Virus genome (UHGV): UHGV-0139780
Reading direction: 5' to 3' (one strand)
Length of the DNA stretch: 49,330 bases
Source of the DNA: a virus
Shown here: piece after piece, positions 1-49,330 of the stretch
Layout of the letters: each line of letters starts with the position of its first letter
Position numbering within the stretch: position 1 is the first letter of the stretch
Position numbers and translations under genes: made by a program
Notes under the pieces: model-generated
Databases searched by the model: none
What the model was told of the DNA's origin: nothing
Seen by the model: the letters and a program-made list of their open reading frames with translations, nothing else

Positions 1-312
1 CCGGAAAAACCCGCGTGATAAAAAGGCCCGCACACAAGGTGCGGGCAAATGATCGCGTAATATACTCAACAATTAGCTCTGTAATTATACAGATTCTTAA
101 TAGCGACAGAACTATTTAATGCGCTCGGATTCGTTTTTAGTTGAAGTAATATTAAACACCCTGAAATATCGTATAAGTTACTCGAAGGGGTTCATTAGAA
201 TCCATTCAATGCTTTCTCGGCAGTGCTTTGAAACGATAATGGATAAGTAAGCACATACCTACAATGAAAGTGTGATATGTGATATAAATCCGCCATCCCG
301 ATTTGACTTTTC

Positions 313-648
313 ATGGAGGAAAACATGTCGAACGAGATGGCGGGCGTTACAACAGATCAAGTTGAGCGTATTGCCGCAATCGTTGCTCGGGAGGTTGTTG
401 GCAAATTGGGTAAAGAGCTACGTGAAGAAATTGGCCAGGAGGTCAACGATCAGCTGAAAACCTACTTTGGTGATATGACCCCGGCGCAACATAGTATTCA
501 ACACTCCAACCTGGACAAACTCCTTAACCGGTTAGATTCCATCTCAAGTGGGTTCTTTGGCGGCATTGTTTCTAAAATAACGTCGTTCATTATTACCGCA
601 CTGCTTTTGGGGTTAGCCGCGTATGGCGTAAAAAACGGGCTGCAATAA
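313..648 (+). CDS. small membrane protein with single C-terminal TM helix; putative holin
   Basis: 111 aa, hydrophobic C-terminal segment (ITSFIITALLLGLAAYGV); sits immediately upstream of the endolysin-like gene; GGAGGA before an alternative ATG at 325. Confidence 0.35.
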   Translation: MEENMSNEMAGVTTDQVERIAAIVAREVVGKLGKELREEIGQEVNDQLKTYFGDMTPAQHSIQHSNLDKLLNRLDSISSGFFGGIVSKITSFIITALLLGLAAYGVKNGLQ

Positions 649-661
649 CAGGAGATCAAGG

Positions 662-1354
662 ATGAAAACTCCGAGAGGCATTCGTAATAATAACCCCGGT
701 AATCTTGATAAAGGATCACCGTGGCAAGGTCTGGTTGCGAATCCAGACGAACCGCGCTTTTGCACGTTTAAAGACCCTGTTTGGGGGATTCGTGCGCTGG
801 CGGTGACTCTAATTACCTACCACGATAAACGTCGCGCAAAAGACGGCTCAAGTATCGATACCATTCGTGAAGTTATTGAACGCTGGGCACCGCCGAATGA
901 AAACAATACTGACGCCTACATTAATGAGGTGTCTAAAGCCGTTGGTGTAACCGCAGACATGATCATCGATCTGCATGATTACGACATCCTTCGACCTTTG
1001 GTTGAGGCAATCATTCGCCACGAGAATGGTCGAGGTCCACTCAAAACGCTGAACACCTGGTATGCGGCAGAAGTTATTGAGGAAGGTCTGCGTCGAGCTG
1101 GCGTCGTTAAGCCGGTGAAAACCGTGAAGGCTGTTCCTGTAACTAAAGAAACCGCAGGCGCAACTGTTACAGCAGGTATTGGTCTGGCGCAGCTGGCCGA
1201 TGTTATGCCGCAGGTTTCCGCTGCTATGGATAAGGCACAAGGTCATATCTCTAGCGGGGATACAGTACGCATCATCTTCGGTATTGCCACTATTGTTGTG
1301 GCAGGATTCATTGCCTGGTCGCAGGTAAGAAAACATCAGAAAGGGATGGTCTAA
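662..1354 (+). CDS. putative peptidoglycan hydrolase (endolysin-like) with C-terminal transmembrane anchor
   Basis: 230 aa; N-terminal GIRNNNPGNL motif; C-terminal hydrophobic helix (IIFGIATIVVAGFIAW); position between holin-like and spanin-like genes. Confidence 0.4.
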   Translation: MKTPRGIRNNNPGNLDKGSPWQGLVANPDEPRFCTFKDPVWGIRALAVTLITYHDKRRAKDGSSIDTIREVIERWAPPNENNTDAYINEVSKAVGVTADMIIDLHDYDILRPLVEAIIRHENGRGPLKTLNTWYAAEVIEEGLRRAGVVKPVKTVKAVPVTKETAGATVTAGIGLAQLADVMPQVSAAMDKAQGHISSGDTVRIIFGIATIVVAGFIAWSQVRKHQKGMV

Positions 1355-1355
1355 T

Positions 1356-1607
1356 ATGCTAGGCAGCCTGATGACAAAGCTAAAAGTTGCTTTGATTACG
1401 CTGGCTGCCGTTCTTTTCGTTCTGGTCGGCGCTTACACGATGGGCGGAAATGCGGCGCGACGAGCAATGGAAGAGAAGGCAAAACAGGAAGACAGAAAAC
1501 GACTTCAAAACACAGTGGAAGTGGTAAATGAGACGAGCAATAAAATACGTCAGAAAGATGCTTCTGCCATTCATCGTGAGTTGTATGATAAGTGGGTGCG
1601 TCATTAA
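1356..1607 (+). CDS. i-spanin-like protein (N-terminal TM, charged coiled-coil-like remainder)
   Basis: 83 aa with N-terminal TM (LKVALITLAAVLFVLVGAYT); directly follows the endolysin-like gene; overlaps a lipoprotein ORF in another frame. Confidence 0.45.
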   Translation: MLGSLMTKLKVALITLAAVLFVLVGAYTMGGNAARRAMEEKAKQEDRKRLQNTVEVVNETSNKIRQKDASAIHRELYDKWVRH

Positions 1608-1743
1608 ACCACAAACCGCCAGCGTATTGTTCTGCGATGGAGCTGAGCCTATCTATATCAGCAATAATGATGTAATGACCGAAGAAACCGAACGCCAAAT
1701 CCTTTTTCACAATACGATGGGAGAGAGAGTTTGCGGTTGGTGA
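1528..1743 (+). CDS. o-spanin-like outer-membrane lipoprotein (overlapped architecture)
   Basis: 71 aa with lipobox-like ISGC after a hydrophobic leader; starts inside the i-spanin-like ORF in a different frame. Confidence 0.45.
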   Translation: MRRAIKYVRKMLLPFIVSCMISGCVIKPQTASVLFCDGAEPIYISNNDVMTEETERQILFHNTMGERVCGW

Positions 1744-1774
1744 TACGAAGTTCCCCTCATTTGAGGGGAGTACA

Positions 1775-2296
1775 TTATTCTTCGAACAATTTTTCGATAG
1801 ATTTTGTTGGATAGAACAAAGATCGCTCGTTGTTTCCAATCAACTGGATAAAGCCCAGGCTTTTATAAAACGCCTTAGCCTTATCATTCAACGCCTCAAC
1901 GAAGAGTCCATGAATACCAACAGCAAGAGAGGCGTTATACACAACACGCATAGCGTGTGTTACAAGCATTGAGCCAAACCCTTGACTTTGAAGAGGTTTG
2001 TCCAAAGCCAGTCTGCCCAAAGTAACACTTGGCACATTCCGATAAGGCACCTTCTTTTGCTGGCTTCTTGAAGGTAAGGACTCCTTTTCAAAGCAGCTGC
2101 CTGACAAAGTGTAATACCCTAACACTTTGGGTCTGTCTTCTTTAGTGCAAAGCACATAAGCGCGAAGAATTTTTCCCTCATGCTGTCTTTTTAAGTGGTT
2201 GATTAAAAAGGAGTTTAGAGATTCTTCACCGCAATCAAAGCCATTCAAATCATAATCTTTCTCTCCAGAGAAAATTTCTATCTTTATATTATCCAC
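1775..2296 (-). CDS. GNAT-family acetyltransferase toxin (TacT/AtaT-like)
   Basis: 173 aa with GNAT-like core (QSQGFGSMLVTHAM...AKAFYKSLGF); GTG start 7 nt after the stop of an upstream DUF1778-like ORF. Confidence 0.7.
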   Translation of the reverse strand: MDNIKIEIFSGEKDYDLNGFDCGEESLNSFLINHLKRQHEGKILRAYVLCTKEDRPKVLGYYTLSGSCFEKESLPSRSQQKKVPYRNVPSVTLGRLALDKPLQSQGFGSMLVTHAMRVVYNASLAVGIHGLFVEALNDKAKAFYKSLGFIQLIGNNERSLFYPTKSIEKLFEE

Positions 2297-2303
2297 GAGT
2301 AAA

Positions 2304-2573
2304 CTATTCCATGCTTTTCAGACGATCAGCAGCTCGTTTCAGCTTGTCGTTCGGTGCCGGAGGATTGCTTATAGCGTCCATAACCAGATTCCAGGATTCC
2401 TCATTCAGAACCAGTCTACGGTGTTGCTCTATAACTTTCACGGCACGTTCAGATGCACTGCTAACCATAAACTGAGTAATGCTCTGGTTAGACATTGCGG
2501 CAGCTTCCTCGATGATGCTTTTATCGTCATCGGTTAATCTCAAATCGATGCGCTGCTTTTTTAGTGCTGACAT
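2304..2573 (-). CDS. DUF1778-type ribbon-helix-helix antitoxin (TacA-like)
   Basis: about 89 aa from the internal ATG at 2573, which has AGGAGG 5 nt upstream; the track ORF extends to 2612; coupled to the GNAT ORF. Confidence 0.65.
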   Translation of the reverse strand: MSALKKQRIDLRLTDDDKSIIEEAAAMSNQSITQFMVSSASERAVKVIEQHRRLVLNEESWNLVMDAISNPPAPNDKLKRAADRLKSME

Positions 2574-2891
2574 GTATTCCTCCTGATGGCCGTGATGTAG
2601 GAAGGCCATCAATCTCCTCTGTTCAAACTGAGGTTTCGACTCAAAAATTACTTTAAAAGGCTATAGCCCATTACGTGTGCATTATCAAATTGTGTACGGC
2701 ATATCACCGTACTTGTAATATAGAGGTCATTGTTACTTTTTTCAACAGACAAATACAAGCTGTGATTGCCAATTGTTAATCACAACCTACCATTTAACCT
2801 TTACACCGCAGCCGTAGGCATTTAGGCTATATCACATATAAGAAAACAAGTTGTTTCAGACGATAATTATATACGCAAAGGGAACTCTCCA

Positions 2892-3560
2892 ATGACCAAG
2901 ATCTTTGTGGTTGGCGGCACAAAGGGCGGGCCTGGCAAATCCACCGTTGCCCAGCAAATTGCCGTTTGCCTGAAAGTCAAAAAGAAGAAGAAGGTTTATA
3001 TCACTGATATAGATATTCAGCGCACGACAACAAGCTGGTGTGAAGACCGTCGACAGAACGAAGACCTTGAGCTGATTCCTTTTGCATACGTTCAGGATGA
3101 CATCATTAAGCACCTAAAATCACTTCAGGGTAGAGCTGAGTTTGTAGTGGTAGATGCTGGTGGCTTTGACTCCGAAATTCAGCGACAAGCGATGCTGATG
3201 GCTGACGTTATCATTATCCCGCTTCGTCCTAAGCGTCGTGATTTGAAATCTCTGCGTGACATCGATCCTATTATCGACAATGTTCGTAATGTAAACGATA
3301 AAGTGAAGGTCCGCGCGGTCATGAACCAGTGCCCGGCTTTGCCATCACAAGTGTCTCGCATTCTGGCGGCTAAAGAGATTGTCGAGACGTTTGGCATCGA
3401 GTCTGCGCCTGTCAATCTATATAACCGCAACGTCTACGATGATGCGGAAGAGTCTGGTCGTTCTATCTTTGAAATGACCGGTAGCGAGCGCGACAAAAAG
3501 GCGGAAGCCGAGTTTGAAGAATTTGTAGATTATCTGTTGAGTCTGGAGGAAGAAGAATAA
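2892..3560 (+). CDS. parA: ParA-family partition ATPase
   Basis: Deviant Walker A GGTKGGPGKST near the N-terminus; 222 aa; followed by a small basic ORF. Confidence 0.8.
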   Translation: MTKIFVVGGTKGGPGKSTVAQQIAVCLKVKKKKKVYITDIDIQRTTTSWCEDRRQNEDLELIPFAYVQDDIIKHLKSLQGRAEFVVVDAGGFDSEIQRQAMLMADVIIIPLRPKRRDLKSLRDIDPIIDNVRNVNDKVKVRAVMNQCPALPSQVSRILAAKEIVETFGIESAPVNLYNRNVYDDAEESGRSIFEMTGSERDKKAEAEFEEFVDYLLSLEEEE

Positions 3561-3919
3561 TGTCCATGAAAATGGGTGACCTAGCAAAGCGCAAAGAGCC
3601 TGATGCACCGGCTAAGAACACAACTCCTTTGCGCCAACCAGTCAGACCACAGGGACGCCCGACTCGTGGCAAAGAGAAAATTAAAAGCCGCACAATGTCA
3701 CTGGAAGACGAATACTTCGAACTGCTGGAGATGATGAAGTTCATCCCTCGTTTCGAGAAGTTCACCCGTTCTGACGTGATTCGAGCAGCTATTTTCCATC
3801 TGGCAGAGAAGTCACCGCAGGAAATCGAGGACATCGTGAAACTTAACGAGGCGATCACAGCTGCCGACGTTACTATGCGTACCGATGAAATCAAGCGAGA
3901 ACTCATGAAAAAAGGCTGA
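3560..3919 (+). CDS. small centromere-binding partner protein (ParG/RHH-like)
   Basis: 119 aa, basic N-terminal tail, start overlaps the parA stop; 3' end resembles an RHH fold. Confidence 0.5.
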   Translation: MSMKMGDLAKRKEPDAPAKNTTPLRQPVRPQGRPTRGKEKIKSRTMSLEDEYFELLEMMKFIPRFEKFTRSDVIRAAIFHLAEKSPQEIEDIVKLNEAITAADVTMRTDEIKRELMKKG

Positions 3920-3947
3920 CAACTTCCGGTCTGGCAGCTTCAATCAG

Positions 3948-4009
3948 AACCTGTTTCTGTATATAAATAATAAGTAACTTATTAAATATATATATACGGA
4001 AGCAGGTCT
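3948..4009 (+). terminator. large hairpin (16-bp stem, AT-rich loop) plus T-run; copy A of a recurring element
   Basis: cctgtttctgtatata ... tatatacggaagcagg followed by tctttt; a near-identical element lies at 47461-47520. Confidence 0.5.
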
Positions 4010-4114
4010 TTTAAAAGACACCCACCAGAACAACTCCCTTCCGTTTTCACTTCCAAAAACTGACACCAGTCGCTATCATCTGCTCATTGTGATAAGTAAG
4101 TAACTACCTACCAG

Positions 4115-4864
4115 GTGAGCCACATGAGCCAAATCTTTTTCGACACAATCGACAACGACCAGTACGACTTCATGACAGAGTGGAATACCGCTGTTATGGA
4201 CAAGTGGGTTGCTGAAAACATTGGTTTGTCGCGCTGCAAAGACGAGGCTGAACTCTTCTATACGAAGTGGTTTGATTACCGCGACATGCATCCTCTTATG
4301 GCTACCTGTCTGTTTACGGAGGCATACAAACGTCAGTACTCAAATATCATGCTGACGCACGGTCGCGAACACTTTGAAACAGCTCCGTTTACCACCGGGT
4401 TAAAACGCCTGCCTTATCAGGAGTTGTCGACTGCCAATAAAACGTCGCTATGGAAAGCACGCCAGTTTGCTGACCGCTATTGCTGCTCATACGACTACTT
4501 TATCTCCACCGTGCTTTCCGCAGCTGCACGACGTCTGTGGGACAAGCTGCCTCGCCCACAACATTTGTGGCAGCCAGAACTGATTGAGATATTTGAAGAG
4601 AAATTAGCCAGGCGCGCAACAACCCGTCTGGATGACTCTCTGGTTAGCTTTAAGCATATGGGAGACATGCAGTTCAACCCGATCCAGGAAAGCTATTTTG
4701 AGTGGATTCTGGAGCGTTTACGCACCATCCCCCGCAGCAAGCGCATACGCGCAATTTTCTCCGCTATCTGGCTAATGGAAATCGTTCCAGAGCGCCTTAT
4801 TTCCGCCCACTTTCCAGAAGAACTGGAAGAAGCACGGCGGTTTATTGATCCCCTATCTAATTAA
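4115..4864 (+). CDS. hypothetical protein
   Basis: 249-aa ORF immediately upstream of the helicase gene; no motif recognised. Confidence 0.4.
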   Translation: MSHMSQIFFDTIDNDQYDFMTEWNTAVMDKWVAENIGLSRCKDEAELFYTKWFDYRDMHPLMATCLFTEAYKRQYSNIMLTHGREHFETAPFTTGLKRLPYQELSTANKTSLWKARQFADRYCCSYDYFISTVLSAAARRLWDKLPRPQHLWQPELIEIFEEKLARRATTRLDDSLVSFKHMGDMQFNPIQESYFEWILERLRTIPRSKRIRAIFSAIWLMEIVPERLISAHFPEELEEARRFIDPLSN

Positions 4865-4907
4865 CTAATACTAGAAAACAATTTGTTTAAAAAACAAAGG
4901 AAAGCAC

Positions 4908-6248
4908 ATGACCGAACTTTGCCATACAGGACGCGGGCTGTCCGAAGAGTTTGATGAAGATTTCCAGAACAGATTGACGGCATATTTTTGTCGTGATCAC
5001 GAGTTTCTTACTCGTGCGGGAGATCTGGTTGTGCCTAGCCAATTTGCCAATGCGGCCAATGCCATATTGGTTAATATGGTTTCGGGCTATTACCGTATGT
5101 ACAAGAGCGCGCCCTCTTCATCTGCGATTCTGGATCTGCTTAAGCGTGCGAAACGCGATAAGACTATCCGTGAGGAACTATTCGCGGATGTTGTTGCTGC
5201 GTTTAAGCGCATCCTTGCAGAAAAATTGTCCGATACCTCGTACATGGTTGACCAGGTATCAACCTTCGCAAAAAGCGTAGCGTTTGATGATGCTCTGATT
5301 AAGGCTGCTGAACTTAAAGAGAAAGGCGACTTTCAGGGGGCGATGGCAATCATGGCCAAGGTTCAGCAGATTGGATCGAACGAAGCGGCCGGAATCTATG
5401 ACTACTACACTTCCGCAAGTGAGCGATTGAAAGCGCGTGAATATGAGGCTTCAGAGGAGTATGTGCCAAACAGCATTACAACTGGACTCCCTCTGCTCGA
5501 TAGGTTGCTGTACCAAAAAGGCTGGGCGAAGCGTGAAATGGTGCTCTTCATGGGGTTCGCTAAATCCGGTAAATCGACCGCAATGGGTGAGTTTTCGGTA
5601 AACGCAACGCTTGCTGGCTACAATGTTCTGTATCTCTCGCTGGAGGTTCACACCACCATTTTATCCGACCGTTTTGATGCAAGATTGTCGGAGACGGAAA
5701 TGTCCAGACTGGTGGAACGGCGCGATGAAGTTCATCGTAAGTTGGCAGAGTTGGGAGCCACTAAGGGGATTGGTAGTTTGTGGGTTGTTGAGCGTCCGTC
5801 AGGAAGTATGTCACCGGCAGATCTGGACCGTATGCTTAACAGTATGAAAGCCAATGGCATGGTGCCTGACATGGTTGTTGTCGACTACGCAGATTTGATG
5901 CGTGCCAGTTATGACCTTCGTGATGATCGCGCCAATATTCGTAGTATCTACACAGATTTACGTGCTCTTTATGACAAACATAACGTTGCTGGAATCACGG
6001 CATCGCAGACAAACCGTGAAGGTGGCGCGTCAGAAGTTGCCACAATGATGCACGCTGCCGACAACATCGAAAAAGTACGTATTGCTGACCTGGTAATAAC
6101 GATCAACAAAACCGAAGAAGAAGAAGCGAAAGGAGAGGCTCGTCTCTACTTTGCTGGTTCACGTAACCAGCAAGGAGGGATCAGCATTCGTGTTAAACAA
6201 AACCTCGAACAAATGCGCTTCATTGAGCGGATCTTAGACGTTACCTAA
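4908..6248 (+). CDS. replicative DNA helicase (DnaB/gp4-like RecA-fold)
   Basis: Walker A GFAKSGKST, Walker B-like VVVDYADLM; conserved ACAAAGGAAAGCACATG start context. Confidence 0.75.
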   Translation: MTELCHTGRGLSEEFDEDFQNRLTAYFCRDHEFLTRAGDLVVPSQFANAANAILVNMVSGYYRMYKSAPSSSAILDLLKRAKRDKTIREELFADVVAAFKRILAEKLSDTSYMVDQVSTFAKSVAFDDALIKAAELKEKGDFQGAMAIMAKVQQIGSNEAAGIYDYYTSASERLKAREYEASEEYVPNSITTGLPLLDRLLYQKGWAKREMVLFMGFAKSGKSTAMGEFSVNATLAGYNVLYLSLEVHTTILSDRFDARLSETEMSRLVERRDEVHRKLAELGATKGIGSLWVVERPSGSMSPADLDRMLNSMKANGMVPDMVVVDYADLMRASYDLRDDRANIRSIYTDLRALYDKHNVAGITASQTNREGGASEVATMMHAADNIEKVRIADLVITINKTEEEEAKGEARLYFAGSRNQQGGISIRVKQNLEQMRFIERILDVT

Positions 6249-6329
6249 AAAATAAGCGTGGAGAACACCTCCACGCTTGATTCATTGGTGAAACAACTTT
6301 TCTTTTGCCAAACCACAAAAGAAAAACAC

Positions 6330-7511
6330 ATGAACCTTTATGTTATATCAACATTTAGGTTGGTCACAATATTGCCTGTTAAAAGTGGAATTATCGTGAG
6401 CGAGCTGAAAGAGCTAATTACCGAATTAGATTTTGAACAATGGTTGGACACTGAAGGTATCGTTTATCGACGTGGAGGTGTGAGTACTCGCGGTCGTGAA
6501 GTGAATATCAAGGAGTGTCCGGTATGCGGCAGCTCCAACTGGAAGGTATATTTCAATCTGACCAGCGGCGTCGGTAAATGCTTCGCTGGTGATCATCCCG
6601 AAGAGATTCAGTTCAATAAGCTGGTCTTCCTCAAGCACTACAGCGGTAAATCACGACGACAGTTCGAGGAATATGTGCAGAACGCTCTTCTTTCCCAGGG
6701 GTGGGCACCAAAGAAAGAAGAGATAGTGCTTGCAAGCACAGTCGAGTTAGAGGGACCACTTGCACTCCCTCGTCATTACGAACTTCCTATAGATGGCCGT
6801 CTTCCAGACTATCTGGTTGAACGAAACATATCGCCTGAAATGGCAAAGTATTTTGACCTACGATACTGCGTCGAAGGTAAGCACGCCTATGTAGATCCGT
6901 ATACAGATCAGGTTAAAGGACAGATATTCGATATGCGAATACTGATACCGGTTTACGATCTGGATGGGGTAATGAAGACATTTCAGGGGCGAGACATTAC
7001 CGGTACAGCTGAACGTCGCTACCTCTTTCCTATGCAGCTTCCAGCTTCAGGTAAGTTCCTCTACAACGGCCATAATGCAGTCGGCAAACAAACTGTTGTT
7101 GTCTGTGAGGGGGCGTTCGATGTTATGGGAGTCAAACGAGCTATTTTTGACGAAGAAACATTACGTGATTACGTGGAACCGATAGGAACGTTCGGGATGC
7201 ATCTATCTGGTAACACTACTCAGGATGCAGAAGATCAGTTAGGCGCGTTCCTGACGCTCAAGGCGCGTGGATTACGTAATGTGATCATGATGTGGGATAG
7301 TGAAAAGCAAGCTATACGAAACACTATGGCCGCAGCCAGGCGACTGACCAGTATCGGTCTTAATGTCAAAGTTGCGTGTTTGGGTGAGGAAGGACTCGAC
7401 CCGGGCGGTGCAACGCCAGAACAAATTATCAAAGCCTATTATCGGGCAAAACCGTATACCAAACAGTTGGAGTTGCAAAGCAAGGTTTTGGGCATTAAGG
7501 CTCTCTCATAA
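6330..7511 (+). CDS. DNA primase (zinc-finger plus TOPRIM)
   Basis: CPVCGSS...C zinc finger and VVVCEGAFDVMG TOPRIM motif; start placed at the ATG preceded by AAAAGAAAAACACATG; track start 6258 overlaps a hairpin. Confidence 0.7.
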   Translation: MNLYVISTFRLVTILPVKSGIIVSELKELITELDFEQWLDTEGIVYRRGGVSTRGREVNIKECPVCGSSNWKVYFNLTSGVGKCFAGDHPEEIQFNKLVFLKHYSGKSRRQFEEYVQNALLSQGWAPKKEEIVLASTVELEGPLALPRHYELPIDGRLPDYLVERNISPEMAKYFDLRYCVEGKHAYVDPYTDQVKGQIFDMRILIPVYDLDGVMKTFQGRDITGTAERRYLFPMQLPASGKFLYNGHNAVGKQTVVVCEGAFDVMGVKRAIFDEETLRDYVEPIGTFGMHLSGNTTQDAEDQLGAFLTLKARGLRNVIMMWDSEKQAIRNTMAAARRLTSIGLNVKVACLGEEGLDPGGATPEQIIKAYYRAKPYTKQLELQSKVLGIKALS

Positions 7512-7587
7512 AATCGCACCTTTAAAATAAGTAGATAGTCACTTATCTTTCTGTAAGAATAGTTTCATCTGTTAGCTAGGAGTTGGT

Positions 7588-8370
7588 ATGAAAGACGAAA
7601 TTCAGAAATTAGCTTGCGACATCATTGATAAAACTGGTTTAGAAATCAGCGAGAGTAACCGGCTAGACATTATTGAAAAAGCCGTCAATACAGCAATGGA
7701 TCATATTGCCACTCGTTTAGTCGATATCCCGCTACCAGGACTACCTTATCTGAAAGTTGAGTTACGCGTATGGGGCGAATCTTCTGATGCACGGCGTTCT
7801 GCATTGGTTGTTTTTATTAGCAAAGAAAACATACAAGCTCTAAAAGTGCAGGTTGGGGCATGGTTTGATGGTAGGGTTATCTACACTGATACTCTCATTT
7901 GTCCTTCAGGTGATGAGCATATTGAAGCCACTATTCGAGAATCAATTCGGGCTATGCGCAACTTGTCTTTGCTGAAAGACAAGCCTAACTATGAAAATTA
8001 CTTGCTATCAACAAAATCTGAACCAGCATTGTCGCTGAAAGCCGATTTTGTGACCCCGGCTAACTTGCTAGAAGTTTTGATCAATAAAGGGGCGAAGAAT
8101 GCCGTAAATGTAATCAGAGAGAGTGAATATGCATCTCTTTGCGACATGTGCAAAAGCCAGTTGGATCTGGTGCATATCGTTATTGATGCTGGGAAGGCAT
8201 GTGATGGCGTAATGGCGGAATTTGCTGGGAAGATGGTCAGGATTGCTAACGAATTACCGATGATAGAGCAAGAGGCTAAATCATACGCCACCAATCATGT
8301 CACAGAGCTTCTTGTCCCCTATCGCTTAGAAAGCAATCAGCGCAAGATGATTAGCTGGGGAAGTTGGTAA
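7588..8370 (+). CDS. hypothetical protein
   Basis: 260-aa ORF with good coding continuity; no motif recognised. Confidence 0.4.
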   Translation: MKDEIQKLACDIIDKTGLEISESNRLDIIEKAVNTAMDHIATRLVDIPLPGLPYLKVELRVWGESSDARRSALVVFISKENIQALKVQVGAWFDGRVIYTDTLICPSGDEHIEATIRESIRAMRNLSLLKDKPNYENYLLSTKSEPALSLKADFVTPANLLEVLINKGAKNAVNVIRESEYASLCDMCKSQLDLVHIVIDAGKACDGVMAEFAGKMVRIANELPMIEQEAKSYATNHVTELLVPYRLESNQRKMISWGSW

Positions 8371-8427
8371 TCTCTCCGAGCGTCGTTTCTTTTACGCAAA
8401 CAATGATAGGTAAGTACAAGGTTATTT

Positions 8428-8910
8428 ATGGCGATAGTTGTGAAAGCTGATTTGTCAAAAATCCCCTCTATTTCAGGAAATAATGGTTATTCACTTCGTT
8501 GTGAGGAAGTAAAGATAAACGGTGAGTCGGCATATTGCAGTTACTCCGTTTGCCAGCATACCATTCTTGCCTTCAAAGAAAACCGTCTTCCTCGAACTTC
8601 ATTCCAGTCGTGCGCAACCGCTATCAAAGCAGGCAAATGCAAGGCGTTAAAAATGATGGTTGGAGAGATTCGTAAAGGAGAATCTCTGTATTTCGAAGAT
8701 ATGACCGCGCTCATTAAGGAGGTTGAAGAACGGAATAAACAAGCCAGAACTATAAAACGAAAACGTGACAGTGTAACGATTAATAGCATGGTTAAGAAGA
8801 GCACCACATCACAAACAGCGATCACTGACGTGTATGCGGCGTTGCTTGAAGAAACAACAAAAGAAACACATGAGCAAATCGATCAACATATGGAGGCAAA
8901 ACAACAATGA
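8428..8910 (+). CDS. hypothetical protein (Cys-containing, basic C-terminus)
   Basis: 160-aa ORF; no motif recognised. Confidence 0.4.
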   Translation: MAIVVKADLSKIPSISGNNGYSLRCEEVKINGESAYCSYSVCQHTILAFKENRLPRTSFQSCATAIKAGKCKALKMMVGEIRKGESLYFEDMTALIKEVEERNKQARTIKRKRDSVTINSMVKKSTTSQTAITDVYAALLEETTKETHEQIDQHMEAKQQ

Positions 8911-9376
8911 AAAAGTTGATCGCACTTAAGCATAAGCTGGACGAAATGAAAGCTATGGGAACCAATGCAAAAAAAGAGGCATTGGCCAACATGGATGACT
9001 TCGAGCAAAGCATGGTTTCATTGATGCTCAACCCTTTCATTCGTTTTGGGGTAAAGAAATACAAAGTGACCGGAGTTCCCTGAGTACTGGAAGCCTAAAA
9101 CGCGAGCTAAGTTAGAGCGTTTAGGGTTGGTTGCAAACGTTTCTGAAACGAAGTGTTCGGCCAACTACCAGTTAACTGATAAAGGGAAAGTATTGCTACA
9201 GCAATTAGTAGAATCAGGAGTGTTAAAATGATTCCATACATCTCATTAGCTTTTATGGCGGGCTTCCTTATCGGCTTCGGCATCTGTCGTGACTTAATTA
9301 AGCAGGAACTTAAAACCAAAACACTGTGCATCGGAAAGCGTGTGTATCGAGTAGTTCATGAAACAAAGGTTAGAAA

Positions 9377-9667
9377 ATGAGCAATTTAACTTCTTGGGAA
9401 TGGTGGTTGGTCACCTATTTCTTAGCGGCCGGAGTCGCATTCGCCTTTTACGTAGGTCAGTTAGTCGTAAAACTGCTGCTGATGAAATTTGCCAGTCATA
9501 AACGTATCGATGATGGTCTGTGGCGTCTTGGCACCCTGGTGGAAACTCGCTACGGGCAACTTAAGGAGAACGAAACCATTACTATCCAAGCGAAACGATT
9601 CACTGCCACCATCACAAGAACACCTGATCGTAGAGTGGCCTTGATCAAAAAAGTCACAACCGAATAA
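9377..9667 (+). CDS. hypothetical small membrane protein
   Basis: 96 aa with N-terminal hydrophobic helix (WWLVTYFLAAGVAFAFYVGQLVV). Confidence 0.35.
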   Translation: MSNLTSWEWWLVTYFLAAGVAFAFYVGQLVVKLLLMKFASHKRIDDGLWRLGTLVETRYGQLKENETITIQAKRFTATITRTPDRRVALIKKVTTE

Positions 9668-9872
9668 AAACACGACGATAAGTATTTACTTACCTATCCT
9701 TTGTGTATAAGATGACTTTGTTTTCGTTGAGACGCGACTGTTTGAACTTAAATACAAGTGCAAACGAAGAAGTCTATCTGGCAGTAGCCTAATAAGCCAA
9801 ACACCAGCGAGGTCAGTTTCCAGCCTCGTTACCGAAATGGAACACACTGAGCGAGTGTGATTGCAGAACGCA

Positions 9873-9978
9873 GGAGGGAACATGAGTGTTCCCTCCGATG
9901 AAGTAACAGGATGGGCGGTTGGTATTTCAACTCCATATGACTCCCGGATTCTTAGCCTCTGACCGCCCATCCTGTTAC
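9873..9978. repeat. two adjacent perfect hairpins (10-bp stem/4-nt loop; 17-bp stem/41-nt loop) in an ORF-free region
   Basis: ggagggaaca tgag tgttccctcc at 9873-9896; gtaacaggatgggcggt at 9904-9920 pairs with accgcccatcctgttac at 9962-9978. Confidence 0.6.
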
Positions 9979-10053
9979 GTCATTTTGTTCAATTATGTCG
10001 TTTATACTGGGTTAAAAAGCGGCGACGTAGCCCGGCTGGTATGGTTAGCCAGC

Positions 10054-10176
10054 ACACAACGTTGAGGCCATTACATTTTTATCAATTCTAAGGTTCTGTT
10101 CACAGAGATACCGGCGAGCGTTGATATGTAACATGTTGGGCAAACATTCAATCGGAGTAGTGGCCTCAACGTTGTG
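10054..10176. repeat. 16-bp perfect inverted repeat with about 90-nt loop upstream of the tRNA cluster
   Basis: cacaacgttgaggcca (10054-10069) and tggcctcaacgttgtg (10161-10176). Confidence 0.6.
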
Positions 10177-10440
10177 AAGACAGGATAGTTGTGTAGGTTT
10201 AACCACTGTTGCCATTGGTGCCTGTTTTCACAACAAATGATTCCATACATCACATTGTATAAATTATAAAGTAGGTGCTGTCCTCAGAAACATCATCTAC
10301 TTAAAGATTTAGCCTTCTATTGAGCGAAGTCGAAAGCGTCTGGCACTAACGTAAAGTGCAAGTAGCGGTGCGTTTCCTGGCAGAAACTAACACCGCCGCG
10401 ATTGGCACTGTTGAGTAATAAATACTGTCAGTGCTGAATT

Positions 10441-10515
10441 GATGGTGTAGCTCAGCGGCAGAGCAGTTGGCTGTTAACCAACTGGTCGGTGGTTCGAATC
10501 CACCCACCATCGCCA
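10441..10515 (+). tRNA. tRNA-Asn (anticodon GTT)
   Basis: Cloverleaf by eye: acceptor gatggtg/caccatc, anticodon loop ctGTTaa, T-loop ggttcgaatcc, encoded CCA. Confidence 0.8.
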
Positions 10516-10520
10516 ATTTA

Positions 10521-10608
10521 GGGGAGTTAGTCCGTAGAGGTAGCGGGGTAGACTGTAAATCTACTGTCATTGCGACTCGGATGGTTCGACTCCATCACTC
10601 CCCACCAA
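10521..10608 (+). tRNA. tRNA-Tyr (anticodon GTA), long variable arm
   Basis: Acceptor ggggagt/actcccc, anticodon stem-loop tagac-tGTAaat-ctact, long variable arm, T-loop ggttcgactcc, CCA. Confidence 0.8.
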
Positions 10609-10611
10609 ATT

Positions 10612-10687
10612 GCCGGTTTAGCTCAGTTGGTAGAGCAGTCGCTTTGTAAGCGAATGGCCAGCGGTTCAAGTCCGTTAACCGGCACCA
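10612..10687 (+). tRNA. tRNA-Thr (anticodon TGT)
   Basis: Acceptor gccggtt/aaccggc, D-arm gctcagttggtagagc, anticodon loop ttTGTaa, T-loop ttcaagt, CCA. Confidence 0.65.
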
Positions 10688-10695
10688 CAACAATT

Positions 10696-10782
10696 GGAGA
10701 GTAGGGAGCATGGTGCTCAAACGGTCTTGAAAACCGTCCCATTGCGCAAGCGATGATGGTTCGATTCCATTACTCTCCGCCA
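10696..10782 (+). tRNA. tRNA-Ser (anticodon TGA), long variable arm
   Basis: Acceptor ggagagt/actctcc, anticodon stem-loop acggt-ctTGAaa-accgt, long variable arm, T-loop ggttcgattcc, CCA. Confidence 0.75.
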
Positions 10783-10784
10783 GC

Positions 10785-10862
10785 CACAGCGTTGAGCGGT
10801 TTGGCCTTTTAATCACCCAGATTAAGACTCCGCTAACATAAACCAGACCGCTCAACGCTGTG
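10785..10862. repeat. 16-bp perfect inverted repeat with 46-nt loop just after the last tRNA
   Basis: cacagcgttgagcggt (10785-10800) and accgctcaacgctgtg (10847-10862); arm sequence resembles the 10054/10161 repeat. Confidence 0.6.
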
Positions 10863-10936
10863 ATAGACAATTACTGCAGACGTTCTTACCATAGCTTACT
10901 AACATCCCAGCAACTCTTCTGTCAGCGCAAAATTCA

Positions 10937-10958
10937 AAGGGGCTTCGGCCCCTTTTTT
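10937..10958 (+). terminator. rho-independent terminator
   Basis: aaggggc ttcg gcccctt followed by tttttt. Confidence 0.7.
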
Positions 10959-10998
10959 GTAACTGAAATAGTCAAATCGAACTTTGTAAGGAGAAGTA

Positions 10999-11244
10999 AT
11001 GACGATCACTATCTACGGACGAGATAACTGCTCTTACTGCAAACGTGCGGTCGAGCTGGCAAAGCAACTAAAGGGGCATGGCTGCGGTGATTATGAGTAC
11101 ATCGACATCACCACAGCCGGTATCGACAAGGAAAAACTAAGTGAAATTGTTGGTAAACCGGTAGAGACTATCCCACAGGTACTGATCGACGGCCAGCCGA
11201 TTGGCGGATACACAGAACTGGCTGCATACGTCAGCACCCTCTGA
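10999..11244 (+). CDS. glutaredoxin/NrdH-like redoxin
   Basis: 81 aa with CSYC active-site motif in a thioredoxin-fold context (ITIYGRDNCSYCKRA). Confidence 0.7.
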   Translation: MTITIYGRDNCSYCKRAVELAKQLKGHGCGDYEYIDITTAGIDKEKLSEIVGKPVETIPQVLIDGQPIGGYTELAAYVSTL

Positions 11245-11248
11245 TTTT

Positions 11249-11272
11249 AACGGCTCACAGGAGCCGTTTTTA
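11249..11272 (+). terminator. rho-independent terminator
   Basis: aacggctc acag gagccgtt followed by tttta. Confidence 0.65.
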
Positions 11273-11323
11273 TTCCCACCAAACTCACTCCCGTTTCCCT
11301 TAAAATTCAAAAAACAACGTCAA

Positions 11324-11356
11324 AATGATTCCATACCTACTATGTATGGAATCATT
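11324..11356. promoter_or_regulatory. lox/dif-like candidate recombination site: 13-bp perfect inverted arms around a 7-bp spacer
   Basis: aatgattccatac ctactat gtatggaatcatt, about 100 bp upstream of the tyrosine recombinase gene. Confidence 0.4.
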
Positions 11357-11454
11357 ACTGAAAATGAGTTACTTTTACTCTTGATCCTATAAGAATCTAT
11401 GCCTAATATACTGTTTACTTATACAGTGCAACGGCGTAACTCGGTGATTGTCAT

Positions 11455-12558
11455 ATGAAAAATAGCTTTGACAGAGCACGCGCTGCGGAGAACACCTCAA
11501 AAGAGGCGATTGAGTATCTCGAAAGAGCATCTCAAATGCAGGCCGTTATGATCTCCCAGGTCAGCAATGACATGAGATTCTCGGACGCATTCATGTTATT
11601 CACTCGCTTATCTCTGCTGATAACAAGACGTCGGCCAGAGATCGCTGTTCATTGTATTTTGATACATGTTTTGCCGCACATTGCCGACGTAAAAGTAAGT
11701 GATATTAATAGGTTCATGGTGAACCAACTGGTCAACCCACTAATACTGGATGGCAAAATTGTTATGGGCCGCCGCGTTTTCTCTCTGATGAAGCAGTTCC
11801 TCAGCTGGTGCGCCTTCCAGGGGATGATCGACGTGTCACCGTTAAACGATATGTCACTGAACAAAGTTGCCGGTGGCGCAAAGCCCACGCCTCGCGAGCG
11901 GAAGCTGACCGACGCAGAGGTATGGGTGTTCTGGAATATATGGGACTACTTCAATGTGTGCGCTGGTACAAAATGGGCGGCCAGGCTATGCCTTGTATCG
12001 GCAAGACGACCTGACGAAGTTCTGCGGGCTAAAAAAAGTGAGTTCAATCTTAAGCGTGGGGTTTGGAATCAAGGCAAGAGAAACAAGTCAGCACGTGAGC
12101 ATTCGCTGCCTTTAAGCACATTAATGCGCACATGCATTGAAGAATTGTTCGAATACGGCAAAGACAGCCAGTGGCTTGTGCCTTCGAATAAAAAAATCGG
12201 GAAAGACCTTCCTATGTCTAAAGTGGCAATAGCCCAGGCATTACGTCGTATTCTGGACCGACCAGAACTGATGGAGCTTGAGCCATTTACACCCCGAGAT
12301 TTGCGCCGTACTGCGCGTAGTTACTTCCCAGCATTAGGCATAAGCCAGGAGGTATCACGCAAAATCATGAACCACAGTCTTGAGGGGATAGATCGGGTCT
12401 ACGATCGACACGATTATATGGACGAGATGCGAGACGCCTTAGAAAGTTTCTCGACGTACATCGCATCAATCGTAGAGCAACCGGATTTAGACGAAATTGA
12501 CCACAAATTCAAGGGAGATCGTCTATCAACAGAGCTTATTCGTGTAAATTTTTCATAG
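11455..12558 (+). CDS. tyrosine site-specific recombinase (integrase/resolvase family)
   Basis: C-terminal catalytic-domain signature: ARLCLVSARRPDEV, TPRDLRRTARS, NHSLEGIDRVYDRHDY; N-terminal start uncertain. Confidence 0.6.
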   Translation: MKNSFDRARAAENTSKEAIEYLERASQMQAVMISQVSNDMRFSDAFMLFTRLSLLITRRRPEIAVHCILIHVLPHIADVKVSDINRFMVNQLVNPLILDGKIVMGRRVFSLMKQFLSWCAFQGMIDVSPLNDMSLNKVAGGAKPTPRERKLTDAEVWVFWNIWDYFNVCAGTKWAARLCLVSARRPDEVLRAKKSEFNLKRGVWNQGKRNKSAREHSLPLSTLMRTCIEELFEYGKDSQWLVPSNKKIGKDLPMSKVAIAQALRRILDRPELMELEPFTPRDLRRTARSYFPALGISQEVSRKIMNHSLEGIDRVYDRHDYMDEMRDALESFSTYIASIVEQPDLDEIDHKFKGDRLSTELIRVNFS

Positions 12559-12939
12559 AGACTTTATGGCCTCAACAACCTTTTGTGATGCGCCTTTCTC
12601 TTTACCGAATCGCTCGTTATATGCAGCAAGAACCTGTTTTTCGTCCTCGTTAAGAGGAGCGGTGCCTTCTTTGTATAAAAATGCTGCGAGTTCAGGTTGG
12701 CGTTCTTCCAGAACCATCATCATAAGGCGACTTGGCTCAATATCCAGTGCCAGCGCCAGCGGACGAACCTTATCGATAGGCAAAGGAATTTTGCCACTTT
12801 TAATTAAAGAAAGGTTGTTGGCATTTTTATAACCAATAAGTCTGGCTATTTGTGCCTGACTCATAGATGAGGATTCAATCAGCCCTGCAATAACAGCAGC
12901 ATAGCGACTTTCAATAAATTCAATTTTGTTTTCAGACAT
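12553..12939 (-). CDS. XRE-family helix-turn-helix transcriptional regulator (repressor-like)
   Basis: HTH segment SQAQIARLIGYKNANNLSLIKSGK; convergent with the recombinase gene; AT-rich intergenic region upstream. Confidence 0.6.
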   Translation of the reverse strand: MSENKIEFIESRYAAVIAGLIESSSMSQAQIARLIGYKNANNLSLIKSGKIPLPIDKVRPLALALDIEPSRLMMMVLEERQPELAAFLYKEGTAPLNEDEKQVLAAYNERFGKEKGASQKVVEAIKSL

Positions 12940-13189
12940 CGTTATAACCTTTGCGCGTTTAATTCTCTCTGGTAAGTGCTTACCGATATTACATCAAAGG
13001 TTAGGGTTGTAAAGCTATTATCATTTTTTCGGCAGGCACTTGTAAGACCGAGCAAAGGTCCATGCATGGAGAAGAACTAGCCCAAAATAGGTAAGAAAAT
13101 TAACTTGCATCTGATATAGATGTATTCAGTATTGATACAAATTTTAGTAGTATTCCTTACCATAGTATAAGTTAGAATGGATTGATTGA

Positions 13190-13402
13190 ATGAAAACCAC
13201 TATTTCCAGCCTAATCGCTCTTGAGACCGGACACGTACAGAAATTAGCTGATGAGTGTGTAGCTGACATCCTCACCGATCTTCCGAATGAGCAGATTCAG
13301 GTTGGTTTGAATGACACAACTGGCTTTATATTCGAACTTAACAACAAACGCTTCACGCTTCTCAATACCGGCTCCGGGTCTTTAGCCGTCAGAATCTGTT
13401 AA
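13190..13402 (+). CDS. hypothetical small protein, divergent from the XRE regulator
   Basis: 70-aa ORF; a 9-bp inverted repeat hairpin follows at 13415-13447. Confidence 0.3.
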   Translation: MKTTISSLIALETGHVQKLADECVADILTDLPNEQIQVGLNDTTGFIFELNNKRFTLLNTGSGSLAVRIC

Positions 13403-13500
13403 CCCCTCTTCTCCCTGCGCGAATGGCTTAGTTCCCTGTTCGCGCAGTGCTACATTAAACACACTAGTAAATAATTTGTTTTCATAACAAAGGATTAGCC

Positions 13501-15609
13501 ATGTCTAAAAAACGTTCCATCAAAGAGGTTCAGGACTTCCGTGACAGTGTAAAACGAGTAGTCGCTCTCCTTTCAGGTAAAAACATCCCTGTTGCAGAAC
13601 GAGGGGACGACGCTTATGTACGCTATAACGATGATGGAGAGCCAATTCTCGTAAACATCCCATCAATCCCGGATAACGCAACACCGGCATTGATGAATGC
13701 TGTGCGCGGATTTCTCGATCATGAGGTTGCTCACATTTTGTTTACCGATATTCGTGTGTCCAACAAAATGAGAGAAAAAGGACGCGTTCCTTCCTGGTCG
13801 CTATGGAATGCCTTAGAAGACGTGTTCATCGAGCGAAAAATGGGGCAGGTCTTTAACGGAACGAGACGTAATCTGATGGCAACTCAGCGCCTTATAATCG
13901 GAAAAGTCTTTAAACCAAAGGCTTCAGAGGCTATTGCTTATTGTGGCAAAGATCAGCGCGCGCTTTTTCTAAACTTCTTTCTCTGTCCGGTTGTAAGAGC
14001 CTGGGATGGCCAAGCACCGTTCGTAGATTTCATGGATGAATACTGGCCTGTCATTGAGAAACCAATTTCATTATTAAAAGAACATGGTATCGATGTGGCC
14101 GTGCGTAACATGTCTTGCACCGAGGATTGTGTAAAGGTGGCTGCGACCATAGCTAAGATCCTCAAAGACACTGAAAGCGAAAGCAAAGGTAAGGAGTCAG
14201 CTCCGGGAAAAACTTCCGATCCTTCAGACGCTGACCAGACGGATGCCTCTGGAGAAAACAATGAAGATAACGAAGATCATGAGACACCCTCATCGTTAGA
14301 TAATCACAAATCTATCAAATCAGAATCACACAGTAAGCACAAACATGATAATAACGACAGTAATGATTCAGATAATTCTGAATCATCAGAAACAATATTC
14401 GATGATACAGAAAATGATAAAGAGGTATCAGATTCTGATGCTTCTGATAACGCGGCGTCAGAATCATTAACCGCTGACCACGAAAAAAGAAAAACGACAG
14501 AAGACGGCTCTTCAGATATTCCAACTCCGTCAAAAATGAGTCTGGAAGAGGCTTTAGAGGAGCTGGATAGCATAGAAGATGAAGTCGGAGGCATGACAGA
14601 AGATGCTATATCCGAAACGATTAAAAGCGAGTTAACAGAAAGCTCGAAAAGCGAATACAGGCCATACAATCGCTCATACGACTTCATCGGCTCGATTGAT
14701 CAGGCAGAAGCCCATATCAAACGGCTTATTAAAACATTCTCCGATATTGATTTAGGAGGATATCCAATCAGCCGCTATCGCATCGTTCCTGAAGGCAACC
14801 AGCTCTTCGACAAATATATTGAAAAGCATCTTTCGTCAGGTGTTTCGTCGACGCTGGCAAAAGACCTGGAGCGAGCAATAGCAAGCAGAAACAGAGTTCA
14901 GTTTATACCGGGCCAGCGTCGGGGGCGCATTCATGGTTCTAGTATCTACAGATTAGCAATGAATGATGATCGCGTGTTTCGTAAAAAAGAAGAATCTAAA
15001 GCCGTTAACGCCTGTGTTCAACAAGTGATTGATTTATCAGGTTCAATGTGTGGTATAACGATACAATTGGCTCTTGCAAGTGCATATACCATCGCCGATG
15101 CCCTTGATCGAATAAATGTTCCCAACATTATCACCGGCTTCACTACATTTGGTAGTCATATGGCGGCAGGAGAACTTAAGGCTGTCAAGTATGAGTTCTC
15201 TCGCTTTGAGTCTTTAATGCTACCTATCATCAAAAATTGGAATGAAAAGGTAAATTCTCGCGAAGTTCGCTCACGTATGGGGTGCGTAGGCTACACATTC
15301 CCACTTCTTAATAACGTGGATGGTGAAAGTATAGCCAGCCTTGCATCGTTATTTTCCGGTCGCATGGAGGACAGGAAGATCATGCTTGTTCTGAGTGATG
15401 GCGCGCCGTGGGCTGTTGGGAGAGGGTTTGACGCTCATTTGCGTTCGGTTGCGAAGCAAATTGAAACGCAGACTGACATTGATTTGATGGCAATTGGCAT
15501 CATGACTGACGCACCGGAGAGATTTTACTCAAATCATGCCCTGGTAACGAGCGTTGATAGTCTTGGTTCATCTGTAGTTACTGAACTATCTCGTATCATT
15601 TTGAAGTGA
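13501..15609 (+). CDS. von Willebrand factor A domain protein (CobT-like) with central acidic Ser/Asp-rich region
   Basis: MIDAS-like DLSGSM motif in the C-terminal half; long acidic low-complexity segment; followed by an AAA+ gene. Confidence 0.6.
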   Translation: MSKKRSIKEVQDFRDSVKRVVALLSGKNIPVAERGDDAYVRYNDDGEPILVNIPSIPDNATPALMNAVRGFLDHEVAHILFTDIRVSNKMREKGRVPSWSLWNALEDVFIERKMGQVFNGTRRNLMATQRLIIGKVFKPKASEAIAYCGKDQRALFLNFFLCPVVRAWDGQAPFVDFMDEYWPVIEKPISLLKEHGIDVAVRNMSCTEDCVKVAATIAKILKDTESESKGKESAPGKTSDPSDADQTDASGENNEDNEDHETPSSLDNHKSIKSESHSKHKHDNNDSNDSDNSESSETIFDDTENDKEVSDSDASDNAASESLTADHEKRKTTEDGSSDIPTPSKMSLEEALEELDSIEDEVGGMTEDAISETIKSELTESSKSEYRPYNRSYDFIGSIDQAEAHIKRLIKTFSDIDLGGYPISRYRIVPEGNQLFDKYIEKHLSSGVSSTLAKDLERAIASRNRVQFIPGQRRGRIHGSSIYRLAMNDDRVFRKKEESKAVNACVQQVIDLSGSMCGITIQLALASAYTIADALDRINVPNIITGFTTFGSHMAAGELKAVKYEFSRFESLMLPIIKNWNEKVNSREVRSRMGCVGYTFPLLNNVDGESIASLASLFSGRMEDRKIMLVLSDGAPWAVGRGFDAHLRSVAKQIETQTDIDLMAIGIMTDAPERFYSNHALVTSVDSLGSSVVTELSRIILK

Positions 15610-15704
15610 ATAAAACAGCCTTAACGATAAGTAACCACTTACGATAGTTAATGGTATATTTATATAAGAGGTTGAACGCTCATTAGAGAACAAAGGAAAA
15701 ACGC

Positions 15705-17987
15705 ATGACGACTACTGCACTGCAAAATGAAAAAAATCCTTCTGATTACCTTGTTTGCAAGTGGTGCGGCAAATCATTTCACTATTTTAAGTCCCATGTA
15801 GCCAATGGTAATTGTGAGGGCATTCCTGAGTCAGTAAAAGATTCCGACCCTGACACCGTACTGAAAATGTACACAACGCAGTTTCCAGATGAGCCAACGC
15901 TATCGAAAAAGGCACTTGATGCAATTCAAGCTAAACGTGCCGAGCAAAAAAGCGAACTGGCCAAATCTTCTGGCGTGACCAGTAGCCCAGGCTACACAGG
16001 CACAGTTGAGTACAAGACAGATCTGGTCGCAGCTCACGAACTGCTAAACGTAACGGTGGAAGAACTCGGAACAAAACGTGGGACGCCGCTCATGGTTAGC
16101 GTCAACGTCAATACGCCGTTTCCAGAGTTCGTTCCCGAAGTGAAGAAGGGCTACGTATATGGCGACTTCGAACTGATCAAAGATATTTTCATGATGCTTG
16201 AACTTGGCATACCTGGCTATTTGTGGGGTCATGCAGGAACAGGCAAGGCCCAGCCAGTAGATACGCTAATCCCAACACCAAGAGGGATGGTGCGCTTTGG
16301 TGATTTGAAAGTTGGTGATGAGGTATTCGGATCTAACGGAAAGTCCACAAAGATAACAGGCATCTTCCCACAAGGGATTAAGCCAATTTATCGCATCACC
16401 TTTAGAGATGGTTCTAGCACACGAGCTTGCGGCGAACATCTTTGGCATATCCTACCTACACATGAATACAAGACCAAAAACGGCAAGAGCTACAAGCAAC
16501 ATGCAAAAATCAGAACGACCAAAGAAATGATTGACTTGGGAATCAGAAATTCTGGTGGTCAGTGCAAGTTCAAAGTTCCTTTAACTAAAGCTGTCGAGTG
16601 GCCCTCGCAGGAACATCTCATCCATCCCTATTTATTAGGTGCGTTAATTGGAGACGGTTACTTATTAGGGAACACGCCAGCAATGAGCGTGGGTACGGAA
16701 GACATTGATATCAAGAGAAGAATCGATTCTCTTCTTCCTGATGGTATGCGCACCAGCAAGCTCAGAAACACGAGTGAAAACGGGCGGCAATTTAATATCA
16801 TCGACTGCAAAAAGTTCCGTCAAAACAGAATGATGGATGAGATTAAACGGCTGGGTTTGAATGTGCAATCAGGGGAAAAATTTATCCCAGATGAATATCT
16901 CTTCGACTCCACTGAAAATCGCCTCGCTTTACTCCGAGGACTGATGGATACAGACGGAAGCGTGAGACAAAACCGTACAAACTTCTCCACCACGTCTGAA
17001 AAGCTGGCTGCATGTGTGAAGTTTCTTGTTCAGTCTTTAGGCGGAACTGCGATAGTAAAAGATGGAGCCGCAGAACGTCATAAGAGCGGTTACTATGCTG
17101 ATATTAACGTGAAAATGTTCATTAACCCATTTTCCGCTGATCGGAAATCCAAAAACTGGTCTCCATCTACCAAGAATCCGCCAAGCAGATTTATCACCTC
17201 TATCGAGGAAGATGGCGAGGCTGAGTGCATATGTATAAAAGTAAGCGCAGATGATGAACTGTACATCACCGAAGAGTTTATCGTTACGCACAATACAACT
17301 CTGCCTACACAGCTATGTGCTTTGCTCAATCGCCCGTTGATCCGTGCCCAACATACAGCATCAATGGAAGAGGCACATGTTACGGGGCAAATTCTGGCGC
17401 GTGATGGCTCTACGTATTTCGAACCTGGCTTGCTTGCGCTCGCAATGAAGCATGGCTGGGTTTACCTCGCGGATGAATACGACTTTGCGTTTCCACAAAT
17501 TCTTGGCGTGTATCAGCCAGTGCTGGAAGGTGAAGCGTTGGTCATCAAAGAGGCGACTCCAGAATGGCGTCGCATTACTCCGCATGAACGGTTTGCTTTC
17601 ATTGGCACTGGCAACACGAACGGATCTGGTGATGAAACCGGCTTGTACCAGGGTACAAACATCCAGAACGCCGCGAACTTTTCGCGTTTTGGCATCGTTT
17701 CGAATGTGAAATACATGAGCAAAGAGGCAGAGATCAACATGTTGATAAATGCCGGCATTGTGGATGAATACGCTGAAAAGATGGTTAAGTTTGCCGGTAT
17801 CGTTCGCGATGGATACGAAGAACACAATATTAGCCAACCAATTGGGCCTCGTGAGCTTTTGTTGTCGGCCAAGATTGGAATGATGCGAGGCGATTTTGTG
17901 ACAGGTATTGAGCGTTCTTTCATTAACAAACTCCCTTCAGCTTCTGCGCAAGCGGCACGTGAAGTTGTTCAAAAAATATTTGGTTAA
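15705..17987 (+). CDS. AAA+ ATPase (CobS/MoxR-like) interrupted by an intein
   Basis: Walker A GHAGTGK is split from the TTLPTQL continuation by 349 aa carrying two LAGLIDADG-like motifs and a terminal HN. Confidence 0.6.
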   Translation: MTTTALQNEKNPSDYLVCKWCGKSFHYFKSHVANGNCEGIPESVKDSDPDTVLKMYTTQFPDEPTLSKKALDAIQAKRAEQKSELAKSSGVTSSPGYTGTVEYKTDLVAAHELLNVTVEELGTKRGTPLMVSVNVNTPFPEFVPEVKKGYVYGDFELIKDIFMMLELGIPGYLWGHAGTGKAQPVDTLIPTPRGMVRFGDLKVGDEVFGSNGKSTKITGIFPQGIKPIYRITFRDGSSTRACGEHLWHILPTHEYKTKNGKSYKQHAKIRTTKEMIDLGIRNSGGQCKFKVPLTKAVEWPSQEHLIHPYLLGALIGDGYLLGNTPAMSVGTEDIDIKRRIDSLLPDGMRTSKLRNTSENGRQFNIIDCKKFRQNRMMDEIKRLGLNVQSGEKFIPDEYLFDSTENRLALLRGLMDTDGSVRQNRTNFSTTSEKLAACVKFLVQSLGGTAIVKDGAAERHKSGYYADINVKMFINPFSADRKSKNWSPSTKNPPSRFITSIEEDGEAECICIKVSADDELYITEEFIVTHNTTLPTQLCALLNRPLIRAQHTASMEEAHVTGQILARDGSTYFEPGLLALAMKHGWVYLADEYDFAFPQILGVYQPVLEGEALVIKEATPEWRRITPHERFAFIGTGNTNGSGDETGLYQGTNIQNAANFSRFGIVSNVKYMSKEAEINMLINAGIVDEYAEKMVKFAGIVRDGYEEHNISQPIGPRELLLSAKIGMMRGDFVTGIERSFINKLPSASAQAAREVVQKIFG
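16248..17294 (+). mobile_element. intein with LAGLIDADG homing-endonuclease domain inside the AAA+ ATPase P-loop
   Basis: LLGALIGDGYL and LLRGLMDTDGSV blocks; ends ...VTHN with Thr as +1 residue; N-terminal residue Ala (non-canonical); excision restores GHAGTGKTTL. Confidence 0.6.
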
Positions 17988-18167
17988 TCGTGCGTAAAGG
18001 ATGTTTCGGCTCTCTTATCGCTGCTTCTGAAACTGGTAAGGCTTGTCTGGTATGTCCAGACAAGCCCGATTGTCACCAATCAGCAAAAGAAGTTGCGATT
18101 TCGATGCATGGGAAGTTCGTAGGCTTCCCCAATGACAAAATCAAAAAAACCAGAAAGGTAAAAACAC

Positions 18168-21100
18168 ATGAAGGCTCTGATGGTTCGAACTGACTTCTCT
18201 CTTGGGGAGTCGGCTCTAAAAGCAGAAAACGCGGTGAAGATTGCCAGAGAAGCTGGCTACACCGCTGTAATTTCGGCAGATAGCATGAATATTGCGAGTG
18301 TTATTCCACTACAACGTGCCGCTGGTGACGACATGGCGGTTATTTGTGGTGTGAAACTAAACATTGTTGATGATCCCACATACGAGCACCGGGCTAAACT
18401 TGCTAAAGAGTCTATGGGATGTATGGAATCATTAGAGCGTGGGCGGAACTACTCCTTTACCGCTCTAATTAAAAATGAGCAGGGATATCGAGACATCTGC
18501 GAACTAATGACGGCGGCCAACACACGAGAACAGTTCTACTTTGTACCGCGTCTCTCGCTCGAACAGTTGGTTTCTACATATGCCAAAGGCAACATCATCC
18601 TGCTAACTTCCGACATCGGTAGCGTGTTCCAACGCAACGATTTTGCAAAAATCATAAGCACATTGATTACAGCGGGTGGAAAAGACAACTTCTATAGTGT
18701 GATTTATCCGCACCCTACCCCATTCTACGACCAGATTAACGTCCGGGCGATGAAAGTCGCCAGCGCACTGAAAATAGAGCCAGTAGCGTTTTATCCCGCT
18801 TATTACGAATCGATCGACGATGCAGACATTAAAGACATTGCGCACATGGTTACGAACAACATCAAAATCGACCAGCCGCATCGTCTGCGTATCCCCCACC
18901 AGCGAGATAACGCCGTCAATGGTCGCCGCCATCTCCTTGAGGCGCTTAAAGCCTTCTCCGTTCGCATGGATGTGCCGGTAACAGCTGCAATGGCCTCAAC
19001 AACGCAGGATACCATTATCGATGCCTGCACATGGCGCTGGCATGAATTGCCACCAGCACTGCCAAAGATGGCAGACGACGAGCCTGCAACTCTGATGAAA
19101 CTGGCCGTTGCTGGGCTGCGTAAACGTCTTACCACAAAAGAGTTTGGCTACACACCACCGGCTTCTGAGAACAGGGTTTATGTTGAGCGACTTAAGTACG
19201 AAATGGATACGCTGACTCGCCTGGGATTCTGTGGTTACTTCCTGATGGTACGCGATCTGATGAATCACAGCCGTGAAACTGGCATTCCTGTCGGGCCTGG
19301 TCGTGGTTCCTCTGCTGGCTCTCTGGTGGCATGGTGCATAGGCATAACCAACGTCGACCCTATCCGTCACGGTCTTCTGTTTGAACGTTTCATCAACCCT
19401 GAGCGTCTCGACTTGCCAGATGCGGATTTGGACTTCAGCCAGGCACGTCGCCATGAGGTGATCGAGTATCTGAATGAACGCTACGGCGAAGATTACGTTG
19501 CAGGCATTCCGAACTTCACATATCTGGGCGCAGCCTCTGCACTACGTGACACTGCTCGTATTTATGGTGTGGAGTCCGCAGATATGGCGGTATCAAAAGA
19601 ACTGAAGAACGTCGAGGATGATAGCCTTCCACTGGAGGAGCTGCGCGAACAACTGGCAAGTCTCGACAAATACGCGACAAAATACCCTGATGCATTCAAT
19701 GCAGCCTGCAAGTTACAAAGCCTTATGCGTGGCTTTGGTAGACATGCGGCAGGGATGATCGTAGCAGGTGTTCCTCTGACAGAACGTACACCGGTTGAAC
19801 GACGTGGTGACGCGCGTTGTATCGCATTTGACAAGCGTTACTGCGAGGCTATGGGCCTAATTAAGCTGGACGTGCTTGGCCTGGCAACTCTCGATTTGCT
19901 CGATAGTGCAAAACGCTACATTAAAGAGAACACAGGTGAAGATATCAATCTTGATGCCATATCTCTTGAAGATCGCAAGGTGCTGGATGGTTTTGCTGCT
20001 GGGTACACTCAAGGTGTTTTCCAGCTTGAATCAGGCCCAATGCGCAAGCTGCTTAAAGATTTAGGTGGTGGAATTGAGCCAATGAGCTTTAAAACGGTTG
20101 TTGCTACGACTGCGCTCTTCCGGCCGGGACCAATTCAGTCAGGCATGTTGGATGATTATGTTTCTGTCGCCAAAGGCTTTATGACGCCGGAATCATTACA
20201 CCCCGTTCTTGATGAACTTACCGCAGAAACAAATGGCGTGATTCTCTATCAGGAACAGACGATGAACGCGACTCGATTGCTTGCTGGCTTCACAATGGCT
20301 GAAGCTGACGGTGTGCGTTCCGCAATCGGTAAGAAGAACATGGAAAAAATGAAGAGCATGGGCGAGAAGTTCATCGTTCAGGCTCAAGCTGGCTGGATAG
20401 ACGTTGAGCTGGAAGATGGCACTACACAGCGCATTCACCGTGCGGAACATTTTAAATGCGAAGACGGAACCCTGAAAACTGTCGAAGAAGCACTTGAGCA
20501 CGGAGCAAAACTACCTATAAACGCAGTACGCGTTACAGCGTCACATCCAGGGCTATCAGAGATGAAGGCGAAGGAGATCTGGACTGCATTCGAGAAAAAT
20601 GGTGCCTACCAGTTCAACAAATCACACTCTGTTGCTTACTCCTTAATCAGTTATCAATCTATGTGGTTGAAAACTCATTATCCCGCAGAGTTTTTCGCTG
20701 CTGCTCTCACTATTCTTGGCGAAGATAAACACCAGGGGCTGGTTAAAGATGCGCTGACCTATGGTATTCGCGTATTGCCACCAGACGTTAACGTGTCATC
20801 TAACCGAATCGAGATCCGCACGCTTGAAGATGGCAGCCAGGTGCTGTATGCGCCCTTCTCTGCTGTGAAGGGGTGTTCTGAGAATGGCTGCCAAGCCATC
20901 ATGAGAGCGCGAGAAAAAGTTGGCGGCAAATTCGAGTCACTGGCGCAATTCGAAGAAGCTGTCGAGAAACGTTCCTGTAATAGTCGAGTGCGCGAATCAC
21001 TGCAAAAAGTAGGTGCGTTTGCATCCATAGAGCCAGGTAGTCTGCCAGCAACTGATCCAGAGCGTCTCCGCGACCAGGCAGAATTGATGGGAAACCTTGT

Positions 21101-21686
21101 CATAGATGCAGTTAAAGCCTCACGTCCGTTTGAGATGAACCCCAAACGTTCGGCTGAGATTAACGTGCTCATGACACGGATGGCGGCTGAAATGAGCTTA
21201 GGTGATGAACTAATCCGCCCCAGCATTGGTATTAAGCCGAAAATCATGATCATTCTGGACAATGCAAACGGTAATGATGCTCGAACCGGTTACTTCATGG
21301 AGAACGGATACGACGATTTTAAGGCCAAGCTGTTGACGGCTGGAGATCTGCGCATGGGCGATATCTATGTCACAGGCGTTTGCAAAAAGATGAAAGACAA
21401 AGAAAAGGACTACACCAAAGACGAGATCGGCCAGTTCACCGACTTTATGCGTGAAGAGATCAATCTGGTGCGTCCGACCTATGTGCTGACGTGTGGCAGC
21501 CGGGCAACGGCATTGTTTAACAACAAAAACAAGCCATCCGATTTGGTCGGCAGGAAGGAGTATCTTCCAGACCTTGACGTTACTGTCTTTTACGGGTTTA
21601 ACCCCAACATTCTTTACTTCAGACCTGAAGAGGGGGAACGACTAGAAGCGATATTAGCCGACGTAGCAGAAACTATTAAGACGTGA
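18168..21686 (+). CDS. dnaE: DNA polymerase III alpha subunit (DnaE-type, PHP domain) with C-terminal extension
   Basis: Recalled DnaE blocks: GFCGYFLMV, GIPVGPGRGSSAGSLVAWCIGIT, LLFERFINPER, PDADLDF. Confidence 0.85.
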   Translation: MKALMVRTDFSLGESALKAENAVKIAREAGYTAVISADSMNIASVIPLQRAAGDDMAVICGVKLNIVDDPTYEHRAKLAKESMGCMESLERGRNYSFTALIKNEQGYRDICELMTAANTREQFYFVPRLSLEQLVSTYAKGNIILLTSDIGSVFQRNDFAKIISTLITAGGKDNFYSVIYPHPTPFYDQINVRAMKVASALKIEPVAFYPAYYESIDDADIKDIAHMVTNNIKIDQPHRLRIPHQRDNAVNGRRHLLEALKAFSVRMDVPVTAAMASTTQDTIIDACTWRWHELPPALPKMADDEPATLMKLAVAGLRKRLTTKEFGYTPPASENRVYVERLKYEMDTLTRLGFCGYFLMVRDLMNHSRETGIPVGPGRGSSAGSLVAWCIGITNVDPIRHGLLFERFINPERLDLPDADLDFSQARRHEVIEYLNERYGEDYVAGIPNFTYLGAASALRDTARIYGVESADMAVSKELKNVEDDSLPLEELREQLASLDKYATKYPDAFNAACKLQSLMRGFGRHAAGMIVAGVPLTERTPVERRGDARCIAFDKRYCEAMGLIKLDVLGLATLDLLDSAKRYIKENTGEDINLDAISLEDRKVLDGFAAGYTQGVFQLESGPMRKLLKDLGGGIEPMSFKTVVATTALFRPGPIQSGMLDDYVSVAKGFMTPESLHPVLDELTAETNGVILYQEQTMNATRLLAGFTMAEADGVRSAIGKKNMEKMKSMGEKFIVQAQAGWIDVELEDGTTQRIHRAEHFKCEDGTLKTVEEALEHGAKLPINAVRVTASHPGLSEMKAKEIWTAFEKNGAYQFNKSHSVAYSLISYQSMWLKTHYPAEFFAAALTILGEDKHQGLVKDALTYGIRVLPPDVNVSSNRIEIRTLEDGSQVLYAPFSAVKGCSENGCQAIMRAREKVGGKFESLAQFEEAVEKRSCNSRVRESLQKVGAFASIEPGSLPATDPERLRDQAELMGNLVIDAVKASRPFEMNPKRSAEINVLMTRMAAEMSLGDELIRPSIGIKPKIMIILDNANGNDARTGYFMENGYDDFKAKLLTAGDLRMGDIYVTGVCKKMKDKEKDYTKDEIGQFTDFMREEINLVRPTYVLTCGSRATALFNNKNKPSDLVGRKEYLPDLDVTVFYGFNPNILYFRPEEGERLEAILADVAETIKT
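21240..21683 (+). other. C-terminal domain of DnaE resembling a degenerate family-4 uracil-DNA glycosylase fold
   Basis: Last 148 aa align by eye to UDG4 block order, with catalytic motifs altered (DNANG in place of GEAPG; NPN in place of HPS). Confidence 0.35.
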
Positions 21687-21693
21687 TCCAATA

Positions 21694-21719
21694 AACATGG
21701 CCATAAAGGCCATGTTTTC
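21694..21719 (+). terminator. hairpin after dnaE (terminator-like, short T-run)
   Basis: aacatggcc ataaa ggccatgtt then ttcc; overlaps the first codons of the track ORF 21697. Confidence 0.45.
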
Positions 21720-21789
21720 CCTTATCCCCTCACATCCCCCTATCTTCAAGCTCATTGCTTCATCATCACAATGCTATAATAAATACAAA

Positions 21790-22245
21790 ATGATAAGTGA
21801 TAAGGAAATGCTCATGTTCGCCGATATTTACGAGAAAATAATGTCTGATCTCGAGTTTGACCGAGACAATCTGGAAGAAGTCTGGCGTAGACAACCCCGC
21901 CTTTTAATGGAGTATGGCTCAAAACTCGCTCATGCAGAAAGAAGTGTCGCAGAGGCAAAACTTAACCTTGAAGCTGTTGAAGCCAAGCTATACGACACAG
22001 AGCGTAAGAACTTGAGTATGAACGGCATTAAGTTCAATGAGTCTGTACTGGACGCTAAGGTTAAAACAAACCCACAGTATCTGTCTAAACGGCAGAAGTT
22101 GGATGAAGCACGGCACATCGCAGACATATACAAACATGCTGTCGCCGCCTTTTCGCATCGCCGAGACATGATCGTTCAGGCGTCGAAGATGGCCATCGTT
22201 GAGTTAGATCGATTAGGCTCTGAACGCTTTATTACTCCCCGCTGA
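21790..22245 (+). CDS. hypothetical protein (possibly UvsY-like recombination mediator; weak)
   Basis: Start moved to ATG at 21790, downstream of the hairpin and a TATAAT-like box; about 151 aa, mostly helical and charged. Confidence 0.35.
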   Translation: MISDKEMLMFADIYEKIMSDLEFDRDNLEEVWRRQPRLLMEYGSKLAHAERSVAEAKLNLEAVEAKLYDTERKNLSMNGIKFNESVLDAKVKTNPQYLSKRQKLDEARHIADIYKHAVAAFSHRRDMIVQASKMAIVELDRLGSERFITPR

Positions 22246-22362
22246 TTTTTGATAGATAATAAGTATGTACTGATCTATCATTTGACAGCTCGAAAAAGCC
22301 ACGAATGAACGAAAGCCCAACGCGCATAGCGCCATCGGTCAAATCACAACAAGGAGAAACAC

Positions 22363-23391
22363 ATGTCTAAGACATTACTTGATTTGCTTAACAAAACTCG
22401 TAAAGACATTGCCGCCAAACGTGGTAACAACGTTGATCTGGCTCGCTTAAAAGATGGCATCAACTATATCCGTATCTTCCCGAATAAAGACGATCCAAAT
22501 GGTAAGTTTTTCCAGACTTTCGGTATGCACTACGTTAAGTATCAGAACGAGGACGGTAAAGAAGCCACCAACGCTTATATTTGTGAGCAACAAACTCACG
22601 GTCGCGCTTGTCAGCTATGCGAAATGGTGATGGAAGGTCGCGCTCGTCACAAGGATAACACAGCAATGGAAGATCGCATCAGTAAAATGCGCGCGTCCCC
22701 TCGCTACCTAGTCAACGGTGTTCTGTCTGCGCGTGAAGACTTTGCCGATGCAGAGAAATGCCAGTTAATCGAATTGCCGTCCACGGTCTTCGACGATATC
22801 TGCAAAGCAATCGCCGAAGACATTGCTGACGATATCGGAAATCCACTGAGCAAAGAGGAAGGCTACGCATTCCTGATTAATCGCACTGGCTCTTACCCCA
22901 ATACCGTATATGACCTCACGCGTAAGCGTAAAGTCTTCAACGGCGATATCGAAGATAAATTCTGGAACACCCAGCATGATCTAAGCGCATTCGTAAATCA
23001 GGCTGATGAAACTCGTCTTCTCTCGACAATTCGCACTATGGGCCGTCTGATTGGCATCGCAGCACCAACTGCCTCTGCATCTGCACCAGCAATTTCCTCT
23101 ACCGCGAAAACATCGGCCGCGGCACTGCCTGGATTTGGCTCTGTCACTGGTCATACGGAGGGTGCGACTGCTGTAGCAACCGCTCACACCCCAGCTTCTG
23201 AACCAACCAGTCTGGTTGATGAAGAAATCCTCCGTGCCGTTGAAACTGAATTTAAACCAGAAGCAAGTTCCGCTGCCGTTGCCGTATCAGTCAAAGAGTC
23301 TGAAGCAGTCGCAGCGACATCTGTAGCAGCCGCATCTGCGACGGAAGATGAAGGTCTGGATGATCTACTGAGAGAGCTTGACTCTCTGTAA
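22363..23391 (+). CDS. gp32-like single-stranded DNA-binding protein
   Basis: IRIFPNKDD block, Cys/His cluster (CEQQTHGRACQLC), Ala/Ser-rich linker and acidic C-terminus (DDLLRELDSL), as in T4 gp32. Confidence 0.6.
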   Translation: MSKTLLDLLNKTRKDIAAKRGNNVDLARLKDGINYIRIFPNKDDPNGKFFQTFGMHYVKYQNEDGKEATNAYICEQQTHGRACQLCEMVMEGRARHKDNTAMEDRISKMRASPRYLVNGVLSAREDFADAEKCQLIELPSTVFDDICKAIAEDIADDIGNPLSKEEGYAFLINRTGSYPNTVYDLTRKRKVFNGDIEDKFWNTQHDLSAFVNQADETRLLSTIRTMGRLIGIAAPTASASAPAISSTAKTSAAALPGFGSVTGHTEGATAVATAHTPASEPTSLVDEEILRAVETEFKPEASSAAVAVSVKESEAVAATSVAAASATEDEGLDDLLRELDSL

Positions 23392-23406
23392 TCCCATTAC
23401 GTGACC

Positions 23407-23436
23407 AGTAAGGCGTCTACGGACGCCTTACTTTTT
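23407..23436 (+). terminator. rho-independent terminator after the SSB gene
   Basis: agtaaggcgtc tacg gacgccttact followed by ttttt. Confidence 0.65.
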
Positions 23437-23451
23437 GGAAGGAATGTACCG

Positions 23452-24396
23452 GTGAATTATCTCTTCGTAGATGGCAATAGCCTGGGTTATTACCACCAAA
23501 AATCTGACAAATTGTATAACGGCGAAATGGAAGTACAGGCTGCTTTCGGCTTTGTTAAGAACGTCCGTCGTTATGCCTCAATTCTCCATGCCCGGCCTAT
23601 GATTCTTTGGGATGGATTTAGTGACAAGCGTCGCGACTTTTACCCGGATTACAAGGCAAATCGCGACAACGACCCTGATATAAAAAAGATGAAGGAAGGC
23701 TTTGCTATCCAGAAGCCATACATCCTCAAAATGATGACCGCGCTTGGAGTTAACCAACTCATTGCAAAAGATGCAGAAGCGGACGATCTGGCCGGGCTGC
23801 TGGTATCCCGTATGGCACCGCAGCCAACCGTTGAACACATCTATCTGTTAACAGGCGATGGTGACTGGCTTCAGTTAGTTCGTGAAAACGTAAGCTGGGT
23901 AAGCCTGCGTGAAGACGCCAAAAACAAGCAGGTTAATTTTGAGCAATTTGCGGAGCTGACAGGGTTCGCCACGCCTCGCGCATTTTTGGAAGCAAAAGCA
24001 TTACAAGGCGATAACTCGGACAACATTAGCGGTGTTGGTGGCATTGGTGCTGGCGGTGCGAAAGAGCTGCTGCATGAATGGGGAAGTGTCGCAACGATGG
24101 TACGCGGCATCAACGACGGCTCAATCGTGGTTAATAAAGGGCGTCATAAGACCGCCTTCAACAAACTAGCGAAGAATGCCTTCAACGAGAAAACAGGCTG
24201 TCGAATGCTCGAAGCGTTCAAGAGAAACATCACGCTAATGAACCTGATTGAGACGAAGTTTCCGCCTACCGAAATCGAAACAATCAAAGGCAATCGTGAC
24301 GTGAAAGCATTCGAGCAACTGTGTTACGAGCTGAATTTCCGTTCGTTCCTTGAAGACCTTGAAGTGTTTGTTCTTCCATTCGAAAGGTATTGCTAA
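23452..24396 (+). CDS. 5'-3' exonuclease / flap endonuclease (FEN, RNase H-like)
   Basis: FEN-family blocks by eye: N-terminal FVDGNSL, central LTGDGDWLQLV, and a Gly-rich helix-hairpin-helix-like segment; start set to GTG 23452 after GGAAGGA, downstream of the terminator. Confidence 0.7.
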   Translation: MNYLFVDGNSLGYYHQKSDKLYNGEMEVQAAFGFVKNVRRYASILHARPMILWDGFSDKRRDFYPDYKANRDNDPDIKKMKEGFAIQKPYILKMMTALGVNQLIAKDAEADDLAGLLVSRMAPQPTVEHIYLLTGDGDWLQLVRENVSWVSLREDAKNKQVNFEQFAELTGFATPRAFLEAKALQGDNSDNISGVGGIGAGGAKELLHEWGSVATMVRGINDGSIVVNKGRHKTAFNKLAKNAFNEKTGCRMLEAFKRNITLMNLIETKFPPTEIETIKGNRDVKAFEQLCYELNFRSFLEDLEVFVLPFERYC

Positions 24397-24662
24397 TGCT
24401 TAAATCGATTATTAATGGCGCTACAACCACCCCTGCCAAACTGGCAAAAGAGATTGTCTTTTATCACGGTGAGTACGCTGTCATCGCACTGCCGTCAATT
24501 CTAGGCGCTGCCGGAATGAAAGCGACAAATCGCGAGTTTGAATTAGTCAGCGAGCAGGTCGTAAAAATCCTCGCTCGTTTATCCAAACTCCTTAACCACG
24601 ATGCGATTGTATTCGACGAATCCGCCGCTTTAAAACGAATCAACAAAACAAAAGGAGCCTGA
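24390..24662 (+). CDS. hypothetical small protein
   Basis: 90-aa ORF tightly packed between the FEN and recombinase genes. Confidence 0.3.
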   Translation: MLMLKSIINGATTTPAKLAKEIVFYHGEYAVIALPSILGAAGMKATNREFELVSEQVVKILARLSKLLNHDAIVFDESAALKRINKTKGA

Positions 24663-24664
24663 TC

Positions 24665-26842
24665 ATGGCAAAAGGAAAATCCGCACTGGCACTTGCTCTG
24701 AAAAAGAAAATCGGTAGCAACGACGAAATTCAGAAAGTAACTCATTGGATTGACACAGGCTTTCCTCCGTTAAACAAAGCTATTTCCGGTCGTTACGATG
24801 GCGGTTTCCCATGTGGTCGTATCGTAGAAGTATTCGGGCCGCCAAGCGCGGGGAAAACCTTTTTGGCAACAGCAGCAATGATATCCGCTCAGAAACAAGA
24901 TGGTCTGGCGGTATTCCTCGATCATGAGAACAGTTTTGATGTTGGCCTGGCTGTCGCCAATGGCCTGAACGCAGATGAGGATGACGGTCAGTGGGTATAC
25001 AAGCAGCCTGATACCTTCGAAGACTCTGTAGAGTTGATCGGCACAATACTTAAATTGGTACGTGATGAAGAGCTTATCCCTGAATCAGCACCTATCTGTA
25101 TCGTGGCTGACTCACTTGCGTCTATGGTTCCGAACTCCAAAGCCGAGAAGTTCGAAAAGATGGCTGAAGGCACTGCCAAAGACAAAGATCAGCTAAACAT
25201 GAACGACAATACGGCGCTGGCGCGTGCGACGAGTGCGAACTTTCCTACTCTGGCTTTGTGGGCGCGTAAATACAATGCTTGTTTAATTTTCCTCAATCAG
25301 ATGAGGACAAATCTGGGAATTATGTTTGGCGATAGATGTTTGAGAGGGGATGCAATAATACCTTTCGTTGATGGCACAAGCGCAACTATCCGAGAAATTG
25401 TAGAGAACAAAATAGAAAAAGATGTGTGGTCGTACAACGAAGAGTCAGGCGTTATCGAGCCAAAGAAAATCAACGAATGGCATGATAACGGCCGCAAGCC
25501 AGATGATGAGGAATGGATACACATCAGCACGCTTGGACACAATACCAAAAACGGGGTTATGGCTGCGACATTTACAGAGGATCACCGCATCCTGACTCGT
25601 CGTGGTTGGACTACGGCCAAAGACATAATTGAAGGCGATGAATTGCTTACCAAGCGCACAACTGTTTTAACTAATGAAACCAGGTCTCAAGTTGTCGGCT
25701 TCTTAGTGGGAGACTGCGCTTTTAGAAAGATGAGAGGCGAAAGAACCACAGCAGGCATTGCTTTTCAGGATAATGCGAACCCGTCTTACTCAAAGTGGAA
25801 AGCGGATAAGCTATCGAATCTATTTGGCGAATTTACAGAGACAAAAGTTCTTTTAGGTCGAATGTCAGGAAAGTACGGAATTAGACACGACTCTCCTGTT
25901 AACAACGATTTTAAAGACCTGGAGGATTATGTCAGAAATCCGCTAAAAGTGTTTACGGAGTTTGCCTCCTGGCAAAACTTCGCTCTACTGGTAATGGATG
26001 ACGGTCATCTTGATAGCAGAGGTCGATACGACATTTCATTTAAACGTAAGGCTAAAAAACACTGTGGCAGAGGGTATCTCCAAAACCTGGCCGATATCCT
26101 GTACGACAAATTCAGCATCAGATCAAAAGTTAACGCGCGTAAGGGAGGCCTCCTCTTTGACCAGGAATCCAGCGCCATAATTGCTGAGAATATTGCATCG
26201 TTTGTCTTTGATTCTATGCAGTACAAGCTCCCCTCGGAGTATCGTGGCAAGTTCGTCGATAATTATGATATGCAACCGGTAGTCTCATTCTATGAACATT
26301 GGACGGTCGTCAAAGATGTCCGCGAGAGCAAGGTAAAAAAGGGAGCGGGGAGAACATTAACACGACGTTATGACATTGGTGTTGAAGACAACCATAACTA
26401 TATGGTTGGAAATTCGGCAAATGGATTTATCGTTCACAATTGCACGTCACCAGGTGGCGATTCACCGAAGTTTTACGCTTCTGTGCGCATCCGTCTCGGT
26501 GCATCGGTGATGAAGGATGGTAAAGAGAAGATCGGTCAGGACGTAGGCGCAGAGTGCATCAAAAACAAAGTTGCACCACCGTATGGCAAATGCACCTGGA
26601 AATTCTACTTCGATCCTACTCGTGGCCTCGACGTTATCGAATCGCTCGTCGAGTACATGCTGGAAGAAGGATACCTGCCAAAGAACGCCAGCGGGCGCGT
26701 AGAAATTGGTGACAAGAAATACACCAAATCACAGATCGTCGAGATGTATCGGGAGAAGCCACTAGCTGAAATCATTGCGGCTTTACAGGCAATCGACGAC
26801 CGGAGAGCAAAAGATACCCCCACGGAGTCAGTAGAAGGGTAA
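24665..26842 (+). CDS. RecA/UvsX-like recombinase interrupted by an intein
   Basis: Walker A GPPSAGKT; exteins rejoin as LNQMRTNLGIMFGDR-CTSPGGDSPKFYASVRIRLG, matching the RecA block NQIR..[23 protein letters not shown]. Confidence 0.7.
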   Translation: MAKGKSALALALKKKIGSNDEIQKVTHWIDTGFPPLNKAISGRYDGGFPCGRIVEVFGPPSAGKTFLATAAMISAQKQDGLAVFLDHENSFDVGLAVANGLNADEDDGQWVYKQPDTFEDSVELIGTILKLVRDEELIPESAPICIVADSLASMVPNSKAEKFEKMAEGTAKDKDQLNMNDNTALARATSANFPTLALWARKYNACLIFLNQMRTNLGIMFGDRCLRGDAIIPFVDGTSATIREIVENKIEKDVWSYNEESGVIEPKKINEWHDNGRKPDDEEWIHISTLGHNTKNGVMAATFTEDHRILTRRGWTTAKDIIEGDELLTKRTTVLTNETRSQVVGFLVGDCAFRKMRGERTTAGIAFQDNANPSYSKWKADKLSNLFGEFTETKVLLGRMSGKYGIRHDSPVNNDFKDLEDYVRNPLKVFTEFASWQNFALLVMDDGHLDSRGRYDISFKRKAKKHCGRGYLQNLADILYDKFSIRSKVNARKGGLLFDQESSAIIAENIASFVFDSMQYKLPSEYRGKFVDNYDMQPVVSFYEHWTVVKDVRESKVKKGAGRTLTRRYDIGVEDNHNYMVGNSANGFIVHNCTSPGGDSPKFYASVRIRLGASVMKDGKEKIGQDVGAECIKNKVAPPYGKCTWKFYFDPTRGLDVIESLVEYMLEEGYLPKNASGRVEIGDKKYTKSQIVEMYREKPLAEIIAALQAIDDRRAKDTPTESVEG
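25337..26440 (+). mobile_element. intein with LAGLIDADG homing-endonuclease domain in the recombinase
   Basis: 368 aa beginning CLRGDAII and ending FIVHN with Cys +1; internal VVGFLVGDCAF and FALLVMDDGHL blocks. Confidence 0.7.
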
Positions 26843-26847
26843 ACACA

Positions 26848-26871
26848 AGGCGTCCTATGGACGCCTTTTTT
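26848..26871 (+). terminator. rho-independent terminator
   Basis: aaggcgtcc tatg gacgcctt followed by tttttt. Confidence 0.7.
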
Positions 26872-26934
26872 ATCTCTTGAAAATATATAAGCACTTACTT
26901 ATCATTTTCGCATAACAACCACATAGGAAAACAC

Positions 26935-27135
26935 ATGATCAAAATCTATCTATTGGCAGTAGCCACAGGTCTTTCAGTGGCTCTCATCTACGGATTACTG
27001 GTTCCGTCGCTGATTTCTGCAAAGAGTGATTTGGCCGTCATGCTTGGAGTTCTCGTTGGTTTTGGTACTCCTGTAATCGGTCTTATTGCTGGTCGTAAGT
27101 TTATTAACTCATTAATCAAAGCAAAGGGGAAATAA
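26935..27135 (+). CDS. small hydrophobic membrane protein
   Basis: 66 aa, two predicted TM helices; start context ACATAGGAAAACACATG. Confidence 0.3.
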   Translation: MIKIYLLAVATGLSVALIYGLLVPSLISAKSDLAVMLGVLVGFGTPVIGLIAGRKFINSLIKAKGK

Positions 27136-27138
27136 GTA

Positions 27139-27969
27139 ATGAAGAAAGGTTTACTTGCAGTTGCTCTGGCGGCTATTTGCACAATGGGTCTTACTGGCTG
27201 TGATCGCGTGGAGCCTGGATACGTTGGCATCAAAGTAAACAAATTAGGTGAAGACAAAGGGATTGGTGAAGTGGTTGGCGTTGGTCGCCAATGGACAGGT
27301 CTTAACACCGAACTTTACGTATTCCCGACCTTCAAACAAATGAAGACCTACGACGAGCCGTTCACATTCCAGATGAGTGACGGTACTGCTATTGGTCACA
27401 AAATTGGCGTTGCGTATCTGGTTAATCGTGACAAGGTAACGACGGTGTTCCAGACCTATCGCAAAGGCGTAGATGATATCACCGAATCAGATCTGCGTCA
27501 GAAAATTGCCGACTCTCTAAACCGTTTGGCCAGCCGTATGACCACTGACTCATTTATCGACGGTGGTAAGGCGCAATTGCTGGACAACGCACTGAAAGAT
27601 ATTCAGAAAGAGATGTCTCCGGTTGGTATTGAGGTACTGAGCCTGTCATGGGTTGGAAAGCCTGATTACCCAAAAACCGTCATTGAATCTATCAACGCCA
27701 AAGTAACGGCTAACCAGCGTACTCTGCAACGTCAGCAGGAAGTCGAACAACGTAAAGCTGAGGCGAATATGCTGCGTGAACAGGCTAATGGTGAAGCTGA
27801 TGCTATTCGTGCTCGTGCGCAAGCAGAAGCAGACGCTATTCGTCTGCGCGGTGAAGCTCTGCGTCAAAACCCGAACGTTATGGAACTGGAAGCCATCAAT
27901 AAATGGAATGGCCAGTTACCGCAGTACATGACTCAAGGGGCTAACACTCCTTTCATTACAGTGAAATAA
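27139..27969 (+). CDS. SPFH/band-7 domain lipoprotein
   Basis: Lipobox LTGC after a signal peptide; band-7-like body with Ala/Glu/Arg/Gln-rich C-terminal coiled-coil region. Confidence 0.55.
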   Translation: MKKGLLAVALAAICTMGLTGCDRVEPGYVGIKVNKLGEDKGIGEVVGVGRQWTGLNTELYVFPTFKQMKTYDEPFTFQMSDGTAIGHKIGVAYLVNRDKVTTVFQTYRKGVDDITESDLRQKIADSLNRLASRMTTDSFIDGGKAQLLDNALKDIQKEMSPVGIEVLSLSWVGKPDYPKTVIESINAKVTANQRTLQRQQEVEQRKAEANMLREQANGEADAIRARAQAEADAIRLRGEALRQNPNVMELEAINKWNGQLPQYMTQGANTPFITVK

Positions 27970-27985
27970 CTCCCCTTAAAAGTTC

Positions 27986-28010
27986 AGGCGTCCAGTTGGA
28001 CGCCTTTTTT
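27986..28010 (+). terminator. rho-independent terminator
   Basis: aggcgtcc agtt ggacgcct followed by tttttt; stem nearly identical to the 26848 terminator. Confidence 0.7.
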
Positions 28011-28060
28011 ATCGCAATTATCTTATTAAGAAAACAATTTGTTTAAATGGTTAAGAAAAC

Positions 28061-28522
28061 ATGGCAGCAATTAAGAAACTCTACGATGCCGCAAACGCGG
28101 CTCTGAATGTTATTGATGATGAAGTATCAAAAGGCTTTCCTGAACCTGATTGGGCGCATCAGCTACGAAACGCTATCGCCGAAATGAATCCACCAGCTCC
28201 GACCACCGACGAGACAGACTGGCAGCGATTTATCCGTATGTACGCTCAGGAAATAGGTCCAACGCCAACGGCAGAGCAAGCAATGCTGCTGAAATACTTC
28301 AAAGAGGCGGGAGAGGATTTACCAATTGATGACTCAGCATATTGGTTCCACTGCGCATGGCGTAAATATGACGTGATATTCACACAAGGTATGGGAAGCA
28401 AAGATATGGTTGTGTGGCATCTACTCCATATAGAACAGCCGTTGACAGAGTTATTGAACAGTTTTTCCCTAAACAAGAAGATTGATCGCCTATTCATAAC
28501 TAACAAAATAAGTAAACACTAA
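28061..28522 (+). CDS. hypothetical protein
   Basis: 153-aa ORF preceded by the gaaaacaatttgtttaaa palindromic motif. Confidence 0.4.
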   Translation: MAAIKKLYDAANAALNVIDDEVSKGFPEPDWAHQLRNAIAEMNPPAPTTDETDWQRFIRMYAQEIGPTPTAEQAMLLKYFKEAGEDLPIDDSAYWFHCAWRKYDVIFTQGMGSKDMVVWHLLHIEQPLTELLNSFSLNKKIDRLFITNKISKH

Positions 28523-28540
28523 CCACAAAAGGAAAAACAC

Positions 28541-28816
28541 ATGAGAGTTTTAGTTCGAATCGTTACCAGCACTGTCTATGACGTGTTTCCGCTTTTTATG
28601 GTCAAAGCCGATGGCCTTAACGACGAAGAAACTGACGCGCTGATCCAGCGTATTCTCGTTGAATATACAGGTCATGACGCTGATTCAGTGATGGTTGATG
28701 ATGATGGTGTTTGTTGGCATAACGGCAACTGTTGGTACGTAGAAGAGACTCAACAAATCAGTGATGAAGATGCCGCACATCTTGAGCGTATTTTAAGCAT
28801 CAGCACTTTTGAGTGA
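28541..28816 (+). CDS. hypothetical acidic protein
   Basis: 91-aa ORF with conserved AAAGGAAAAACACATG start context. Confidence 0.4.
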   Translation: MRVLVRIVTSTVYDVFPLFMVKADGLNDEETDALIQRILVEYTGHDADSVMVDDDGVCWHNGNCWYVEETQQISDEDAAHLERILSISTFE

Positions 28817-29031
28817 GTTTACAGTAAAATTTATATAAGTTAGTATCTACCTATCATGAAGATTTTTATTGAATACTTGTTACTCATCGTGTCAATAGCT
28901 TTTGTCATCGACTGCATTTTCACTGGTGTCATTCGTAAAGTCTTTTCCCCGGTGAACGAAGTAGTCATAAACGCTTTGGCTATCGTGCTCGTATTTAATT
29001 CAGCATTTGATGTAATCAAAGAGGTGGCAGC

Positions 29032-29367
29032 ATGAAGGCCATCCCATTCGCTCTGTTGTTCCTTTCTTCGATCGTTGTGGCCGACGCCACTGTTTATCAG
29101 TGTGAAATGTCTGTAGCCGAAGTTAAGAATGGCGCTCTTACCGACGTCATAAAAGCACCATATGGCGCGATGGTCGTAGACAGCGGCGACCAGTTCTATG
29201 TTGTGCGTGACGATCGAGTATTGTCATCCCCATATCTCACAAACCGTAATGGCAAATTAACCGGCGTCGGAGAAGACCACTTCGTATACAACAAATACAA
29301 GGGCTTCTATGGCGTTCACGCTTCTCAGCAAAGCTACCTTTTCGATGACTGCAAGGAGGTTGGATAA
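29032..29367 (+). CDS. hypothetical secreted protein (signal peptide)
   Basis: N-terminal signal-like segment MKAIPFALLFLSSIVVADA; 111 aa. Confidence 0.4.
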   Translation: MKAIPFALLFLSSIVVADATVYQCEMSVAEVKNGALTDVIKAPYGAMVVDSGDQFYVVRDDRVLSSPYLTNRNGKLTGVGEDHFVYNKYKGFYGVHASQQSYLFDDCKEVG

Positions 29368-29579
29368 TGGCATTAACACTGGCAGGTCTGGAAATCGAGA
29401 AAACAAGCGGCTACTGGCGTGCTAAGGGCTTCAAGCAGCCTGGCATTCTTGAGCGTCTGGAACGTGAAGATGGGTATATCGTCCACCAGCGGCGTGAATG
29501 GCGTATGTACGATCCAGAAACAGGAAAACTGACTACAAAAGCCGGGACACTTTGGGGTCTGTTAAAGAAAATACACTAA
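29367..29579 (+). CDS. hypothetical small protein
   Basis: 70-aa ORF overlapping the previous stop (ATGA); hairpin follows at 29590-29610. Confidence 0.35.
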   Translation: MALTLAGLEIEKTSGYWRAKGFKQPGILERLEREDGYIVHQRREWRMYDPETGKLTTKAGTLWGLLKKIH

Positions 29580-29627
29580 ATGCAAACTGACTGCGGCTCG
29601 TTCCGCAGTCATATTTCATTGTCGTCA

Positions 29628-30159
29628 CCGCTGACAGCATACACAATCAATTACCGCTGATAGCATATCGAGAGTTTATCTCACCGCTCACAGCATACTT
29701 TACTCGATTTTTTACCGCTGACAGCATACTTAAGACATTGCATGAATAATGTGTACCGGTATGGGTATAACCAGAACAAAATTACCGCTGGCAGCATACG
29801 AAGGTCTGACATATACCATTAATTACCGCTGATAGCATATCCAAACAAAAATTCCTCAATAAAACACCGCTGACAGCATACGTTCTATCAGGGAGCAGCA
29901 GGCAATAAATGCCTTTCACTACAAGCAATCAGCGCAATGGCAATAGAATGTTAGTGAGCGCAAACCTATATGGAATGCACTCTTCGAGGTTAGTAACCAC
30001 TGGGTAGGTATGACAGAGCATTGAGTGGTGATAGATGTTTTACCGCTCACAGCATACGTTTATCTCACTATACCGCTAGTAGCATATCTCTAACCGTTCA
30101 CAGCATACTTTTCAGAAAAATAGCCGCTGATAGCATACATTTCACCGCTGACAGCATAT
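29628..30159 (+). repeat. iteron array (12 direct repeats, consensus CCGCTGACAGCATAC) downstream of repA; incA-like
   Basis: Copies start at 29628, 29654, 29684, 29715, 29785, 29826, 29867, 30043, 30073, 30094, 30124, 30145; same orientation; irregular spacing. Confidence 0.75.
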
Positions 30160-31253
30160 CAAAGCAGTTTGAGACTATTGGAAAGGATCTCAATCATCTT
30201 GATATTTTCAGGCGTCAAATTCTGCGAAAGTTCGGTTATCTTGTTGATAATGTTCTGTTTGGCATCAATTTCCCCAGCTTTCTCATCTGGTTTTTTGGGT
30301 TCGATGTCTTCAGGTTTTGGCGGTGCGACTTTGAGTTTTGGATTGCGGCTGTGAATCTGGATATAGATCGACCGCCCTCGCTTAATCTCGCTGTATTCGA
30401 GATAGCCCAAATCTTGAAGAACTTTTAAGCCGTTACGTATAGTCTGATTCTGCGAGCTGACATTCCTGCTACTCAAATTGAGTCGCGCACGCAATCGAGC
30501 AAGCGATACCGGCGCAGGCTTGGTTGGAAGACTTTCGATGAAGGTGTACAGAGCCTGTGCTGTTTCTTTGCGTGGTAGCTTATTGATAACCTTTAACTGC
30601 AAAAGAACCTTATGGTCAAAGCGATATAGTTCGGCCAGCTTCGGTTCTGCATAGAATACCACCGTATCTTTCTGCTCGTTGTAGTCCACGCTATTGATGA
30701 GGTGCACCATCAGAAGCGAGATCTTGTTAGAACCGTCGACATTCTTTTCTTCATACGTTCTCTGGAAAGACAGAGTGGTACGCATAATCTTCAAAAGACT
30801 GTTTGTAAGCCGGTCGCGGAGTGTTTTGCGGATCTGTGACGATGGATAGCCACAAAACTTCGCAAATTTCGTGATGCTTAACTCGACACGACCGTTAGGT
30901 TCGCCGTATTCTGCCAGCGAACGCACGACGCCCACCCACGTTTTGAAATCATGATCCATGTCGAGACGAGGACCGGTTATCTTGATATCGGAATAGCCTT
31001 CAGAACGGGCTACTTCGAGCTGAACAAGCTCCTTTGAAGCATCGATCTCATTTGGCTTGTTACGCTTGCTGTATTTTGTCCCCTTGAGCGTGGGCACGAA
31101 CAACCCCAGCCGCATCAACGCAATTGGTTGGACTGTATTGTTGCTATTAGGGACAAGTTCCCCTGTGTACAATTCAAGGGAACCTTCTTCAAAGTTGTCG
31201 AGATTATCTTCTACTTCTTTGTTATTTTTACCTTTTTTATTTTTTGTGGACAT
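30159..31253 (-). CDS. repA: iteron-binding replication initiator (RepA-like)
   Basis: Large basic ORF flanked on both sides by iterons; start set to the internal ATG at 31253 (MSTKNKK...) because the track extension overlaps the upstream iterons. Confidence 0.6.
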   Translation of the reverse strand: MSTKNKKGKNNKEVEDNLDNFEEGSLELYTGELVPNSNNTVQPIALMRLGLFVPTLKGTKYSKRNKPNEIDASKELVQLEVARSEGYSDIKITGPRLDMDHDFKTWVGVVRSLAEYGEPNGRVELSITKFAKFCGYPSSQIRKTLRDRLTNSLLKIMRTTLSFQRTYEEKNVDGSNKISLLMVHLINSVDYNEQKDTVVFYAEPKLAELYRFDHKVLLQLKVINKLPRKETAQALYTFIESLPTKPAPVSLARLRARLNLSSRNVSSQNQTIRNGLKVLQDLGYLEYSEIKRGRSIYIQIHSRNPKLKVAPPKPEDIEPKKPDEKAGEIDAKQNIINKITELSQNLTPENIKMIEILSNSLKLL

Positions 31254-31274
31254 GTGGACACCTTTGTCATTCAA

Positions 31275-31375
31275 CCGCTGACAGCATACTTGATTTGCCG
31301 CTGGCAGCATACCAAAAACAGTTGGCAGCATACGGCGAACCGTTGACAGACTATCAATTACCGCTGGCAGCATAC
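31275..31375 (+). repeat. iteron cluster upstream of repA (3 full and 2 partial copies); incC/origin-like
   Basis: ccgctgacagcatac at 31275, ccgctggcagcatac at 31298 and 31361; partial copies at 31322 and 31339. Confidence 0.7.
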
Positions 31376-31414
31376 ATGAACATGACTTCAGACCAGTCGT
31401 GGCGCGGCTTACAG

Positions 31415-31493
31415 CGATCGGGGATCTTATTTGATCTATACAAGGATCTATCTATGGATCTCTTTATTAGGATCTATCCTGTGGATATGTGAA
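31415..31493. promoter_or_regulatory. candidate replication origin core: six GATC sites in an AT-rich stretch plus a DnaA-box-like 9-mer
   Basis: GATC at 31415, 31425, 31435, 31447, 31459, 31473; tgtggatat at 31481-31489 matches the complement of the DnaA box TTATCCACA at 8 of 9. Confidence 0.45.
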
Positions 31494-31574
31494 TAATTAA
31501 AACAGGCATTTACTACCTTCGGCGCACCTGGTGGGTTATCGTTGCCTCGGCTAACAATCACAGAAAAATGACAT

Positions 31575-32219
31575 ATGGATCTAAAACGCACGCGCTGGGT
31601 TCGTCGTCTTGAAGACGGCTCCTACACTATCGAATCAAATTCCAACCTGAATAAGCAGAAGCTGCTTTGTGACATCTGCGGTATAGCGGCGAAGTGCCCG
31701 ATCTACGAAACCAGAATTAAACTTGATAAGGCTGGTGTGAACTTTCATTTAAACAGTTGCATCAGGTACGTTCCATTGCTCGCATTTCGTAAACCGATCA
31801 TCGGATTGGATGCCCCCTACTTCAACACACTTCGTTCAGGTGTGACGTGGCGAGATCGTTTATCACCAGACAAGCTGATTTGCCTTGTATCCGCAGACAC
31901 AGGGAAAATCATCCGTTTTGGGAAAGTAGACAAGGTTTACTCAGGTCCAGTAGACGAAATGTTGCGAAAACACAGCCGGTTTAATCATCTCTGTATGGGT
32001 GGAGAGAAAATCGAGAAGGTAGAAGAAGTGATCCGTAAATCCTACGGACACTTCCTAACCAAAGATAGCCTGCTCACCGCAATCTACATCAGACATGTAA
32101 AACGTGAGTTCGACCTCGAATACCACAGTGAAGAAGAGCTTAACCTTGTTGACCCACGTCCAAAAGCTGGCGTCATAAGCATAAACGCAGCGCGTAAAAA
32201 GCCCACTGACGCGCTGTAA
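31575..32219 (+). CDS. hypothetical protein
   Basis: 214-aa ORF, Cys-containing; no motif recognised. Confidence 0.4.
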   Translation: MDLKRTRWVRRLEDGSYTIESNSNLNKQKLLCDICGIAAKCPIYETRIKLDKAGVNFHLNSCIRYVPLLAFRKPIIGLDAPYFNTLRSGVTWRDRLSPDKLICLVSADTGKIIRFGKVDKVYSGPVDEMLRKHSRFNHLCMGGEKIEKVEEVIRKSYGHFLTKDSLLTAIYIRHVKREFDLEYHSEEELNLVDPRPKAGVISINAARKKPTDAL

Positions 32220-32473
32220 CCTTCCAGATCGTATATTGGCGTAGATAGAATCTACGCCTCCTCAAAATAGCTCTCATAGCGTTCTACAGTGATCCTGTCT
32301 TATTTTTAATCATACAGACAAGCAAAGTTGCGCCACAGCAAATAGGTATATACTTACTTATAAATTTTGTATATTAAGACGCTCGTTTCATTCCTAACAT
32401 ACCGTTATGCATAGTTGTTTACCTTCTTATTGCTCTTAAAATTTGTATCAAAATAACCACAAAGGAAAAATAC

Positions 32474-33559
32474 ATGACTTTGCCATACGGCGTCATTTCT
32501 GACTGCCACTACCACAAATGGGATGCGTTCTCCACGACGAACGCTGAGGGGCTTAACTCCAGACTTGAAATACAGTTGGAAGCAACGAAAGAAGCAGCCA
32601 TCGCCATGAAGAAGGCCGGTTGTAAGTACATGTTGGTTGCCGGTGATACATTTCACGTCCGAGGAACTGTGTCCCCTTCTGTTTTGCATTACGTAACTGA
32701 AACGTACAAGTGGATTATCAACGAGCTTGATCTGACAGTAGTAATGCTGGCCGGTAATCACGATCTTGAAACCAACGATTCAGTATATAGCGCCAACGCA
32801 GCAGCATCGCTGAGTTCTATCGGCGTGATAATCGTATGTGGCAAGCGCCCACACTCAATAAAAATTGGTGATGTCACTGTCCACCTGATTAGCTGGCGTA
32901 ACAATCATGCGGAGCTTATCAGCGATCTGAAAGCATTACGTAAGAGCGTAGAAGGTGATAATCATGACGTTGTTATCCATACATCCATTAACAAAGCTAT
33001 TCCAACAATGCCTGACGTCGGTATCGATGCGCAGGAGTTAAAGGATATCGGCTTTCGTCTCGTGCTTAGTGGGCATTACCACAATCACAAAGAGGTCATT
33101 CCTGGAGTTATCAGTGTCGGTGCACTGACCCATCAAAATTGGGGAGATGTTGGATCTCTAGCTGGTTACATGATCGTAAACCCGGACGGCAGTTTCAGTC
33201 ACTACGAAACCAGTGCGCCTAAATTCATTAACCTGGAAGATTATGTTGCAGATGACCAAATTCGCGGCAACTACGTGCGTTTCCGCGCCGTAATCGAGAA
33301 CGACGAAGAAGGCATTAAGTACCAGAACATCCTCAAAACAATGGGTGCAAAAGGTGTTGTGTGCAACTTCATCCGTAAGTCATCAATGATGGAAGGGACA
33401 GCAAGCACAACGGAAACCAGCAAAATCGATAGCCTGGGAGAGTCGGTATCTGCTTATTGCAAGATTGTCCACGATACTGACGGCGGATTTGATCTGAGCA
33501 AGTTGGATATTTTGTGTCAGGAAATCCTCACCGAAGCGGAGAGTTCGGAGGCTGTGTGA
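32474..33559 (+). CDS. SbcD/Mre11-like nuclease (calcineurin-like phosphoesterase)
   Basis: Metallophosphoesterase motifs DCHYH, GDTFH, GNHD; upstream of a Rad50-like gene. Confidence 0.75.
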   Translation: MTLPYGVISDCHYHKWDAFSTTNAEGLNSRLEIQLEATKEAAIAMKKAGCKYMLVAGDTFHVRGTVSPSVLHYVTETYKWIINELDLTVVMLAGNHDLETNDSVYSANAAASLSSIGVIIVCGKRPHSIKIGDVTVHLISWRNNHAELISDLKALRKSVEGDNHDVVIHTSINKAIPTMPDVGIDAQELKDIGFRLVLSGHYHNHKEVIPGVISVGALTHQNWGDVGSLAGYMIVNPDGSFSHYETSAPKFINLEDYVADDQIRGNYVRFRAVIENDEEGIKYQNILKTMGAKGVVCNFIRKSSMMEGTASTTETSKIDSLGESVSAYCKIVHDTDGGFDLSKLDILCQEILTEAESSEAV

Positions 33560-33600
33560 GGCAAAGTCGTTATGGGAGCTTTTGAGACTTTGCCATCACG

Positions 33601-33792
33601 ATGAAAAGACTTGAACGAGGCCAGACGGTGATGTTTCACAAGCCCTACCCGCCACAAGGAAATCCCGTAGCGTTTTATCTTGGAAGGTTAACCAGAAAAG
33701 GCGTATTGAGGCGCAGATCCTTCCCGGCGCATACGGAGTTCAGATTGAAAGAAGGTCAAAAGCTAACACACGGTATCAAAGGTGTTATATGA
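33601..33792 (+). CDS. hypothetical small protein
   Basis: 63-aa ORF between the SbcD-like and SbcC-like genes, overlapping the SbcC start. Confidence 0.25.
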   Translation: MKRLERGQTVMFHKPYPPQGNPVAFYLGRLTRKGVLRRRSFPAHTEFRLKEGQKLTHGIKGVI

Positions 33793-35705
33793 AGTTTTTA
33801 AAACTCCAGGTTGAGAATTTTATGGCTATCGCCAGCGCGGAGGTCGAGTTAGATCAGCGTGGTTTAGTGCTAATTCAGGGCGTTAATAGTGACGATAGTT
33901 CCGCATCAAGCAATGGCTCTGGAAAGTCAACGCTAATGAATAGCCTGATGTGGTGTCTTTATGGCGAAACAGCTCATGGTGTGAAGGGTGACGATGTGTT
34001 GTCTACCGACCATGAAAAGAACTGTCGTGTTGCAGTAACCATCGAGGATGAAGGCAAGAGATATGCGATCATTCGTCACCGTAAACACAAAGAGTTCAAA
34101 AATCGTCTTATCGTTCGTGGTGAAGATGGCGATATGACGAAAGGCAAAGATGCGCTGACGCAAGAGTTCGTCGAGCGTCTGATCGGTGCATCTAAAGAGG
34201 TTTTCATGGCTTCTATCTATGCGAGCCAAGAAGCTATGCCAGATCTACCTGGAATGTCCGACAAAAACCTTAAAACCATCGTAGAAGAAGCCGCTGGCGT
34301 TGACAGACTGACACGCGCCTACGCTATTGCTCGTGAACGAGCTAACGCAGCTGCCGCACGTACGGACGTGGTTAAAACCAAATTGGAGTCAACAATCTCG
34401 ACCATTGAGGCAACACAGTCAGAAATTGAGTCCGCGAAAGCCTCCTCTGAATCATGGGAACAAGAGCGTTCTAAACGTTATGACGATGCCCTGGCTGGGC
34501 TGGCAAGTGCCGAAGTTGAGTTAACGGAAGTTGAACTTGAGATCCGCACTCTTCCCGAACAGATCCGTGATACCGAGAAGGCAATCGAAAGTGAGCGCAA
34601 AAAGTTAGCCTCAAAAGAAGAACATGATGCCAAGTTGCTCAAAGTGCGTGGTGCGATAACTGATATTCGGGCAAGCATCAAAGCTACAGAAAATAGTCAG
34701 GCTGATGCAATGAGCCGCGCGCGCAATTTTAAGACCAAAGCAGAAGAGGTTGGTACTAAAGTAGGATCACCATGCCCTACTTGTGGCAAAGCCTACTGCG
34801 AAGAAGATCTATCAACGGTGAAGGAGAATTTCATTGAACAAGCACGTCAGGAAATTGGTCAGGCGAAGACACTTGCAGAGGCAATGGCTAAACACAAAAC
34901 GAATCTTGAGAAGGCGTTAAGCATTGAGTCTGCCCTTGTTAAAACGACACCTGATGTAACGGCTATCATTGCCCGGATTGAAGAACTTACTAAACAACTC
35001 TCATCTTTGCGTCATCGTGAGAAGGAGGTTGTTGCTATTGAGTCTCTTGTTACTCGTGCTCGTACTGAGGTCGATCGTATATCAAAAGAGATTAATCCGT
35101 TTATTGCTCTTATCGCCAGACACGAAGATAACCTGGTATCCAGTAAGTCTACCTTCAAGTCCTTAAAAGATGAGTTGAAGGCTATTCAGGAACAAACGTT
35201 GCTATTGGAAAAAGCTCGTCAGGTCTACTCTCCTGCCGGGGTGCGTTCTCATATTTTGACGTCTGTTACGCCTTTCCTGAATACACGCACAGCCGAGTAT
35301 CTCAATACGTTGTCTGACGGGAATATTACTGCTGAGTGGTCGACGATGGATGTCACTAAAAAAGGTGAGTATCGCGACAAATTCAACATTAGTGTGCAGA
35401 AGAAAGGTTCAAGTAAGTCGTTCCAGACCCTCTCTGGTGGTGAGAAGCGGAAGGTTCGCATTGCGTGTTCTTTGGCATTGCAGGATCTGGTTAGTAACCG
35501 GGCGAGTAAAAACATCGATTTGTTTATCGGCGACGAAATTGACGATGCACTCGATACAGCCGGTCTTGAACGCCTCATGGGTATTCTGGAGTCCAAAGCT
35601 CGCGAGCGAGGTACTGTGCTGATTATCTCCCATAAAGAGATGAAGTCATGGTTCCGGGAAACTATTACGCTGGAAGTTAAAGAGGGGCGCAGCTATGTCG
35701 TTTAA
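33789..35705 (+). CDS. SbcC/Rad50-like ATPase
   Basis: Walker A NGSGKST, long coiled-coil with CPTCG zinc hook, signature LSGGEKR, Walker B DEIDDALD. Confidence 0.75.
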   Translation: MKFLKLQVENFMAIASAEVELDQRGLVLIQGVNSDDSSASSNGSGKSTLMNSLMWCLYGETAHGVKGDDVLSTDHEKNCRVAVTIEDEGKRYAIIRHRKHKEFKNRLIVRGEDGDMTKGKDALTQEFVERLIGASKEVFMASIYASQEAMPDLPGMSDKNLKTIVEEAAGVDRLTRAYAIARERANAAAARTDVVKTKLESTISTIEATQSEIESAKASSESWEQERSKRYDDALAGLASAEVELTEVELEIRTLPEQIRDTEKAIESERKKLASKEEHDAKLLKVRGAITDIRASIKATENSQADAMSRARNFKTKAEEVGTKVGSPCPTCGKAYCEEDLSTVKENFIEQARQEIGQAKTLAEAMAKHKTNLEKALSIESALVKTTPDVTAIIARIEELTKQLSSLRHREKEVVAIESLVTRARTEVDRISKEINPFIALIARHEDNLVSSKSTFKSLKDELKAIQEQTLLLEKARQVYSPAGVRSHILTSVTPFLNTRTAEYLNTLSDGNITAEWSTMDVTKKGEYRDKFNISVQKKGSSKSFQTLSGGEKRKVRIACSLALQDLVSNRASKNIDLFIGDEIDDALDTAGLERLMGILESKARERGTVLIISHKEMKSWFRETITLEVKEGRSYVV

Positions 35706-36438
35706 ATTAAGCCGCTCGCAGTTTTTGCAGGTGTTTGCAGTGATGCAGTCGATAAAACTGATCAATGGGCATACTTCCAATAGTGCGGCTCCACGTATTC
35801 TGTGGGGCAGCAATAATATTGACAAAGCACAATTCGCCCCGTTGCTTGGTCTAATATCCGAGACACCATTGATGCAAAGTTTGGAATCACTGCCGTCTGG
35901 ATGTATTGCGCCGATCTTGATTAATCCTTTTGTTGAGGGGGGATATCTTCCCAACGTCGGACCTGGGTTTATCGCAACCCATGAAACTGAAGATCTTAAC
36001 ATTAATAGCGAAGGGTTCTTTGGGGCAATGGATGCGCATCTCTGTATGGCTTTCACGAATCTTATTCGACTTGCCAATAAGCGGGCGGATAGTTTGGCAT
36101 CGCCAGGTGATGCTTTTACTGGTTTCCTTATCCAAAGGAGGGATAAAAAGTACAGTGCGGACAAACTACAGTTTGTTGGTAAGTATGGAGAAATGGTAGA
36201 AATCGAACTTCAGCTCCCTCATGTTTTAGCAAACGATAGTGCAGACAGTCGGAGGCTGTTGGGCATCATGCGTCATTTCATAGCAAGTGGCGTTAAAGAT
36301 GCCGCAGATAAACTTGTCACGCAGGAAAATGAGTATTCAGACTTTGCAAACTATCCCCAACCAACGTTGCAAACGGCAATAGTAGCCAATTCGTTGGAGG
36401 CGAGATTATTGGAAAACCCTATATGGGGAACATGGTAA
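35695..36438 (+). CDS. hypothetical protein
   Basis: 247-aa ORF overlapping the SbcC stop. Confidence 0.4.
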   Translation: MSFKLSRSQFLQVFAVMQSIKLINGHTSNSAAPRILWGSNNIDKAQFAPLLGLISETPLMQSLESLPSGCIAPILINPFVEGGYLPNVGPGFIATHETEDLNINSEGFFGAMDAHLCMAFTNLIRLANKRADSLASPGDAFTGFLIQRRDKKYSADKLQFVGKYGEMVEIELQLPHVLANDSADSRRLLGIMRHFIASGVKDAADKLVTQENEYSDFANYPQPTLQTAIVANSLEARLLENPIWGTW

Positions 36439-36447
36439 GGAGACTAT

Positions 36448-37017
36448 ATGAGTAAAAAAATCAGCGTAGTTGGTGTTGATCCCTCAATGAGCAACTTTGG
36501 GCTTGCTGTGGGCACTTTAGACCTTGAAACGGACGAACTTGAGATTCACGGCCTTACTCTTGTTGAGACTAAAGCGGGGAATAACAAAAAGACAGTTCGT
36601 GTGAACAGTGACGATCTTCGCCGCGCCAGTGAAATATGGCGTGTTGCAAAGCCAATCATTGATAAGGCAAATATGGTTTTTTGTGAGCTACCGGTTGGGA
36701 GCCAAAACTCTCGTTCGCAGACGTCTTACGGTATTTGCATCGGTGTACTTGCGTGTGTGGATAAGCCATTGATCCAGGTTACTCCAAACGAAATTAAACA
36801 TTTTGTCGGCAATAAACTTACAACATCGAAAGAAGAGATTATCCAGTGGGCTACGAAAAAACACCCTAAAGCACCGTGGCTGCGTCGTAAGCAATCTGGA
36901 CAGGATGTTCTCGTGAACAAAAACGAACATTTGGCTGATGCGGTGGCTGCCATCCATACCGGTATGCAAACAGATCAGTTCCGCCAGGTGTGCGATGTTC
37001 TCAAGTCTCTCATTTGA
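36448..37017 (+). CDS. RuvC-like Holliday junction resolvase
   Basis: N-terminal VVGVDPSMSNFG resembling the RuvC catalytic-Asp block; size typical of phage RuvC-like resolvases. Confidence 0.5.
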   Translation: MSKKISVVGVDPSMSNFGLAVGTLDLETDELEIHGLTLVETKAGNNKKTVRVNSDDLRRASEIWRVAKPIIDKANMVFCELPVGSQNSRSQTSYGICIGVLACVDKPLIQVTPNEIKHFVGNKLTTSKEEIIQWATKKHPKAPWLRRKQSGQDVLVNKNEHLADAVAAIHTGMQTDQFRQVCDVLKSLI

Positions 37018-37090
37018 CCTCATTGATAGGTAGGCACTTATCTATTAACATGGGCCACTATATTTAGTGGCCCTCTTTATTTGGTGATAC

Positions 37091-39406
37091 ATGATAAGCA
37101 TCGTAAAACGTAACGGCCAAACAGAGCCGTTATCCGAAGAAAAATACAACCGCGTCGTAATGTATGGCGTAGAAGGCATTCGTGGTGTAAGCGCATCCGC
37201 TGTAGCAATGGGAGCTGCGGCCAGCATTTTTGATGGGATTACCACCAGCCAGTTGCATGAGGCTTTGGTTAAATCTGCCGCTGATTTGATCTCACCAGAT
37301 GCACCAAATTACTCACAGGTGGCTGCCCGCCTGAACATTTTTAAAATCCGCAAAGATGCCTTCGGTCGTTACGACTATCCGAACTTCTACCAACACATTG
37401 TCAAGAACGTTAACAAGGGCGTTTATGACAAGGATTTGCTGACACATTATTCGTTTGAAGAGATCGAAGAACTCGGCAATTACATTAAGCCTAAACGTGA
37501 CGATCTTTTTGGCTATGCAGCTACGGTGCAATTGCAAAGCAAATACCTCGTTCAAAACCGTGTTACTGGTGAGATTCATGAGGGGCCGCAACATATCTAT
37601 ATGCTGGTAGGCATGTGTCTGTTCCAGAATTGGGAAGACGACTGCGCTGGCAAAACACGTATGGAGATGGTCAAAGGTTTCTATGACGTTACAAGTACGT
37701 TCAAACTGTCTCTGCCCACACCAATCATGGCCGGCGTCCGTACTCCAACCCGTCAGTTCTCCAGTTGTGTGCTGATTGAGTCTGGCGATAGTCTGAAAGG
37801 GATTAGCGCAGCTTCAGCCGCAATTATCGACTACGTTTCACGTCGTGCTGGAATTGGTATTGGTTTTGGCCGTATCCGTGCGCTGGGCAGTGAGATCCGC
37901 AATGGTGAAGCCACCCATACCGGAGTTATTCCATTCCTGAAGCATTTCCAGACGGCTGTTAAATCTTGCTCGCAAGGTGGTGTCCGTGGTGGCGCAGCAA
38001 CAGCGTTTTACCCGATTTGGCATCTTGAAGTTGAAAGTCTGCTGGTGGTGAAAAATAACCGTGGTATCGATGAAAACCGCGTTCGCCATCTTGATTACGG
38101 TGTCATGAGTAACCGTCTGATGTACCGTCGACTCGTCAGAAGCGAGAACATCACTCTGTTCAGCCCGCATGATGTGCCTGATATGTACGAAGCCTTCTTC
38201 ACAGACCAGGATCTGTTTGAAAAGCTGTACCATAAATACGAAGCCGATGATTCAATTCGCAAGAAGTCAGTGCCTGCCATTGAGCTGTTCTCATATCTGA
38301 TGCAGGAACGTGCGTCCACGGGCCGAATTTATATTGCGAACGTCGATCATATTAACGAGCATGGCGCTTTCATTCCTGCTCTTGCACCTGTCCGCCAGTC
38401 AAACCTGTGTATGGAGATCACCCTACCCACCCGTCCACTGACATTTACCGACGACCCGAACGGTGAGATCGCGCTTTGCACTTTATCCGCTTTTAATCTC
38501 GGAGCCATCCGTTCACTGGAGTCTCTTAAAGAGGTGGCGTTCTATGCCGTCGCTGCACTGGATTCGTTACTGGATTATCAAGACTATCCGATGGAGGCAG
38601 CCGAAGTGCCTGCCAAAGCTCGTCGTAGCCTGGGAATCGGTGTAACCAACTTTGCTTATTACCTGGCAAAGAATGGCGTTCGTTATTCTGATACCGCTGG
38701 CAATAAACTGGTGCATGAAACGTTCGAAGCTATCCAGTATTACCTTCTCGATGCCAGCTGCCAACTTGCTGAAGCTAAAGGTGAGTGTGACTGGTTTGAG
38801 CAGACCAAATACGCAATTGGTCAGTTGCCGATCGACCATTACCGTTCTTCATTAGACGAAAGTGGTGAAACCAACTTTGAGTTAAAGATGCCGTGGGAAG
38901 AACTGCGTGAACGTATTGCAAAATACGGTCTTCGCAACTCCACACTGACGGCACAAATGCCATGCGAGACTTCCAGCCAGATCACTAATTCCACCAACGG
39001 CATCGAACCGCCTCGTGGACCGGTGTCGGTGAAATCTTCTAAGGACGGCATCGTTAAGATGGTCGTGCCTGAGTTTGAAAAACTGAAGAAACAGTATGAA
39101 TACCTGTGGGATATGCCGGACAACCGCGGCTATCTGACAAAGGTGGCGATCATCCAGAAGTTCTTTGACCAGGCTATTTCAGCCAATACCAACTATGACC
39201 CTTCTCGCTTTGAAGGCGATAAAGTCCCAATGATGACGCTACTGTCAGATTTGCTTCTCGCCTACAAGATGGGGGTTAAAACGCTTTACTACCACAACAC
39301 CAGAGATGGGGCAGGAAAGCGTGATGACGACGAACCGCAGAATCCACTGACGCAAGCTGTAGCCGTCGAGCCAGAAGATGAGTGCGACGGAGCCTGCAAA
39401 ATCTGA
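37091..39406 (+). CDS. nrdA: ribonucleotide reductase class Ia alpha subunit
   Basis: Extended identity to recalled enterobacterial NrdA blocks (YLVQNRVTGEI, SCVLIE, NLCMEITLPT, PCETSSQITNSTNGIEPP, C-terminal CxxC tail). Confidence 0.9.
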   Translation: MISIVKRNGQTEPLSEEKYNRVVMYGVEGIRGVSASAVAMGAAASIFDGITTSQLHEALVKSAADLISPDAPNYSQVAARLNIFKIRKDAFGRYDYPNFYQHIVKNVNKGVYDKDLLTHYSFEEIEELGNYIKPKRDDLFGYAATVQLQSKYLVQNRVTGEIHEGPQHIYMLVGMCLFQNWEDDCAGKTRMEMVKGFYDVTSTFKLSLPTPIMAGVRTPTRQFSSCVLIESGDSLKGISAASAAIIDYVSRRAGIGIGFGRIRALGSEIRNGEATHTGVIPFLKHFQTAVKSCSQGGVRGGAATAFYPIWHLEVESLLVVKNNRGIDENRVRHLDYGVMSNRLMYRRLVRSENITLFSPHDVPDMYEAFFTDQDLFEKLYHKYEADDSIRKKSVPAIELFSYLMQERASTGRIYIANVDHINEHGAFIPALAPVRQSNLCMEITLPTRPLTFTDDPNGEIALCTLSAFNLGAIRSLESLKEVAFYAVAALDSLLDYQDYPMEAAEVPAKARRSLGIGVTNFAYYLAKNGVRYSDTAGNKLVHETFEAIQYYLLDASCQLAEAKGECDWFEQTKYAIGQLPIDHYRSSLDESGETNFELKMPWEELRERIAKYGLRNSTLTAQMPCETSSQITNSTNGIEPPRGPVSVKSSKDGIVKMVVPEFEKLKKQYEYLWDMPDNRGYLTKVAIIQKFFDQAISANTNYDPSRFEGDKVPMMTLLSDLLLAYKMGVKTLYYHNTRDGAGKRDDDEPQNPLTQAVAVEPEDECDGACKI

Positions 39407-39511
39407 TATATGGTGGGGTGTATCCCCACCTTCTCTTTGATTTGTAAGCCTTGTTTAAACAAATAAGATAACAACTTGTTTAAACACATCAAAAAGCAAA
39501 AGGAAAAACAC

Positions 39512-40654
39512 ATGTCATATTCAACGTTCCGTTTGGGTGCTAATGATGCAACCAAAGAGCCTATGTTCCTCGGACAATCTGTCAACGTGGCACGTTACGA
39601 TCAGCAAAAATACCGTGATTTTGAAAAGTTGATTGAACGTCAATTGTCTTTCTTCTGGCGGCCGGAAGAAGTTGATATTTCGAGCGATCGCATCGACTTC
39701 AATACGAAGCTGCGGGACCACGAACGCCACATTTTCCTGAGTAATCTCCGTTATCAAACGTTGCTCGATTCAGTTCAGGGACGTAGCCCAAATGCAACGC
39801 TGCTGCCGCTTATCTCTATTCCTGAACTGGAAACGTGGGTTGAAACGTGGTCTTTCTCTGAGACTATCCATAGCCGTAGCTACACCCATATTATTCGTGG
39901 CATGGTGGACGATCCGAGCATTGTTTTTGACGGTATTGTTACGGATGAAGAAATCATCAACCGAGCGATCAGTATCTCTGCTGAATATGACAGGCTTTAT
40001 GGGATGACATGCGAGCGCCAGTCGTTAGGTGAGAAGGAGTTTGAACGTCTGTACGTAAATGAATATGGCTGGGAGCCATACCCTTTGCACCGTCAGCTTT
40101 TCCGCACGTTGGTGTCCATTAATGCGCTTGAGGCGATCCGTTTCTATGTAAGTTTTGCATGTACGTTTGCCTTTGGCGAACGGAAGTTGCTTGAGGGTAA
40201 CACCAAAATTATGCGCTTTATTGCCCGTGATGAAGCTCTGCATTGCGAAGGAACTGAACGCATGATCCGCTTCATGCGTACCGGTCGCGAAGGTTTATTG
40301 TGGAAAGAGATTGCTGCTGATGAAGAAAACGTCATTTACGACACCATGAAATCAGTCGCCGAACAAGAAATGAACTGGGCAGACTATCTCTTCAAAGACG
40401 GTTCGATGATTGGTTTAAACGCGGATATTCTGAAGACCTATGTAAAATACCGCACCAATCTGGCTATGAATCGTCTTGGCCTGAAGGCTTTATTTCCAGA
40501 AGTTACCACTGATCCGCTGGTCTGGATGAACAAGTGGTTGTTAACCGACACACTGCAAATTGCACCACAAGAGGCAGAGCAAAGCACATATCTGGTAGGT
40601 CAGATCGATTCTACCGTGGATAAGGCTTCTCTAAGCCAGTTTGCAGACCTGTAA
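39512..40654 (+). CDS. nrdB: ribonucleotide reductase class Ia beta subunit
   Basis: N-terminus MSYSTF...[20 protein letters not shown] matches recalled E. coli NrdB; start at ATG 39512 after AAAAGGAAAAACACATG. Confidence 0.9.
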
Positions 40655-40731
40655 ACCGATACAAAGCATTATGTGGCCTGGCAACGCTGGGCCACAATGG
40701 ATCACAAGAATTAAGAAGGAACAAAACTAGC

Positions 40732-41601
40732 ATGAACTTTACCAAACTGACTGACCACCTGAAACTTGCCACCGATCGACTCATTGGATTTAAGCCAGAA
40801 CCATATGAGTTGCATGAAGGCCATGGTGTAGCCACTGAAAGTATTTACAAGATGGTCGATCAGTTTCATGAACTCTTCCAGCATCCGAGACGCGTTATGC
40901 CGACACCAGAGCTGCTTCGTCTCCGTGCAAGCCTGATTCATGAAGAAGCTGTAGTGGAAGGTATTCCAGCCGCAATGAATGGGGATATTGAGCAACTGCT
41001 GGATGCAATGGCCGACTTTTTATACGTTGGTGTTGGTACGATGGTCGCCATCAAAGGCGGCATTTCTACCGGCATGACCTATTACACGCAGGAACAGAGC
41101 ATTGATCGCTTTATGCAGACAATTTTTGTGCCTGGTAACACTGTTTTCGATGATATGGCAATGCCATTTCAGGAAGCTCGTGAGGCGTCATGTATGCTCG
41201 AAGAGCTGGCAGATAAACTTGAGAACAAGACTGTTAAGGATTCTGAGCTGATTCAGGAACTGCGCCGTGTCATGAACAAAATCTATGTGGCGTGCATGAT
41301 GACCTATCGACTGGCTGATTTCCTCGGTATCAATGTCGTCGAGCTGGTTGGCGAAATTCATCGGTCTAACATGACAAAATTATGGCCTGCTGATGTCGAG
41401 GAACGTCGCCAGGCTGTGGCCAACTGCAAATACGACTCTTCAGATCTGGGATTTCGCCATGCTGATGGCACCGATAAGATGATCGGCTTTCGAATTTCCG
41501 ATGGAAAAATTCTGAAGTCTCCAACCTATAGTGATGTCGATTTATCCTCCTTTGTTGAGCAAGCTAAAGCCTCAGCAATGTACGGAATGATCAAAAAATA
41601 A
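40732..41601 (+). CDS. MazG-like nucleoside triphosphate pyrophosphohydrolase (tandem all-alpha domains; tentative)
   Basis: Two EE..E...D-type helical blocks (HEEAVVEGI...DAMADFLYV and EELADKL); position among nucleotide-metabolism genes. Confidence 0.4.
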   Translation: MNFTKLTDHLKLATDRLIGFKPEPYELHEGHGVATESIYKMVDQFHELFQHPRRVMPTPELLRLRASLIHEEAVVEGIPAAMNGDIEQLLDAMADFLYVGVGTMVAIKGGISTGMTYYTQEQSIDRFMQTIFVPGNTVFDDMAMPFQEAREASCMLEELADKLENKTVKDSELIQELRRVMNKIYVACMMTYRLADFLGINVVELVGEIHRSNMTKLWPADVEERRQAVANCKYDSSDLGFRHADGTDKMIGFRISDGKILKSPTYSDVDLSSFVEQAKASAMYGMIKK

Positions 41602-41772
41602 TTGTAGGTAGTTATCTATCTATGTATATTGTGTCTGCGCGTTAAATTTCTGAAACAACTATTCGTTTTTGGTGGCCTATGGTCACCATTTTTTTATCTG
41701 TCTGGTCTTGTTCTCTCAATAAATGTAAACTCACACAATAAATAAGTGATTACCTATCTTTGTGAGGTTTTT

Positions 41773-42876
41773 GTGTCACTCCTTTTGAATCGTGAGCATA
41801 CGAACGGTCAGGTAACAAACGCATCGTATGCAAGAGTTATTGAGACGGTGCTTAAAAGCGGCGTGCAGGCTGATGATCGCACAGGCACTGGTACTTTAAG
41901 CACCTGCTACGTTCCCTCTTACTACATGCTTACTGGTGGGACTGTGCCGCTTATTTCTGGAAAGGCGGTAAATCTTAAGCCACTACTTGTCGAACTTGAG
42001 TGGTATCTGAAAGGCACGGGTAACATCCAATTTCTCAAGGATAACGGCGTGAAGATTTGGGACGCATGGGCCGATGAGAATGGTGATTTGGGGCCGGTTT
42101 ACGGCAAGCAGTGGCGTCGCTGGGAAGATACCCGCATCGTGAGCCATAGTGAGTATCTGAGCAAGATCGATACGTTCCGTGAACGCGGGTACAAAGTCGA
42201 GGGATACCTGGGTATCAGTGAAGATCGCGTAGTGCTGTCCCGTGAAATCGATCAGCTACAGCGTATTGTCGATACACTGCGCACGAACCCTACCGATCGT
42301 CGCATCATGCTTAACGCATGGAACGTAGGCGAGCTTGAGGATATGAAACTGCCACCTTGCCACTTTGTCTTCTCTTTGTGGAGTCGTGAGCTTGATTTTG
42401 AAACCCGTTTAACGATGGCAACTGACATTGGTCTTCAACACAGTCGCCTCGGTTACGAGTCTATCTACACCAAGATGCTATACGATCTGGAGATGGTCGG
42501 CAGTGTTACTGAAACTGAACTGGATGAACTTGGAATCCCCAAACGCATCCTCAACTCCTGCCTCGTACAGCGTAGCGTAGACACTTTTGTTGGTATGCCA
42601 TTCAATATTGCTGGTTATGGCATTCTCACTCATTTTCTCGCGAAGATTACGGGTCACATGGCCGGTGCCTTTGTGCATTTTGGCTTTGACGTGCATTTGT
42701 ACAACAACCACATGGAAAGTGTGTGTGAGCTAATGAAACGACAGGCTCCAGAGCATTCAGATCCGGTCGTTATTTTCCCTCATGAATGGTCAGAGTTGGA
42801 TGATTTCAAATGGGACGAGGTTCTAATTCTTGGCTATGCCCCTCTACCGTGGATCAAGGTTCCAGTGGCGGTGTGA
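41773..42876 (+). CDS. thyA: thymidylate synthase (ThyA) with two internal insertions
   Basis: DRTGTGTLS, IWDAWADENGDLGPVYGKQWR, NAWNVGEL, LPPCH, VQRSVDTFVGMPFNIA blocks; start set to GTG 41773 after GAGG; track ATG 41746 lies inside an intergenic motif. Confidence 0.8.
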   Translation: MSLLLNREHTNGQVTNASYARVIETVLKSGVQADDRTGTGTLSTCYVPSYYMLTGGTVPLISGKAVNLKPLLVELEWYLKGTGNIQFLKDNGVKIWDAWADENGDLGPVYGKQWRRWEDTRIVSHSEYLSKIDTFRERGYKVEGYLGISEDRVVLSREIDQLQRIVDTLRTNPTDRRIMLNAWNVGELEDMKLPPCHFVFSLWSRELDFETRLTMATDIGLQHSRLGYESIYTKMLYDLEMVGSVTETELDELGIPKRILNSCLVQRSVDTFVGMPFNIAGYGILTHFLAKITGHMAGAFVHFGFDVHLYNNHMESVCELMKRQAPEHSDPVVIFPHEWSELDDFKWDEVLILGYAPLPWIKVPVAV

Positions 42877-42877
42877 T

Positions 42878-43291
42878 ATGGCAAGAGGTATGTATGTCTT
42901 ATGCGAAATTGAAGGTGTGCTGGCAAATACCAGCCATCGTAAATCTGTATCTGACGCGGATGCAGGCCAGCTCATTGCCGGTGATGAACTCATTTTCCCC
43001 ACCAGCCGTATGTTGCGTGGTTTTGCTCGCTCAGGGGCTGAAGTGGTGCTTATCAGTAGCCGCTCTGAAACTCTTGAAGCGCCCACTAAACGATGGCTGA
43101 AAGATTTTGGTGTTGATTACGACTGGCTTCATCTCGTACCGAATGGCATCAGTTATGAGAAGCATATTAAGCGCACATTAGCGGAGCATAAAGGCGATCT
43201 GCTTATCGCTGCGCTGGTGCACGATCCTCGACTCCGTGCCGCTTTAGCTGACTCTCATCATAGACCGGTCATCTATGAGGTGGGCAAATGA
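42878..43291 (+). CDS. hypothetical protein (possible HAD-like phosphatase; weak)
   Basis: Start at ATG 42878 just after the thyA stop; 137 aa; no confident motif. Confidence 0.3.
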   Translation: MARGMYVLCEIEGVLANTSHRKSVSDADAGQLIAGDELIFPTSRMLRGFARSGAEVVLISSRSETLEAPTKRWLKDFGVDYDWLHLVPNGISYEKHIKRTLAEHKGDLLIAALVHDPRLRAALADSHHRPVIYEVGK

Positions 43292-43764
43292 AGATGATAG
43301 CTGCTGTTGGCCGTAATTATGAGATCGGTATAGCGAACGAACTGCCCTGGCGTTGCTCTACCGATCTGAAGCTATTTAAGAGACTCACCAAAAACGCCAC
43401 TGTCGTTATGGGACGTAAAACGATGGAAAGTCTCAAACGCCCTCTTCCAGAGCGTCATAATCTCGTTTTGACGCGCTCTCATGGCTTTGTACCAAATGGA
43501 TTCTACCCTGCTGGTGTGGATGATGTGTTGCGATTACCAGAGCCTGTGTGGGTGATTGGCGGGGAACAAATTTACTCGCTATTCATGCCGCATGTTGAAG
43601 AGATTTGGCTCTCCCACATCGGCGTTGATGTACCAAACGCTGATGCATTCTTCCCGGCAAGCATGATGCGTAACTTAGGCTTTGTGCCTGTTGAAACAGC
43701 TTATACCCAACGAGCCAGCGAGGAAGAGCCTGGCTTTTCGCAGATCGTATACAGAAGGTCGTAA
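43288..43764 (+). CDS. dihydrofolate reductase
   Basis: DHFR N-terminal pattern MIAAVGRNYEIGIANELPW and VVMGRKT; adjacent to thyA. Confidence 0.8.
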   Translation: MKMIAAVGRNYEIGIANELPWRCSTDLKLFKRLTKNATVVMGRKTMESLKRPLPERHNLVLTRSHGFVPNGFYPAGVDDVLRLPEPVWVIGGEQIYSLFMPHVEEIWLSHIGVDVPNADAFFPASMMRNLGFVPVETAYTQRASEEEPGFSQIVYRRS

Positions 43765-44408
43765 TGGATTACCGGATTGGGATCACTGGTGCTCAGGGCA
43801 GTGGGAAAACAACCCTGGCTAAATATATCGACAAACATTACGGAATCCCTTACGTGGATGCTGGTGTCGGAAGTTTGATGAGCCGCCTCGGTGTTCGAGT
43901 AGGTGAGTCTATGCCTCTATATGAGCGGCTTCAGATTCAAATGGAAATAGCAAAGCATATAGAGCTACTTACGCGTGGTGTTGAAGGCTTTGTTATCGAT
44001 CGCACACCTGCTGATGTTATGGCCTACACGTTGGATTTGGTCGGCCATACAAATGAAGAGCGGTGTATTGAGTTAGCCCTCGATATCGAAAAATTTTGCC
44101 ACAAAACTGCCATTTCAAACTTTAACGCCATTGCTGGCTTACGCCCGGGAGTCGCTCTCTCAGAGCGAGATTACTTGCGATCACAACGAGCATCATTAGA
44201 CCGTCTGTATGTTGCTCGTATTGATGCGTTGATGTGCGGGGAACTGACAAAAATTCACCTGCATCCGCAAAGGGGAGATCTGCAAACTTTCGTCGTTTCC
44301 AACCGATATCGCACAGTTGAAGCAAGAGCCAGATCAGTAATGAGAATACTCGATAACGCTGTAGAAAAGATAGAAAACCGGTTCTGTGGCCGAGTGACCG
44401 TTCATTAG
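43764..44408 (+). CDS. P-loop nucleotide kinase (dNMP kinase-like)
   Basis: N-terminal P-loop GITGAQGSGKTT; context of nucleotide-metabolism genes. Confidence 0.5.
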   Translation: MDYRIGITGAQGSGKTTLAKYIDKHYGIPYVDAGVGSLMSRLGVRVGESMPLYERLQIQMEIAKHIELLTRGVEGFVIDRTPADVMAYTLDLVGHTNEERCIELALDIEKFCHKTAISNFNAIAGLRPGVALSERDYLRSQRASLDRLYVARIDALMCGELTKIHLHPQRGDLQTFVVSNRYRTVEARARSVMRILDNAVEKIENRFCGRVTVH

Positions 44409-44469
44409 AAATTGTTCGCCTCTTCGACATTGCGACAATAAAACTCTCAAAATGGGTTAAGGATAAAAA

Positions 44470-44889
44470 ATGTTTAGTGAAATGTTGCTTGAAGATGAAC
44501 TGGATCGGAAAACAACAGAGGCTTTGATTCGTGTGGCGGACGAACATTCTCGGTCGTTTATGAGCGATCGAGAGGCTCGTCTGGCTATTCGTGCCATATT
44601 CGAAACTGCGCAAGGGCTTGTTGGCGCACAAGTAGGTGAAGCCATTAACATCGCCATGTCTCAGTTCAGTGAAGGCAGTAAAAAGCCTCTGTTTCCTATG
44701 CATTTGATGCTGGCTGGTGGCACGGTGCTTTATATCTCTGTTTGTCTGGATAGCAACCAAATCAACATTCTCAACACAGCATCAGGTAAGTGGAAAGATC
44801 CGATTGTCTGTGAAACCAGTGAAGAAACTTTGAAAAAAGCGGCTCAATTTGTACGTAGCGCACTACTTAAGGGCGCTAAGAAGTTGTAA
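44470..44889 (+). CDS. hypothetical protein
   Basis: 139-aa ORF; no motif recognised. Confidence 0.3.
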   Translation: MFSEMLLEDELDRKTTEALIRVADEHSRSFMSDREARLAIRAIFETAQGLVGAQVGEAINIAMSQFSEGSKKPLFPMHLMLAGGTVLYISVCLDSNQINILNTASGKWKDPIVCETSEETLKKAAQFVRSALLKGAKKL

Positions 44890-44895
44890 GGAGTT

Positions 44896-45453
44896 TTGAT
44901 GACAACGATTGTTGCAGGCATCGATATCGAGTCTACGGGGCTGGATTTCCTTGCTGGTCATAAAATTATTGAAATCGCAATGGTGAAGTACGAAATTGAG
45001 ACACAGACAATGGTTGATAGTTTTGTAATGCGGTTCAACCCGCGTCGCAGTATCGATCCGAAAGCGCAAGCGGTACACGGCATCAGTCTTGAAGATTTAG
45101 CCGCCGAGCCGTTACTAGCCGATCACGCTTCATCTGTCGCTTCGTACCTCTCTTCTTCCGATATTTGGATAGCCCACAACGGCGAAGCGTTCGATATTCC
45201 GTTTATTAGGCATGAGCTGAAAAGTTACGGTTTTTCGCTTCCAGACATCCCATTGATTGACACTCTATTTTCCCTGTGGGCCACAGAAGACGGTAAACGT
45301 CCCCGCCTTGAAGAGTTAGCCTTCTCTCTTGGCTTTATATACGATCATACCAAAGCACATAGTGCCTTATATGACACAAACTTAATGATGCAATGCTTCT
45401 TTAAGGCACGTAATAAGTACGGATTTTTTAAGTTGCCTTCTGAAATAGCTTAG
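44896..45453 (+). CDS. DEDDh 3'-5' exonuclease (DnaQ/DexA-like)
   Basis: Exo I GIDIESTG, Exo II HNGEAFD, Exo III HSALYD. Confidence 0.7.
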   Translation: MMTTIVAGIDIESTGLDFLAGHKIIEIAMVKYEIETQTMVDSFVMRFNPRRSIDPKAQAVHGISLEDLAAEPLLADHASSVASYLSSSDIWIAHNGEAFDIPFIRHELKSYGFSLPDIPLIDTLFSLWATEDGKRPRLEELAFSLGFIYDHTKAHSALYDTNLMMQCFFKARNKYGFFKLPSEIA

Positions 45454-45456
45454 AAT

Positions 45457-45494
45457 AAACCCTACTTTAAATTAACTTTAAAGTAGGGTTTTTA
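45457..45494 (+). terminator. rho-independent terminator (15-bp stem)
   Basis: aaaccctactttaaa ttaac tttaaagtagggttt followed by tta. Confidence 0.6.
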
Positions 45495-45659
45495 TTAAAA
45501 ATATCTCACAAAAAGATAAATGTATTCAACTACAGCGATACCAATAACAACTTTTATTAATAAGTTGCTAAATTGTTCTTTTTTTGATGATTCCATTTTC
45601 CTTGCCAAAAAAAACATGAACGTACAATATTATAAATAACCTTTATTGAAGGTTATTTT

Positions 45660-45675
45660 TGTGATGACGATCACA
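45660..45675. promoter_or_regulatory. CRP-like palindrome TGTGA-N6-TCACA
   Basis: tgtgatgacgatcaca in an AT-rich intergenic region about 175 bp upstream of the acidic-protein gene. Confidence 0.35.
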
Positions 45676-45850
45676 AAAATAATATGTGTAAATTTATTTG
45701 CTTATTTGTAAAGCAGTCAGACTCACATGATCATCAGGAATATAACCCGTTCATGACTAACTCGCCTGGATTTAACACTTTTCCGCCTAGTAGGTTTAGT
45801 CAAAATATAATCAACTAAACGCAAATATAACGAAAGAAAAGGAGACTTAC

Positions 45851-46660
45851 ATGAGTTCGACTGAAAATGTAATTATAAATGATGATCTGGACGAGCTGAC
45901 TGCAATGTTGCGATCACTTGATGAACCAGTAAAAAAAGCTGCACAGATTGAAAATACTGATGACATTGATTATCTTCTTCTTGGTCTCGATGAAGGTGTG
46001 GCTACGAGTTCTGATGATGTCGCCGAAGAGTTGTCCAATGAAGAAAATATCGGTGATTTCAGCTCTGCTTTAAATGAGTTGGAGTTAGCGCATGAACCTA
46101 TAAACGTAATTAACGCTGAAAGCGTTGAAGCTGCTGAAAACGAGCCAGAACAATTGGGGATTATTGATGTTGAAGAGTGTGTTGAGGTTAATGATGGATT
46201 AAAAGTCCAACAGTCAAATGATAGCAACACAAATAAAAAAGCTCGTGCTGCAAGAGGTCCTCGTTTTACTTTAAGTGATAAAGATGATTCGTTTTTCAAT
46301 AAAGCAGGTTTAGAAAAAGATATTTTCTTAGACGCTTACGAAAACGCGCCTGTCAAAGCAAAGGATAAGATATTAAACCTTCTTAATTGGTTTAGCGCGG
46401 GTCCAGATATTAGTGTTTACACAGTAATTTCCATGAGACACCTTCTCACAGAAAAGAAGGCTACAAGTAATAGTATTAAGATTGCTTTAATGAGCAATCC
46501 AGAAAAACCGTATCCGCTTAACACGGCGTCAACTCAGGCTGGGCAAATGATGGCTGTGTTTCCAGCTACAGGAATTGCTGTTAGAGACGGTGGAAATCTA
46601 ACACTGAACGAAGAATCACCGATCGTTAAGAAGTTTGTCGCGGAGTACACTATTGGATGA
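45851..46660 (+). CDS. hypothetical protein with strongly acidic N-terminal half
   Basis: 269-aa ORF with GGAGA RBS; first ~130 aa very rich in D/E. Confidence 0.4.
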   Translation: MSSTENVIINDDLDELTAMLRSLDEPVKKAAQIENTDDIDYLLLGLDEGVATSSDDVAEELSNEENIGDFSSALNELELAHEPINVINAESVEAAENEPEQLGIIDVEECVEVNDGLKVQQSNDSNTNKKARAARGPRFTLSDKDDSFFNKAGLEKDIFLDAYENAPVKAKDKILNLLNWFSAGPDISVYTVISMRHLLTEKKATSNSIKIALMSNPEKPYPLNTASTQAGQMMAVFPATGIAVRDGGNLTLNEESPIVKKFVAEYTIG

Positions 46661-46843
46661 CGTTCCCCTACTGAAAATAAAGCCCATAGAGAGCTTTATA
46701 GTGCTGGGTAAGCCAATCACATACCCAGCACCACAAAAACGCGCCAGAGAGCTTCTTGTTCGCATTTCTGGCGCATTTTATTTGATTGCTATACATAAAA
46801 CCAAATGCAAAAATAGGTAATCACCTACCTATTGAGAAAGAAG

Positions 46844-47437
46844 ATGATTGCAGCTGAAAAAATCAAACAGCGAAAGCGCGACAACTCTCTTCGTGATCTC
46901 TGGAGAACACCTGATTGGCTGTTTTCTGCCATTCAACGTTATCTTGGAGTGACATTTGATGTTGACGTTGCCTGCAACAAGGACAATGCAAAGCTGCCAA
47001 ATTTCATAGGCGTTGAGCGCGATGCTTTGAAATCTGAATGGGGGCAGCCAGGTACAATTGCCTTCCTCAATCCACCCTACTCCAAAATCTCCCCCTGGAT
47101 TGATGCGGCTATACGTGAGCAGGCTCGCGGAGTTACAACCGTGATGCTAATTCCTCAATCCCTCGATACAAAGTGGTATGAGCGTGCAACAGAGTGTGCG
47201 AATGAGACGATTATTCTGTCTGGTGGCCGCGTAGCGTTTGTCGAGCCTGACGTCAATTTGGGTCAGGTAGAAGTAAACATCAACCCCGGTGGCAGTATGC
47301 TCGTTGTTTTTCGAGGATTCTGTCAGGATGCTGGGCACTCTATAAGCAAGATCCCTCTGGACGTCATGAAAAGTCTGGGAGGGTATGACCCTGCGAATGT
47401 GATCAGGAAAAAAAGACCATCAAAGAAGGCTGCTTAG
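46844..47437 (+). CDS. DNA N6-adenine methyltransferase (phage Dam-like)
   Basis: NPPY catalytic motif and WRTPDWLF N-terminal block; start at ATG 46844 (track begins at a TTG at 46832). Confidence 0.65.
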   Translation: MIAAEKIKQRKRDNSLRDLWRTPDWLFSAIQRYLGVTFDVDVACNKDNAKLPNFIGVERDALKSEWGQPGTIAFLNPPYSKISPWIDAAIREQARGVTTVMLIPQSLDTKWYERATECANETIILSGGRVAFVEPDVNLGQVEVNINPGGSMLVVFRGFCQDAGHSISKIPLDVMKSLGGYDPANVIRKKRPSKKAA

Positions 47438-47460
47438 TTTGTTCTGGCGTCTGTAATTAG

Positions 47461-47520
47461 CCTGCTTCTGTATATATAAATAACTACATATTAATTATTA
47501 ATATACGGAAACAGGCTGTT
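47461..47520 (+). terminator. large hairpin with AT-rich loop plus T-run; copy B of the recurring element
   Basis: cctgcttctgtatata ... atatacggaaacagg followed by ctgtttt; homologous to 3948-4009. Confidence 0.5.
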
Positions 47521-47598
47521 TTATATCAGAGACTCCAGACCTGAACATCATCACAGAATCCACTAGAACCCCTTCCCAGACGCTTTAAAATCGATTTT

Positions 47599-47853
47599 AT
47601 GAACCACTTTAAGGAAACCAACATGTCATACCCGACTAATGTCGTTGCACTCGTAGAGAGCGATTTTCTGGCTCAGGCTCGTGAAATGATGAAAGATCGC
47701 GAGCAGGCTTTCACCTTGTATGAATGGGCAATTAAGTGCTTGCATCTTGGGGAGCATCGCGAACTTGTTGAACAGCTTTTAGGTGAGTTGATCAATGAGG
47801 TGTTTGCCTTGAATGTTCAACTACATGGTCGAGAAAGCAACCAATCACAATGA
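47599..47853 (+). CDS. hypothetical small protein
   Basis: 84-aa ORF with AAGGAAACCAACATG start context. Confidence 0.3.
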   Translation: MNHFKETNMSYPTNVVALVESDFLAQAREMMKDREQAFTLYEWAIKCLHLGEHRELVEQLLGELINEVFALNVQLHGRESNQSQ

Positions 47854-48382
47854 TAGATAAGTACTAACTATTTATAAAGTGAATGATAAGTGCTAAGATC
47901 TGATAGTTTCCAGTCGTAGACTGGAGGCTCGACCTGATGGGTGGGGGTAAGCGTCACTGGCGTCAGGTTTAAAAAAGCTCACTACCAGCGTAGAACCGGC
48001 ACCGTTTAGGGGTTGGGGAAGGGGGAACCAAAGTGGGCAGAGAGAAGGGTCACTTTATGATTGTCGAGTCTGGGGTGTTTCGAGAGGTTGAATCCAGTAC
48101 TCCCCTTCATAAAGTGTGGGAAGATCTCGGTTCTGGGGTGCTGTCATCCATAACTTCCCAAGCCTAAGCTGGCAGTAGACTTAGGTCATAACTTTTCAGG
48201 TTATGAAACGACCAGGTTGGTGAGGAATTTTTATACTCACCTCCCTGGGAGAGTATTACCTGAAAAGACAACCTCTCACTTCGTTCGAGGTGAACTTCAC
48301 TCACTTCGTTCGTTCAGTTCAGGTTTTATTAAAATCTGTTCTGGGAAGTAAGTTTTTTTTTTTCTAAAAAATTTTTAATATT

Positions 48383-48408
48383 TACACGCACGCGTGTGCG
48401 CACGCGCG
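48383..48408. repeat. 26-nt perfect alternating purine-pyrimidine tract flanked by T/A runs
   Basis: tacacgcacgcgtgtgcgcacgcgcg; preceded by a T13 run and followed by an A8 run. Confidence 0.6.
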
Positions 48409-48448
48409 AGGAAAAAAAATCGGCGCGGCGCTTGATTCAGGAGTTTAT

Positions 48449-48640
48449 ATGACGTCGAAGACACCAGCCCGATCGCAAGCAAAAACTCGCAAAAAAAACA
48501 AAAACAAAAATTCTCCCCACACCAATCCCACAACACCTGTCGTAGGATTCAATCCCCAGCTTAAAACCGTGAAAATCTTCAGTGATGGCTCTTGCCTTAA
48601 AAATCCGGGTGGCCCGGGCGGTTACCCCGGTGCGCCGTAA
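48449..48640 (+). pseudogene. rnhA-like (RNase HI) N-terminal fragment, interrupted by an IS element
   Basis: VKIFSDGSCLKNPGGPGGY matches the recalled RNase HI N-terminus (IFTDGSCLGNPGPGGYG); frame ends right after TTAC at 48622-48625. Confidence 0.5.
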
Positions 48641-48683
48641 AGCCCCGTCCTTCAGGTCGGGGATATAAGGCGCGGTTTTCCAC

Positions 48684-49100
48684 CTAACCAGGTGTTTGCT
48701 GTTGTTCAATGTATTGGCGGATGATGGATATTGGTGCACCACCGCAGCTACTGGCAAAATAGCTGGGACTCCATAAAACGCCTTTGTGGTAATATCGGGC
48801 TGCAATATCTGGTCGATCTCGTCGCAATAATCTACTCGATACGCCCTTGAGACTGTTCACCAGGCTGGATATCGCCAATTTTGGGGGATAGTTAATTAGC
48901 AGGTGAACGTGATCTCGTTCTCCATCCATTTCAACCAGTTCAGCTTCAAAATCAGCACATACACTTGAAAAGTAAGTGCGTAGTTTTTCTATTGCGTCAT
49001 GGTCAAAAATCTGACGTCGGTATTTCGCGACAAAGACAAGGTGAACGTGCATCAGGAAGACGCAGTGCCTTCCACGTCGGATATCAGTTTCTTTTTTCAT
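48684..49100 (-). CDS. tnpA: IS200/IS605 Y1 (HUH) transposase TnpA
   Basis: HVHLVF...KYRR and DHVHLL HUH blocks, C-terminal LWSPSYF...GGAP; start at internal ATG 49100 (MKKETD...). Confidence 0.75.
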   Translation of the reverse strand: MKKETDIRRGRHCVFLMHVHLVFVAKYRRQIFDHDAIEKLRTYFSSVCADFEAELVEMDGERDHVHLLINYPPKLAISSLVNSLKGVSSRLLRRDRPDIAARYYHKGVLWSPSYFASSCGGAPISIIRQYIEQQQTPG

Positions 49101-49122
49101 AGACCAAAGTATAATTTGGCTT

Positions 49123-49330
49123 ATGAAACGACTACAAGCCTTCAAATTCCAGTTAAGACCAAATGGACAGCAGGAGCGTAAAATGAGGCGCTTCGCGGGC
49201 GCATGTCGTTTTGTTTTCAATCGTGCTCTGGCGCTTCAGAATGAGAATCATGAGGCCGGGAACAAATATATTTCTTATGCAAAGATGACTTCCTGGCTGG
49301 TTGAGTGGAAAAATGCCACTGAAACCCAAT
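49123..49330 (+). CDS. tnpB: IS605-family TnpB (OrfB), N-terminal part only
   Basis: MKRLQAFKFQLRPNGQQERKMRRFAGACRFVFNRAL is a typical OrfB N-terminus; no stop before the window end. Confidence 0.6.
   Translation, partial: MKRLQAFKFQLRPNGQQERKMRRFAGACRFVFNRALALQNENHEAGNKYISYAKMTSWLVEWKNATETQ

Follow-up and report, generated by a model that had tools for sequence, protein, structure and literature searches.

The viral genome UHGV-0139780 (49,330 nt, the whole of which is referred to as the window) carries two plus-strand genes at positions 13501-17987, namely a CobT-like gene of 702 aa (13501..15609), comprising an N-domain, an acidic linker and a shaft plus vWA/MIDAS region, and the gene for a 760-aa CobS-like AAA+ ATPase precursor (15705..17987), made up of an N-extein, an intein and a C-extein. 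Both open reading frames (ORFs) were located, on the plus strand, exactly at the coordinates given in the initial annotation, and its assignment to a vWA protein and a MoxR/CobS-class AAA+ ATPase was supported by profile searches, in which the former matched Pfam CobT and CobT_C, and the latter matched AAA_5 (E 3e-10), phrog_249 'porphyrin biosynthesis' (E 1e-98) and solved CobS (E 3e-26). The ATPase call was right as to the AAA+ family but not in treating the gene as a plain ATPase, as the intein occupying aa 182-530 of the 760-aa ORF had been overlooked. The two genes are adjacent, co-oriented and co-conserved, combining an AAA_5-type ATPase with a vWA protein that has an intact DxSxS MIDAS, in the manner of MoxR-class AAA+/vWA-MIDAS two-gene modules. 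The locus is a widespread, functionally unexplained CobT/CobS-like pair of Cyrano/SSU5-type E. coli phage-plasmids; the pair is already known, and the P-loop intein in the ATPase gene is the sole rare feature in 13501-17987.

The CobT-like protein and its HExxH motif

The CobT-like ORF matched Pfam CobT over aa 9-294 (E 8e-27), the CobT_C vWA domain over aa 492-701 (E 2e-82) and phrog_1576 (E 5e-301), and the CobT family profile recognized the solved CobT 9uka_G (E 3e-61). The N-domain (aa 1-225, 13501..14175) was modelled by AF2 with a pLDDT of 93 as a helix, a small beta-sheet and about nine helices. Its first helix after the sheet bears the HExxH motif HEVAH (aa 74-78, 13720..13734), and the next long helix carries NALEDVFIE (aa 103-111, 13807..13833), featuring the invariant residues N103, E106, D107 and E111.

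The N-domain is followed by a presumably disordered Ser/Asp/Glu-rich acidic linker (approximately aa 225-400, 14173..14700) with a net charge of -35. This low-complexity segment, initially described as unusual, turned out to be a family-wide trait, since across 146 diverse representatives of the family the 100-aa window of highest acidity carries a median net charge of -39, and it is common to cellular CobT, in which the disordered linker spans about 90 residues (preprint 10.64898/2026.07.21.739949). Further downstream, aa 452-500 (14854..15000) align with Q373-R413 of 9uka_G, the 'shaft' with which CobT enters the pore of the CobS ring (preprint 10.64898/2026.07.21.739949). In the family alignment of this segment R458 and G475 are invariant, while K454, E457, G471, L482, D489, R491 and F493 are conserved in at least 90%. 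The vWA domain (aa 492-701, 14974..15603; Pfam CobT_C) contains the MIDAS motif DLSGS (aa 511-515, 15031-15045), with DxSGSM present in 146/146 family representatives.

HEVAH lies on what would be the active-site helix of a zincin. One alternative is that the CobT-like protein works as a zinc metallopeptidase, with an ancestral M48-like zincin domain tethered to vWA; together with the CobS ring it would make up an ATP-dependent machine of two components for proteolysis or processing, from which cellular CobT would descend in inactivated form. HExxH was found in 142 of the 146 diverse representatives, with H74, E75 and H78 invariant in the family alignment and the invariant acidic residues E106, D107 and E111 on the next helix, and it also occurs in the homologues from the Rhizobium phage, ICP2-like phages and cyanophages. 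The solved cellular CobT_N is said by its authors to resemble the peptidase M48C domain (preprint 10.64898/2026.07.21.739949), and the model of the phage N-domain has the same topology, yet cellular CobT features DSMALR in place of DHEVAH, hence no HExxH, and AVEQARVEA at the position of NALEDVFIE. Fold searches with the N-domain found no zincin, nor was membership of a zincin sequence family detected, and HExxH is lost in Pseudomonas phage phiK7B1 and in 4/146 representatives, indicating that the motif is not indispensable. An active metallopeptidase is regarded as an unlikely explanation, albeit one with a conserved motif in its favour.

The CobS-like ATPase and its P-loop intein

The N-extein (aa 1-181, 15705..16247) consists of a zinc-finger motif, a linker and the Walker A motif up to Lys181 (16227-16247), where it ends. 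The C2H2-like motif comprises C18, which is invariant, together with C21, H26 and H31, each conserved in at least 90% (15756-15797), and belongs to an N-terminal extension of about 140 aa found in phage CobS of this lineage but not in cellular CobS, the alignment starting at aa 142. The C-extein (aa 531-760, 17295..17987) supplies the Walker A Thr, Walker B D590/E591, sensor-1 N637, the Arg finger R661 and sensor-2 R716, as mapped onto solved CobS. In spliced numbering, the catalytic set, taken as listed in the solved-structure work (preprint 10.64898/2026.07.21.739949), is complete and family-invariant, with G175-T182, D241/E242, N288, R312 and R367 mapped on 9ujv_A.

The ATPase ORF reaches 760 aa because a 349-aa intein (Ala1-Asn349, precursor aa 182-530, 16248..17294, plus strand) separates the Walker A Lys from the Thr. 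It is an exact 1047-nt, in-frame insertion of 349 codons between K181 and T531 relative to the intein-free orthologues, which are 411 aa long and 99% identical in the exteins. The splicing blocks A, B, F and G, the terminal His-Asn and a nucleophilic +1 residue are all present. Position A1 carries Ala1 rather than a nucleophile, and family members mostly have A, Q, E or D there. Block B (ACGEHLW, 16425..16445) contributes His B10 (H245) and Trp B12 (W247), corresponding to H64, which is invariant, and W66, conserved in at least 90%, in intein numbering, and (D/E)HxW occurs in 100/100 intein family members. Block F (ECICIKV, 17223..17243) provides Cys510 (C329 in intein numbering, invariant), matching the class 3 block F nucleophile, a Cys found in 100/100 members. 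Block G (IVTHN, 17280..17294) holds Thr G5, His G6 and Asn G7 followed by Thr+1; THN is present in 100/100 members, the +1 residue being Thr in 82 and Ser in 18.

Class 3 inteins are defined by the triplet of Trp B12, Cys F4 and Thr G5 (PMC5050341). Ala1, W247, C510, T528-H529-N530 and Thr+1 agree with this published definition, placing the insert in class 3, and the WCT triplet (W247, C510 and T528) is complete, its residues being invariant or conserved in at least 90% among 41-100 homologues. The intein also matched LAGLIDADG_3 (PF14528, E 9e-9) and Hom_end (PF05204, E 2e-5). LAGLIDADG motif 1 (LLGALIGDGYL, 16632..16664) contains the invariant G131 and G135 as well as D136 and G137 (at least 90%), and motif 2 (LLRGLMDTDGSV, 16929..16964) contains the invariant G231, D234 and G237 as well as D236 (at least 90%), so that the acidic residues D136 and D234/D236 are conserved in the predicted endonuclease. 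The AF2 model of the intein (pLDDT 94) was matched by Foldseek to PI-SceI (E 5e-19, TM 0.72), to the class 3 Msm DnaB intein and to I-DmoI, and its HINT fold to the mini-inteins 6bs8, 6rix and 6riz (target TM 0.74-0.83); by the hits to I-DmoI and PI-SceI the endonuclease part has the alpha-beta-beta-alpha-beta-beta-alpha fold typical of LAGLIDADG enzymes. Protein splicing and endonuclease activity are predicted from motifs.

The P-loop intein was absent from 198 near-identical plasmids and phages, 160 viral loci and 5,426 E. coli genomes, and no published intein in a CobS-type AAA+ ATPase was found in the literature. The only other CobS-borne copy found, from Xenorhabdus hominickii, occupies the same (allelic) site and is 59% identical; other nearest homologues are at most 46% identical and reside in PhoH, AAA_24, RecA, helicases and TerL. 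The insertion is tied to substitutions in its flanks at -1 (16247) and at +1, +3, +4, +6 and +7 (17295-17301; 16247..17301 overall), by which GK/TTL replaces GK/SSL (the slash marking the insertion site), amounting to six differences within 8 nt versus a background of about 1%. The junction AAG/ACAACTCTG was seen in 0/158 close relatives.

This absence from almost all relatives is what would be expected of a recent and possibly deleterious event, such as a decaying non-splicing intein or a free-standing endonuclease insertion that has turned the ATPase gene into a pseudogene. Such inactivation is nevertheless very improbable, as the reading frame is uninterrupted, every splicing-block residue and both LAGLIDADG acidic residues are intact, the structure model is confident and intein-like, and the 760-aa protein recurs unchanged in a second, independent sample, on a contig of SRR1761716 that shows 0 mismatches across 8746 nt. 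The allelic Xenorhabdus copy, being only 59% identical, further points to long-term persistence of the intein.

Conservation, genomic context and the question of cobalamin

In total, 160 of 160 related viral loci carry cobT and cobS adjacent and in the same order, although these loci may all stem from a single broad phage lineage whose gene order is conserved. Co-occurrence in relatives, set out in advance as a check on the initial annotation, was borne out in 80/80 close loci and in the 73/73 diverse loci with enough upstream sequence, and dnaE lies directly downstream of the pair in 67/67 diverse loci. CobT/CobS-like pairs also occur in cyanophages, ICP2-like vibriophages and rhizobiophages, and in four unrelated phage lineages cobT-cobS is found within a DNA-replication module. 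In Pseudomonas phiK7B1 the genes around it are primase, ligase and Pol III alpha, and in the Rhizobium phage they are ligase, RepC, Pol III alpha and SSB; ICP2-like JSF27 has the pair near a helicase and Pol I, and in cyanophage syn9 it adjoins the genes for the gp45 clamp and the gp44 clamp loader. The large ORFs of the window are likewise replication, recombination and nucleotide-metabolism genes. Such a position could just reflect the phage habit of clustering early and auxiliary genes. Neither the conserved HExxH nor the replication-module position across lineages is discussed in the phage cobST literature found.

Pairs of MoxR and vWA proteins are known in conflict systems, and a short motif of the N-domain gave a hit to AcrIIA26, an anti-CRISPR (E 5e-4 over 50 aa), so a defence or counter-defence module of this type was considered. 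The AcrIIA26 match is short and unsupported, PADLOC returned no significant match, and the pair is syntenic across the 160 loci in a conserved replication core instead of a variable island, which makes a defensive role highly unlikely.

Annotations of phage 'cobST' mostly describe it as an auxiliary gene for cobalamin or porphyrin. Neither the window nor the complete genome of phage Cyrano, which is 98% identical, contains CobN or any other cob gene, in line with the initial annotation, which had noted the lack of cobalamin pathway context. It had also described the role of such pairs in phages as not established, and the literature found indeed offers only the untested suggestion, made for archaeal and marine viruses, of host CobN being hijacked by viral CobST (PMC8651126). 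By this account the pair would be a genuine auxiliary cobaltochelatase module boosting cobalamin synthesis through host CobN or a ChlH-type subunit. Among solved and curated proteins, cobaltochelatase CobS and CobT are the nearest to the pair, and of the features of cobaltochelatase (EC 6.6.1.2) both the CobS catalytic set and the N-domain/linker/shaft/vWA-MIDAS architecture of CobT are present. CobN and the corrin pathway, however, are lacking in the element by search and in the host by literature, as E. coli has no CobN and no de novo pathway and requires heterologous cobN/S/T (PMC6249242). In addition, the scores fall far below the curated NCBIfam equivalog thresholds (75.1 bits versus 558.55 for TIGR01650 CobS, and 66 versus 759.05 for TIGR01651 CobT), and the phage type is set apart by HExxH in CobT and the zinc-finger extension in CobS. 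A cobaltochelatase role is therefore improbable.

Proposed function and comparison with known systems

The reading favoured here, with moderate confidence, is that the pair constitutes a ring-and-shaft motor resembling CobST. Its client would be something other than CobN, probably with a link to replication, and its ATPase would gain activity only once the protein has been spliced. By homology, the CobS-like protein would form an AAA+ hexameric ring, on which the CobT-like protein would dock its N-domain, threading the conserved 'shaft' into the pore and presenting its vWA/MIDAS face to the client protein. CobN is excluded as the client by its absence from both the element and E. coli, and from the location of the pair inside the DNA-replication gene cluster of unrelated phages we infer that the client is linked either to replication of the phage or to nucleotide metabolism; handling of metals or tetrapyrroles independently of CobN is also conceivable. 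The 760-aa precursor is predicted to be unable to bind ATP until the intein splices out via the block F cysteine, which would yield a 411-aa ATPase with a GKTT P-loop, and the homing endonuclease may carry the intein into intein-free alleles.

A more far-reaching proposal is that phage 'cobST' is unrelated to cobalamin and serves the replication module as an ATP-driven machine for remodelling or processing. Its adaptor would retain a zincin (HExxH) site that is ancestral, still active and lost from cellular CobT, and in this lineage activity would additionally be gated post-translationally by the P-loop class 3 intein, whose catalytic cysteine could make splicing redox- or metal-sensitive. This is offered tentatively, as a conceivable rather than a likely scheme.

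Compared with the CobNST motor/adaptor (PDB 9UJV-9UKL, 21VT, 21VU; preprint 10.64898/2026.07.21.739949), the phage pair shares identical CobS catalytic residues, the CobT architecture, adjacent genes and a conserved shaft, whereas it has no CobN partner, scores far under the equivalog cutoffs, retains HExxH in CobT, bears in this lineage an N-terminal extension of CobS and, in the copy studied here, has an intein in the CobS gene. NorQ/NorD, CbbQ/CbbO and the midasin AAA domains similarly combine an AAA_5/CbbQ_C-type ATPase with a MIDAS-bearing vWA partner engaging a client, but they are far more distant (E 1e-6 or weaker versus 1e-26 for CobS) and their partners lack the CobT N-domain.

Another counterpart is the phage 'cobST' cluster, core in T4-like cyanophages, ICP2, pelagiphages, haloarchaeal tailed viruses and SSU5-type phage-plasmids, which is of the same family and gene order and differs from the present copy by the P-loop intein. 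That intein in turn resembles class 3 inteins known from the 'classic' P-loop site (mycobacteriophage TerL1-a, MP-Be DnaB and Msm DnaBi1; PMC5050341, PMC6195587) in its Walker A Lys/Thr site, lack of a position-1 nucleophile, WCT triplet, LAGLIDADG domain and phage-borne nature, while its host protein is, different from theirs, a CobS-type AAA+ ATPase.

The CobT-like and CobS-like genes and their neighbours

The window is a metagenome contig (ENA ERZ1749178, NODE_140, 49,330 bp) holding the half of a Cyrano/SSU5-type phage-plasmid that is devoted to replication, recombination and nucleotide metabolism. Its cobST region is 98-99% identical to that of four phages and of 194 plasmids from Escherichia, Shigella and E. 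albertii. Two co-oriented ORFs match the coordinates of the initial annotation exactly. The first (13501-15609, + strand) encodes a 702-aa CobT-like protein (Pfam CobT, E 8e-27; CobT_C/vWA, E 2e-82) with the MIDAS motif DLSGS at aa 511-515, and the second (15705-17987, + strand) encodes a 760-aa CobS-like protein matching AAA_5, phrog_249 and the solved CobS. The family call of a CobT-like vWA/MIDAS protein with a CobS-type AAA+ ATPase is thus right, as profile searches gave both proteins the same CobT/CobS assignment rather than unrelated families, and the pair is confirmed far beyond chance. The Ser/Asp/Glu-rich stretch of the CobT-like protein (~aa 225-400, net charge -35), formerly regarded as unusual, turned out to be ordinary: the most acidic 100-aa window of CobT-like proteins has a median net charge of -39 across 146 representatives. 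Cellular CobT has a disordered linker of ~90 residues (10.64898/2026.07.21.739949), and judged from sequence an acidic linker is typical of the family. What deserves attention instead is an intein in the ATPase gene, which had been overlooked.

The cobST pair itself is already known and widespread. CobT-like homologues form 4,990 clusters at 50% identity, and PHROGs families exist for both proteins. The pair has been recorded in ICP2, cyanophages, pelagiphages and archaeal viruses, each time presumed to be a cobalamin auxiliary gene, with the explicit hypothesis that host CobN is hijacked by viral CobST (PMC3037004, PMC8651126). The linkage is strict, and co-occurrence in relatives was borne out: in 80/80 close loci cobT precedes cobS by 99-104 nt, and it also precedes cobS in all 73 diverse loci with enough sequence. 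A defence system as the identity of the pair was set aside after a PADLOC search returned nothing significant. In phage Cyrano (loci L002/L005, OV696614.1), the orthologues CYRAN_47 and CYRAN_48 are annotated as 'dimethylbenzimidazole phosphoribosyltransferase' and 'cobalamin synthetase', an error due to name collision with the unrelated CobT and CobS enzymes of Salmonella nomenclature. Elsewhere in the window, 8910-10999 lacks the DNA ligase gene that Cyrano carries between the orthologues of ORFs 8428-8910 and the tRNA cluster, and four tRNAs are present (Asn, Tyr, Thr, Ser; 10441-10782) against three annotated in Cyrano, which has no Tyr.

The neighbourhood of cobST is rich in replication genes. 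A Pol III alpha gene lies 3' of cobS on the same strand in 67/67 diverse loci with enough downstream sequence. Similar neighbours are annotated in phages from other lineages, namely primase, ligase and Pol III alpha in Pseudomonas phiK7B1, and ligase, RepC, Pol III alpha and SSB in Rhizobium RHph_N1_10. In the ICP2-like podovirus JSF27, helicase and Pol I genes follow cobST at a distance of a few kb, and in the T4-like cyanophage syn9 the pair is located between gp46/47 and the gp45 clamp with the gp44 clamp loader, so that three different replicase types share this neighbourhood. A functional link of cobST to replication is nevertheless only tentatively proposed, because the evidence is one of association and phage early genes cluster anyway.

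A probable ring-and-shaft pair, probably distinct from cobaltochelatase

In the CobSTN preprint, CobS is a hexameric ring whose small domain is bound by CobT_N, the 'shaft' ahead of the CobT vWA domain enters the ring pore, and CobN docks on the CobT face opposite the ring, near the MIDAS (10.64898/2026.07.21.739949). The five catalytic elements of CobS map to invariant residues of the phage family (G175-T182, D241/E242, N288, R312 and R367, spliced numbering), the shaft-equivalent segment (CobT-like aa 452-500) is among its most conserved parts, and the MIDAS is present in 146/146 representatives. Since all three are kept, the ring-and-shaft mechanism is, by homology, probably conserved in the phage pair.

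The pair is probably not a cobaltochelatase, as several lines of evidence indicate. NCBIfam equivalog scores are low (66 vs 759 for CobT and 75 vs 558 for CobS). The initial annotation was correct in seeing no cobalamin pathway context, as the window and the complete Cyrano genome contain neither CobN nor any other cob gene, and cobalt chelation in E. coli needs heterologous cobN/S/T (PMC6249242). Phage-type CobT further carries an HExxH motif at ~aa 70 (142/146 representatives), in contrast to the solved cellular CobT with GDSMALR at this position. A 30-sequence alignment of the N-domain shows no variation at D73, H74, E75, H78, N103, E106, D107 and E111. The model of the phage N-domain (pLDDT 93) shares the CobT_N topology and places HExxH on the helix that directly follows the sheet. 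CobT_N itself is stated by those who solved its crystal structure to resemble the peptidase M48C domain (10.64898/2026.07.21.739949). The Rhizobium phage, ICP2-like and cyanophage homologues have HExxH too, the last being annotated as 'peptidase'. The N-domain profile additionally matched the anti-CRISPR AcrIIA26 (PDB 9zq6_B, E 5e-4) over 50 residues (CobT aa ~95-144) around the motif N-x-v-E-D-x-F-I-E (window 13807-13833), a short match that may be chance.

The remaining difference resides in CobS, which in this phage lineage bears an N-terminal extension of ~140 aa with a C-x2-C-x4-H-x4-H motif, both lacking in cellular CobS. The motif (aa 18-31; 15756-15797, + strand) has an invariant C18, with C21, H26 and H31 at least 90% conserved. 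Assignment to the Ros/MucR zinc finger (Pfam ROS_MUCR) was rejected, as a distant homologue scored 25.3 bits vs a cutoff of 25.4 and the N-terminus from the window gave no match; the element is kept only as a conserved C2H2-like motif, possibly a DNA-binding zinc finger. The annotated CobS start of phiK7B1 falls downstream of the motif, suggesting a mis-called start codon.

Few 'auxiliary metabolic genes' are reported from phage genomes and viromes as widely as cobS and cobT, which are routinely assigned to cobalamin biosynthesis. For much of the family that label is probably mistaken, given a lineage with hosts that have no CobN, an HExxH that real CobT lacks and a replication-module position in four unrelated phage groups. 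Mutants of the MIDAS, HExxH and shaft, together with a hunt for the client protein, provide testable handles on phage cobST.

The intein in the Walker A motif of CobS

All 198 near-identical records covered only 76% of the CobS query, in two pieces. Their CobS is 411 aa long and 99% identical to the window protein outside aa 182-530, and comparison with intein-free orthologues delimited an insertion of exactly 1047 nt (349 residues; 16248-17294, + strand) between the Walker A Lys and Thr (GHAGTGK/AQPVD…IVTHN/TTLPTQL, slashes marking the junctions). At this site intein-free relatives read …GGAACAGGCAAATCGTCATTGCCTACA… and the window's own sequence, once spliced, would read AAGACAACTCTG. The inserted block matches LAGLIDADG_3 and Hom_end (Pfam), intein-bearing terminase, DnaB, RFC and GyrA families and solved inteins, and its AF2 model (pLDDT 94) matches PI-SceI (E 5e-19, TM 0.72), other endonuclease-bearing inteins, the class 3 M. 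smegmatis DnaB intein and I-DmoI.

Class 3 inteins are defined by the lack of the A1 nucleophile and a WCT triplet at B12, F4 and G5, and the 'classic' P-loop site is the one between Lys and Thr (PMC5050341). The window intein begins with Ala, has His245/Trp247 in block B and Cys510 in block F, and ends in the block G residues Thr528-His529-Asn530, after which comes a Thr; by these residues it fits the definition, and it sits at that site. Across 41-100 homologues these residues vary little or not at all, and the acidic residues of both LAGLIDADG motifs are kept. As 349 residues part Lys181 from Thr531, the 760-aa precursor is predicted to be unable to form the P-loop, and from established knowledge of P-loop inteins the ATPase activity is predicted to require splicing. 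A foreign composition of the intein was rejected, its GC content (44.3%) not being distinctive from that of the exteins (46-48%).

Rarity, origin and relationship to known inteins

None of 5,426 complete E. coli genomes contains the intein DNA, and the intein is missing likewise from 160 IMG/VR loci with CobS at 52-99% identity and from the best 120 CobS protein clusters (43-99% identical), in which two longer proteins had only longer N-terminal linkers. An assembly artefact or engineered insert was ruled out, since the identical protein was recovered on an independent contig from SRR1761716 with 0 mismatches over 8,746 nt. Comparison with intein-free relatives shows a cluster of six substitutions (-1, +1, +3, +4, +6 and +7) that turns GK/SSL into GK/TTL, against a background divergence of ~1%, and these flank codons were found in 0/158 close relatives. 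They look like a short co-conversion tract that came with the intein; such a tract would alter the endonuclease target too.

Scans with the degenerate junction pattern W-G-H-A-G-T-G-K-x-Q-P revealed no further CobS intein in IMG/VR or JGI metagenomes, and of 27 matches to a relaxed pattern only one, a PhoH intein, was related. The single match in 185,579 species genomes was a 102-kb contig of Xenorhabdus hominickii DSM 17903, where a CobT-like gene is immediately followed by a CobS-like gene with an intein at the identical site. This intein (locus L248, NZ_NJAI01000009.1, 1-1172, - strand) runs off the start of the fetched locus, and its first 169 residues are readable; identity with the window is 59% for the intein over these residues, 38% for the N-extein and 45% for CobT. 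The window intein is therefore a rare allelic 'CobS P-loop' intein rather than a unique event.

Another, unrelated intein of ~370 aa interrupts the 725-aa RecA/UvsX-like gene of the window (24665-26842, + strand; …LGIMFGD…CLRGDAIIP…GFIVHN/TSPGG). It is absent from 551/551 related plasmid records, and Cyrano has no intein at this site and carries a different one in the RecA P-loop (GPPSAGK/CVTADTML…IISHN/TFLATAAM); members of this phage-plasmid family therefore differ in the inteins they carry. The window contig carries two inteins that sequenced isolates do not.

Among 5.8 billion proteins, the nearest inteins are at most 46% identical and occupy the same Lys/Thr site in other ATPases, namely PhoH, AAA_24, RecA, helicases and TerL. 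A PIN/PhoH-like ATPase (locus L249, the 101.9-kb contig Ga0114978_10000033, 4923-6983, - strand) carries a class 3 P-loop intein of the same family with 35% identity (NGHAGVGK/AQPLD…ILTHN/TLLAV), which shows how the family passes from one kind of P-loop ATPase to another on large contigs of phage size. For finding out what phage cobST really does, the window provides a tractable E. coli system, and its natural class 3 P-loop intein, residing in an E. coli phage-plasmid, is a tractable case for the direct test of splicing and homing. No paper describing an intein in CobS was found in the literature; with the window intein, the P-loop class 3 family gains a further host protein, though the intein is of a known type and nothing about it is categorically new.

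Follow-up and report, generated by a model that had tools for sequence, protein, structure and literature searches.

A probable class 3 intein with a nested LAGLIDADG endonuclease in the P-loop of a CobS-like phage-plasmid ATPase

The window that we analyzed, 49,330 nucleotides of the virus genome UHGV-0139780, belongs to a ~110-kb E. coli-type phage-plasmid and, judging by its sequence, carries an intein in a CobS-like AAA+ ATPase, between the Walker A lysine and the next Ser/Thr. We put the probability at about 85% that this is a full-length class 3 intein, consisting of a Hint splicing domain and a nested LAGLIDADG homing endonuclease, in the ATPase P-loop. It is a real feature and a rare new example of class 3 inteins, not a new mechanism. 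Our searches of the literature on inteins in CobS, phage-plasmids, Xenorhabdus and SSU5 found no description of it.

The insertion and its intein-free alleles

Positions 15705..17987 on the plus strand are one uninterrupted open reading frame of 760 amino acids, with no stop or frameshift inside. GHAGTGK occupies residues 175-181 and TTLPTQLC starts at residue 531, and the insert between them, residues 182-530, is 349 amino acids or 1047 bp long (nucleotides 16248-17294), beginning AQPVDTLIP and ending FIVTHN. The N-extein (residues 1-181; 15705..16247, plus strand), delimited by the reading frame and by comparison with intein-free alleles, ends in the Walker A sequence GHAGTGK. The intein itself (AQPVD...FIVTHN, 39.2 kDa; 16248..17294, plus strand) has no counterpart in any close relative searched. 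The C-extein (residues 531-760 plus the stop codon; 17295..17987, plus strand) begins with Thr+1 and Thr+2 and holds the AAA_5 core, matched in Pfam, with a Walker B stretch, WVYLADEYD. Taking the insert out leaves a 411-residue protein with a GHAGTGKTTL P-loop, just as the initial annotation had proposed, and the computed masses are 84.4 kDa for the precursor, 45.3 kDa for the ligated extein and 39.2 kDa for the intein.

The insertion is exact and in-frame, directly after the Walker A lysine, because in ~420 close relatives with 97-99% nucleotide identity (4 phages, 194 PLSDB plasmids and 219 E. coli genomes) the same gene is contiguous, 1236 bp long and without the insert. Their gene aligns to that of the window as two pieces, with the break precisely at the insert, and an 80-mer spanning the spliced junction is contiguous in 752/752 of the PLSDB records matching that 80-mer. 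The intein-free site of the relatives reads GGAACAGGCAAATCGTCATTGCCTACACAA, and in pEC881_2 and phage Cyrano the sequences on the two sides of the insertion point are GGAACAGGCAAA and TCGTCATTGCCTACACAA. The intein is absent from all 752 PLSDB records, 5,426 E. coli genomes and 50,697 phage records searched, and a blastn search in distant mode with the intein DNA gave zero matches in the same 50,697 phage records. These alleles bear out the original proposal of a LAGLIDADG intein with an Ala start in the P-loop of a CobS-like ATPase, and aligning them, as had been suggested with that proposal, fixed the limits of the intein to the residue.

The same alleles bear on whether the segment could be an accessory domain that belongs to the ATPase and is never spliced out, or a separate endonuclease gene that misannotation has joined to it. 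The continuous reading frame would fit such a domain, and nothing further does. The initial annotation had named a native domain in homologues as the observation that would count against an intein; instead, orthologues at 98-99% nucleotide identity are precisely without the segment, which already refutes the idea. The segment also splits the Walker A motif between GK and [ST], carries the four Hint blocks (A, B, F and G), has HN as its last residues with Thr directly after them, and has homologous elements in unrelated ATPases (PhoH, RecD-like, UvrD-like, SNF2, RecA and terminase), so we give a native domain practically no chance of being correct.

By sequence, the protein interrupted by the intein is a CobS-like ATPase of the AAA_5/MoxR type, CobS by likeness only and not a demonstrated cobaltochelatase. 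The ligated extein matches phrog_249 ‘porphyrin biosynthesis’ at 2.6e-106, but scores only 87 bits against TIGR01650 CobS, for which the equivalog cut-off is 558, so the earlier label ‘CobS-like’ stands as a likeness and would fail as a claim of true CobS. Immediately upstream is a CobT-like partner with a von Willebrand A (vWA) domain (13501..15609, plus strand; Pfam CobT 8e-27, CobT_C 2e-82), and this pairing is syntenic in all relatives examined. The CobS-like gene is present in every relative searched. Such genes are currently annotated as ‘AAA family ATPase’, ‘porphyrin biosynthesis protein’ or ‘LAGLIDADG family homing endonuclease’, and the intein is never named.

Splicing residues and the class 3 assignment

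In class 3 inteins, described by Tori et al. in 2010, a Block F cysteine stands in for the missing N-terminal nucleophile (PMC2807308). They are defined by the lack of Cys, Ser or Thr at position 1, a WCT triplet at B:12, F:4 and G:5, and a +1 residue that is Ser or Thr, rarely Cys, and their hallmark is that the obligate Block F cysteine gives a thiol-labile first branched intermediate (PMC2807308). For the definition and the pathway we followed PMC2807308, PMC5222942, PMC7664689 and PMC6195587, and splicing-block positions are numbered per PMC2807308 and PMC5050341.

All four splicing blocks are found in the insert, on the plus strand, together with a C-terminal His-Asn and a nucleophile at +1. 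Block A (AQPVDTLIPTPRG; 16248..16286), located in the family alignment, begins with Ala1, so there is no N-terminal nucleophile. Block B (DGSSTRACGEHLW; 16407..16445), located in the family and PDB alignments, contains Cys61 (B:7), His64 (B:10) and Trp66 (B:12, the W of WCT). Block F (ECICIKVSADDELYIT; 17223..17270) contains Cys329 (F:4, the C of WCT), the proposed initiating nucleophile, and Block G (EFIVTHN; 17274..17294) supplies the T of WCT, Thr347 at G:5, and closes with His348 and Asn349, the last two residues of the intein. The WCT triplet is thus complete, with Trp66 two residues past His64 and Thr347 third from the intein C-terminus, and it is accompanied by His64, His348, Asn349 and Thr+1 (Thr531). 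A non-nucleophile at position 1, the WCT triplet and Thr at +1 are together what is expected of class 3.

The initial annotation had taken Ala1 and Thr+1 to imply an unusual splicing chemistry. Both residues are confirmed, but the chemistry is already known, and with WCT present the two residues appear to be explained by the established class 3 mechanism (PMC2807308), with no new chemistry required. The triplet, which is the basis of our class assignment, had been overlooked in that annotation.

These residues are strongly conserved among homologues. Across 105 aligned inteins, W is found in 104/105 and C, T and N in 105/105 each; position 1 is Ala in 85/105, followed by Gln2 in 90/105 and Pro3 in 89/105, and position +1 is occupied by T (86) or S (19). 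In a larger family set (n=225), Ser or Cys is the first residue of only 15, and +1 is T in 194, S in 31 and never Cys. By sequence, the intein is matched best in the PDB by gp41-1_WCT (6riz) and by the class 3 inteins MchDnaB1 (6rix, 6riy) and MsmDnaBi1 (6bs8). In these alignments EHLW pairs with (E/A)H(L/Q)W and ICI with ICI, and Cys329 is aligned to the F:4 Cys (engineered or native) of 6riz.

Ala1 is also shared with the class 2 inteins of KlbA (PMC2807308), in which Cys+1 attacks the N-terminal junction directly. A KlbA-type intein, with direct attack by +1 and without a Block F cysteine intermediate, is nevertheless very improbable here: the KlbA inteins lack WCT and have Asp at F:4 (PMC2807308), whereas WCT is complete in the window, Thr at +1 is a poor direct nucleophile, and the nearest solved sequences are class 3 inteins.

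When WCT was grafted onto a class 1 intein it was insufficient for splicing, so the triplet by itself is no proof of activity (PMC7664689). The intein in the window, unlike that graft, is a natural family member along its whole length.

We propose a pathway modeled on the class 3 inteins of mycobacteriophage Bethlehem DnaB and of Msm and Mch DnaB1. The 84-kDa precursor would be unable to bind ATP, because the intein splits its P-loop. The thiol of Cys329 (F:4), activated by His64 and packed on Trp66 and Thr347, would attack the Lys181-Ala182 peptide bond, leaving the N-extein as a thioester branch on Cys329. The N-extein would then be transferred to the hydroxyl of Thr531 (+1), cyclization of Asn349 with the help of His348 would free the 39-kDa intein, and an O-to-N acyl shift would give the 45-kDa ATPase with its GHAGTGKTTL P-loop whole.

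The class 3 inteins that we used for comparison are those of mycobacteriophage Bethlehem (MP-Be) DnaB (PMC2807308), M. smegmatis DnaBi1 (6BS8, PMC6195587) and M. chimaera DnaB1 (6RIX/6RIY, PMC7664689). Like them, the intein in the window lacks a nucleophile at its first position and is followed by Thr or Ser. Its WCT coordinates (His64/Trp66/Cys329/Thr347/Asn349 of 349 residues) are nearly equal to those of MP-Be (His65/Trp67/Cys320/Thr339/Asn341 of 341 residues). MsmDnaBi1 also lies in an ATPase P-loop, and the MP-Be intein also has a LAGLIDADG endonuclease (PMC5050341). In contrast, their hosts are helicase or terminase proteins rather than a CobS-like AAA+ ATPase, B:7 is Ser or Asp rather than Cys, and they come from actinobacterial phages or genomes rather than an enterobacterial phage-plasmid. 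Identity to this set is low: 6rix and 6bs8 match only over the N-terminal ~65 residues, with E about 2e-7.

Endonuclease domain, junction footprint and acquisition

The AF2 model of the intein has a pLDDT of 94 and a pTM of 0.92. The best fold match in Foldseek is PI-SceI (E=1e-17, TM-score 0.73, query-length normalised), and 6bs8 (TM-score 0.80, target-length normalised), 6riz and the Ssp DnaB mini-intein are also matched. The best whole-chain structural matches, PI-SceI (the VMA1 intein) and TliVMA/PhoVMA, share the arrangement of Hint domain plus LAGLIDADG endonuclease, but they are class 1 inteins (Cys1, Cys+1) of V-ATPase subunits with 13-17% identity to the intein in the window. The endonuclease domain alone matches I-DmoI (Foldseek TM-score ~0.62, target-normalised) and the PI-SceI endonuclease domain.

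Both LAGLIDADG-like blocks reported initially were located, and the insert indeed ends in HN followed by Thr. Motif 1, YLLGALIGDGY, spans intein residues 128-138 (16629..16661, plus strand), and motif 2, LLRGLMDTDGS, spans residues 228-238 (16929..16961, plus strand); the putative catalytic residues, Asp136 and Asp236, are intact. Pfam finds LAGLIDADG_3 (9e-9) and Hom_end (1.8e-5) in the insert. With two acidic-ended motifs and a pseudo-dimer alpha-beta-beta-alpha-beta-beta-alpha fold, this is a double-motif LAGLIDADG endonuclease, and from its sequence it is apparently intact.

A splicing-dead or decaying intein, one that has inactivated a dispensable CobS-like gene in which stops have still to accumulate, has to be weighed against this. 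Being unique among ~750 related plasmids, the intein could be a recent unselected accident; a degenerate motif 1 in a Xenorhabdus relative (P0123, IVDD) is decay within the lineage; and splicing activity is predicted from sequence, with WCT alone falling short of conferring it (PMC7664689). We consider decay unlikely, given that all family-invariant residues of both the splicing and the endonuclease domain are kept, that 760 codons contain no stop or frameshift and the model reaches pLDDT 94, and that the CobS-like gene, being kept in every relative searched, probably matters.

At the DNA level, the endonuclease presumably cuts intein-free alleles at the P-loop-coding site, and repair templated on the intein-bearing copy would spread the element and leave an 8-nt donor-type patch as its footprint. 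Such a patch is present at the junction. On the C-extein side, the tract at 17295..17301 (plus strand) reads ACA ACT C versus TCG TCA T in intein-free alleles (Ser-Ser to Thr-Thr), and at the end of the N-extein base 16247 changes AAA to AAG relative to all intein-free relatives compared. The flanks of the intein in the window are AAG and ACAACTCTG, and the 30-mers across its extein-intein junctions are GGAACAGGCAAGGCCCAGCCAGTAGATACG and ATCGTTACGCACAATACAACTCTGCCTACA. Because six substitutions, four of them synonymous, are packed into 8 junction nucleotides (against a 1.2% background, P about 9e-11), we infer from the footprint alone that the intein was acquired by homing with co-conversion.

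The closest inteins are in three Xenorhabdus CobS-like orthologues, with 61-68% identity; all others are at <=54% (P0128). Synonymous sites are saturated between the intein and these only relatives. The three, from Xenorhabdus sp. KJ12.1, X. hominickii and X. bovienii (P0121-P0123), are ‘porphyrin biosynthesis’ proteins with an orthologous host and the same insertion point, GHAGTGK/AQP...VTHN/T[TS]L. Their loci, on contigs of ~100-110 kb, are syntenic with the window (integrase, repressor, CobT, CobS::intein, DnaE). We know these inteins as database entries and found no publication on them. Approximately 32-39% of their residues differ from the intein in the window, and they are not its direct donor, because their flanking codons differ. 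Motif 1 of X. bovienii has IVDD for IGDG, whereas it is intact in the window. Intein-free Xenorhabdus alleles of the CobS-like gene also exist.

The donor allele was not found in the searched sets, where no intein comes closer than 68% identity. Searching the GTDB species genomes with the single intein protein gave no confirmed related locus, and an alignment of the four CobS inteins recovered only X. hominickii (63%) and actinobacterial relatives at <=39%. The best relatives in a scan of viral contigs for a close intein were at <=37%. An intein-free allele with the ‘TT’ flanks of the window, which would be a sign of exact intein loss, occurs in 0/752 PLSDB records, the best being 93.6% identical.

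Alternatively, the intein could be ancestral in the CobS-like gene of these phage-plasmids, with every other sampled Escherichia-type element having lost it. Its identity to the Xenorhabdus inteins (61-68%) is close to that of the C-extein (65-68%), the pattern expected of vertical co-descent. This history seems improbable to us: none of the 752 PLSDB, 5,426 E. coli and 50,697 phage records contains the intein, the backbone differs from that of intein-free relatives by no more than 1-3%, and dense foreign synonymous changes at the junction are typical of donor co-conversion.

The wider family and the catalytic cysteines

An exhaustive family search returned 18,847 cluster representatives at E<=1e-3, with relatives in 678 deposited phage genomes. 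This wider family of P-loop inteins, in PhoH, RecD/AAA_30, UvrD, SNF2, RecA and terminase proteins of phages and bacteria, has a common architecture and signature residues with the intein in the window, from which it differs in identity (<=54%, P0128) and in host proteins. Insertion is after the Walker A GK in 170/225 family inteins. Inteins in E. coli elements are not without precedent, as shown by a class 1 RecA P-loop intein in related plasmids, e.g. ESBL242, and by family relatives in 25 Escherichia and 49 Stx2a-converting phage records.

The present intein adds phage-plasmid CobS-like AAA+ ATPases to the proteins that host inteins. It is also a natural experiment: the phage-plasmid lineage is of E. 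coli type and densely sampled, and beside this full-length class 3 intein it contains hundreds of near-identical intein-free alleles. This offers a tractable E. coli-host system for class 3 splicing in vivo, for homing into P-loop-coding DNA, and for asking what an intein that would keep its ATPase disabled until spliced costs in fitness or contributes to regulation.

As a long shot, the intein may be a conditional redox-sensitive switch rather than a purely selfish passenger. Cysteines are clustered around the catalytic center, Cys61 at B:7 and Cys327 with Cys329 as a CxC in Block F, and by analogy could be linked reversibly to the initiating Cys329 by a disulfide; a Cys48-Cys118 disulfide has been shown in the class 3 intein MsmDnaBi1 (PMC6195587). 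If so, the P-loop would be held open under oxidative stress, gating the function of the phage-plasmid replication module. Since E. coli harbors intein-free twins that are 98-99% identical, the native host itself would allow both redox control and the homing step to be put to a direct test. Among the 105 aligned family inteins, cysteine is found at position 60 in 86, at position 61 in 54 and at position 327 in 43.

A P-loop insertion in a CobS-like ATPase

A single uninterrupted ORF of 760 aa (15705..17987, plus strand) carries the Walker A sequence GHAGTGK at residues 175-181, followed by an insert of 349 residues (182-530, nt 16248-17294, 1047 bp) running from AQPVDTLIP to FIVTHN, and then by TTLPTQLC from residue 531. 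The split motif, the insert length, the HN end and the downstream residues are all as the initial annotation described them, and removing the insert rebuilds GHAGTGKTTL in a 411-aa protein. Pfam places AAA_5 on the C-terminal part and LAGLIDADG_3 and Hom_end on the insert, with a weak Hint_2 match at its start.

At 97-99% nucleotide identity, megablast matched the gene to four phage records (Escherichia phages Cyrano, CMS-2020a, twice, and PhiR41_1) and 194 PLSDB plasmids; among 5,426 complete E. coli genomes, 219 had a plasmid that matched at this level. Every match was split into two pieces covering only 54% of the query, with a subject span of exactly 1236 bp, the length of the extein (the host-protein part flanking the insert) alone, and no record in these three collections reached at least 80% coverage. 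The two flanks are adjacent in junction alignments of Cyrano and PhiR41_1. An 80-nt probe for the spliced junction was found as one contiguous piece in each of the 752 PLSDB records it matched (Klebsiella, Escherichia, Enterobacter, Yersinia, Salmonella and others), and none of the 752 had anything inserted at the P-loop site. The initial annotation had recognized that a native ATPase domain would count against an intein; these contiguous intein-free alleles refute that reading, and the segment is an insertion. Plasmids carrying the intein-free gene are ~100-115 kb and non-mobilizable, share with the phage records the gene order integrase, repressor, CobT-like, CobS-like gene, DnaE, and presumably resemble SSU5/pHCM2-type phage-plasmids.

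Over its whole length the ligated extein aligns with phrog_249 ("porphyrin biosynthesis", 2.6e-106), and it scores only 87 bits against TIGR01650 CobS (cut-off 558). The gene just upstream codes for a CobT-like protein bearing a von Willebrand A domain. The earlier label of CobS-like AAA+ ATPase is accurate, but "cobaltochelatase" is not established. Because the insert splits GK/T of Walker A, the unspliced precursor should be unable to bind ATP, an argument also made for P-loop inteins in RadA and DnaB (PMC6195587). The CobS-like gene is separated from dnaE by a 67-aa ORF (17990-18193, plus strand) that overlaps the start of dnaE. A Xenorhabdus locus has a 62-aa ORF in the equivalent place (L004 8319-8507), so the window ORF may be a genuine, conserved small gene.

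A full-length intein with class 3 features

A protein search with the insert gave 217 matches, all inside longer P-loop NTPases, including PhoH, AAA_24, AAA_30/RecD-like, UvrD-like, SNF2, RecA, IstB and terminase. With boundaries extrapolated from the alignments to the insert ends, homologues almost everywhere read G-K/A-Q-P ... (I/V)-V-T-H-N/T or S, and 170/225 family inteins directly follow GK. Their first residue is Ala in 141/225, Glu in 45/225, and Ser or Cys in only 15/225; the first C-extein residue (+1) is Thr in 194, Ser in 31 and Cys in none of the 225. An AlphaFold2 model of the insert with seven N-extein and three C-extein residues, built from 89 aligned sequences, has a mean pLDDT of 94 and pTM of 0.92. 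Foldseek against the PDB matched the whole chain to PI-SceI (E=1e-17, TM-score 0.73 normalised by query length) and to the TliVMA and PhoVMA inteins, the central domain to I-DmoI, and the splicing domain to mini-inteins including class 3 MsmDnaBi1 (6bs8, TM-score 0.80 normalised by target length). The terminal acidic residues of both LAGLIDADG motifs are kept (Asp136 in LIGDG, Asp236 in LMDTDG). Homologues, fold and endonuclease motifs therefore identify a full-length intein with a nested predicted LAGLIDADG homing endonuclease, and the two blocks originally noticed hold up.

Class 3 inteins lack Cys, Ser or Thr at position 1, carry a WCT triplet (Trp at Block B:12, Cys at Block F:4, Thr at Block G:5), almost always have Ser or Thr at +1, and occupy helicase-like ATPases, mostly at the P-loop (Tori et al., PMC2807308); identical block positions are given by Kelley et al. 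(PMC5050341). In the window intein, Block B is C61-G-E-H64-L-W66 (His at B:10, Trp at B:12), Block F is E-C-I-C329-I-K-V and Block G is I-V-T347-H-N349. Among aligned homologues His64, Cys329, Thr347 and Asn349 are invariant (105/105) and Trp66 is present in 104/105, and the five residues nearly coincide with His65, Trp67, Cys320, Thr339 and Asn341 of the prototype, the MP-Be DnaB intein. Top ranks in a PDB sequence search went to gp41-1_WCT (6riz), wild-type gp41-1, and the class 3 inteins M. chimaera DnaB1 (6rix, 6riy) and M. smegmatis DnaBi1 (6bs8), with EHLW aligned to EHLW/AHQW and ECICIKV to ELICIEV. Judged by its sequence, the intein agrees with class 3 on every testable point. The Ala1 and Thr+1 of the initial annotation are correct, but the chemistry it called unusual corresponds to a published pathway. 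Class 2 chemistry, which goes with Cys+1 and no WCT, is contradicted by the WCT residues and Thr+1.

By homology with that pathway (PMC2807308, PMC5222942, PMC7664689), splicing would likely take four steps: Cys329 would attack the Lys181-Ala182 bond, the N-extein would pass from Cys329 to the Thr531 hydroxyl, Asn349 would cyclise, and an O-to-N acyl shift would restore the peptide bond. Beyer et al. (PMC7664689) showed that a class 1 scaffold does not gain splicing from WCT by itself. That the intein is dead or decaying is improbable, given an intact ORF and complete conservation of catalytic and endonuclease residues.

Near the class 3 catalytic centre, Cys61 (B:7; 16428-16430) clusters with Cys327 and Cys329, a CxC at F:2/F:4 (17226-17234), recalling the Cys48-Cys118 redox trap of MsmDnaBi1. 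Family frequencies are 86/105 for C60, 54/105 for C61 and 43/105 for C327.

Relatives and probable origin by homing

Over 98-99% of its length, the full-length query aligns with three proteins (767-778 aa) from Xenorhabdus sp. KJ12.1, X. hominickii and X. bovienii whose annotation is "porphyrin biosynthesis protein/AAA family ATPase". All three contain an intein at exactly the same insertion point (GHAGTGK/AQP...VTHN/T[TS]L); intein-free Xenorhabdus alleles read GTGK/SSL. In that order, identities to the window are 68, 65 and 61% for the intein and 68, 65 and 66% for the C-extein, with about 40% for the N-extein. The KJ12.1 locus, on a 110-kb contig, is syntenic with that of the window. In the X. 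bovienii intein the first LAGLIDADG motif contains IVDD (IGDG in the others) and the splicing blocks are intact, which suggests that its endonuclease is decaying.

Exhaustive phmmer against 1.84 billion cluster representatives gave 18,847 matches at E<=1e-3, the best being the Xenorhabdus cluster (68%) and all others at most about 51%; a word-indexed search added one match at 54% (P0128), and the window protein itself was absent from both collections. Among deposited phage genomes, 678 encode relatives at <=45% identity, those of Klebsiella, Escherichia and Stx2a-converting phages among them.

The window extein differs from pEC881_2 (the closest plasmid), Cyrano and PhiR41_1 at 21-38 scattered nucleotides. 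Six of the differences, at extein nt 543, 544, 546, 547, 549 and 550, form a block that recurs in each of the three comparisons. The junction changes from AAA/TCG TCA TTG in intein-free alleles to AAG/ACA ACT CTG; of these changes four are synonymous, and the block also turns Ser+1 Ser+2 into Thr+1 Thr+2. With a 1.2% background rate, any one 8-nt stretch would show at least six differences with a probability of about 9e-11. Co-conversion from a donor allele, in the course of homing, is expected to leave such a footprint. The footprint and the backbone divergence of 1-3% contradict vertical retention in the window and loss in all other Escherichia-type elements sampled. Xenorhabdus alleles are not the donor, since their flanks use different codons, and the donor allele was not found by blastn of 50,697 phage records or in scans of GTDB species genomes and viral contigs.

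In mechanism and architecture this appears to be a typical class 3 P-loop intein, and the novelty is narrow. The CobS-like host family is new: we found no paper on an intein in such a protein, and only three database orthologues carry one. Also new are its presence in a lineage of which some 750 sampled members lack it, and the preservation of the co-conversion scar.

Other inteins and mosaic differences

A second intein of the window, class 1 LAGLIDADG and 368 aa, lies at about nt 25337-26440 in a RecA-like ORF of 725 aa (24665-26842, plus strand; Pfam RecA, Intein_splicing, LAGLIDADG_2), with boundaries MFGDR/CLRGDAIIPF...NGFIVHN/CTSPGG. It is absent from pEC881_2, and none of 551 PLSDB RecA matches covered at least 80% of the gene. 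A dense co-conversion tract is located ~120 nt upstream of its junction, and at the junction P-T becomes R/C. Some related plasmids, among them E. coli plasmid ESBL242 (NZ_KP792123.1 66374-68713), have their RecA gene labelled only "LAGLIDADG family homing endonuclease", although it carries another class 1 intein, distinct from that of the window and placed elsewhere, in the RecA P-loop (GPPSAGK/CVTADT...IISHN/TFLAT). By sequence the plasmid family therefore hosts at least three distinct, mis-annotated insertions.

Mosaic differences from pEC881_2 occur at about 9064-11000 and 28053 of the window, and identity falls to 93% over 7519-9068. Three pEC881_2 segments have no blastn-level counterpart in the window: 1555-2924 (most of the DNA ligase gene), 5311-6805 and 21696-23777.

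Follow-up and report, generated by a model that had tools for sequence, protein, structure and literature searches.

[quoted passage not shown]

Domain organisation of the DnaE-type polymerase

The window analysed in this work is the whole stretch of 49,330 nucleotides of the virus genome UHGV-0139780. It carries a dnaE-type DNA polymerase III alpha gene, and the gene and the domains of its polymerase part are listed below.

18168..21686, + strand: dnaE-type DNA polymerase III alpha gene, ORF of 1172 aa plus stop
18183..18695, + strand: PHP domain, aa 6-176 (PF02811, E=4.9e-13)
19092..20387, + strand: polymerase core and fingers, aa 309-740 (PF07733, E=1.3e-73; PF17657, E=1.4e-43)
20400..20612, + strand: variable insert, aa 745-815, with the lowest conservation in DnaE (77-87% aa identity)
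20763..21032, + strand: (HhH)2 duplex-binding domain, aa 866-955 (PF14579, E=1.4e-16)

The whole ORF belongs to the DnaE family (TIGR00594, E=1.7e-188), and phrog_405 covers aa 4-1171. The PHP, Pol3 core, fingers, and (HhH)2 domains are present in the order of DnaE-type polymerases and all of them scored above the Pfam threshold. The nucleotide identity of dnaE is 97-98% to the E. coli SSU5-like phage-plasmids and 84.6% to SSU5. The copy in the window is the E. coli orthologue.

The DnaE family profiles end at about aa 955. No OB domain was detected in DnaE by Pfam, and the tail exhibits no similarity to aa 960-1160 of E. coli DnaE (hhalign probability of 0.7%). The domain that occupies this position resembles uracil-DNA glycosylase (UDG), and it stands in place of both the OB domain and the tau-binding domain. 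The earlier note on this DNA, which was made from the sequence by eye, had proposed that the tail replaces the usual tau-binding C-terminus. This is correct as far as it goes, and the replacement extends to the OB domain too.

The (HhH)2 domain is followed by a helix that leads towards the UDG-like domain.

21057..21098, + strand: conserved bridging helix, aa 964-977, family motif R..DQxEL.PG (conservation, predicted helix)

The bridging helix is predicted at pLDDT >90, and R966 and Q970 are at least 90% conserved in the fused family, namely the DnaE proteins that carry this domain. The QAELM segment inside the family motif (aa 970-974) is a weak look-alike of a beta-clamp motif that resembles QADMF of E. 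coli. It is predicted as an ordered helix and is aligned to the E. coli helix RAALMNSL, which lies upstream of QADMF. No clear QL[SD]LF-type beta-clamp-binding motif was seen in the coil after QAELM.

Homology and fold of the C-terminal domain

The C-terminal domain and the part of it that had been flagged earlier are located as follows.

21129..21683, + strand: UDG family-4-like domain, whole, about aa 988-1172, start approximate (profiles, AlphaFold2, Foldseek)
21240..21683, + strand: aa 1025-1172, the stretch flagged earlier, from beta-strand 1 to the C-terminal helix of the UDG fold

The tail is homologous to family-4 UDG, far beyond chance. The NCBIfam profile TIGR00758 (UDG_fam4) matched aa 1053-1168 with E=6.5e-9 over profile positions 50-169 of 173, at a score of 35.7 bits that is under the curated cut-off of 125.3. 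The Pfam profile PF03167 scored 19.6-20.3 bits, slightly under its cut-off of 24.3. The same profile matched all 38 of 38 diverse tails at E<=0.001 (best 2.8e-16), and precomputed Pfam matches are recorded for relatives. The top four matches of the tail against the PDB using phmmer are all family-4 UDGs. The profile built from the 38 diverse tails matched 4zbx, 1l9g, and 1ui0 in the PDB with E-values of 1.1e-20, 1.5e-16, and 8.9e-15, respectively.

The homologue search with the tail alone returned 10 close relatives that were mostly fragments. The profile search of 1.84 billion representatives, whose profile also took in the HhH region, reached the bona fide enzymes with GEAPG and HPS motifs as well.

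The AlphaFold2 model of aa 1015-1172 has a pLDDT of 94.3. Foldseek matched this tail model to 4zbx and 1ui1 at E~1e-10, with TM of 0.86-0.87 and rmsd of 2.3-2.6 A, and the matches to 4zbx, 1ui1, and 1l9g overall range from E~1e-10 to 1e-11. Structures of the thymine-DNA glycosylase type (TDG) rank next among the fold matches (E~1e-6). The model of aa 860-1172, which has a pLDDT of 95.5 and pTM of 0.89, was aligned to 4zbx over 193 columns (the chain has 192 residues), and the Pol III alpha structures 4iqj and 2hpi were also matched by it. The models thus indicate that the complete UDG alpha/beta fold is retained, and they predict that this domain and (HhH)2 form a single rigid body.

The resemblance to family-4 UDG that had been judged by eye is therefore borne out by profile searches and structure prediction, which the earlier note had set as its check, and by fold search. 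The coordinates given there also agree with the gene, in which residue 1025 corresponds to nt 21240 and the last codon ends at 21683. However, aa 1025 is not the start of the domain. The fold starts about 35 residues earlier, at about aa 985-990 (about nt 21129).

Catalytic motifs and Fe-S ligands

Three motifs of the family-4 UDGs have recognisable equivalents in the domain.

21255..21269, + strand: motif A equivalent L-D-N-A-N, aa 1030-1034, against G-E-[AG]-P-G (alignments)
21366..21395, + strand: motif 3 equivalent Y-V-T-G-V-C-K-K-M-K, aa 1067-1076, against F-I-T-N-V-V-K-C-R-P (alignment)
21600..21608, + strand: motif B equivalent N-P-N, aa 1145-1147, against H-P-[SA] (alignments)

The motif replacement reported previously is confirmed, in which DNANG starts at aa 1031, NPN starts at aa 1145, and both GEAPG and HPS are absent from the DnaE in the window. 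The alignment to 1ui0, with a constant offset of 46, pairs E41 with D1031, G42 with N1032, E47 with D1037, F54 with M1044, N80 with G1070, and H155 with N1145. The uracil-reading Asn of motif 3 is replaced by Gly1070 and the Fe-S Cys of that motif is missing. All four Cys ligands of the [4Fe-4S] cluster are absent in the window protein. The N-terminal CxxC, which falls in the stretch N-terminal to aa 1025, is kept in 48 of 134 relatives, of which 46 have the helix Cys (position 1090) as well.

The replaced positions follow a pattern among the 107 fused relatives. The family consensus of motif A is x-D-[ACG]-P-x, with D1031 in 84 relatives and P at position 1033 in 86, where the window has Ala. 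D/E1037 is found in 99 relatives. In motif 3, Y1067 (104/107), T1069 (106/107), K1073 (101/107), and K1076 (83/107) are retained and position 1070 is S, A, or G across the family. Position 1145 is N, S, or T in 104 relatives (60, 32, and 12, respectively) and is His in one fused relative only, while P1146 is found in 105. E1097 is invariant, and Y1067, T1069, K1073, and P1146 are all >94% conserved. The residues that recognise uracil and stabilise the leaving group are thus lost together with the Fe-S ligands, and the pocket motifs are remodelled and conserved rather than decayed.

The tail had been called inactivated. The catalytic motifs are indeed replaced, and the loss of activity is deduced from mutants of Thermus UDGa, in which k2/Km drops ~2500-fold in H155S, ~900-fold in E41Q, and ~40-fold in N80A (PMC5387724). 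Uracil excision has probably been lost, since those mutants of the equivalent residues are impaired (PMC5387724).

Sensing of uracil had been suggested as one function of the tail. A dead UDG would then bind template uracil ahead of the active site and stall the polymerase or signal, comparable to the read-ahead pocket of archaeal family-B polymerases. [quoted passage not shown] However, Gly stands here for N80, which forms bidentate bonds to uracil N3/O4, and the family as a whole has S, A, or G at this position; H155, which bonds O2, is N, S, or T; the stacking F54 is Met here; and the element exhibits no sign of dU-containing DNA. Since essentially none of the 107 fused relatives retains the Asn and His with which uracil is read, uracil sensing is very unlikely.

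The conservation of D1031, D/E1037, and N/S/T1145-P1146 could equally reflect residual catalysis or base reading. The motif-B His is not required for activity in the family-2 MUG/TDG enzymes, which have N-P-S at motif B. The domain may likewise still be an enzyme that is coupled to the replicase, namely a glycosylase with changed chemistry or specificity (slow and MUG/TDG-like, or acting on another lesion). The pocket is remodelled yet conserved (D1031, P1033, D/E1037, N/S/T1145, and P1146), the D-N-A of the window puts Asn at the catalytic Asn/Asp position of families 1-3, and the TDG structures follow the family-4 UDGs among the fold matches. The UDG domains of SP15-like PolA are also active (bioRxiv 10.1101/2025.03.26.645540). 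We nevertheless consider an enzyme unlikely. N1032 is not conserved even in close relatives (T in P0005, G in P0012), the window protein carries Ala in place of the motif-A Pro and has lost its Fe-S cluster, and H155S alone causes the ~2500-fold loss in the parent family (PMC5387724).

A related reading, in which the family-wide remodelled pocket (D-x-P, D/E, [N/S/T]-P, and a small residue for Asn) reads or excises a non-uracil template base, is quite unlikely. If true, it would give a C-family replicase with a built-in lesion or modified-base checkpoint, and a subset of relatives would still use the Fe-S cluster for it. A MUG-like active site composed of Asn1032 and N-P-N was rejected as a conserved feature, since position 1032 varies and is mainly A, C, or G family-wide.

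Selection, distribution and genomic context

The UDG-like domain is under strong purifying selection, with dN/dS of 0.02-0.05 that is equal to that of the polymerase core. Among phage and plasmid DnaEs, at least 117 clusters at 50% identity contain the fused domain, and the pairwise identity within the fused family is under 30%. A tblastn search of phage and plasmid records gave the taxonomic spread. The tail was present in 969 plasmid records, among them those of pMT1-size Yersinia pestis and Salmonella plasmids. The tails from the 101.6-kb plasmid of Y. pestis and from Salmonella enterica plasmids are 92-93% aa identical to that of the window.

These values bear on whether the domain is a structural relic whose only role is to stabilise the (HhH)2 region, with no contact to DNA or to a partner. 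The rigid and high-confidence packing with HhH (pTM 0.89) would fit such a relic. However, surface and loop residues of the DNA face are conserved despite the low pairwise identity, and dN/dS is as low as that of the catalytic core. A relic is thus very unlikely.

The element encodes a DnaB-like helicase, primase, gp32-like SSB, FEN, and RecA. The helicase lies at 4908-6248, the primase at 6258-7511, and the SSB at 22363-23391, and an ORF of 182 aa is located at 21697-22245. A clamp and a clamp loader were looked for in the element and none was found. The order of DnaE-UDG, a small ORF, gp32-like SSB, and FEN is kept in a distant metagenomic relative. The UDG-like domain of the window is acidic (pI 5.3, net charge -2), the family median pI is 7.1, and three bona fide family-4 UDGs have a pI of ~9. 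The acidity of the domain speaks against a strong DNA-binding surface of a general kind and would be compatible with protein docking.

The domain may accordingly act as a docking adaptor that couples the polymerase to the phage helicase, primase, or SSB, or to a host factor, and thereby replaces the function of the tau-binding domain and not that of the OB domain. This is rather unlikely. The domain is located exactly at the site of the tau-binding domain, it is acidic to neutral compared to the basic bona fide UDGs, and the element supplies a helicase, primase, and SSB but no tau. The synteny kept in the distant metagenomic relative points the same way, and the poxvirus UDG D4/E4 is cited as acting partly as a protein-bound polymerase subunit (PMC3201878; bioRxiv 10.1101/2025.03.26.645540). 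However, the strongest conservation falls on motifs A, 3, and B, the loops by which UDGs classically contact DNA and the base, rather than on any evident new surface.

[quoted passage not shown]

The role that we propose, to which we give an even chance, is that of a module that handles DNA without catalysis and is in rigid contact with the (HhH)2 domain. The old DNA-binding face of UDG would be used through the conserved K1073, K1076, R/K1115, and K1120, and the aromatic residue at 1151, in the wedge position, would contribute to this face. The remodelled and conserved pocket (D1031, D/E1037, and N/S/T1145-P1146) would be part of the DNA handling. The template strand or nascent duplex would be held beside the (HhH)2 domain. 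The module might then provide grip or processivity for the polymerase in a phage replisome without a tau or clamp-loader connection, and this replisome would consist of its own DnaB-like helicase, primase, gp32-like SSB, and FEN.

The family-A polymerases of N4-like and T5-like phages contain inactive UDG domains for which the same DNA-handling role has been proposed. The UDG catalytic residues are lost too in N4-like PolA, for which a processivity role has been proposed (PMC10201439, PMC3201878). The same role has been proposed for the UDG domains of SPO1/T5 PolA (PMC3201878, PMC10201439). In SP15-like PolA and mpox, UDG touches the template strand ahead of the polymerase (bioRxiv 10.1101/2025.03.26.645540).

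Comparison with known systems

The architecture of DnaE-UDG is not new, because it has been published for the Y. pestis and Salmonella orthologues. The passages concerned report a DnaE variant, DnaEX, from Yersinia pestis and Salmonella enterica in which the OB and CTD are replaced by an archaeal-type PF03167 UDG domain (Timinskas et al., NAR, online 2013; PMC3919608). As it is described there, DnaEX is of the same family and architecture as the DnaE of the window, and the 92-93% identical tails mentioned above are those of these orthologues. The UDG variant occupies one sentence and a figure panel in those passages, which draw no link to phage-plasmids, catalytic residues, Fe-S ligands, the wider phage family, or split forms (PMC3919608). 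The literature search on the pMT1 polymerase and uracil found nothing.

The family-4 UDGs of Thermus (1ui0), Thermotoga (1l9g), and Sulfolobus (4zbx) and UdgX have the whole-chain fold and the motif order in common with the window domain. In contrast to the family-4 UDGs, the window domain has LDNAN for GE[AG]PG, VTG for ITN, and NPN for HP[SA]. It is also without the Fe-S cysteines, acidic, fused to a polymerase, and under the curated cut-offs.

The UDG-PolA fusions of phages (N4-like and others) likewise have a family-4 UDG in cis to a phage replicative polymerase, and PolA fusions are among the fold and profile matches (phrog_17; SP-15 and others). However, the UDG of those fusions is N-terminal, located between the exo and pol domains, and the polymerase is of family A, whereas the UDG of the window is C-terminal and the polymerase is of family C, so that only the UDG part is common to both. 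The N4-like UDG domains are also without whole structural elements, whereas the window domain has the complete fold. The DnaE-UDG fusion is probably independent of the PolA-UDG fusions, given the unrelated polymerase family, the opposite terminus, and the elements missing from the N4-like domains.

Poxvirus D4/E4, as cited in PMC3201878 and bioRxiv 10.1101/2025.03.26.645540, is likewise a UDG-fold protein attached to a viral replicase and placed on the template, where it forms a subunit of the processivity factor of the polymerase. Unlike the window domain, D4/E4 is an active family-1 UDG and a separate polypeptide that is bridged by A20/A22 to a family-B polymerase.

The SSU5-type phage-plasmids, which are very common in Enterobacteriaceae, use a DnaE of their own for replication. 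A C-family polymerase without OB, tau link, and evident clamp loader lacks a function for which the UDG-derived domain is the obvious candidate. This domain is a second and apparently independent capture of a family-4 UDG by a phage replicase, after the family-A fusions, which suggests a general advantage of the UDG fold beside a polymerase. The contribution of this work is modest: it confirms the fusion, defines where the domain begins and ends and which residues have changed, and connects it to the prior literature.

Split forms and fragments

The dnaE gene of some relatives is broken into two polypeptides at about aa 779, and the alignment of the 391-aa C-terminal gene product of one relative starts at aa 779. 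The free-living tail proteins (matches of 146-200 aa) were rejected as gene fragments at contig ends; P0133 begins at base 2 of its contig, and the reading frame of P0111 extends upstream into DnaE sequence. HhH and UDG together form their own polypeptide of 390-420 aa in Acinetobacter plasmids and in many metagenomic phages, which supports the view that the two domains act as a single unit. The gene order in an Acinetobacter plasmid is dnaE (785 aa), a NUMOD4 gene, and a 421-aa 'UDG family protein'.

Similarity of the DnaE tail to family-4 UDGs

The DnaE of the window (DNA polymerase III alpha) has the domains listed below, and no OB domain was found in it by Pfam.

18168-21686, + strand: dnaE ORF, 1172 aa (ORF call)
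aa 6-176: PHP (Pfam)
aa 309-571: Pol3 alpha (Pfam)
aa 574-740: fingers (Pfam)
aa 866-955: HHH_6 (Pfam)

[quoted passage not shown] This main claim proved correct by profile searches, structure prediction and fold search, and its coordinates check out exactly, with aa 1025 at nt 21240, DNANG from aa 1031 and NPN from aa 1145. Structure prediction and profile search of the tail, set beforehand as the refuting test, found a UDG-like fold and favoured this reading. On window DnaE, PF03167 (UDG) scores slightly under the Pfam threshold, and two NCBIfam models, TIGR00758 for family 4 (E=6.5e-9 over aa 1053-1168) and one for archaeal type-4 UDG (E=1.8e-6), score well under their curated cut-offs. The top four PDB matches of a single-sequence search with the tail are family-4 UDGs with marginal E-values. 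The profile built from 38 tails, each 22-32% identical to the window tail, matched in PDB the family-4 UDGs 4zbx (E=1.1e-20), 1l9g (1.5e-16) and 1ui0 (8.9e-15), as well as UdgX (E about 2e-11), and all 38 tails matched PF03167 individually. When 1.84 billion cluster representatives were searched exhaustively with a profile, 205 proteins scored E<=1e-3 and 117 of them E<=1e-10. Most were DnaEs 1080-1140 aa long or ~390-aa C-terminal parts, and bona fide family-4 UDGs with GEAPG and HPS were reached at E~1e-6. The AlphaFold2 model of aa 1015-1172 (pLDDT 94.3) retrieved family-4 UDGs first in Foldseek (TM 0.86-0.87, rmsd 2.3-2.6 A), with UdgX next and TDG after it.

The DnaE-UDG architecture is real and already known. 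Timinskas et al. (PMC3919608) describe DnaE with a PF03167-type UDG domain replacing the OB and tau-binding (CTD) domains in Yersinia pestis and Salmonella, and those proteins are orthologues of window DnaE with 92-93% identity over the tail. In some GenBank/RefSeq records the region, or the piece left by a split, already bears the name 'uracil-DNA glycosylase (family protein)'. A previous survey of viral replicases noted the C-terminal region of viral C-family polymerases only as unassigned (PMC3201878). In the literature searched, no account was found of the catalytic substitutions and Fe-S remnants of DnaE-UDG, of its split forms and function, or of how widely the family occurs in phages. 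The evidence, corrected boundaries, residue-level description and family context are added here.

Domain boundaries

The UDG-like fold is present in aa 1025-1172 as had been proposed, but that start is too late. The domain spans about aa 988-1172, because the model of aa 860-1172 (pLDDT 95.5, pTM 0.89) aligns with the 4zbx chain of 192 residues over 193 columns, and the CxxC that opens family-4 UDGs lies upstream of aa 1025 in 48 of 134 relatives. Before the first strand comes a helix (aa 992-1008), and the domain is about the size of a whole family-4 enzyme. The earlier note had the tau-binding C-terminus replaced, which holds, but the OB domain is replaced too. DnaE family profiles align only up to about aa 955, and an hhalign comparison of the 38-tail profile with aa 960-1160 of E. 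coli DnaE showed no similarity (probability 0.7%). Sequence comparison places the UDG-like domain as the stand-in for both C-terminal domains of cellular DnaE.

Active-site and Fe-S residues

Residue equivalences between Thermus UDGa (1ui0) and window DnaE; the alignment offset is constant at 46 from start to end
E41: D1031
G42: N1032
E47: D1037
F54: M1044
N80: G1070
H155: N1145

These Thermus residues line the uracil pocket, and k2/Km falls from 2.4e5 to 94 in H155S, 270 in E41Q and 5.5e3 in N80A (PMC5387724). The Pro of motif A is Ala1033 in window DnaE. Among the 107 relatives with the tail fused to DnaE, 84 have D at position 1031, 86 have P at 1033, 99 have E or D at 1037, and 104 have N, S or T at 1145. 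The residue at 1070 is S, A or G and essentially never Asn, and His occurs once at 1145. P1146 is kept in 105, and Y1067, T1069, K1073, K1076, E1097, P1103, G1110, K1120, G1128 and D1137 are highly conserved. Such a pattern, as read from the alignment, is not random decay. We infer from it that the uracil-specific residues were lost long ago, family-wide, and that a remodelled pocket was kept. Uracil sensing, which the earlier note had offered, is very improbable because all residues that read uracil are replaced. Conservation of the pocket loops would suit a glycosylase with changed specificity, itself rather unlikely. That a C-family replicase carries a conserved, re-specified pocket that reads or excises bases is a doubtful proposition. 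Asn1032 as a mimic of the catalytic Asn of MUG/TDG was rejected as a conserved feature, since it varies even among close relatives (T in protein P0005, G in P0012).

The Fe-S ligands are completely absent from the window tail. About a third of the family retains them in part: 46 of the 48 proteins that have CxxC also keep the helix Cys. The 'VKC' Cys is present in only 4 of these 48 CxxC-bearing relatives (proteins P0023, P0024, P0025, P0036, P0040, P0046, P0048 and others), where a Cys often lies within motif A instead (D-C-P).

Selection and split genes

The dN/dS of aa 1015-1172 among the window, SSU5 and Klebsiella phage pJN2-26 is 0.02-0.05, indistinguishable from the polymerase core. Judged by these codon substitutions, the UDG-like domain is functional in the sense of being under selection. 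Judging from the high pTM of the model of aa 860-1172, (HhH)2, the conserved bridging helix (aa 964-977) and the UDG-like domain would pack together as a single rigid unit. Split genes that carry HhH and UDG as one piece fit this picture. In A. baumannii plasmids of ~110 kb, dnaE is broken up: a 785-aa dnaE is followed by a free-standing NUMOD4 homing-endonuclease gene and then by a gene for a 421-aa HhH+UDG protein, annotated 'uracil-DNA glycosylase family protein'.

L009 (A. baumannii plasmid NZ_AP022239.1) 2219-6462: split dnaE locus
L006 (locus of a relative) 3-1741: split dnaE locus

The split point is at ~aa 779 of window DnaE; the end and start of the cyanobacterial split-DnaE models NF007079 and NF005616 fall near it. 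Many metagenomic proteins of ~390 aa likewise consist of HhH plus UDG, and PHROGs labels such pieces 'unknown function' (phrog_4335, phrog_13175).

The bridging segment (21057-21098) bears the motif R..DQxEL.PG, in which R966 and Q970 are each conserved to at least 90% in the phage DnaE family. Within it, QAELM (aa 970-974) resembles the beta-clamp-binding pentapeptide QADMF of E. coli; it is predicted to be helical and aligns with the helix preceding QADMF.

Replication module and proposed function

The genes around window dnaE form a phage-type replication module.

4908-6248: DnaB-like helicase
6258-7511: DnaG-like primase
between primase and DnaE: CobT-like protein and AAA_5 ATPase
between DnaE and SSB: 182-aa ORF, no assigned function
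22363-23391: gp32-like SSB
23401-24396: 5'-3' exonuclease
after the exonuclease: RecA-like recombinase

Close relatives have annotated genes for a DNA ligase and a RepB initiator. Neither a sliding clamp nor a clamp loader turned up among the replication genes of the element, a replisome context that lacks tau as well. With about an even chance of being right as a whole, the favoured reading is that the UDG-like domain is a non-catalytic DNA-handling module, as the DNA-binding option of the earlier note had it. The former DNA-binding face would hold the template strand or nascent duplex and would thereby make up for the absence of the OB and tau-binding domains. The same role has been proposed for the inactive UDG domains that family-A polymerases of N4-like and T5-like phages carry (PMC3201878, PMC10201439), and UDG at the template-scanning position of SP15-like PolA and mpox replicases is a parallel (bioRxiv 10.1101/2025.03.26.645540). 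However, with a pI of 5.3 the window domain is acidic and its family has a neutral median, in contrast to real family-4 UDGs, which are basic. This charge keeps alive a protein-docking module, although docking is unlikely.

Distribution and neighbouring genes

DnaE-UDG occurs in SSU5-like, Pseudomonas nickie-like and Rhizobium RHEph10-like phages, all of about 100-120 kb. At DNA level, window dnaE shares 97-98% identity with dnaE of E. coli SSU5-like phage-plasmids and 84.6% with that of Salmonella phage SSU5, and it is matched by 747 plasmid records (Klebsiella, Escherichia, Enterobacter, Yersinia, Salmonella and others). Phages Cyrano and vB_KpnS_p4727 match nt 1-2196 of dnaE by megablast, and their tail was found by tblastn; window 20364-21131 (about aa 733-988) has no DNA-level match in either. 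A middle segment without a match between matching flanks suggests mosaic exchange of the insert/HhH region inside the SSU5 group.

The order DnaE-UDG, small ORF (157-182 aa), gp32-like SSB and 5'-3' exonuclease is common to window 21697-24396 and 827-3122 of L007, the locus of a distant metagenomic relative. The small ORF has no family and no Pfam match.

The AAA_5 (MoxR/CobS-like) ATPase gene (15705-17987, +) encodes 760 aa, whereas the product in close relatives has 411. The additional ~350 aa contain LAGLIDADG homing-endonuclease domains and interrupt the P-loop (GHAGTGK / AQPVD ... VTHN / T), so the insert is an intein; its first residue appears to be Ala, not Cys/Ser. The RecA-like recombinase gene (24665-26842, +; 725 aa) contains an intein splicing domain and a LAGLIDADG endonuclease. 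Its orthologues have 357 aa in plasmid pMRY16-002_2 and 779 aa in phage PhiR41_1; intein presence is therefore variable among close relatives.

Follow-up and report, generated by a model that had tools for sequence, protein, structure and literature searches.

A predicted LAGLIDADG intein in DNA-binding loop L2 of a phage-plasmid RecA-like recombinase and the putative co-conversion scar beside it

The recombinase gene and its insert

We analysed a window of 49,330 nucleotides of viral DNA (the term refers to this whole stretch), which derives from a metagenome assembly contig with 3.6x coverage (ENA ERZ1749178 NODE_140). The first part of its gene module encodes a DnaB-like helicase, a primase, an integrase, CobT, a CobS-like ATPase, DnaE and a gp32-like SSB, the second part a 5'-3' exonuclease, a RecA-like protein, an SPFH protein and a Rep3 initiator, and the third part Mre11/SbcC-like proteins, ribonucleotide reductase and ThyA. 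This region shares 96-98% identity with non-mobilizable plasmids of ∼110 kb from E. coli and E. albertii and with phages such as Cyrano and PhiR41_1. It is the replication and recombination module of a phage-plasmid of the E. coli type, belonging to the SSU5/pHCM2-type group. This group name agrees with PMC7969092. The RecA-like gene of the module is interrupted by an insert, and consists of the following parts:

24665..26842, + strand: RecA-like recombinase precursor gene, intein-interrupted; a single open frame of 725 aa plus stop, recognised by Pfam
24665..25336, + strand: N-extein, 224 aa, with Walker A GPPSAGKT (24836-24859), the catalytic Glu region LDHEN, Walker B IVADS, and NQ (Q194 equivalent)
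25337..26440, + strand: putative intein, 368 aa, 1104 bp, residues 225-592 (CLRGDAII...FIVHN); split HINT splicing domain with a nested LAGLIDADG endonuclease
25337..25375, + strand: block A, Cys1-LRGDAIIPFVDG, with the N-terminal nucleophile
25574..25585, + strand: block B, T80-E-D-H83 (TxxH motif)
25697..25714, + strand: LAGLIDADG motif 1, GFLVGD (intein Asp126)
25988..26005, + strand: LAGLIDADG motif 2, LVMDDG (intein Asp221/222)
26369..26398, + strand: block F, YDIGVEDNHN
26426..26440, + strand: block G, FIVHN (penultimate His367, terminal Asn368), covered by TIGR01443
26441..26443, + strand: Cys+1 codon TGC, which is ACT (Thr) in intein-free alleles
26441..26842, + strand: C-extein, 133 aa plus stop, CTSPGGDSPKFYASVR... 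KNKVAPP

The precursor matched the RecA family (Pfam PF00154) with 115.3 bits against a cut-off of 27, in a match that was split into two stretches. The spliced extein aligned gap-free with E. coli RecA across NQxR...MFG......GG..KFYASVR, and a PDB sequence search with it returned bacterial RecA (3CMU and others) with E-values of 1e-28 to 1e-31, whereas the match to T4 UvsX was far weaker (4.6e-5). A previous, sequence-only reading of the window had called the host RecA/UvsX-like; this is in agreement with PHROGs, where the host protein matched phrog_97, 'UvsX-like recombinase' (7e-84), as well as phrog_9666, but the protein is closer to bacterial RecA than to the T4 enzyme. On the equivalog model for bacterial RecA (TIGR02012) it reached 123.6 bits, which is below the cut-off of 325.3. 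Judged by these profiles and alignments, the host protein is to be classed as a RecA-superfamily recombinase, not as cellular RecA.

Profile searches with the insert gave matches above cut-off for Pfam Intein_splicing (PF14890; 39.3 bits, cut-off 35.8), Pfam LAGLIDADG_2 (PF03161; 28.7 bits, cut-off 25) and TIGR01443 intein_Cterm (36.2 bits, cut-off 15.6), with TIGR01445 intein_Nterm falling marginally below (24.3 bits, cut-off 24.5). In an alignment of nine family members (the window's intein and eight relatives), Cys1, T80xxH83, YDIGVEDNHN, His367-Asn368 and Cys+1 were kept throughout, and the acidic residues of GFLVGD126 and LVMDD222G were kept in all full-length relatives. The endonuclease domain of the window's intein is intact and in frame, and it retains the conserved MQYKLP and KR-rich segments.

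Since a PDB sequence search with the intein gave marginal matches alone (E about 2e-3; M. tuberculosis RecA intein ∼4e-3), structure prediction and fold search were employed. The AF2 model of the intein, made from a shallow alignment, had a mean pLDDT of 84.4, and its Foldseek matches in the PDB included PI-TkoII, an intein endonuclease (E 3.7e-8). The middle domain matched I-SceI (E 6.7e-8, target TM 0.61), I-WcaI (1.7e-6) and I-DmoI (∼4e-5), while the HINT part superposed on the splicing domain of the Mtu RecA intein with an rmsd of 1.2-1.5 A over 106 residues. Sequence and model together identify the insert as a predicted canonical class 1 intein with a nested I-SceI-like LAGLIDADG endonuclease, and every in silico feature examined fits membership in both classes. 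By our rough estimate the intein is likely to be capable of splicing, and its endonuclease may well still be active. Such endonucleases often become inactive once an intein is fixed, and conserved motifs are no proof of activity.

Comparison with related SSU5-type plasmids showed how cleanly the insert can be removed. Intein-free alleles in these plasmids (for example CP012114 56535-57608) are exactly 1104 bp shorter, and in plasmid pPSUO78_2 the annotated recombinase of 357 aa equals the N-extein plus the C-extein exactly. The stretch matched in the best plasmid matches measured 2397 bp, which is 3501 minus 1104, and none of the 560 plasmid records with a match to the 3.5-kb region covered the intein part. 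The sequence-only reading had placed a 368-aa insert, CLRGDAII...FIVHN with Cys +1, in ORF 24665-26842, and its coordinates, boundaries and rejoined sequence were correct; its view of the insert as a cleanly excisable homing-endonuclease intein in a RecA-like recombinase is borne out by the Pfam scores, by the presence of Cys1, HN and Cys+1, and by the 357-aa allele and the gap-free alignment with E. coli RecA.

Loop L2 comprises residues 195-209 of E. coli RecA. The segment of the spliced extein that aligned opposite this loop is GIMFGDRCTSPGGDSPKFYASVR, and the insertion lies between the equivalents of P206 and E207, 12 residues past the Q194 equivalent (Q+12). According to this alignment the intein sits inside the DNA-binding loop L2, not in the ATPase site proper. 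A second intein lies in ORF 15705-17987, where a 349-aa insert (16248-17294) interrupts the P-loop of the CobS-like AAA ATPase. Two inteins within 10 kb, both in ATPase active sites, had been proposed for the window; both are real, the CobS-like one lying ∼8 kb upstream, but this location applies to the CobS-like one alone.

Rarity of the intein and its family in loop L2

Searches for close copies of the intein covered plasmid, bacterial, phage and metagenome collections. There was no match by megablast in 5,426 complete E. coli genomes, no DNA-level match in PLSDB and INPHARED, and the intein was absent from all 795 related plasmids. With tblastn the best matches were 37% (Acinetobacter plasmids) and 36% (Erwinia jumbo phage), none of them in an Enterobacteriaceae plasmid. 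A word-indexed search of 5.8 billion proteins yielded four matches, the best with 41% identity over the full query, and no close copy, and neither IMG/VR nor the GTDB species genomes nor the JGI metagenomes contained a close relative. The exact protein forms a singleton cluster and occurs on two ENA contigs of one ENA assembly only. There is no population evidence of spread, because the intein is confined to this one assembly (two contigs, 3.6x). When 1.84 billion cluster representatives were searched exhaustively with HMMER, 1296 relatives emerged at E <= 1e-3, 115 of them at E <= 1e-30, and the best relative was 45% identical.

Inspection of the ∼140 best of these 1296 relatives revealed that nearly all were RecA-like proteins with an intein in L2. 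Insertion points, counted from the Q194 equivalent in the gap-free extein alignment, were distributed as follows (a slash marks the point of insertion here and below):

Q+10 (MFG/S; G204/S205): 84 cluster representatives
Q+9: 11 cluster representatives
Q+13: 21 cluster representatives
Q+14: 5 cluster representatives
Q+7: 5 cluster representatives
Q+12: 4 cluster representatives, the window's among them

The MFG/S site is presumably the classic L2 site 'RecA-b' of InBase. The window's intein is not an allele at that site, as it lies two codons downstream (Q+12 vs Q+10). The family is large and, by the alignment, occupies at least four different codons of L2.

Family relations were read from a pairwise identity matrix. 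The nearest relatives, 41-45% identical, were P0006, P0001 and P0008 at Q+13 and P0007 at Q+7, and the intein of pABTJ2 (38% identical, Q+13) belonged to the same subgroup as that of the window. The Q+7 site is also that of P0009-P0011. P0006 and P0007 lie in other elements but within the same module as the window's intein, with gp32, 5'-3' exonuclease, RecA and Mre11/SbcC-like genes, on 63-93-kb contigs. The two other Q+12 inteins with the window's flanking GD motif, P0126 and P0135, fell outside the near relatives of the window's intein. Kelley et al. take ∼30% identity or below to be usual for pairs of inteins and read ∼40-48% as pointing to recent common ancestry (PMC5050341). By this yardstick, the sequences indicate that related inteins occupy different codons of one loop. 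One tentative explanation is 'intein sliding', in which a lineage moves to a site a few codons away without losing splicing or homing; the full-length members of the subgroup are mutually 40-57% identical and lie in orthologous recA-like genes of related elements at Q+7, Q+12 and Q+13, to which Q+10 comes with the wider family. We consider such sliding possible, though on the doubtful side.

Comparison with known systems places the window's intein within this family. L2-loop LAGLIDADG inteins occur in the RecA of the Acinetobacter baumannii phage-plasmid pABTJ2, in the UvsX-like recombinases of Erwinia phage pEa_SNUABM_17 and Yersinia phage fHe-Yen9-02, and in many bacterial-type RecA proteins with MFG/C...HN/SPETT. 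They are homologous to the window's intein over the full length (HINT and endonuclease) at 33-45% identity, share with it CL[RH]G...PFVDG, WSYNE, T..H, MDDG, MQYKLP, YDI.V.DNHN and VHN, and all lie, like it, between the Q194 and G211 equivalents. A different LAGLIDADG intein is found in the same orthologous gene of the same element group, namely in an E. coli LF82 plasmid, phage Cyrano and pSCMY1. This P-loop intein measures 422 aa and sits between K64 and T65 of Walker A (GK/C...HN/T), a site that is uninterrupted in the window, and it has no detectable similarity to the window's intein at E<=1e-5. The window's intein thus differs from this SSU5-group intein in site and, at that threshold, in sequence. 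The P-loop intein is common, being present in 248 PLSDB plasmids with at least 95% identity in 241 of them, and its records are labelled 'intein-containing recombinase RecA' (some by PGAP) or 'LAGLIDADG family homing endonuclease'.

RecA inteins have long been known from M. tuberculosis and M. leprae. The former, PI-MtuI (NF007072; PDB 2IN0 and others), is likewise a class 1 RecA intein with a superposable HINT fold, but its site, between the K250 and I251 equivalents and before CSPPFK, differs from that in the window. Against NF007072 the precursor scored 81 bits, far from the cut-off of 1024, with the N-extein alone being aligned. I-SceI, the best structural match to the nested endonuclease and a member of the same Pfam family (PF03161), is in contrast a free-standing monomeric enzyme of a group I intron, without an intein around it, and it is 18-20% identical to the window's domain. 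A 2015 survey listed 56 RecA inteins (PMC4760082). Our literature search turned up no paper that treats inteins of SSU5-type phage-plasmids, and the paper on pABTJ2 makes no mention of that element's intein.

A recombination event at the upstream junction

Departures of the extein from intein-free alleles are confined to the surroundings of the junction, which read ACLIFLNQMRTNLGIMFGDR/intein/CTSPGG. The diverged stretch is the following:

25222..25336, + strand: putative upstream co-conversion tract, 28 mismatches per 115 nt compared with the intein-free allele

This tract and the Cys+1 codon differ from intein-free alleles at ∼25% of positions. Elsewhere in the gene divergence is ∼1.4%, with 8 mismatches to the intein-free allele in 557 nt upstream and 5 in 387 nt downstream. 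Three intein-free alleles, which agree with each other within the tract, were examined in detail: the 130 nt at the junction contained 30-32 mismatches and the other 944 nt 13-50, a clustering with Fisher P-values from 7.6e-10 to 2.3e-21. Fourteen of the 20 differing codons in the junction region are synonymous and six non-synonymous. The tract therefore represents imported DNA rather than adaptation of the extein to the intein. Among the 795 related plasmids no match to it was better than 82.5%, which marks the window's lineage as the changed one. Downstream of the intein, the Cys+1 codon comprises the sole clearly imported bases.

We regard a recombination event as established by this mismatch pattern. 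In its sequence the scar looks like a textbook case of homing by an endonuclease, the flanking extein being co-converted asymmetrically, and the break was presumably made by the intein's own endonuclease. As the scar lies in a gene that is otherwise 98.6% identical to the intein-free alleles, the homing event would be recent. The 'active homing pressure' invoked in the sequence-only reading finds support in this sharp tract adjoining the RecA intein.

The following course of events is proposed. The 725-aa precursor should be inactive because its core domain and DNA-binding loop are split. Cys225 (intein Cys1) would undergo an N-S acyl shift, Cys593 (+1) would then accept the N-extein, and cyclisation of Asn592, aided by His591, would free the intein and leave a 357-aa recombinase with L2 reading GIMFGDRCTSPGG. 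When related elements co-reside, the 368-aa intein, once released, is predicted to cut the L2-coding sequence of intein-free alleles, with a single cut near the border of GTAATGTTTGGCGACCCT and ACTACGTCACCAGG, and repair off the intein-bearing copy would copy in the intein and some flanking extein DNA. In the allele studied here, the intein, ∼115 bp upstream of it and the +1 codon would stem from an unsampled relative whose recA-like gene would be ∼75-80% identical and read ...LIFLNQMRTNLGIMFGDR/C. We infer that this donor was diverged to about the degree of the Salmonella, Klebsiella or Cronobacter types. No donor of the intein was found in any collection searched (plasmid, E. coli, phage, viral, GTDB, JGI), and none of the tract among the related plasmids.

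The exact junction differs from that of the nearest relatives by one codon. P0001 reads GDPR/CTPGG and the window GDR/CTSPGG: the window lacks one residue before the intein and has an extra one behind it, where TSPGG belongs to the recipient. Repair that went out of register at the downstream crossover possibly lies behind this offset, which under 'intein sliding' could be a fresh product of such repair; alternatively, the arrangement may have been present in the donor. Overall, a genuine intein that was gained by gene conversion is very probable.

Alternative explanations and meaning of the finding

If the intein was indeed gained by homing, it could since have become stranded as a decaying copy that splices but whose dead endonuclease no longer supports homing. 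Its being a singleton in every collection searched fits this idea, and decay is common in the family, as mini-inteins without an endonuclease domain show (P0003, P0004, P0101, P0105). However, the window's domain is intact and in frame, has kept both LAGLIDADG Asp residues together with MQYKLP and the KR-rich segments, and is confidently modelled as I-SceI-like, and the scar in a 98.6% identical gene speaks for recent homing. We therefore consider endonuclease death unlikely, if still worth weighing.

Another conceivable role for the intein is that of a co-opted conditional switch, in which splicing is delayed until a signal arrives and thereby times the recombinase in the phage-plasmid life cycle. 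Splitting of L2 and the core fold must make the precursor inactive, both nucleophiles are Cys, residues for which oxidation and zinc sensitivity are reported in other inteins (literature cited in PMC8529194), and regulatory roles for RecA and RadA inteins have been argued by Novikova et al. (PMC4760082). Yet no feature of the sequence points to regulation, the intein is absent from all 795 related plasmids, and the mosaic tract is in keeping with plain selfish homing. We hold a switch to be improbable.

During assembly, a piece of another element with its intein could in principle have been joined to an E. coli phage-plasmid contig, as this is a metagenome contig with 3.6x coverage; we rejected such a chimera as extremely unlikely, since identical runs in the diverged tract span a few bases and thus leave no shared k-mer for switching except at the tract ends, a pattern with the look of a true recombinant, and since the frame is perfectly kept over 2175 nt and the identical protein occurs on two contigs. 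Ancestral presence of the intein in the group, with precise loss from all other sampled plasmids by conversion with an intein-free allele, which is possible in principle, has next to no probability and was likewise rejected, because the window's diverged flank is the outlier (all matches among the 795 plasmid records being at or below 82.5%), with the three alleles agreeing within the tract, and because elsewhere the gene shares 98.6% identity with the E. coli type.

With acquisition by gene conversion as the favoured reading, the intein is a selfish element of the ordinary kind, divergent and at a rarely used site, and not a new kind of element; existing knowledge of how inteins work is unchanged by it. 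Gene-family records often read just 'LAGLIDADG family homing endonuclease', 'hypothetical protein' or 'recombinase RecA', so that the recombinase or the intein escapes notice. The new Cys1/Cys+1 intein and its I-SceI-like endonuclease, coming from an E. coli-compatible element, are candidates for protein engineering and specificity studies. For the plasmid group, the recombinase gene emerges as a target of at least two unrelated inteins, in the P-loop and in L2, and the element of the window combines two rare inteins. SSU5-type elements would moreover exchange DNA with relatives that are absent from the searched collections. The locus offers a natural snapshot of intein homing between enterobacterial phage-plasmids, in which the imported flank is visible on a 98.6% identical background.

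Intein and surplus residues in other genes of the window

Besides the intein in DNA-binding loop L2 of the RecA-like recombinase, the window carries a second one.

16248-17294, + strand, within ORF 15705-17987: CobS-like AAA ATPase with the second intein, 349 aa, inserted in its P-loop

Its junctions (vertical bars separating extein and intein) are GHAGTGK|AQPVDT...FIVTHN|TT, so that the intein begins with the non-nucleophile Ala. A Trp is found in block B (EHLW), a Cys in block F (ECICIKV) and a Thr before the terminal His-Asn; this Trp/Cys/Thr set is the WCT pattern that defines class 3 inteins (PMC5050341). Since CobS-like ATPase alleles without the intein read GK|SS and the window reads TT, the two residues 3' of the intein were altered as well (SS to TT). 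At the DNA level the intein was covered in 0 of 470 related plasmids, and its top PHROG (phage protein family) matches were terminase large-subunit families (2.3e-44).

41746-42876, + strand: thymidylate synthase ORF, 376 aa, found by Pfam profile match

Residues 27-376 of this protein align to a Pfam profile of 266 positions, which would leave roughly 85 surplus residues somewhere within the domain. This surplus is below typical intein length.

Inteins and an apparent insertion-sequence disruption in plasmid and phage recombinases

An intein of the same family as the window's L2 intein is present in an Acinetobacter phage-plasmid.

27123-29321 of NC_020524 (A. baumannii plasmid pABTJ2): 'recombinase RecA', 732 aa, with a 360-aa intein

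Its junctions are MFGDPT|C...LVHN|CTPGG, and the pABTJ2-type intein occurs in 138 Acinetobacter plasmids. The paper describing pABTJ2 makes no mention of an intein.

The Walker A motif of orthologous recombinases is occupied by a different intein.

1358-2623 of phage Cyrano, also in the database record L003: LAGLIDADG intein, 422 aa, at GK|C...HN|T

This Walker A intein is carried by 248 plasmids of the PLSDB collection (identity at least 95% in 241 of them), the hosts being Escherichia, Klebsiella, Enterobacter and Citrobacter. The recombinase gene containing it is frequently labelled just 'LAGLIDADG family homing endonuclease'.

In six PLSDB records (H13-H18), which are E. albertii plasmids roughly 62 kb in size, the recA-like region aligned as four separate pieces and contains an IS3-family IS911 transposase. 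An insertion sequence appears to break the recombinase gene in these plasmids.

Two inserts in one recombinase

A single L2 loop holds two inteins in P0016, a metagenomic RecA/UvsX-like protein of 1012 aa, where they are spaced by six residues (...VIISN|SPEYEP|CMIGST...AFAVSN|CGEALKFY). The UvsX-like recombinases of two jumbo phages, Erwinia phage pEa_SNUABM_17 and Yersinia phage fHe-Yen9-02, are about 1150-1190 aa long, and both contain an L2 intein plus a second large insert directly after KFY (KFY|CFDRDT...FVSHN|SDVRV). This second insert is probably another intein, located 14 residues downstream of the L2 intein.

Follow-up and report, generated by a model that had tools for sequence, protein, structure and literature searches.

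The region at 29628–31493 of the window (the whole stretch of DNA analysed, 49,330 nucleotides of virus genome UHGV-0139780) is best read as the replicon by which an SSU5-like phage-plasmid is maintained at low copy as a plasmid prophage, an iteron-controlled theta replicon of the P1/RepFIB family, and we put the probability of this reading at roughly 90%. The whole stretch is an SSU5-like E. coli phage-plasmid. Along its minus strand, the replicon runs from two abutting DnaA boxes through a cluster of GATC sites, a GC-rich spacer and five iterons to repA, which is followed by 12 further iterons (Table 1). We established the sequence anatomy of this region, the homology of its RepA and its origin to those of P1, and its conservation across relatives; homology as well as layout supports the P1-type assignment, which does not depend on resemblance alone. 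The replicon is not new, being an ordinary type that has already been catalogued.

Table 1 Features of the replicon, in the order in which they are met along the minus strand, and the methyltransferase gene of the same window.
Feature	Position	Strand	Details
Two abutting DnaA boxes, outer edge of the origin	31480–31496	−	ATATCCACA (31480–31488), TTATTCACA (31488–31496)
Six GATC sites	31416–31474		At 31416, 31423, 31433, 31445, 31457, 31471; 59 bp
GC-rich spacer, iterons to GATC repeats	31376–31415		GCCGCGCCACGACTGG in the repA sense; conserved with P1 in alignments
Origin (incC-like) iterons	31275–31375	−	Five copies: 31275, 31298, 31319, 31340 (degenerate), 31361
repA, replication initiator, 364 aa	30159–31253	−	Rep_3 / winged-helix family
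Proximal block of the control array	30043–30159	−	Five iterons: 30043, 30073 (degenerate), 30094, 30124, 30145
Iteron-free spacer between control-array blocks	29882–30042		161 bp
Distal block of the control array (incA-like), downstream of repA	29628–29881	−	Seven iterons: 29628, 29654, 29684, 29715, 29785, 29826, 29867
Phage Dam-family N6-adenine methyltransferase	46844–47437	+	NPPY motif; lies in the phage backbone, about 15 kb away from the origin

Iteron arrays and origin

We identified 17 iterons in total, all in the same orientation and sharing the core CCGCTGACAGCATAC, with five copies upstream and 12 downstream of repA. A scan of the whole window for this core, allowing up to three mismatches, returned 18 matches compared with 0.88 expected from shuffled sequences, and none of 100 shuffles reached 18. 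Of these matches, 15 fall within 29628–31375 on the plus strand; two degenerate iterons with four mismatches each, at 30073 and 31340, are in register with the others. Counted together, they confirm the 12 downstream copies described in an earlier, sequence-only reading of this DNA, and fix the upstream set, given there as three to five, at five. An information profile shows about 16 conserved bases per iteron, (G/A)TATGCTGTCAGCGGT in the repA sense. The origin iterons are direct repeats spaced 23/21/21/21 bp, placing them in helical phase, and they end 21 bp before the repA ATG, while at the other end of the gene the iteron at 30145 overlaps the repA stop codon.

The six GATC sites, which had been noted as lying within about 60 bp, consist of five AGATC(C/A) heptamer-type repeats and one CGATCG. 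The window averages 4.3 GATC sites per kb, its next densest 70-bp stretch holds three, and the Poisson expectation for a cluster of such density anywhere in the window is about 6e-4, so that the proposed comparison with the window average came out clearly in favour of a cluster. Across the window as a whole, GATC is neither depleted nor enriched (212 observed, 189 expected). The iteron arrays, like the GATC cluster, far exceed what chance would produce. We presume that the cluster serves as the DNA-unwinding element and as a target of Dam and SeqA. Two descriptions in the sequence-only reading needed adjustment: the DnaA-box-like 9-mer is present, but as two boxes rather than one, each with eight of nine consensus bases, and the origin is indeed AT-rich, but only modestly so (58–60% AT compared with a window mean of 54%).

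A consensus sigma-70 scan of 29500–31650 returned no promoter on the repA (minus) strand, including the interval 31254–31400, where inspection of the minus strand by eye showed weak promoter hexamers only; by analogy with P1, the repA promoter is presumed to lie within the origin iterons. Searching Rfam at the gathering threshold over the whole window returned tRNAs only, with no match in the replicon or in the spacer between the control blocks.

Five origin iterons are kept in all relatives examined (Klebsiella, Salmonella, Cronobacter and an F-like E. coli plasmid), whereas the number of downstream iterons in the same relatives ranges from about 4 to about 13, a pattern consistent with an origin that is essential and a control locus that can be tuned. 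Phage PhiR41_1 is without exactly 87 bp of the distal block, corresponding to three iterons. The spacer between the control blocks varies in length, at about 70 bp in Klebsiella pJN2-26 compared with about 190 bp in Cronobacter. We also considered an inverted repeat of 19 nt (18 of 19 bases) between the repA coding sequence at 30898–30916 and origin iteron 3 at 31323–31341 as a candidate operator or long-range pairing element; it was rejected as a conserved feature, since none of the Salmonella, Cronobacter, Klebsiella and F-like relatives has it and in PhiR41_1 it is shortened to 14 nt.

The RepA initiator

The RepA protein matches the Pfam Rep3_N family (PF01051, WH1 domain) with 36.8 bits against a gathering cut-off of 22.4 (E 6.3e-9); it has no NCBIfam match, and a sequence search of the PDB gave none either. 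Using BLASTP, we found 46% identity to P1 RepA over 278 aa (E 7e-86). Identity is 49% to the RepA of SSU5, about 50% over about 280 aa to the RepFIB RepA of IncF-type plasmids, and 85% to the RepA of Klebsiella pJN2-26.

The repA ATG at 31253 is preceded, at a distance of 5 nt, by the Shine-Dalgarno sequence AAGGTG, and the 364-aa form is the one annotated in the PhiR41_1 record. PGAP instead uses a 404-aa repA ORF with its start at 31373, which runs across the origin iterons; this longer model, in the PGAP-annotated records examined, is probably over-extended through the origin.

Comparison with the phage P1 replicon

The incC-repA-incA layout that the sequence-only reading had likened to P1-type replicons is borne out by the RepA identity and by the origin itself, which gives a base-for-base alignment to P1 oriR, an origin annotated from experiments; the alignment takes in the DnaA boxes, the AGATCC heptamers, the GC-rich spacer and the five iterons. 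The order of elements is the same as in the P1 replicon (oriR/incC, repA, incA; IncY), down to a second iteron array beginning at the stop codon of repA, which in P1 is overlapped by incA copy 9. Iteron spacing in P1 incC is 22/21/21/21, differing from the present origin only in the first interval; the last iteron and the first GATC lie 41 nt apart here, against 40 nt in P1; and the GATC sites follow one another at 7 and 10 in both, then at 11/12. In both elements the start-to-start offset between the last GATC and the DnaA boxes is 6 nt, leaving 5 bases in between, and the two boxes found here align with the tandem DnaA boxes TTATCCACATTATCCAC of P1. The six GATC sites found here line up with the Dam sites annotated in P1, of which there are five.

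The two replicons also differ in several respects. The first half of the iteron is common to both (GTATGCTG here, GTGTGCTG in P1), but the sequence diverges mainly in the second half and carries about two extra bases here, which implies both another specificity and another incompatibility group. All 12 control iterons are direct and form two blocks, whereas P1 has nine, of which three are direct and six inverted, so that the geometry of pairing may differ. RepA is 78 aa longer than its P1 counterpart, extended by about 30 residues at the N terminus and about 55 at the C terminus.

P1 also has DnaA boxes between its iterons and repA, where we found none, and parAB-parS after its control array, which is lacking here: no ParA or ParB gene was found beside the array or in the annotated equivalent of the window, and the genes that do adjoin the array, small hypothetical ORFs, are encoded on the opposite strand. 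With no DnaA boxes near repA and no adjacent parAB, the region therefore does not reproduce the P1 maintenance region in full. The 214-aa ORF adjoining the origin was considered as a homologue of P1 UpfA and rejected, as it shows no similarity to UpfA; it has no Pfam or NCBIfam match.

Replication model and alternative readings

For the mechanism we relied on homology with P1. RepA monomers would bind the five in-phase origin iterons and host DnaA the two boxes at the outer edge, and together they would open the adjacent GATC-heptamer region, where the host replisome would be loaded. RepA would repress its own promoter inside the origin iterons, while the 12 downstream iterons (29628–30159) would titrate RepA and pair with the origin iterons ('handcuffing'). 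After firing, SeqA would sequester the hemimethylated GATC cluster. RepA binding, autorepression, handcuffing and Dam dependence are all, we infer, properties that this replicon would share with P1.

Other roles for the repeats can be weighed against this model. The record of the Klebsiella phage pJN2-26 labels two 20-nt repeats flanking repA as attR and attL, which would make the repeats phage attachment or recombination sites; however, those 20-mers are two of the at least 13 iterons of that element, and the 17 copies found here make up two helically phased arrays on either side of a P1-type initiator beside a P1-homologous origin, in an element that exists as a circular plasmid. We consider attachment sites extremely improbable, and the att labels in the pJN2-26 record to be mislabelled iterons. 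The arrays might also have a role outside replication, as a binding array for some other protein or as a partition centromere, and the latter would in principle suit the distal block, in which short repeated motifs recur at irregular spacings of 26–70 bp; such a role is nonetheless very improbable, given the lack of ParA/ParB genes described above and the fact that the same motif makes up the in-phase origin set aligning with P1 incC.

The sequence-only reading had also placed a Dam-like methyltransferase at 46844–47437 and suggested that it could couple origin firing to methylation state. The gene itself stood up to scrutiny: the ORF at 46832/46844–47437 (METHYLTRANSFERASE) matches Pfam Dam (PF05869) with E 2.7e-38 and 131.8 bits against a cut-off of 28.1, and scores 113.9 bits against TIGR01712 (phage_N6A_met; curated cut-off 97.05). 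Its translation contains FLNPPYSK and is 39% identical to the Dam of the Stx phage VT2-Sakai, while a sequence search of the PDB gave no match. By these sequence comparisons, the ORF belongs to the phage Dam family. VT2 Dam is presumably GATC-specific; for the enzyme encoded here, that specificity is putative.

Might this enzyme be a working part of the replicon that sets the methylation of the six GATC sites, giving independence from host Dam or overriding SeqA on induction? A true phage Dam-family gene is present in the window, its product resembles the VT2 enzyme, the origin holds the only GATC cluster of the window, and the P1 record annotates five origin GATC sites as Dam methylation sites. 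The P1 oriR is reportedly dependent on methylation. Against this, 15 kb separate the gene from the origin and its neighbours are phage-backbone genes for nucleotide metabolism and replication, the same replicon module occurs on an F-like plasmid, and the overall GATC count of the window is unremarkable. Nothing links the ORF to this origin, and host Dam would suffice: a Dam of its own is unnecessary for the origin because E. coli hosts already supply one and because RepFIB-type relatives are common on ordinary IncF-type plasmids, with RepA homologues on thousands of them (counted by RepA alone). We therefore regard such a role as unlikely, and the more specific proposal, that the enzyme acts on the six-GATC origin and frees plasmid-mode replication from the host Dam/SeqA cycle, as quite unlikely. 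If it did act there, the consequence could be maintenance in Dam-less hosts or release of the origin from sequestration at phage induction, and the 12 iterons, all direct and set in two blocks, would on this reading amount to a control geometry unlike that of P1 incA.

Relatives and replicon typing

The same replicon, at 98–99% identity, is present in about 180 deposited plasmids and in the phages PhiR41_1 and CMS-2020a. Among these plasmids is NC_023916.1 of E. coli H89, to which the replicon is 98.3% identical, and the strain name H89 occurs in the PlasmidFinder type IncFIB(H89-PhagePlasmid), a type name routinely used in surveillance; from the strain name, we take NC_023916.1 to be the reference sequence for that type. 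The match to the H89 plasmid, together with the existence of this type, means that the replicon was already known. Near-identical plasmids are typed as rep_cluster_488 by MOB-suite, and this is the only typed replicon of circular plasmids of 109 kb in E. coli, 105 kb in Salmonella and 64 kb in E. albertii. Between IncFIB(H89-PhagePlasmid) or rep_cluster_488 and the replicon described here, we found no difference of substance. The region consequently carries little weight as a discovery, being a catalogued type within the best-studied family of iteron replicons; what is now added are exact coordinates for the origin, control iterons, GATC cluster and DnaA boxes, as none of the records examined for this lineage annotates iterons, a GATC cluster or DnaA boxes. 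The SSU5 supercommunity has been typed as IncFIB (PMC7969092).

Among more distant relatives, RepFIB replicons of IncF plasmids encode a homologous RepA, annotated as a RepFIB or RepB-family initiator in thousands of E. coli and Klebsiella plasmids. RepFIB iterons likewise flank repA on both sides, and the REPI (RepFIB) replicon of pColV-K30 is reported to respond to Dam methylation; RepFIB sits on conjugative plasmids, whereas the backbone here is that of a phage-plasmid. Klebsiella SSU5-like phage-plasmids such as pJN2-26 share the iteron core GTATGCTGTCAGCGGT, five origin iterons, the GATC cluster and two DnaA boxes, and differ in having eight downstream iterons and a shorter spacer between the blocks.

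The SSU5-type replicon, also found in phage Cyrano and plasmid pLF82, occupies the same site on the same phage backbone, between a cra-like gene and the conserved 214-aa ORF, with its GATC cluster and iterons laid out alike. Its iteron is different, however, with the core CCACTGTAGAGAG; in SSU5 the downstream array contains direct as well as inverted copies and the origin block is present as a tandem duplication, and in pLF82 and Cyrano the match to the replicon query is confined to its first 80 bases. Since the replicon of SSU5, pLF82 and Cyrano differs on a shared backbone, a replicon has been swapped within one phage backbone. The existence of two RepA/iteron sets on one SSU5-like backbone bears on incompatibility and co-residence in E. 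coli, Klebsiella and Salmonella. As a point against the plasmid-replicon reading, the element analysed here also encodes its own DnaE, a primase and other replication genes.

Architecture of the repA locus

The only gene at 29.6–31.5 kb is repA, on the minus strand, whose product scores above the Pfam gathering threshold for Rep3_N and shares 46% identity with P1 RepA over 278 aa (E 7e-86) and about 50% with RepFIB initiators found on thousands of plasmids from E. coli and Klebsiella. Scanning the whole 49-kb window for the motif CCGCTGACAGCATAC (+ strand, up to 3 mismatches), we found 18 matches, compared with 0.88 in shuffled sequence, and none of 100 shuffles gave 18; 15 of the 18, every one on the + strand, lie within 29628–31375. 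Two degenerate copies with 4 mismatches, at 30073 and 31340, are in register, and the arrays hold 12 iterons downstream of repA and five upstream, in agreement with the sequence-only reading, which had counted twelve and three to five. The last of the downstream iterons overlaps the repA stop codon, and in an information profile about 16 positions are conserved, reading (G/A)TATGCTGTCAGCGGT on the repA sense strand.

Coordinates of the replicon features and of the Dam-family gene in the window
Feature	Position	Strand	Details
Downstream array, distal block	29628–29881		7 iterons
Gap between downstream blocks	after 29628–29881		161 bp
Downstream array, proximal block	30043–30159		5 iterons
repA, long ORF	31373..30159	-	404 aa
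repA from likely start	ATG 31253	-	364 aa
Upstream (origin) array	31275–31375		5 iterons; spacing 23/21/21/21 bp, two helical turns
Six GATC sites	31416, 31423, 31433, 31445, 31457, 31471		beyond the upstream iterons
Two abutting DnaA boxes	31480–31496	-	ATATCCACA and TTATTCACA
Phage Dam-family N6-adenine methyltransferase ORF	46844–47437		PF05869 and TIGR01712; NPPY motif

The likely start of repA is the ATG at 31253, because AAGGTG lies 5 nt 5′ of it, the record of phage PhiR41_1 uses it, and the longer ORF gains its 40 additional codons simply from the origin iterons, translated in frame. The 404-aa RepA model in the PGAP-annotated records examined is a probable over-extension, flagged here as a by-product of the analysis. 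A consensus scan for a repA promoter gave no candidate on the repA strand.

Counted against the window average of 4.3 GATC sites per kb, the six-site cluster described from sequence alone stands out clearly: elsewhere a 70-bp stretch holds three at most, and under a Poisson model about 6e-4 clusters of this kind are expected across the whole window. The region had been called AT-rich, which holds modestly but not strongly (58–60% AT against a window mean of 54%), and the DnaA-box-like 9-mer noted beside it is present, but as two abutting boxes instead of one. With these two small corrections, the original observation was confirmed almost to the base. Origin elements that are unannotated in the records examined for this lineage now have base-level coordinates.

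Several further features adjoin the replicon. A terminator-like bidirectional hairpin with a 9-bp stem (29588–29611) marks its left edge; it follows a 70-aa ORF (29367–29579, +) directly before the distal iterons that matches P1 Cra or 'Cre-associated protein' annotations in Cyrano, SSU5 and pJN2-26. On the origin side, the DnaA boxes are adjoined by a divergent 214-aa ORF (31575–32219, +) with no match in Pfam or NCBIfam; the SSU5, Klebsiella, Salmonella and Cronobacter relatives have a 645-nt ORF in this place, regardless of RepA type. A 19-nt inverted repeat (18/19 bases) pairs 30898–30916, within repA coding sequence, with 31323–31341, spanning origin iteron 3 and spacer; because it does not recur in the Salmonella, Cronobacter, Klebsiella and F-like relatives, it is probably due to chance or recent.

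Correspondence with the P1 replicon

We compared the locus with the experimentally derived plasmid-replicon annotation of the P1 GenBank record, which comprises incA (9 iterons), repA and incC (5 iterons at 22/21/21/21, with PrepA within incC), together with five Dam sites and one DnaA-binding site. When the window origin was aligned to P1 oriR, four elements corresponded column by column: the tandem DnaA boxes, the AGATCC heptamers, the GC-rich spacer GCCGCGCCACG-CTGG and the five iterons. The last iteron is followed by the first GATC after 41 nt in the window (P1: 40 nt), both replicons begin their GATC spacings with 7 and 10, and in both the last GATC lies 6 nt from the DnaA boxes, start to start (5 intervening bases). 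The iterons share their first half (window GTATGCTG, P1 GTGTGCTG) and differ in the second. The RepA identity, the origin alignment and the matching distances support the earlier interpretation of a P1-type replicon, which is already catalogued and belongs to a well-studied family, and the alignment indicates homology of the whole module, beyond similar layout.

The two replicons also differ. All 12 control iterons of the window are direct and fall into two blocks, whereas P1 has 3 direct and 6 inverted copies; the window has six GATC sites to five in P1, where CAGGTCC stands in place of GAGATCC. No DnaA boxes lie between the window's iterons and repA, the last iteron being only 21 bp from the ATG, and no parAB follows the array. 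The window RepA carries extensions of about 30 N-terminal (Lys-rich) and 55 C-terminal residues that are absent from P1 RepA; SSU5 RepA also has a C-terminal tail, but a different one. The origin-adjacent ORF is unrelated to P1 upfA.

Distribution and exchange of the module

The replicon region is 98% identical to that of phages PhiR41_1 and CMS-2020a, and 203 plasmid records matched it, of which 181 reached at least 95% identity. Non-mobilizable E. coli plasmids predominate among them, many about 107–114 kb in size, and Shigella, E. albertii and E. fergusonii are also represented. Neighbouring genes belong to an SSU5-like phage-plasmid backbone (dnaE, primase, RecA-like, nrdAB, thyA, DHFR, RNase HI, integrase and a tRNA cluster). 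MOB-suite assigns these plasmids rep_cluster_488 as their only typed replicon. The E. coli H89 plasmid NC_023916.1 is 98.3% identical to the replicon, and the strain name H89 forms part of the PlasmidFinder type IncFIB(H89-PhagePlasmid), suggesting from the name that this plasmid is the type's reference sequence. The type is routinely reported in surveillance papers; typable phage-plasmids are mostly IncFIB, in the SSU5 supercommunity (Pfeifer et al. 2021, PMC7969092), and according to a 2025 preprint SSU5 IncFIB rep genes are already included in typing tools.

Among more distant relatives, the iteron core is identical in Klebsiella (RepA 85% identity), Salmonella Newport, Cronobacter and an F-like E. 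coli plasmid (80%, 78% and 81% DNA identity for the last three). The five origin iterons, GATC cluster and DnaA boxes are kept in all relatives examined, while downstream copies range from about 4–5 (F-like plasmid) to 13 (Salmonella plasmid), as expected if the origin is essential and the second array serves as a control locus that can be tuned. P1 does not require incA, whose deletion raises copy number. PhiR41_1 (4122–4294) has 4 distal iterons against the window's 7, leaving 9 downstream copies; it lacks exactly 87 bp, the span from the first to the fourth distal iteron of the window. The difference resembles a deletion between two iterons, or else an expansion on the window's side, and copy number might be affected.

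The 34.7-kb F-like plasmid, pCFSAN004177P_01 (CP012496.1, 1400–2870; mobilizable, IncFIA/IncFIC), shares the segment corresponding to about 30145–31503 of the window, flanked by genes for a resolvase and a transposase; its ends mark the natural limits of the module, immediately beyond the DnaA boxes. Since the module occurs both on phage-plasmids and on this plasmid, it moves between phage-plasmids and ordinary plasmids. Phages SSU5 and Cyrano and plasmid pLF82 carry a distinct RepA (48–49% identity to the window's; 49% for SSU5), and the SSU5 iteron, CCACTGTAGAGAG, also differs at an identical backbone position; the replicon has therefore been exchanged within the backbone.

In SSU5 (JQ965645.1), the whole origin block of DnaA box, GATC repeats and iterons is tandemly duplicated upstream of repA (about 1780–2000 and 2155–2400), the repA-proximal copy having several degenerate GATC sites. 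The top replicon matches (99.0%) are E. albertii plasmids of 62–64 kb, p2014C-4015-1 (NZ_CP034165.1; rep_cluster_488 its only typed replicon) and six similar ones, which are about 45 kb below the usual 107–114 kb and may be deleted, defective phage-plasmids. In the Klebsiella phage pJN2-26 (MZ779062.1), the two 20-nt repeats flanking repA that are labelled attR and attL (2378–2397 and 3648–3667) are two of its own RepA iterons, a likely misannotation that we also flag.

Proposed control of initiation and the Dam-family enzyme

By homology to P1 and its GenBank annotation, we propose that RepA monomers would bind the five phased origin iterons and DnaA the two boxes, that both would jointly open the GATC-heptamer region and that the host replisome would then be loaded. 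Iteron-bound RepA would repress its own promoter, the downstream iterons would titrate RepA and handcuff the origin, and after firing SeqA would sequester the hemimethylated GATC cluster. Published P1 work on such steps includes Abeles et al. 1993 and Sharma et al. 2004.

On this analogy the origin is probably responsive to Dam and SeqA, and it had been suggested that the element's own methyltransferase could couple firing to methylation. That gene is a genuine member of the phage Dam family, 39% identical to VT2-Sakai Dam, but nothing indicates that it belongs to the origin's Dam/SeqA circuit. It sits 15 kb from the origin, inside a phage DNA-metabolism module, and a copy with at least 80% identity is present in only 12 phage records. 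The F-like plasmid carries the same replicon module, and RepFIB-type RepA homologues occur on thousands of ordinary plasmids. The usual hosts already encode Dam, and window-wide GATC frequency is ordinary (212 observed against 189 expected). A role in anti-restriction or packaging, though conjectural, is at least as likely.

Other genes in the window

The RecA-like gene (24665–26842, +) encodes 725 aa including an intein that carries a homing endonuclease of the LAGLIDADG type (matches to Pfam RecA, Intein_splicing and LAGLIDADG_2); its counterparts are 357 aa and intein-free in the near-identical pEC881_2 and 779 aa in PhiR41_1, and intein presence is therefore variable within the phage-plasmid lineage. 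The CobS-like AAA_5 ATPase (15705–17987, +; 760 aa) carries an insert of LAGLIDADG_3/Hom_end type around aa 394–490, probably a second intein, its counterparts in pEC881_2 and PhiR41_1 being 411 aa. A tRNA cluster (10441–10782, +) comprises Asn-GTT, Tyr-GTA, Thr-TGT and Ser-TGA, all four detected by ARAGORN and three by Rfam at the gathering score.

Follow-up and report, generated by a model that had tools for sequence, protein, structure and literature searches.

The window, by which we mean the whole stretch of DNA analysed here (49,330 nt of the virus genome UHGV-0139780), is one half of an SSU5-like phage-plasmid, the half for replication and nucleotide metabolism. A 12-kb probe taken from it matches Escherichia phages CMS-2020a, Cyrano and PhiR41_1 at 97–98% identity, and Salmonella phage SSU5 and Klebsiella phage-plasmids at 76%; Cyrano is the pLF82 plasmid of strain LF82. 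By the Cyrano annotation the window starts with lysis genes, toxin-antitoxin genes and parA, continues with helicase, primase, tRNAs, an integrase with a helix-turn-helix (HTH) regulator and cobT/cobS-like genes, and later contains genes for Pol III alpha, SSB, RecA, repA, sbcCD, nrdAB, thyX and others, nearly all of them on the + strand. Elements of this kind are abundant: a 3.6-kb probe matched 822 plasmids in PLSDB.

The gap between the ruvC-like gene and nrdA, conserved throughout in four genomes (the window, Cyrano, SSU5 and Klebsiella pJN2-26), holds the sequence GATAGGTAGGCACTTATCTATT at 37025–37046, which the initial annotation flagged as one member of a recurrent intergenic motif family. 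This copy (26.6 bits by the weight matrix described below) overlaps a sigma70-like promoter, TTGATA(37023)-N17-TAACAT(37051). The predicted start of this promoter lies inside the left arm of a terminator hairpin at 37052–37073, so that the hairpin would stop read-through from upstream and spare transcripts begun at the promoter itself.

The motif and its copies in the window

The family had been written as GATAGGTA(A/G)GTAnTTATC, which is a compressed version of a 22-bp near-palindrome whose consensus, GATAAGTAAGTACTTACTTATC, is a perfect palindrome. It contains two 8-bp half-sites, TAAGTAAG (positions 3–10) and CTTACTTA (positions 13–20), with centres 10 bp apart, about one helical turn (10–11 bp). 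TA steps recur every 4 bp in the consensus, and either purine or either pyrimidine (R/Y) is tolerated at positions 5–6 and 17–18.

Simple patterns already show the enrichment. ATAGGTARGTA with at most one mismatch occurs 9 times in the window against 0.75 expected; of 26 occurrences of ATARGTA, 19 fall in the non-coding 14% of the window; and GATARGTA-N6-TACYTATC with at most three mismatches occurs 13 times against 0.35 expected, a number equalled in none of 100 shuffles. We then scored the window with a symmetrised weight matrix built from 44 sites of the window, Cyrano and SSU5 and not iterated. It gave 18 local maxima of at least 10 bits, compared with 0.33 in Markov shuffles, and 14 of at least 14 bits, compared with none. 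An iterated matrix with a 10-bit threshold was discarded because the arms are made of TANN tetramers and it drifted to registers shifted by 4 bp.

A copy of this one motif is present at all 14 positions listed in the initial annotation, so the recurrent family is real; the list omitted the copy at 242–263 and a core-only copy at 12971–12984. The statement that the motif was not seen inside genes holds for 17 of the 18 copies and fails for one, in the cobT-like ORF. Frequencies in coding and non-coding DNA are far from equal: non-coding DNA makes up 14.2% of the window and holds these 17 (binomial P = 6e-14). Of the 31 gaps of at least 20 nt, 16 contain a copy. Distances to the next start codon are not fixed and range from 0 to ~130 nt.

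Sigma70-like promoters overlap the copies in different registers at 22253, 26877, 28818, 37023 and 41602. Upstream of the gp32-like SSB gene, AATAAGTATGTACTGATCTATC at 22258–22279 (24.2 bits) lies within TAGATA-N17-TATCAT. Directly after a terminator at 26847–26867, AATATATAAGCACTTACTTATC at 26882–26903 (25.1 bits) fills the spacer of TTGAAA-N17-TATCAT, which agrees with the consensus at 10 of 12 positions. The copy TATAAGTTAGTATCTACCTATC at 28834–28855 (21.5 bits) overlaps TTTACA-N17-TAGTAT and runs up to the start codon (ATG) of the ORF that begins at 28856, and the weak copy TGTAGGTAGTTATCTATCTATG at 41603–41624 (15.2 bits), before a terminator at 41670, overlaps TTGTAG-N17-TATATT, a promoter that was read directly from the sequence.

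Elsewhere a -10-like hexamer stands alone, 7 nt downstream of the copy. This is the layout at GATAAGTATTTACTTACCTATC (9677–9698), upstream of the tRNA cluster, the best full copy in the window (29.6 bits), where the hexamer is TATAAG; at AATAGGTATATACTTACTTATA (32341–32362, 26.5 bits), upstream of the sbcD-like gene, where it is TATATT; at AATAAGTAGATAGTCACTTATC (7526–7547, 20.4 bits), between primase and the next ORF; and in the cobT/cobS gap, where GATAAGTAACCACTTACGATAG and GATAGTTAATGGTATATTTATA form two overlapping weak copies at 15626–15664 (12.2 bits).

Other copies adjoin a ribosome-binding site or an ATG and leave too little room for a promoter. After the parA operon, GATAAGTAAGTAACTACCTACC at 4091–4112 (27.0 bits) adjoins the ribosome-binding site of the ORF starting at 4127. 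The weak copy GATAGGTAAGTACAAGGTTATT at 8405–8426 (10.4 bits), in which a ribosome-binding site replaces the right arm, ends 1 nt before the ATG at 8428, and AATAGGTAATCACCTACCTATT at 46812–46833 (26.2 bits) stands 10 nt ahead of the adenine methyltransferase ATG. The copy at 28834 belongs here too.

The remaining full-length copies are GATAAGTAAGCACATACCTACA at 242–263 (24.4 bits), upstream of the holin gene, AATAAATAAGTGATTACCTATC at 41737–41758 (27.0 bits), upstream of thyX, the weak GATAGATAAGTACTAACTATTT at 47852–47873 (11.4 bits), and the sole intragenic copy, GTTAGATAATCACAAATCTATC at 14295–14316 (14.3 bits). The position of the last is kept in Cyrano, SSU5 (20.7 bits) and Klebsiella (26.0 bits), and the site is stronger in the latter two. 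The core-only copy, GGTAAGTGCTTACC at 12971–12984, is perfect over the inner 14 bp and has the highest inner-14 score of the window (18.5 bits), without the outer ATA/TAT.

Weak copies, at 10–15 bits, are those at 8405, 15643, 41603 and 47852. Two further weak matches, at 3962–3983 (12.8 bits) and 47471–47492 (15.5 bits), lie in the loops of the two copies of a long terminator-like hairpin (~3946–4009 and ~47458–47520); they belong to this separate repeat and are doubtful members of the motif family.

The motif precedes early, late and lysis genes alike. The gaps that are free of it flank the toxin-antitoxin pair, parA, repA, the tRNA-grx region and int.

We asked of 56 unique sites whether the two arms covary. 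Paired cells (Watson-Crick or G-U) numbered 456, against 461.7 ± 5.4 after column shuffling (P = 0.88), and A-C mismatches between the arms are as common as chance predicts. The arms thus vary independently, which argues that the motif is not a hairpin kept by selection; no Rfam family matched at the sites. The flanks are mirror-symmetric as well, a TATCAT-like hexamer at positions 19–24 being equally frequent on the mirror side. This -10-like hexamer is hence part of the palindrome, and a promoter of fixed geometry was ruled out. The motif therefore appears to be a duplex site read by a protein of two-fold symmetry.

The motif in related elements

Cyrano has at least 23 copies, spread over its whole genome. 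Seven lie in the structural and lysis region: at the terL/portal junction, inside the C-terminus of the portal gene, after the major capsid gene, before a tail gene, at M/L, at J/fibre and before the holin gene. About 15 lie in the replication region, and one lies at 84.6 kb; one copy stands 16 nt before a parB-like operon. No copy was found in the block at 85–105 kb, which is composed of small ORFs and minus-strand genes. The count is ~24 in SSU5 and 24 in Klebsiella pJN2-26; these copies occupy orthologous junctions, and their flanks have diverged. A whole SSU5-like genome carries about 25–30 copies. With 18 in the window, at least 23 in Cyrano and 24 in pJN2-26, the sites are dispersed over the genome as expected of many operators in a plasmid prophage.

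A pattern scan of IMG/VR also recovered contigs of 58–63% GC that have no nucleotide similarity to the enterobacterial elements. These contigs are nevertheless syntenic by protein (uvsW, parB, parB-like, ABC, winged-helix, terS, terL, portal, MCP), with 40–58% amino-acid identity, and carry the motif at the same junctions, including the one before the parB-like operon, for 118 sites in 324 kb. Because the motif served to retrieve these loci, each of them contains one site by construction; all further sites count as independent observations. The consensus in these distant relatives is sharper, nnTAAGTAAGyrCTTACTTAnn, with positions 3–9 and 14–20 almost invariant, and in a small subset of their sites an ATG is embedded in the right arm.

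A scan of genome contigs with TAAGTAAGNNNTTACTTA gave only scattered single matches and no multi-copy clusters outside the family, a result for which no chance expectation was computed. We looked for heteroimmune variants, with a joint change of operator and repressor, and found none; the motif and the HTH region of the candidate repressor described below are invariant in all homologues found.

The initial annotation offered a phage-encoded regulator as one possible binder. The symmetry of the motif, its conservation at orthologous junctions and its presence in relatives of 58–63% GC all agree with that proposal, and it is from these that we infer binding. Conservation this deep across hosts points to a conserved phage-encoded binder rather than to a host factor.

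A candidate repressor and expression in the lysogen

Convergent with the integrase gene, on the - strand at 12553–12939, lies a gene for a 128-aa XRE/Cro-CI-type HTH protein, our candidate repressor and candidate binder. Pfam matches to this ORF (HTH_19 and HTH_37) fall below threshold (E = 0.004), while it matches the PHROG_8 transcriptional regulator with E = 4e-11. An AlphaFold2 model of the protein has a pLDDT of 80, and Foldseek gave matches of probability 1.00 with C-proteins, with HigA and with the lambda cI N-terminal domain (TM-score ~0.7 on the target). The best fold matches are C.BclI, C.AhdI, C.Esp1396I and the lambda cI N-terminal domain; others are HigA, SPC32H Rep and Stl. The element is thus predicted to encode an HTH protein of XRE fold. 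On the + strand at 13190–13402, divergent from the XRE gene and where a Cro would sit, is a 70-aa ORF.

The predicted promoter of the XRE gene, TTTACA-N16-TAATAT, lies on the - strand at 12986–13013. Directly downstream of its -10 is the core at 12971–12984, the only perfect 14-bp inner core of the window, so that a site is found at the regulator's own promoter. The block of promoter and core is kept in the Cyrano, Klebsiella and Cronobacter elements while neighbouring sequence diverges. Among the high-GC loci only one covers the XRE region; in that relative, of 59% GC, an XRE homologue of 35% identity occupies the corresponding place before cobT and is itself preceded by a full 21-bit site. 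The core at 12971 lacks the outer ATA/TAT that is strongly conserved elsewhere, and it may be bound differently from the other sites.

Homologues of the XRE protein are confined to SSU5-like contigs of ~100–116 kb. The HTH segment (SQ..I...IGYKN.NNLSLIKSGKIPLP) of these homologues hardly changes between genera, in contrast to the termini, and so agrees with the invariance of the motif. A search of genome contigs for related loci with the repressor gave no match. A search for homologues of CobT returned only enterobacterial proteins among the matches listed and did not reach the high-GC relatives. The link between the XRE protein and the motif is circumstantial, and its binding is putative.

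SSU5, which was isolated as a free phage, is without the int/XRE segment. Its junction is present in none of the 822 related plasmids, all of which have the segment, and an Enterobacter plasmid with a flank 99% identical to that of SSU5 has a phoH...int-XRE segment at this place. SSU5 is therefore a recent deletion derivative, and the one free-living lytic isolate has lost exactly the int/XRE module. Despite the loss of the repressor it retains all of its sites at full strength, which is explained by the recency of the deletion and is not positive evidence for the XRE protein as binder.

Expression in the plasmid-prophage state was taken from the S1 table of the published RNA-seq of a Cyrano lysogen (PMC9928086). 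There the XRE gene has a value of 95.8 (prophage median 9.8), while the other conserved candidates for DNA binding, the winged-helix gene CYRAN_123 (7.8) and the ParB-like genes CYRAN_119 (5.0) and CYRAN_120 (9.5), are silent. The winged-helix and ParB-like proteins were on this account rejected as the lysogenic binder. The homologue of the 70-aa ORF, CYRAN_46, is induced ~90-fold in macrophages (PMC9928086).

First genes after a site are at background level, with a median expression of 8.5, compared with 10.7 after site-free gaps, a modest contrast (one-sided Mann-Whitney P = 0.027). Of the strongly expressed Cyrano genes, 12 of 13 have no site, and the parA operon is expressed. The site-bearing genes would be just as silent if they depended on an activator, missing in lysogeny, that acts at the sites.

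Readings of the motif and comparison with known systems

We favour, with moderate confidence, the reading that the motif copies are dispersed operators of the prophage repressor, which would most likely be the 128-aa XRE protein. In the plasmid-prophage state a repressor dimer would sit on each palindrome with one HTH per 8-bp half-site. Independent arms, mirror symmetry and half-site centres 10 bp apart are what is expected of an HTH dimer on duplex DNA, and the presence of one motif over all classes of lytic genes fits a prophage repressor better than a class-specific activator. Where a site lies over a sigma70 promoter (22253, 26877, 28818, 37023, 41602), bound repressor would prevent initiation. 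At gene junctions too tight for a promoter (4091, 8405 and 46812, and terL/portal in relatives), it would be a roadblock to read-through. The site-free maintenance genes (toxin-antitoxin, parA, repA, and int with the repressor gene) would stay on, and the core-only copy at the start of the repressor transcript would give negative autoregulation.

In function the array most resembles two known systems, the dispersed C1 operators of P1 and the stoperators of L5 and the Cluster A phages, and is a member of neither. P1 is a plasmid prophage of ~100 kb in which one repressor acts at many scattered operators, many of them over promoters and one set at the repressor gene. Its C1 operators are asymmetric 17-mers (ATTGCTCTAATAAATTT) and are not known from the late operons, which are under Lpa control. 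The likeness lies in the plasmid prophage, the operators scattered over the genome, the overlap of some with promoters and the one at the candidate repressor gene. Unlike the P1 operators, the sites here are 22-bp palindromes of different sequence that occur also in late and lysis operons, and the candidate is a 128-aa XRE HTH protein whereas the P1 repressor C1 has 283 aa.

Stoperators, bound by gp71 in L5 and Cluster A, number ~25–30 per genome and lie at conserved positions in short intergenic gaps of early and late operons, often with no room for a promoter. They are asymmetric 13-mers, bound by a monomer and strictly oriented to transcription. Our sites share with them a number of at least 20 per genome, the short gaps and the presence in early and late operons, but are palindromic and free of orientation. 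That they would also block elongation is suggested by the sites that adjoin a ribosome-binding site or ATG without room for a promoter.

The Cro-CI systems of lambdoid phages, 434 and P22 and the C proteins of restriction-modification systems share with our candidate the XRE fold, the palindrome and the half-sites one helical turn apart, as well as an operator at the regulator's own promoter and a small divergent ORF adjacent to it. They differ in having 2–6 operators in one immunity region, whereas the sites here are genome-wide. The candidate XRE protein has no S24 autocleavage domain, so induction would take another route. The KorB/KorA system of RK2 offers a palindromic operator that occurs ~12 times round a plasmid at variable positions relative to promoters, as here. 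KorB, however, a CTP clamp of the ParB family, is expressed in the plasmid state, whereas the ParB-like genes here are silent in the lysogen, and the KorB operator differs in sequence from our motif.

A bolder form of the repressor reading, which we put forward tentatively, is that palindromic stoperators silence the SSU5/pHCM2-like phage-plasmids, including the relatives of 58–63% GC, an XRE dimer acting at ~25–30 sites by blocking both initiation, at promoters that surround the palindrome, and elongation. Elongation would then stop at late-operon gene junctions and at start codons. Induction might start from an int promoter under LexA control, with a LexA box at 11409–11427, whose transcription converges on the repressor gene. 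If true, this would be the first genome-wide roadblock network of such kind outside actinobacteriophages.

The strongest alternative, somewhat unlikely in our judgement, is that another conserved phage protein binds the sites during lytic growth, either as a global lytic activator or as a Cro-like switch that shuts the repressor promoter. The leading candidate for this role is an 88-aa winged-helix protein encoded just upstream of terS, outside the window (the CYRAN_123 homologue). Each of 12 SSU5-like phage records has it, at 84–100% identity; it has syntenic homologues in the high-GC relatives and is conserved wherever the motif was found. The copies at 9677, 15626, 32341 and 7526, with a -10-like hexamer 7 nt downstream and no -35, have a layout like that of activator-dependent promoters, and the retention of all sites in SSU5 without the XRE gene also suits a lytic binder. 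Against this reading are the lack of a fixed -10 spacing, the mirror-symmetric flanks, the several sites adjoining a ribosome-binding site or start codon where a promoter cannot fit, and the span of one motif over early, late and lysis genes. The winged-helix gene, being silent in the lysogen, cannot be the silencer, and the best core is at the repressor promoter.

It is improbable that the copies act as RNA, as intercistronic hairpins that set mRNA processing, stability or translation, perhaps with a FljA-like (PF03614) protein. The sites are transcribed within operons, often beside or over a ribosome-binding site or start codon, and the palindrome can fold (-7.4 kcal/mol for the copy at 9677, z = -3.4). 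The PF03614 family (FljA) has been described as RNA-binding, and relatives of the window encode a member with a weak Hfq-like match. The arms, however, show no covariation and tolerate A-C mismatches at chance frequency, the stems are short and AT-rich, and both arms are conserved in sequence, which recognition of RNA read 5′ to 3′ would not need. Sites over -35 and -10 elements make sense only in a DNA role. The FljA-like protein was rejected as binder, with no site near its gene and low expression in the lysogen (18), and is kept as a minor rival.

We consider it very unlikely that the sites serve the two ParB-like proteins as a scattered centromere or a silencing array, like KorB on RK2 or the SopB sites of N15, a phage-plasmid in which dispersed partition sites are known. 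In Cyrano a site precedes the parB-like operon by 16 nt, and the high-GC relatives have one in the same place, as one might expect of such an array, but the ParB-like genes are silent in the plasmid state (5.0 and 9.5, median 9.8) and so cannot serve partition or silencing in the lysogen. Their products are short (222–226 aa) and match nuclease-type ParB_N families, and parA (2892–3560) has its own small partner and no copy nearby.

The two remaining explanations are also very unlikely. That the motif is a promoter read by the phage's own sigma factor, the other binder proposed in the initial annotation, or by a phage RNA polymerase would account for the restriction of the motif to intergenic DNA upstream of many genes and for the scarcity of sigma70-like promoters, which are rarer in the window than in shuffles; it is contradicted by the perfect-palindrome consensus with no orientation signal, by the absence of an orientation-specific -10 at fixed spacing, by start-codon distances of 0 to ~130 nt and by the placement before early, late and lysis genes alike, and the annotations of Cyrano, SSU5 and pJN2-26 list neither a sigma factor nor an RNA polymerase. 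A host transcription factor is suggested by the identity of the motif in E. coli, Salmonella, Klebsiella and Cronobacter elements and by the resemblance of its arms to the consensus sequences of NarL-type heptamers (TACYYMT) and of the outer pentamers of the Fur box, but spacing and arrangement are unlike the NarL 7-2-7 site and the Fur box, the motif is kept in relatives of 58–63% GC, presumably in quite different hosts, and the genome-wide scan gave the single scattered matches noted above, again with no chance expectation.

The motif is a real and strongly supported family of cis-elements and appears to be undescribed, no description of it having been found in the searchable literature. SSU5/pHCM2-like phage-plasmids are very common in clinical Enterobacteriaceae, some of them carry resistance genes, and their lysis-lysogeny control is essentially undescribed. 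The motif marks the family, having led us to the high-GC relatives; it also maps a putative controlled regulon and names a candidate repressor with a putative autoregulatory site. The question of how plasmids of 100 kb silence ~100 lytic genes would thereby become tractable by simple binding and reporter work.

Motif occurrences in the portal gene, at promoter matches and in hairpin loops

The 22-bp near-palindrome, our candidate operator, is mostly intergenic. In each of the three enterobacterial lineages, the portal gene contains a strong copy (25–28 bits) in its C-terminal part, nearly unchanged among them (positions 3526–3547, 3543–3564 and 2092–2113 of retrieved loci L002, L004 [SSU5] and L129, respectively). 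No portal-gene copy was seen in the high-GC relatives. These form a distant SSU5-like branch in IMG/VR of 58–63% GC, with contigs up to 121 kb (loci L023, L046, L057, L062, L105, L268 and others); protein-level synteny links it to the enterobacterial elements, and the same AT-rich palindrome recurs in it at corresponding junctions between genes.

Sigma70-type promoter matches were rarer than in dinucleotide shuffles in each of the three window segments scanned (18 observed versus 31.6 shuffled, 21 versus 29.4, and 8 versus 14.9). On the + strand between 20 and 40 kb, five of the eight such matches overlap motif copies.

A long AT-centred hairpin, cctgcttctgtatat...atatacggaagcagg, occurs twice, at ~3946–4009 (3′ of the parA operon) and at ~47458–47520 (3′ of the methyltransferase gene). 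The first has a folding energy of −24.8 kcal/mol (z = −6.4) and the second one of −22.2 kcal/mol (z = −4.2); a U-run follows each, and both are kept in Cyrano, SSU5 and Klebsiella pJN2-26. The two hairpins look like terminators; a compressed version of the motif sits in the loop of each.

Gene content among relatives

Four clustered tRNA genes (Asn, Tyr, Thr and Ser; 10441–10782) are found in the window, versus three in Cyrano and one in SSU5. Because reads in the E. coli LF82 lysogen are very high over the tRNA region and the adjoining minus-strand ORF CYRAN_43 (7084 versus a prophage median of 9.8; PMC9928086), an abundant small RNA is suggested there. A DNA ligase gene, present between the CYRAN_35 and CYRAN_37 homologues of Cyrano, SSU5 and pJN2-26, appears to be absent at the corresponding place in the window, 8907–9376, which holds short ORFs only.

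Two window genes are enlarged relative to their counterparts. The cobS-like AAA_5 ATPase (15705–17987) has 760 aa versus 411 in Cyrano, with a LAGLIDADG/Hom_end insert, and the RecA-like protein (24665–26842) has 725 aa versus 358 in SSU5, with an intein splicing domain and a LAGLIDADG endonuclease inside. Both inserts look like inteins lodged in phage-plasmid genes.

Outside the window, the annotated transcriptional regulator CYRAN_114 (20380–20901 of the Cyrano locus, L003) belongs to the FljA family (PF03614, E = 1e-80), the repressor of phase-1 flagellin. It also gives a weak Hfq-like match and contains what look like two Sm-like repeats, and is kept in the Klebsiella relative at 75% identity.

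The integrase gene and the putative lysogeny module

Just upstream of the integrase gene (11455–12558) is a promoter-like TTGATC-N17-TAATAT (region 11381–11428), whose −10 is overlapped by a perfect LexA-box-like sequence, TACTGTTTACTTATACAGT (11409–11427). The integrase gene is convergent with the XRE-family candidate repressor gene (12553–12939, minus strand) and overlaps its 3′ end. In the LF82 data the Cyrano int homologue is up ~25-fold in macrophages (PMC9928086). Convergent int transcription from this promoter may provide an SOS-driven route to induction.

A ~6-kb segment is absent from SSU5 (at ~42 640 of L004; counterpart 10744–16700 of locus L133), comprising phoH, a gp49-like gene, grxA, a toxin gene, the integrase, the XRE regulator and a small ORF. 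All 822 related plasmids carry DNA at this junction, so the group's type phage, SSU5, has apparently lost the putative lysogeny module through a recent deletion.
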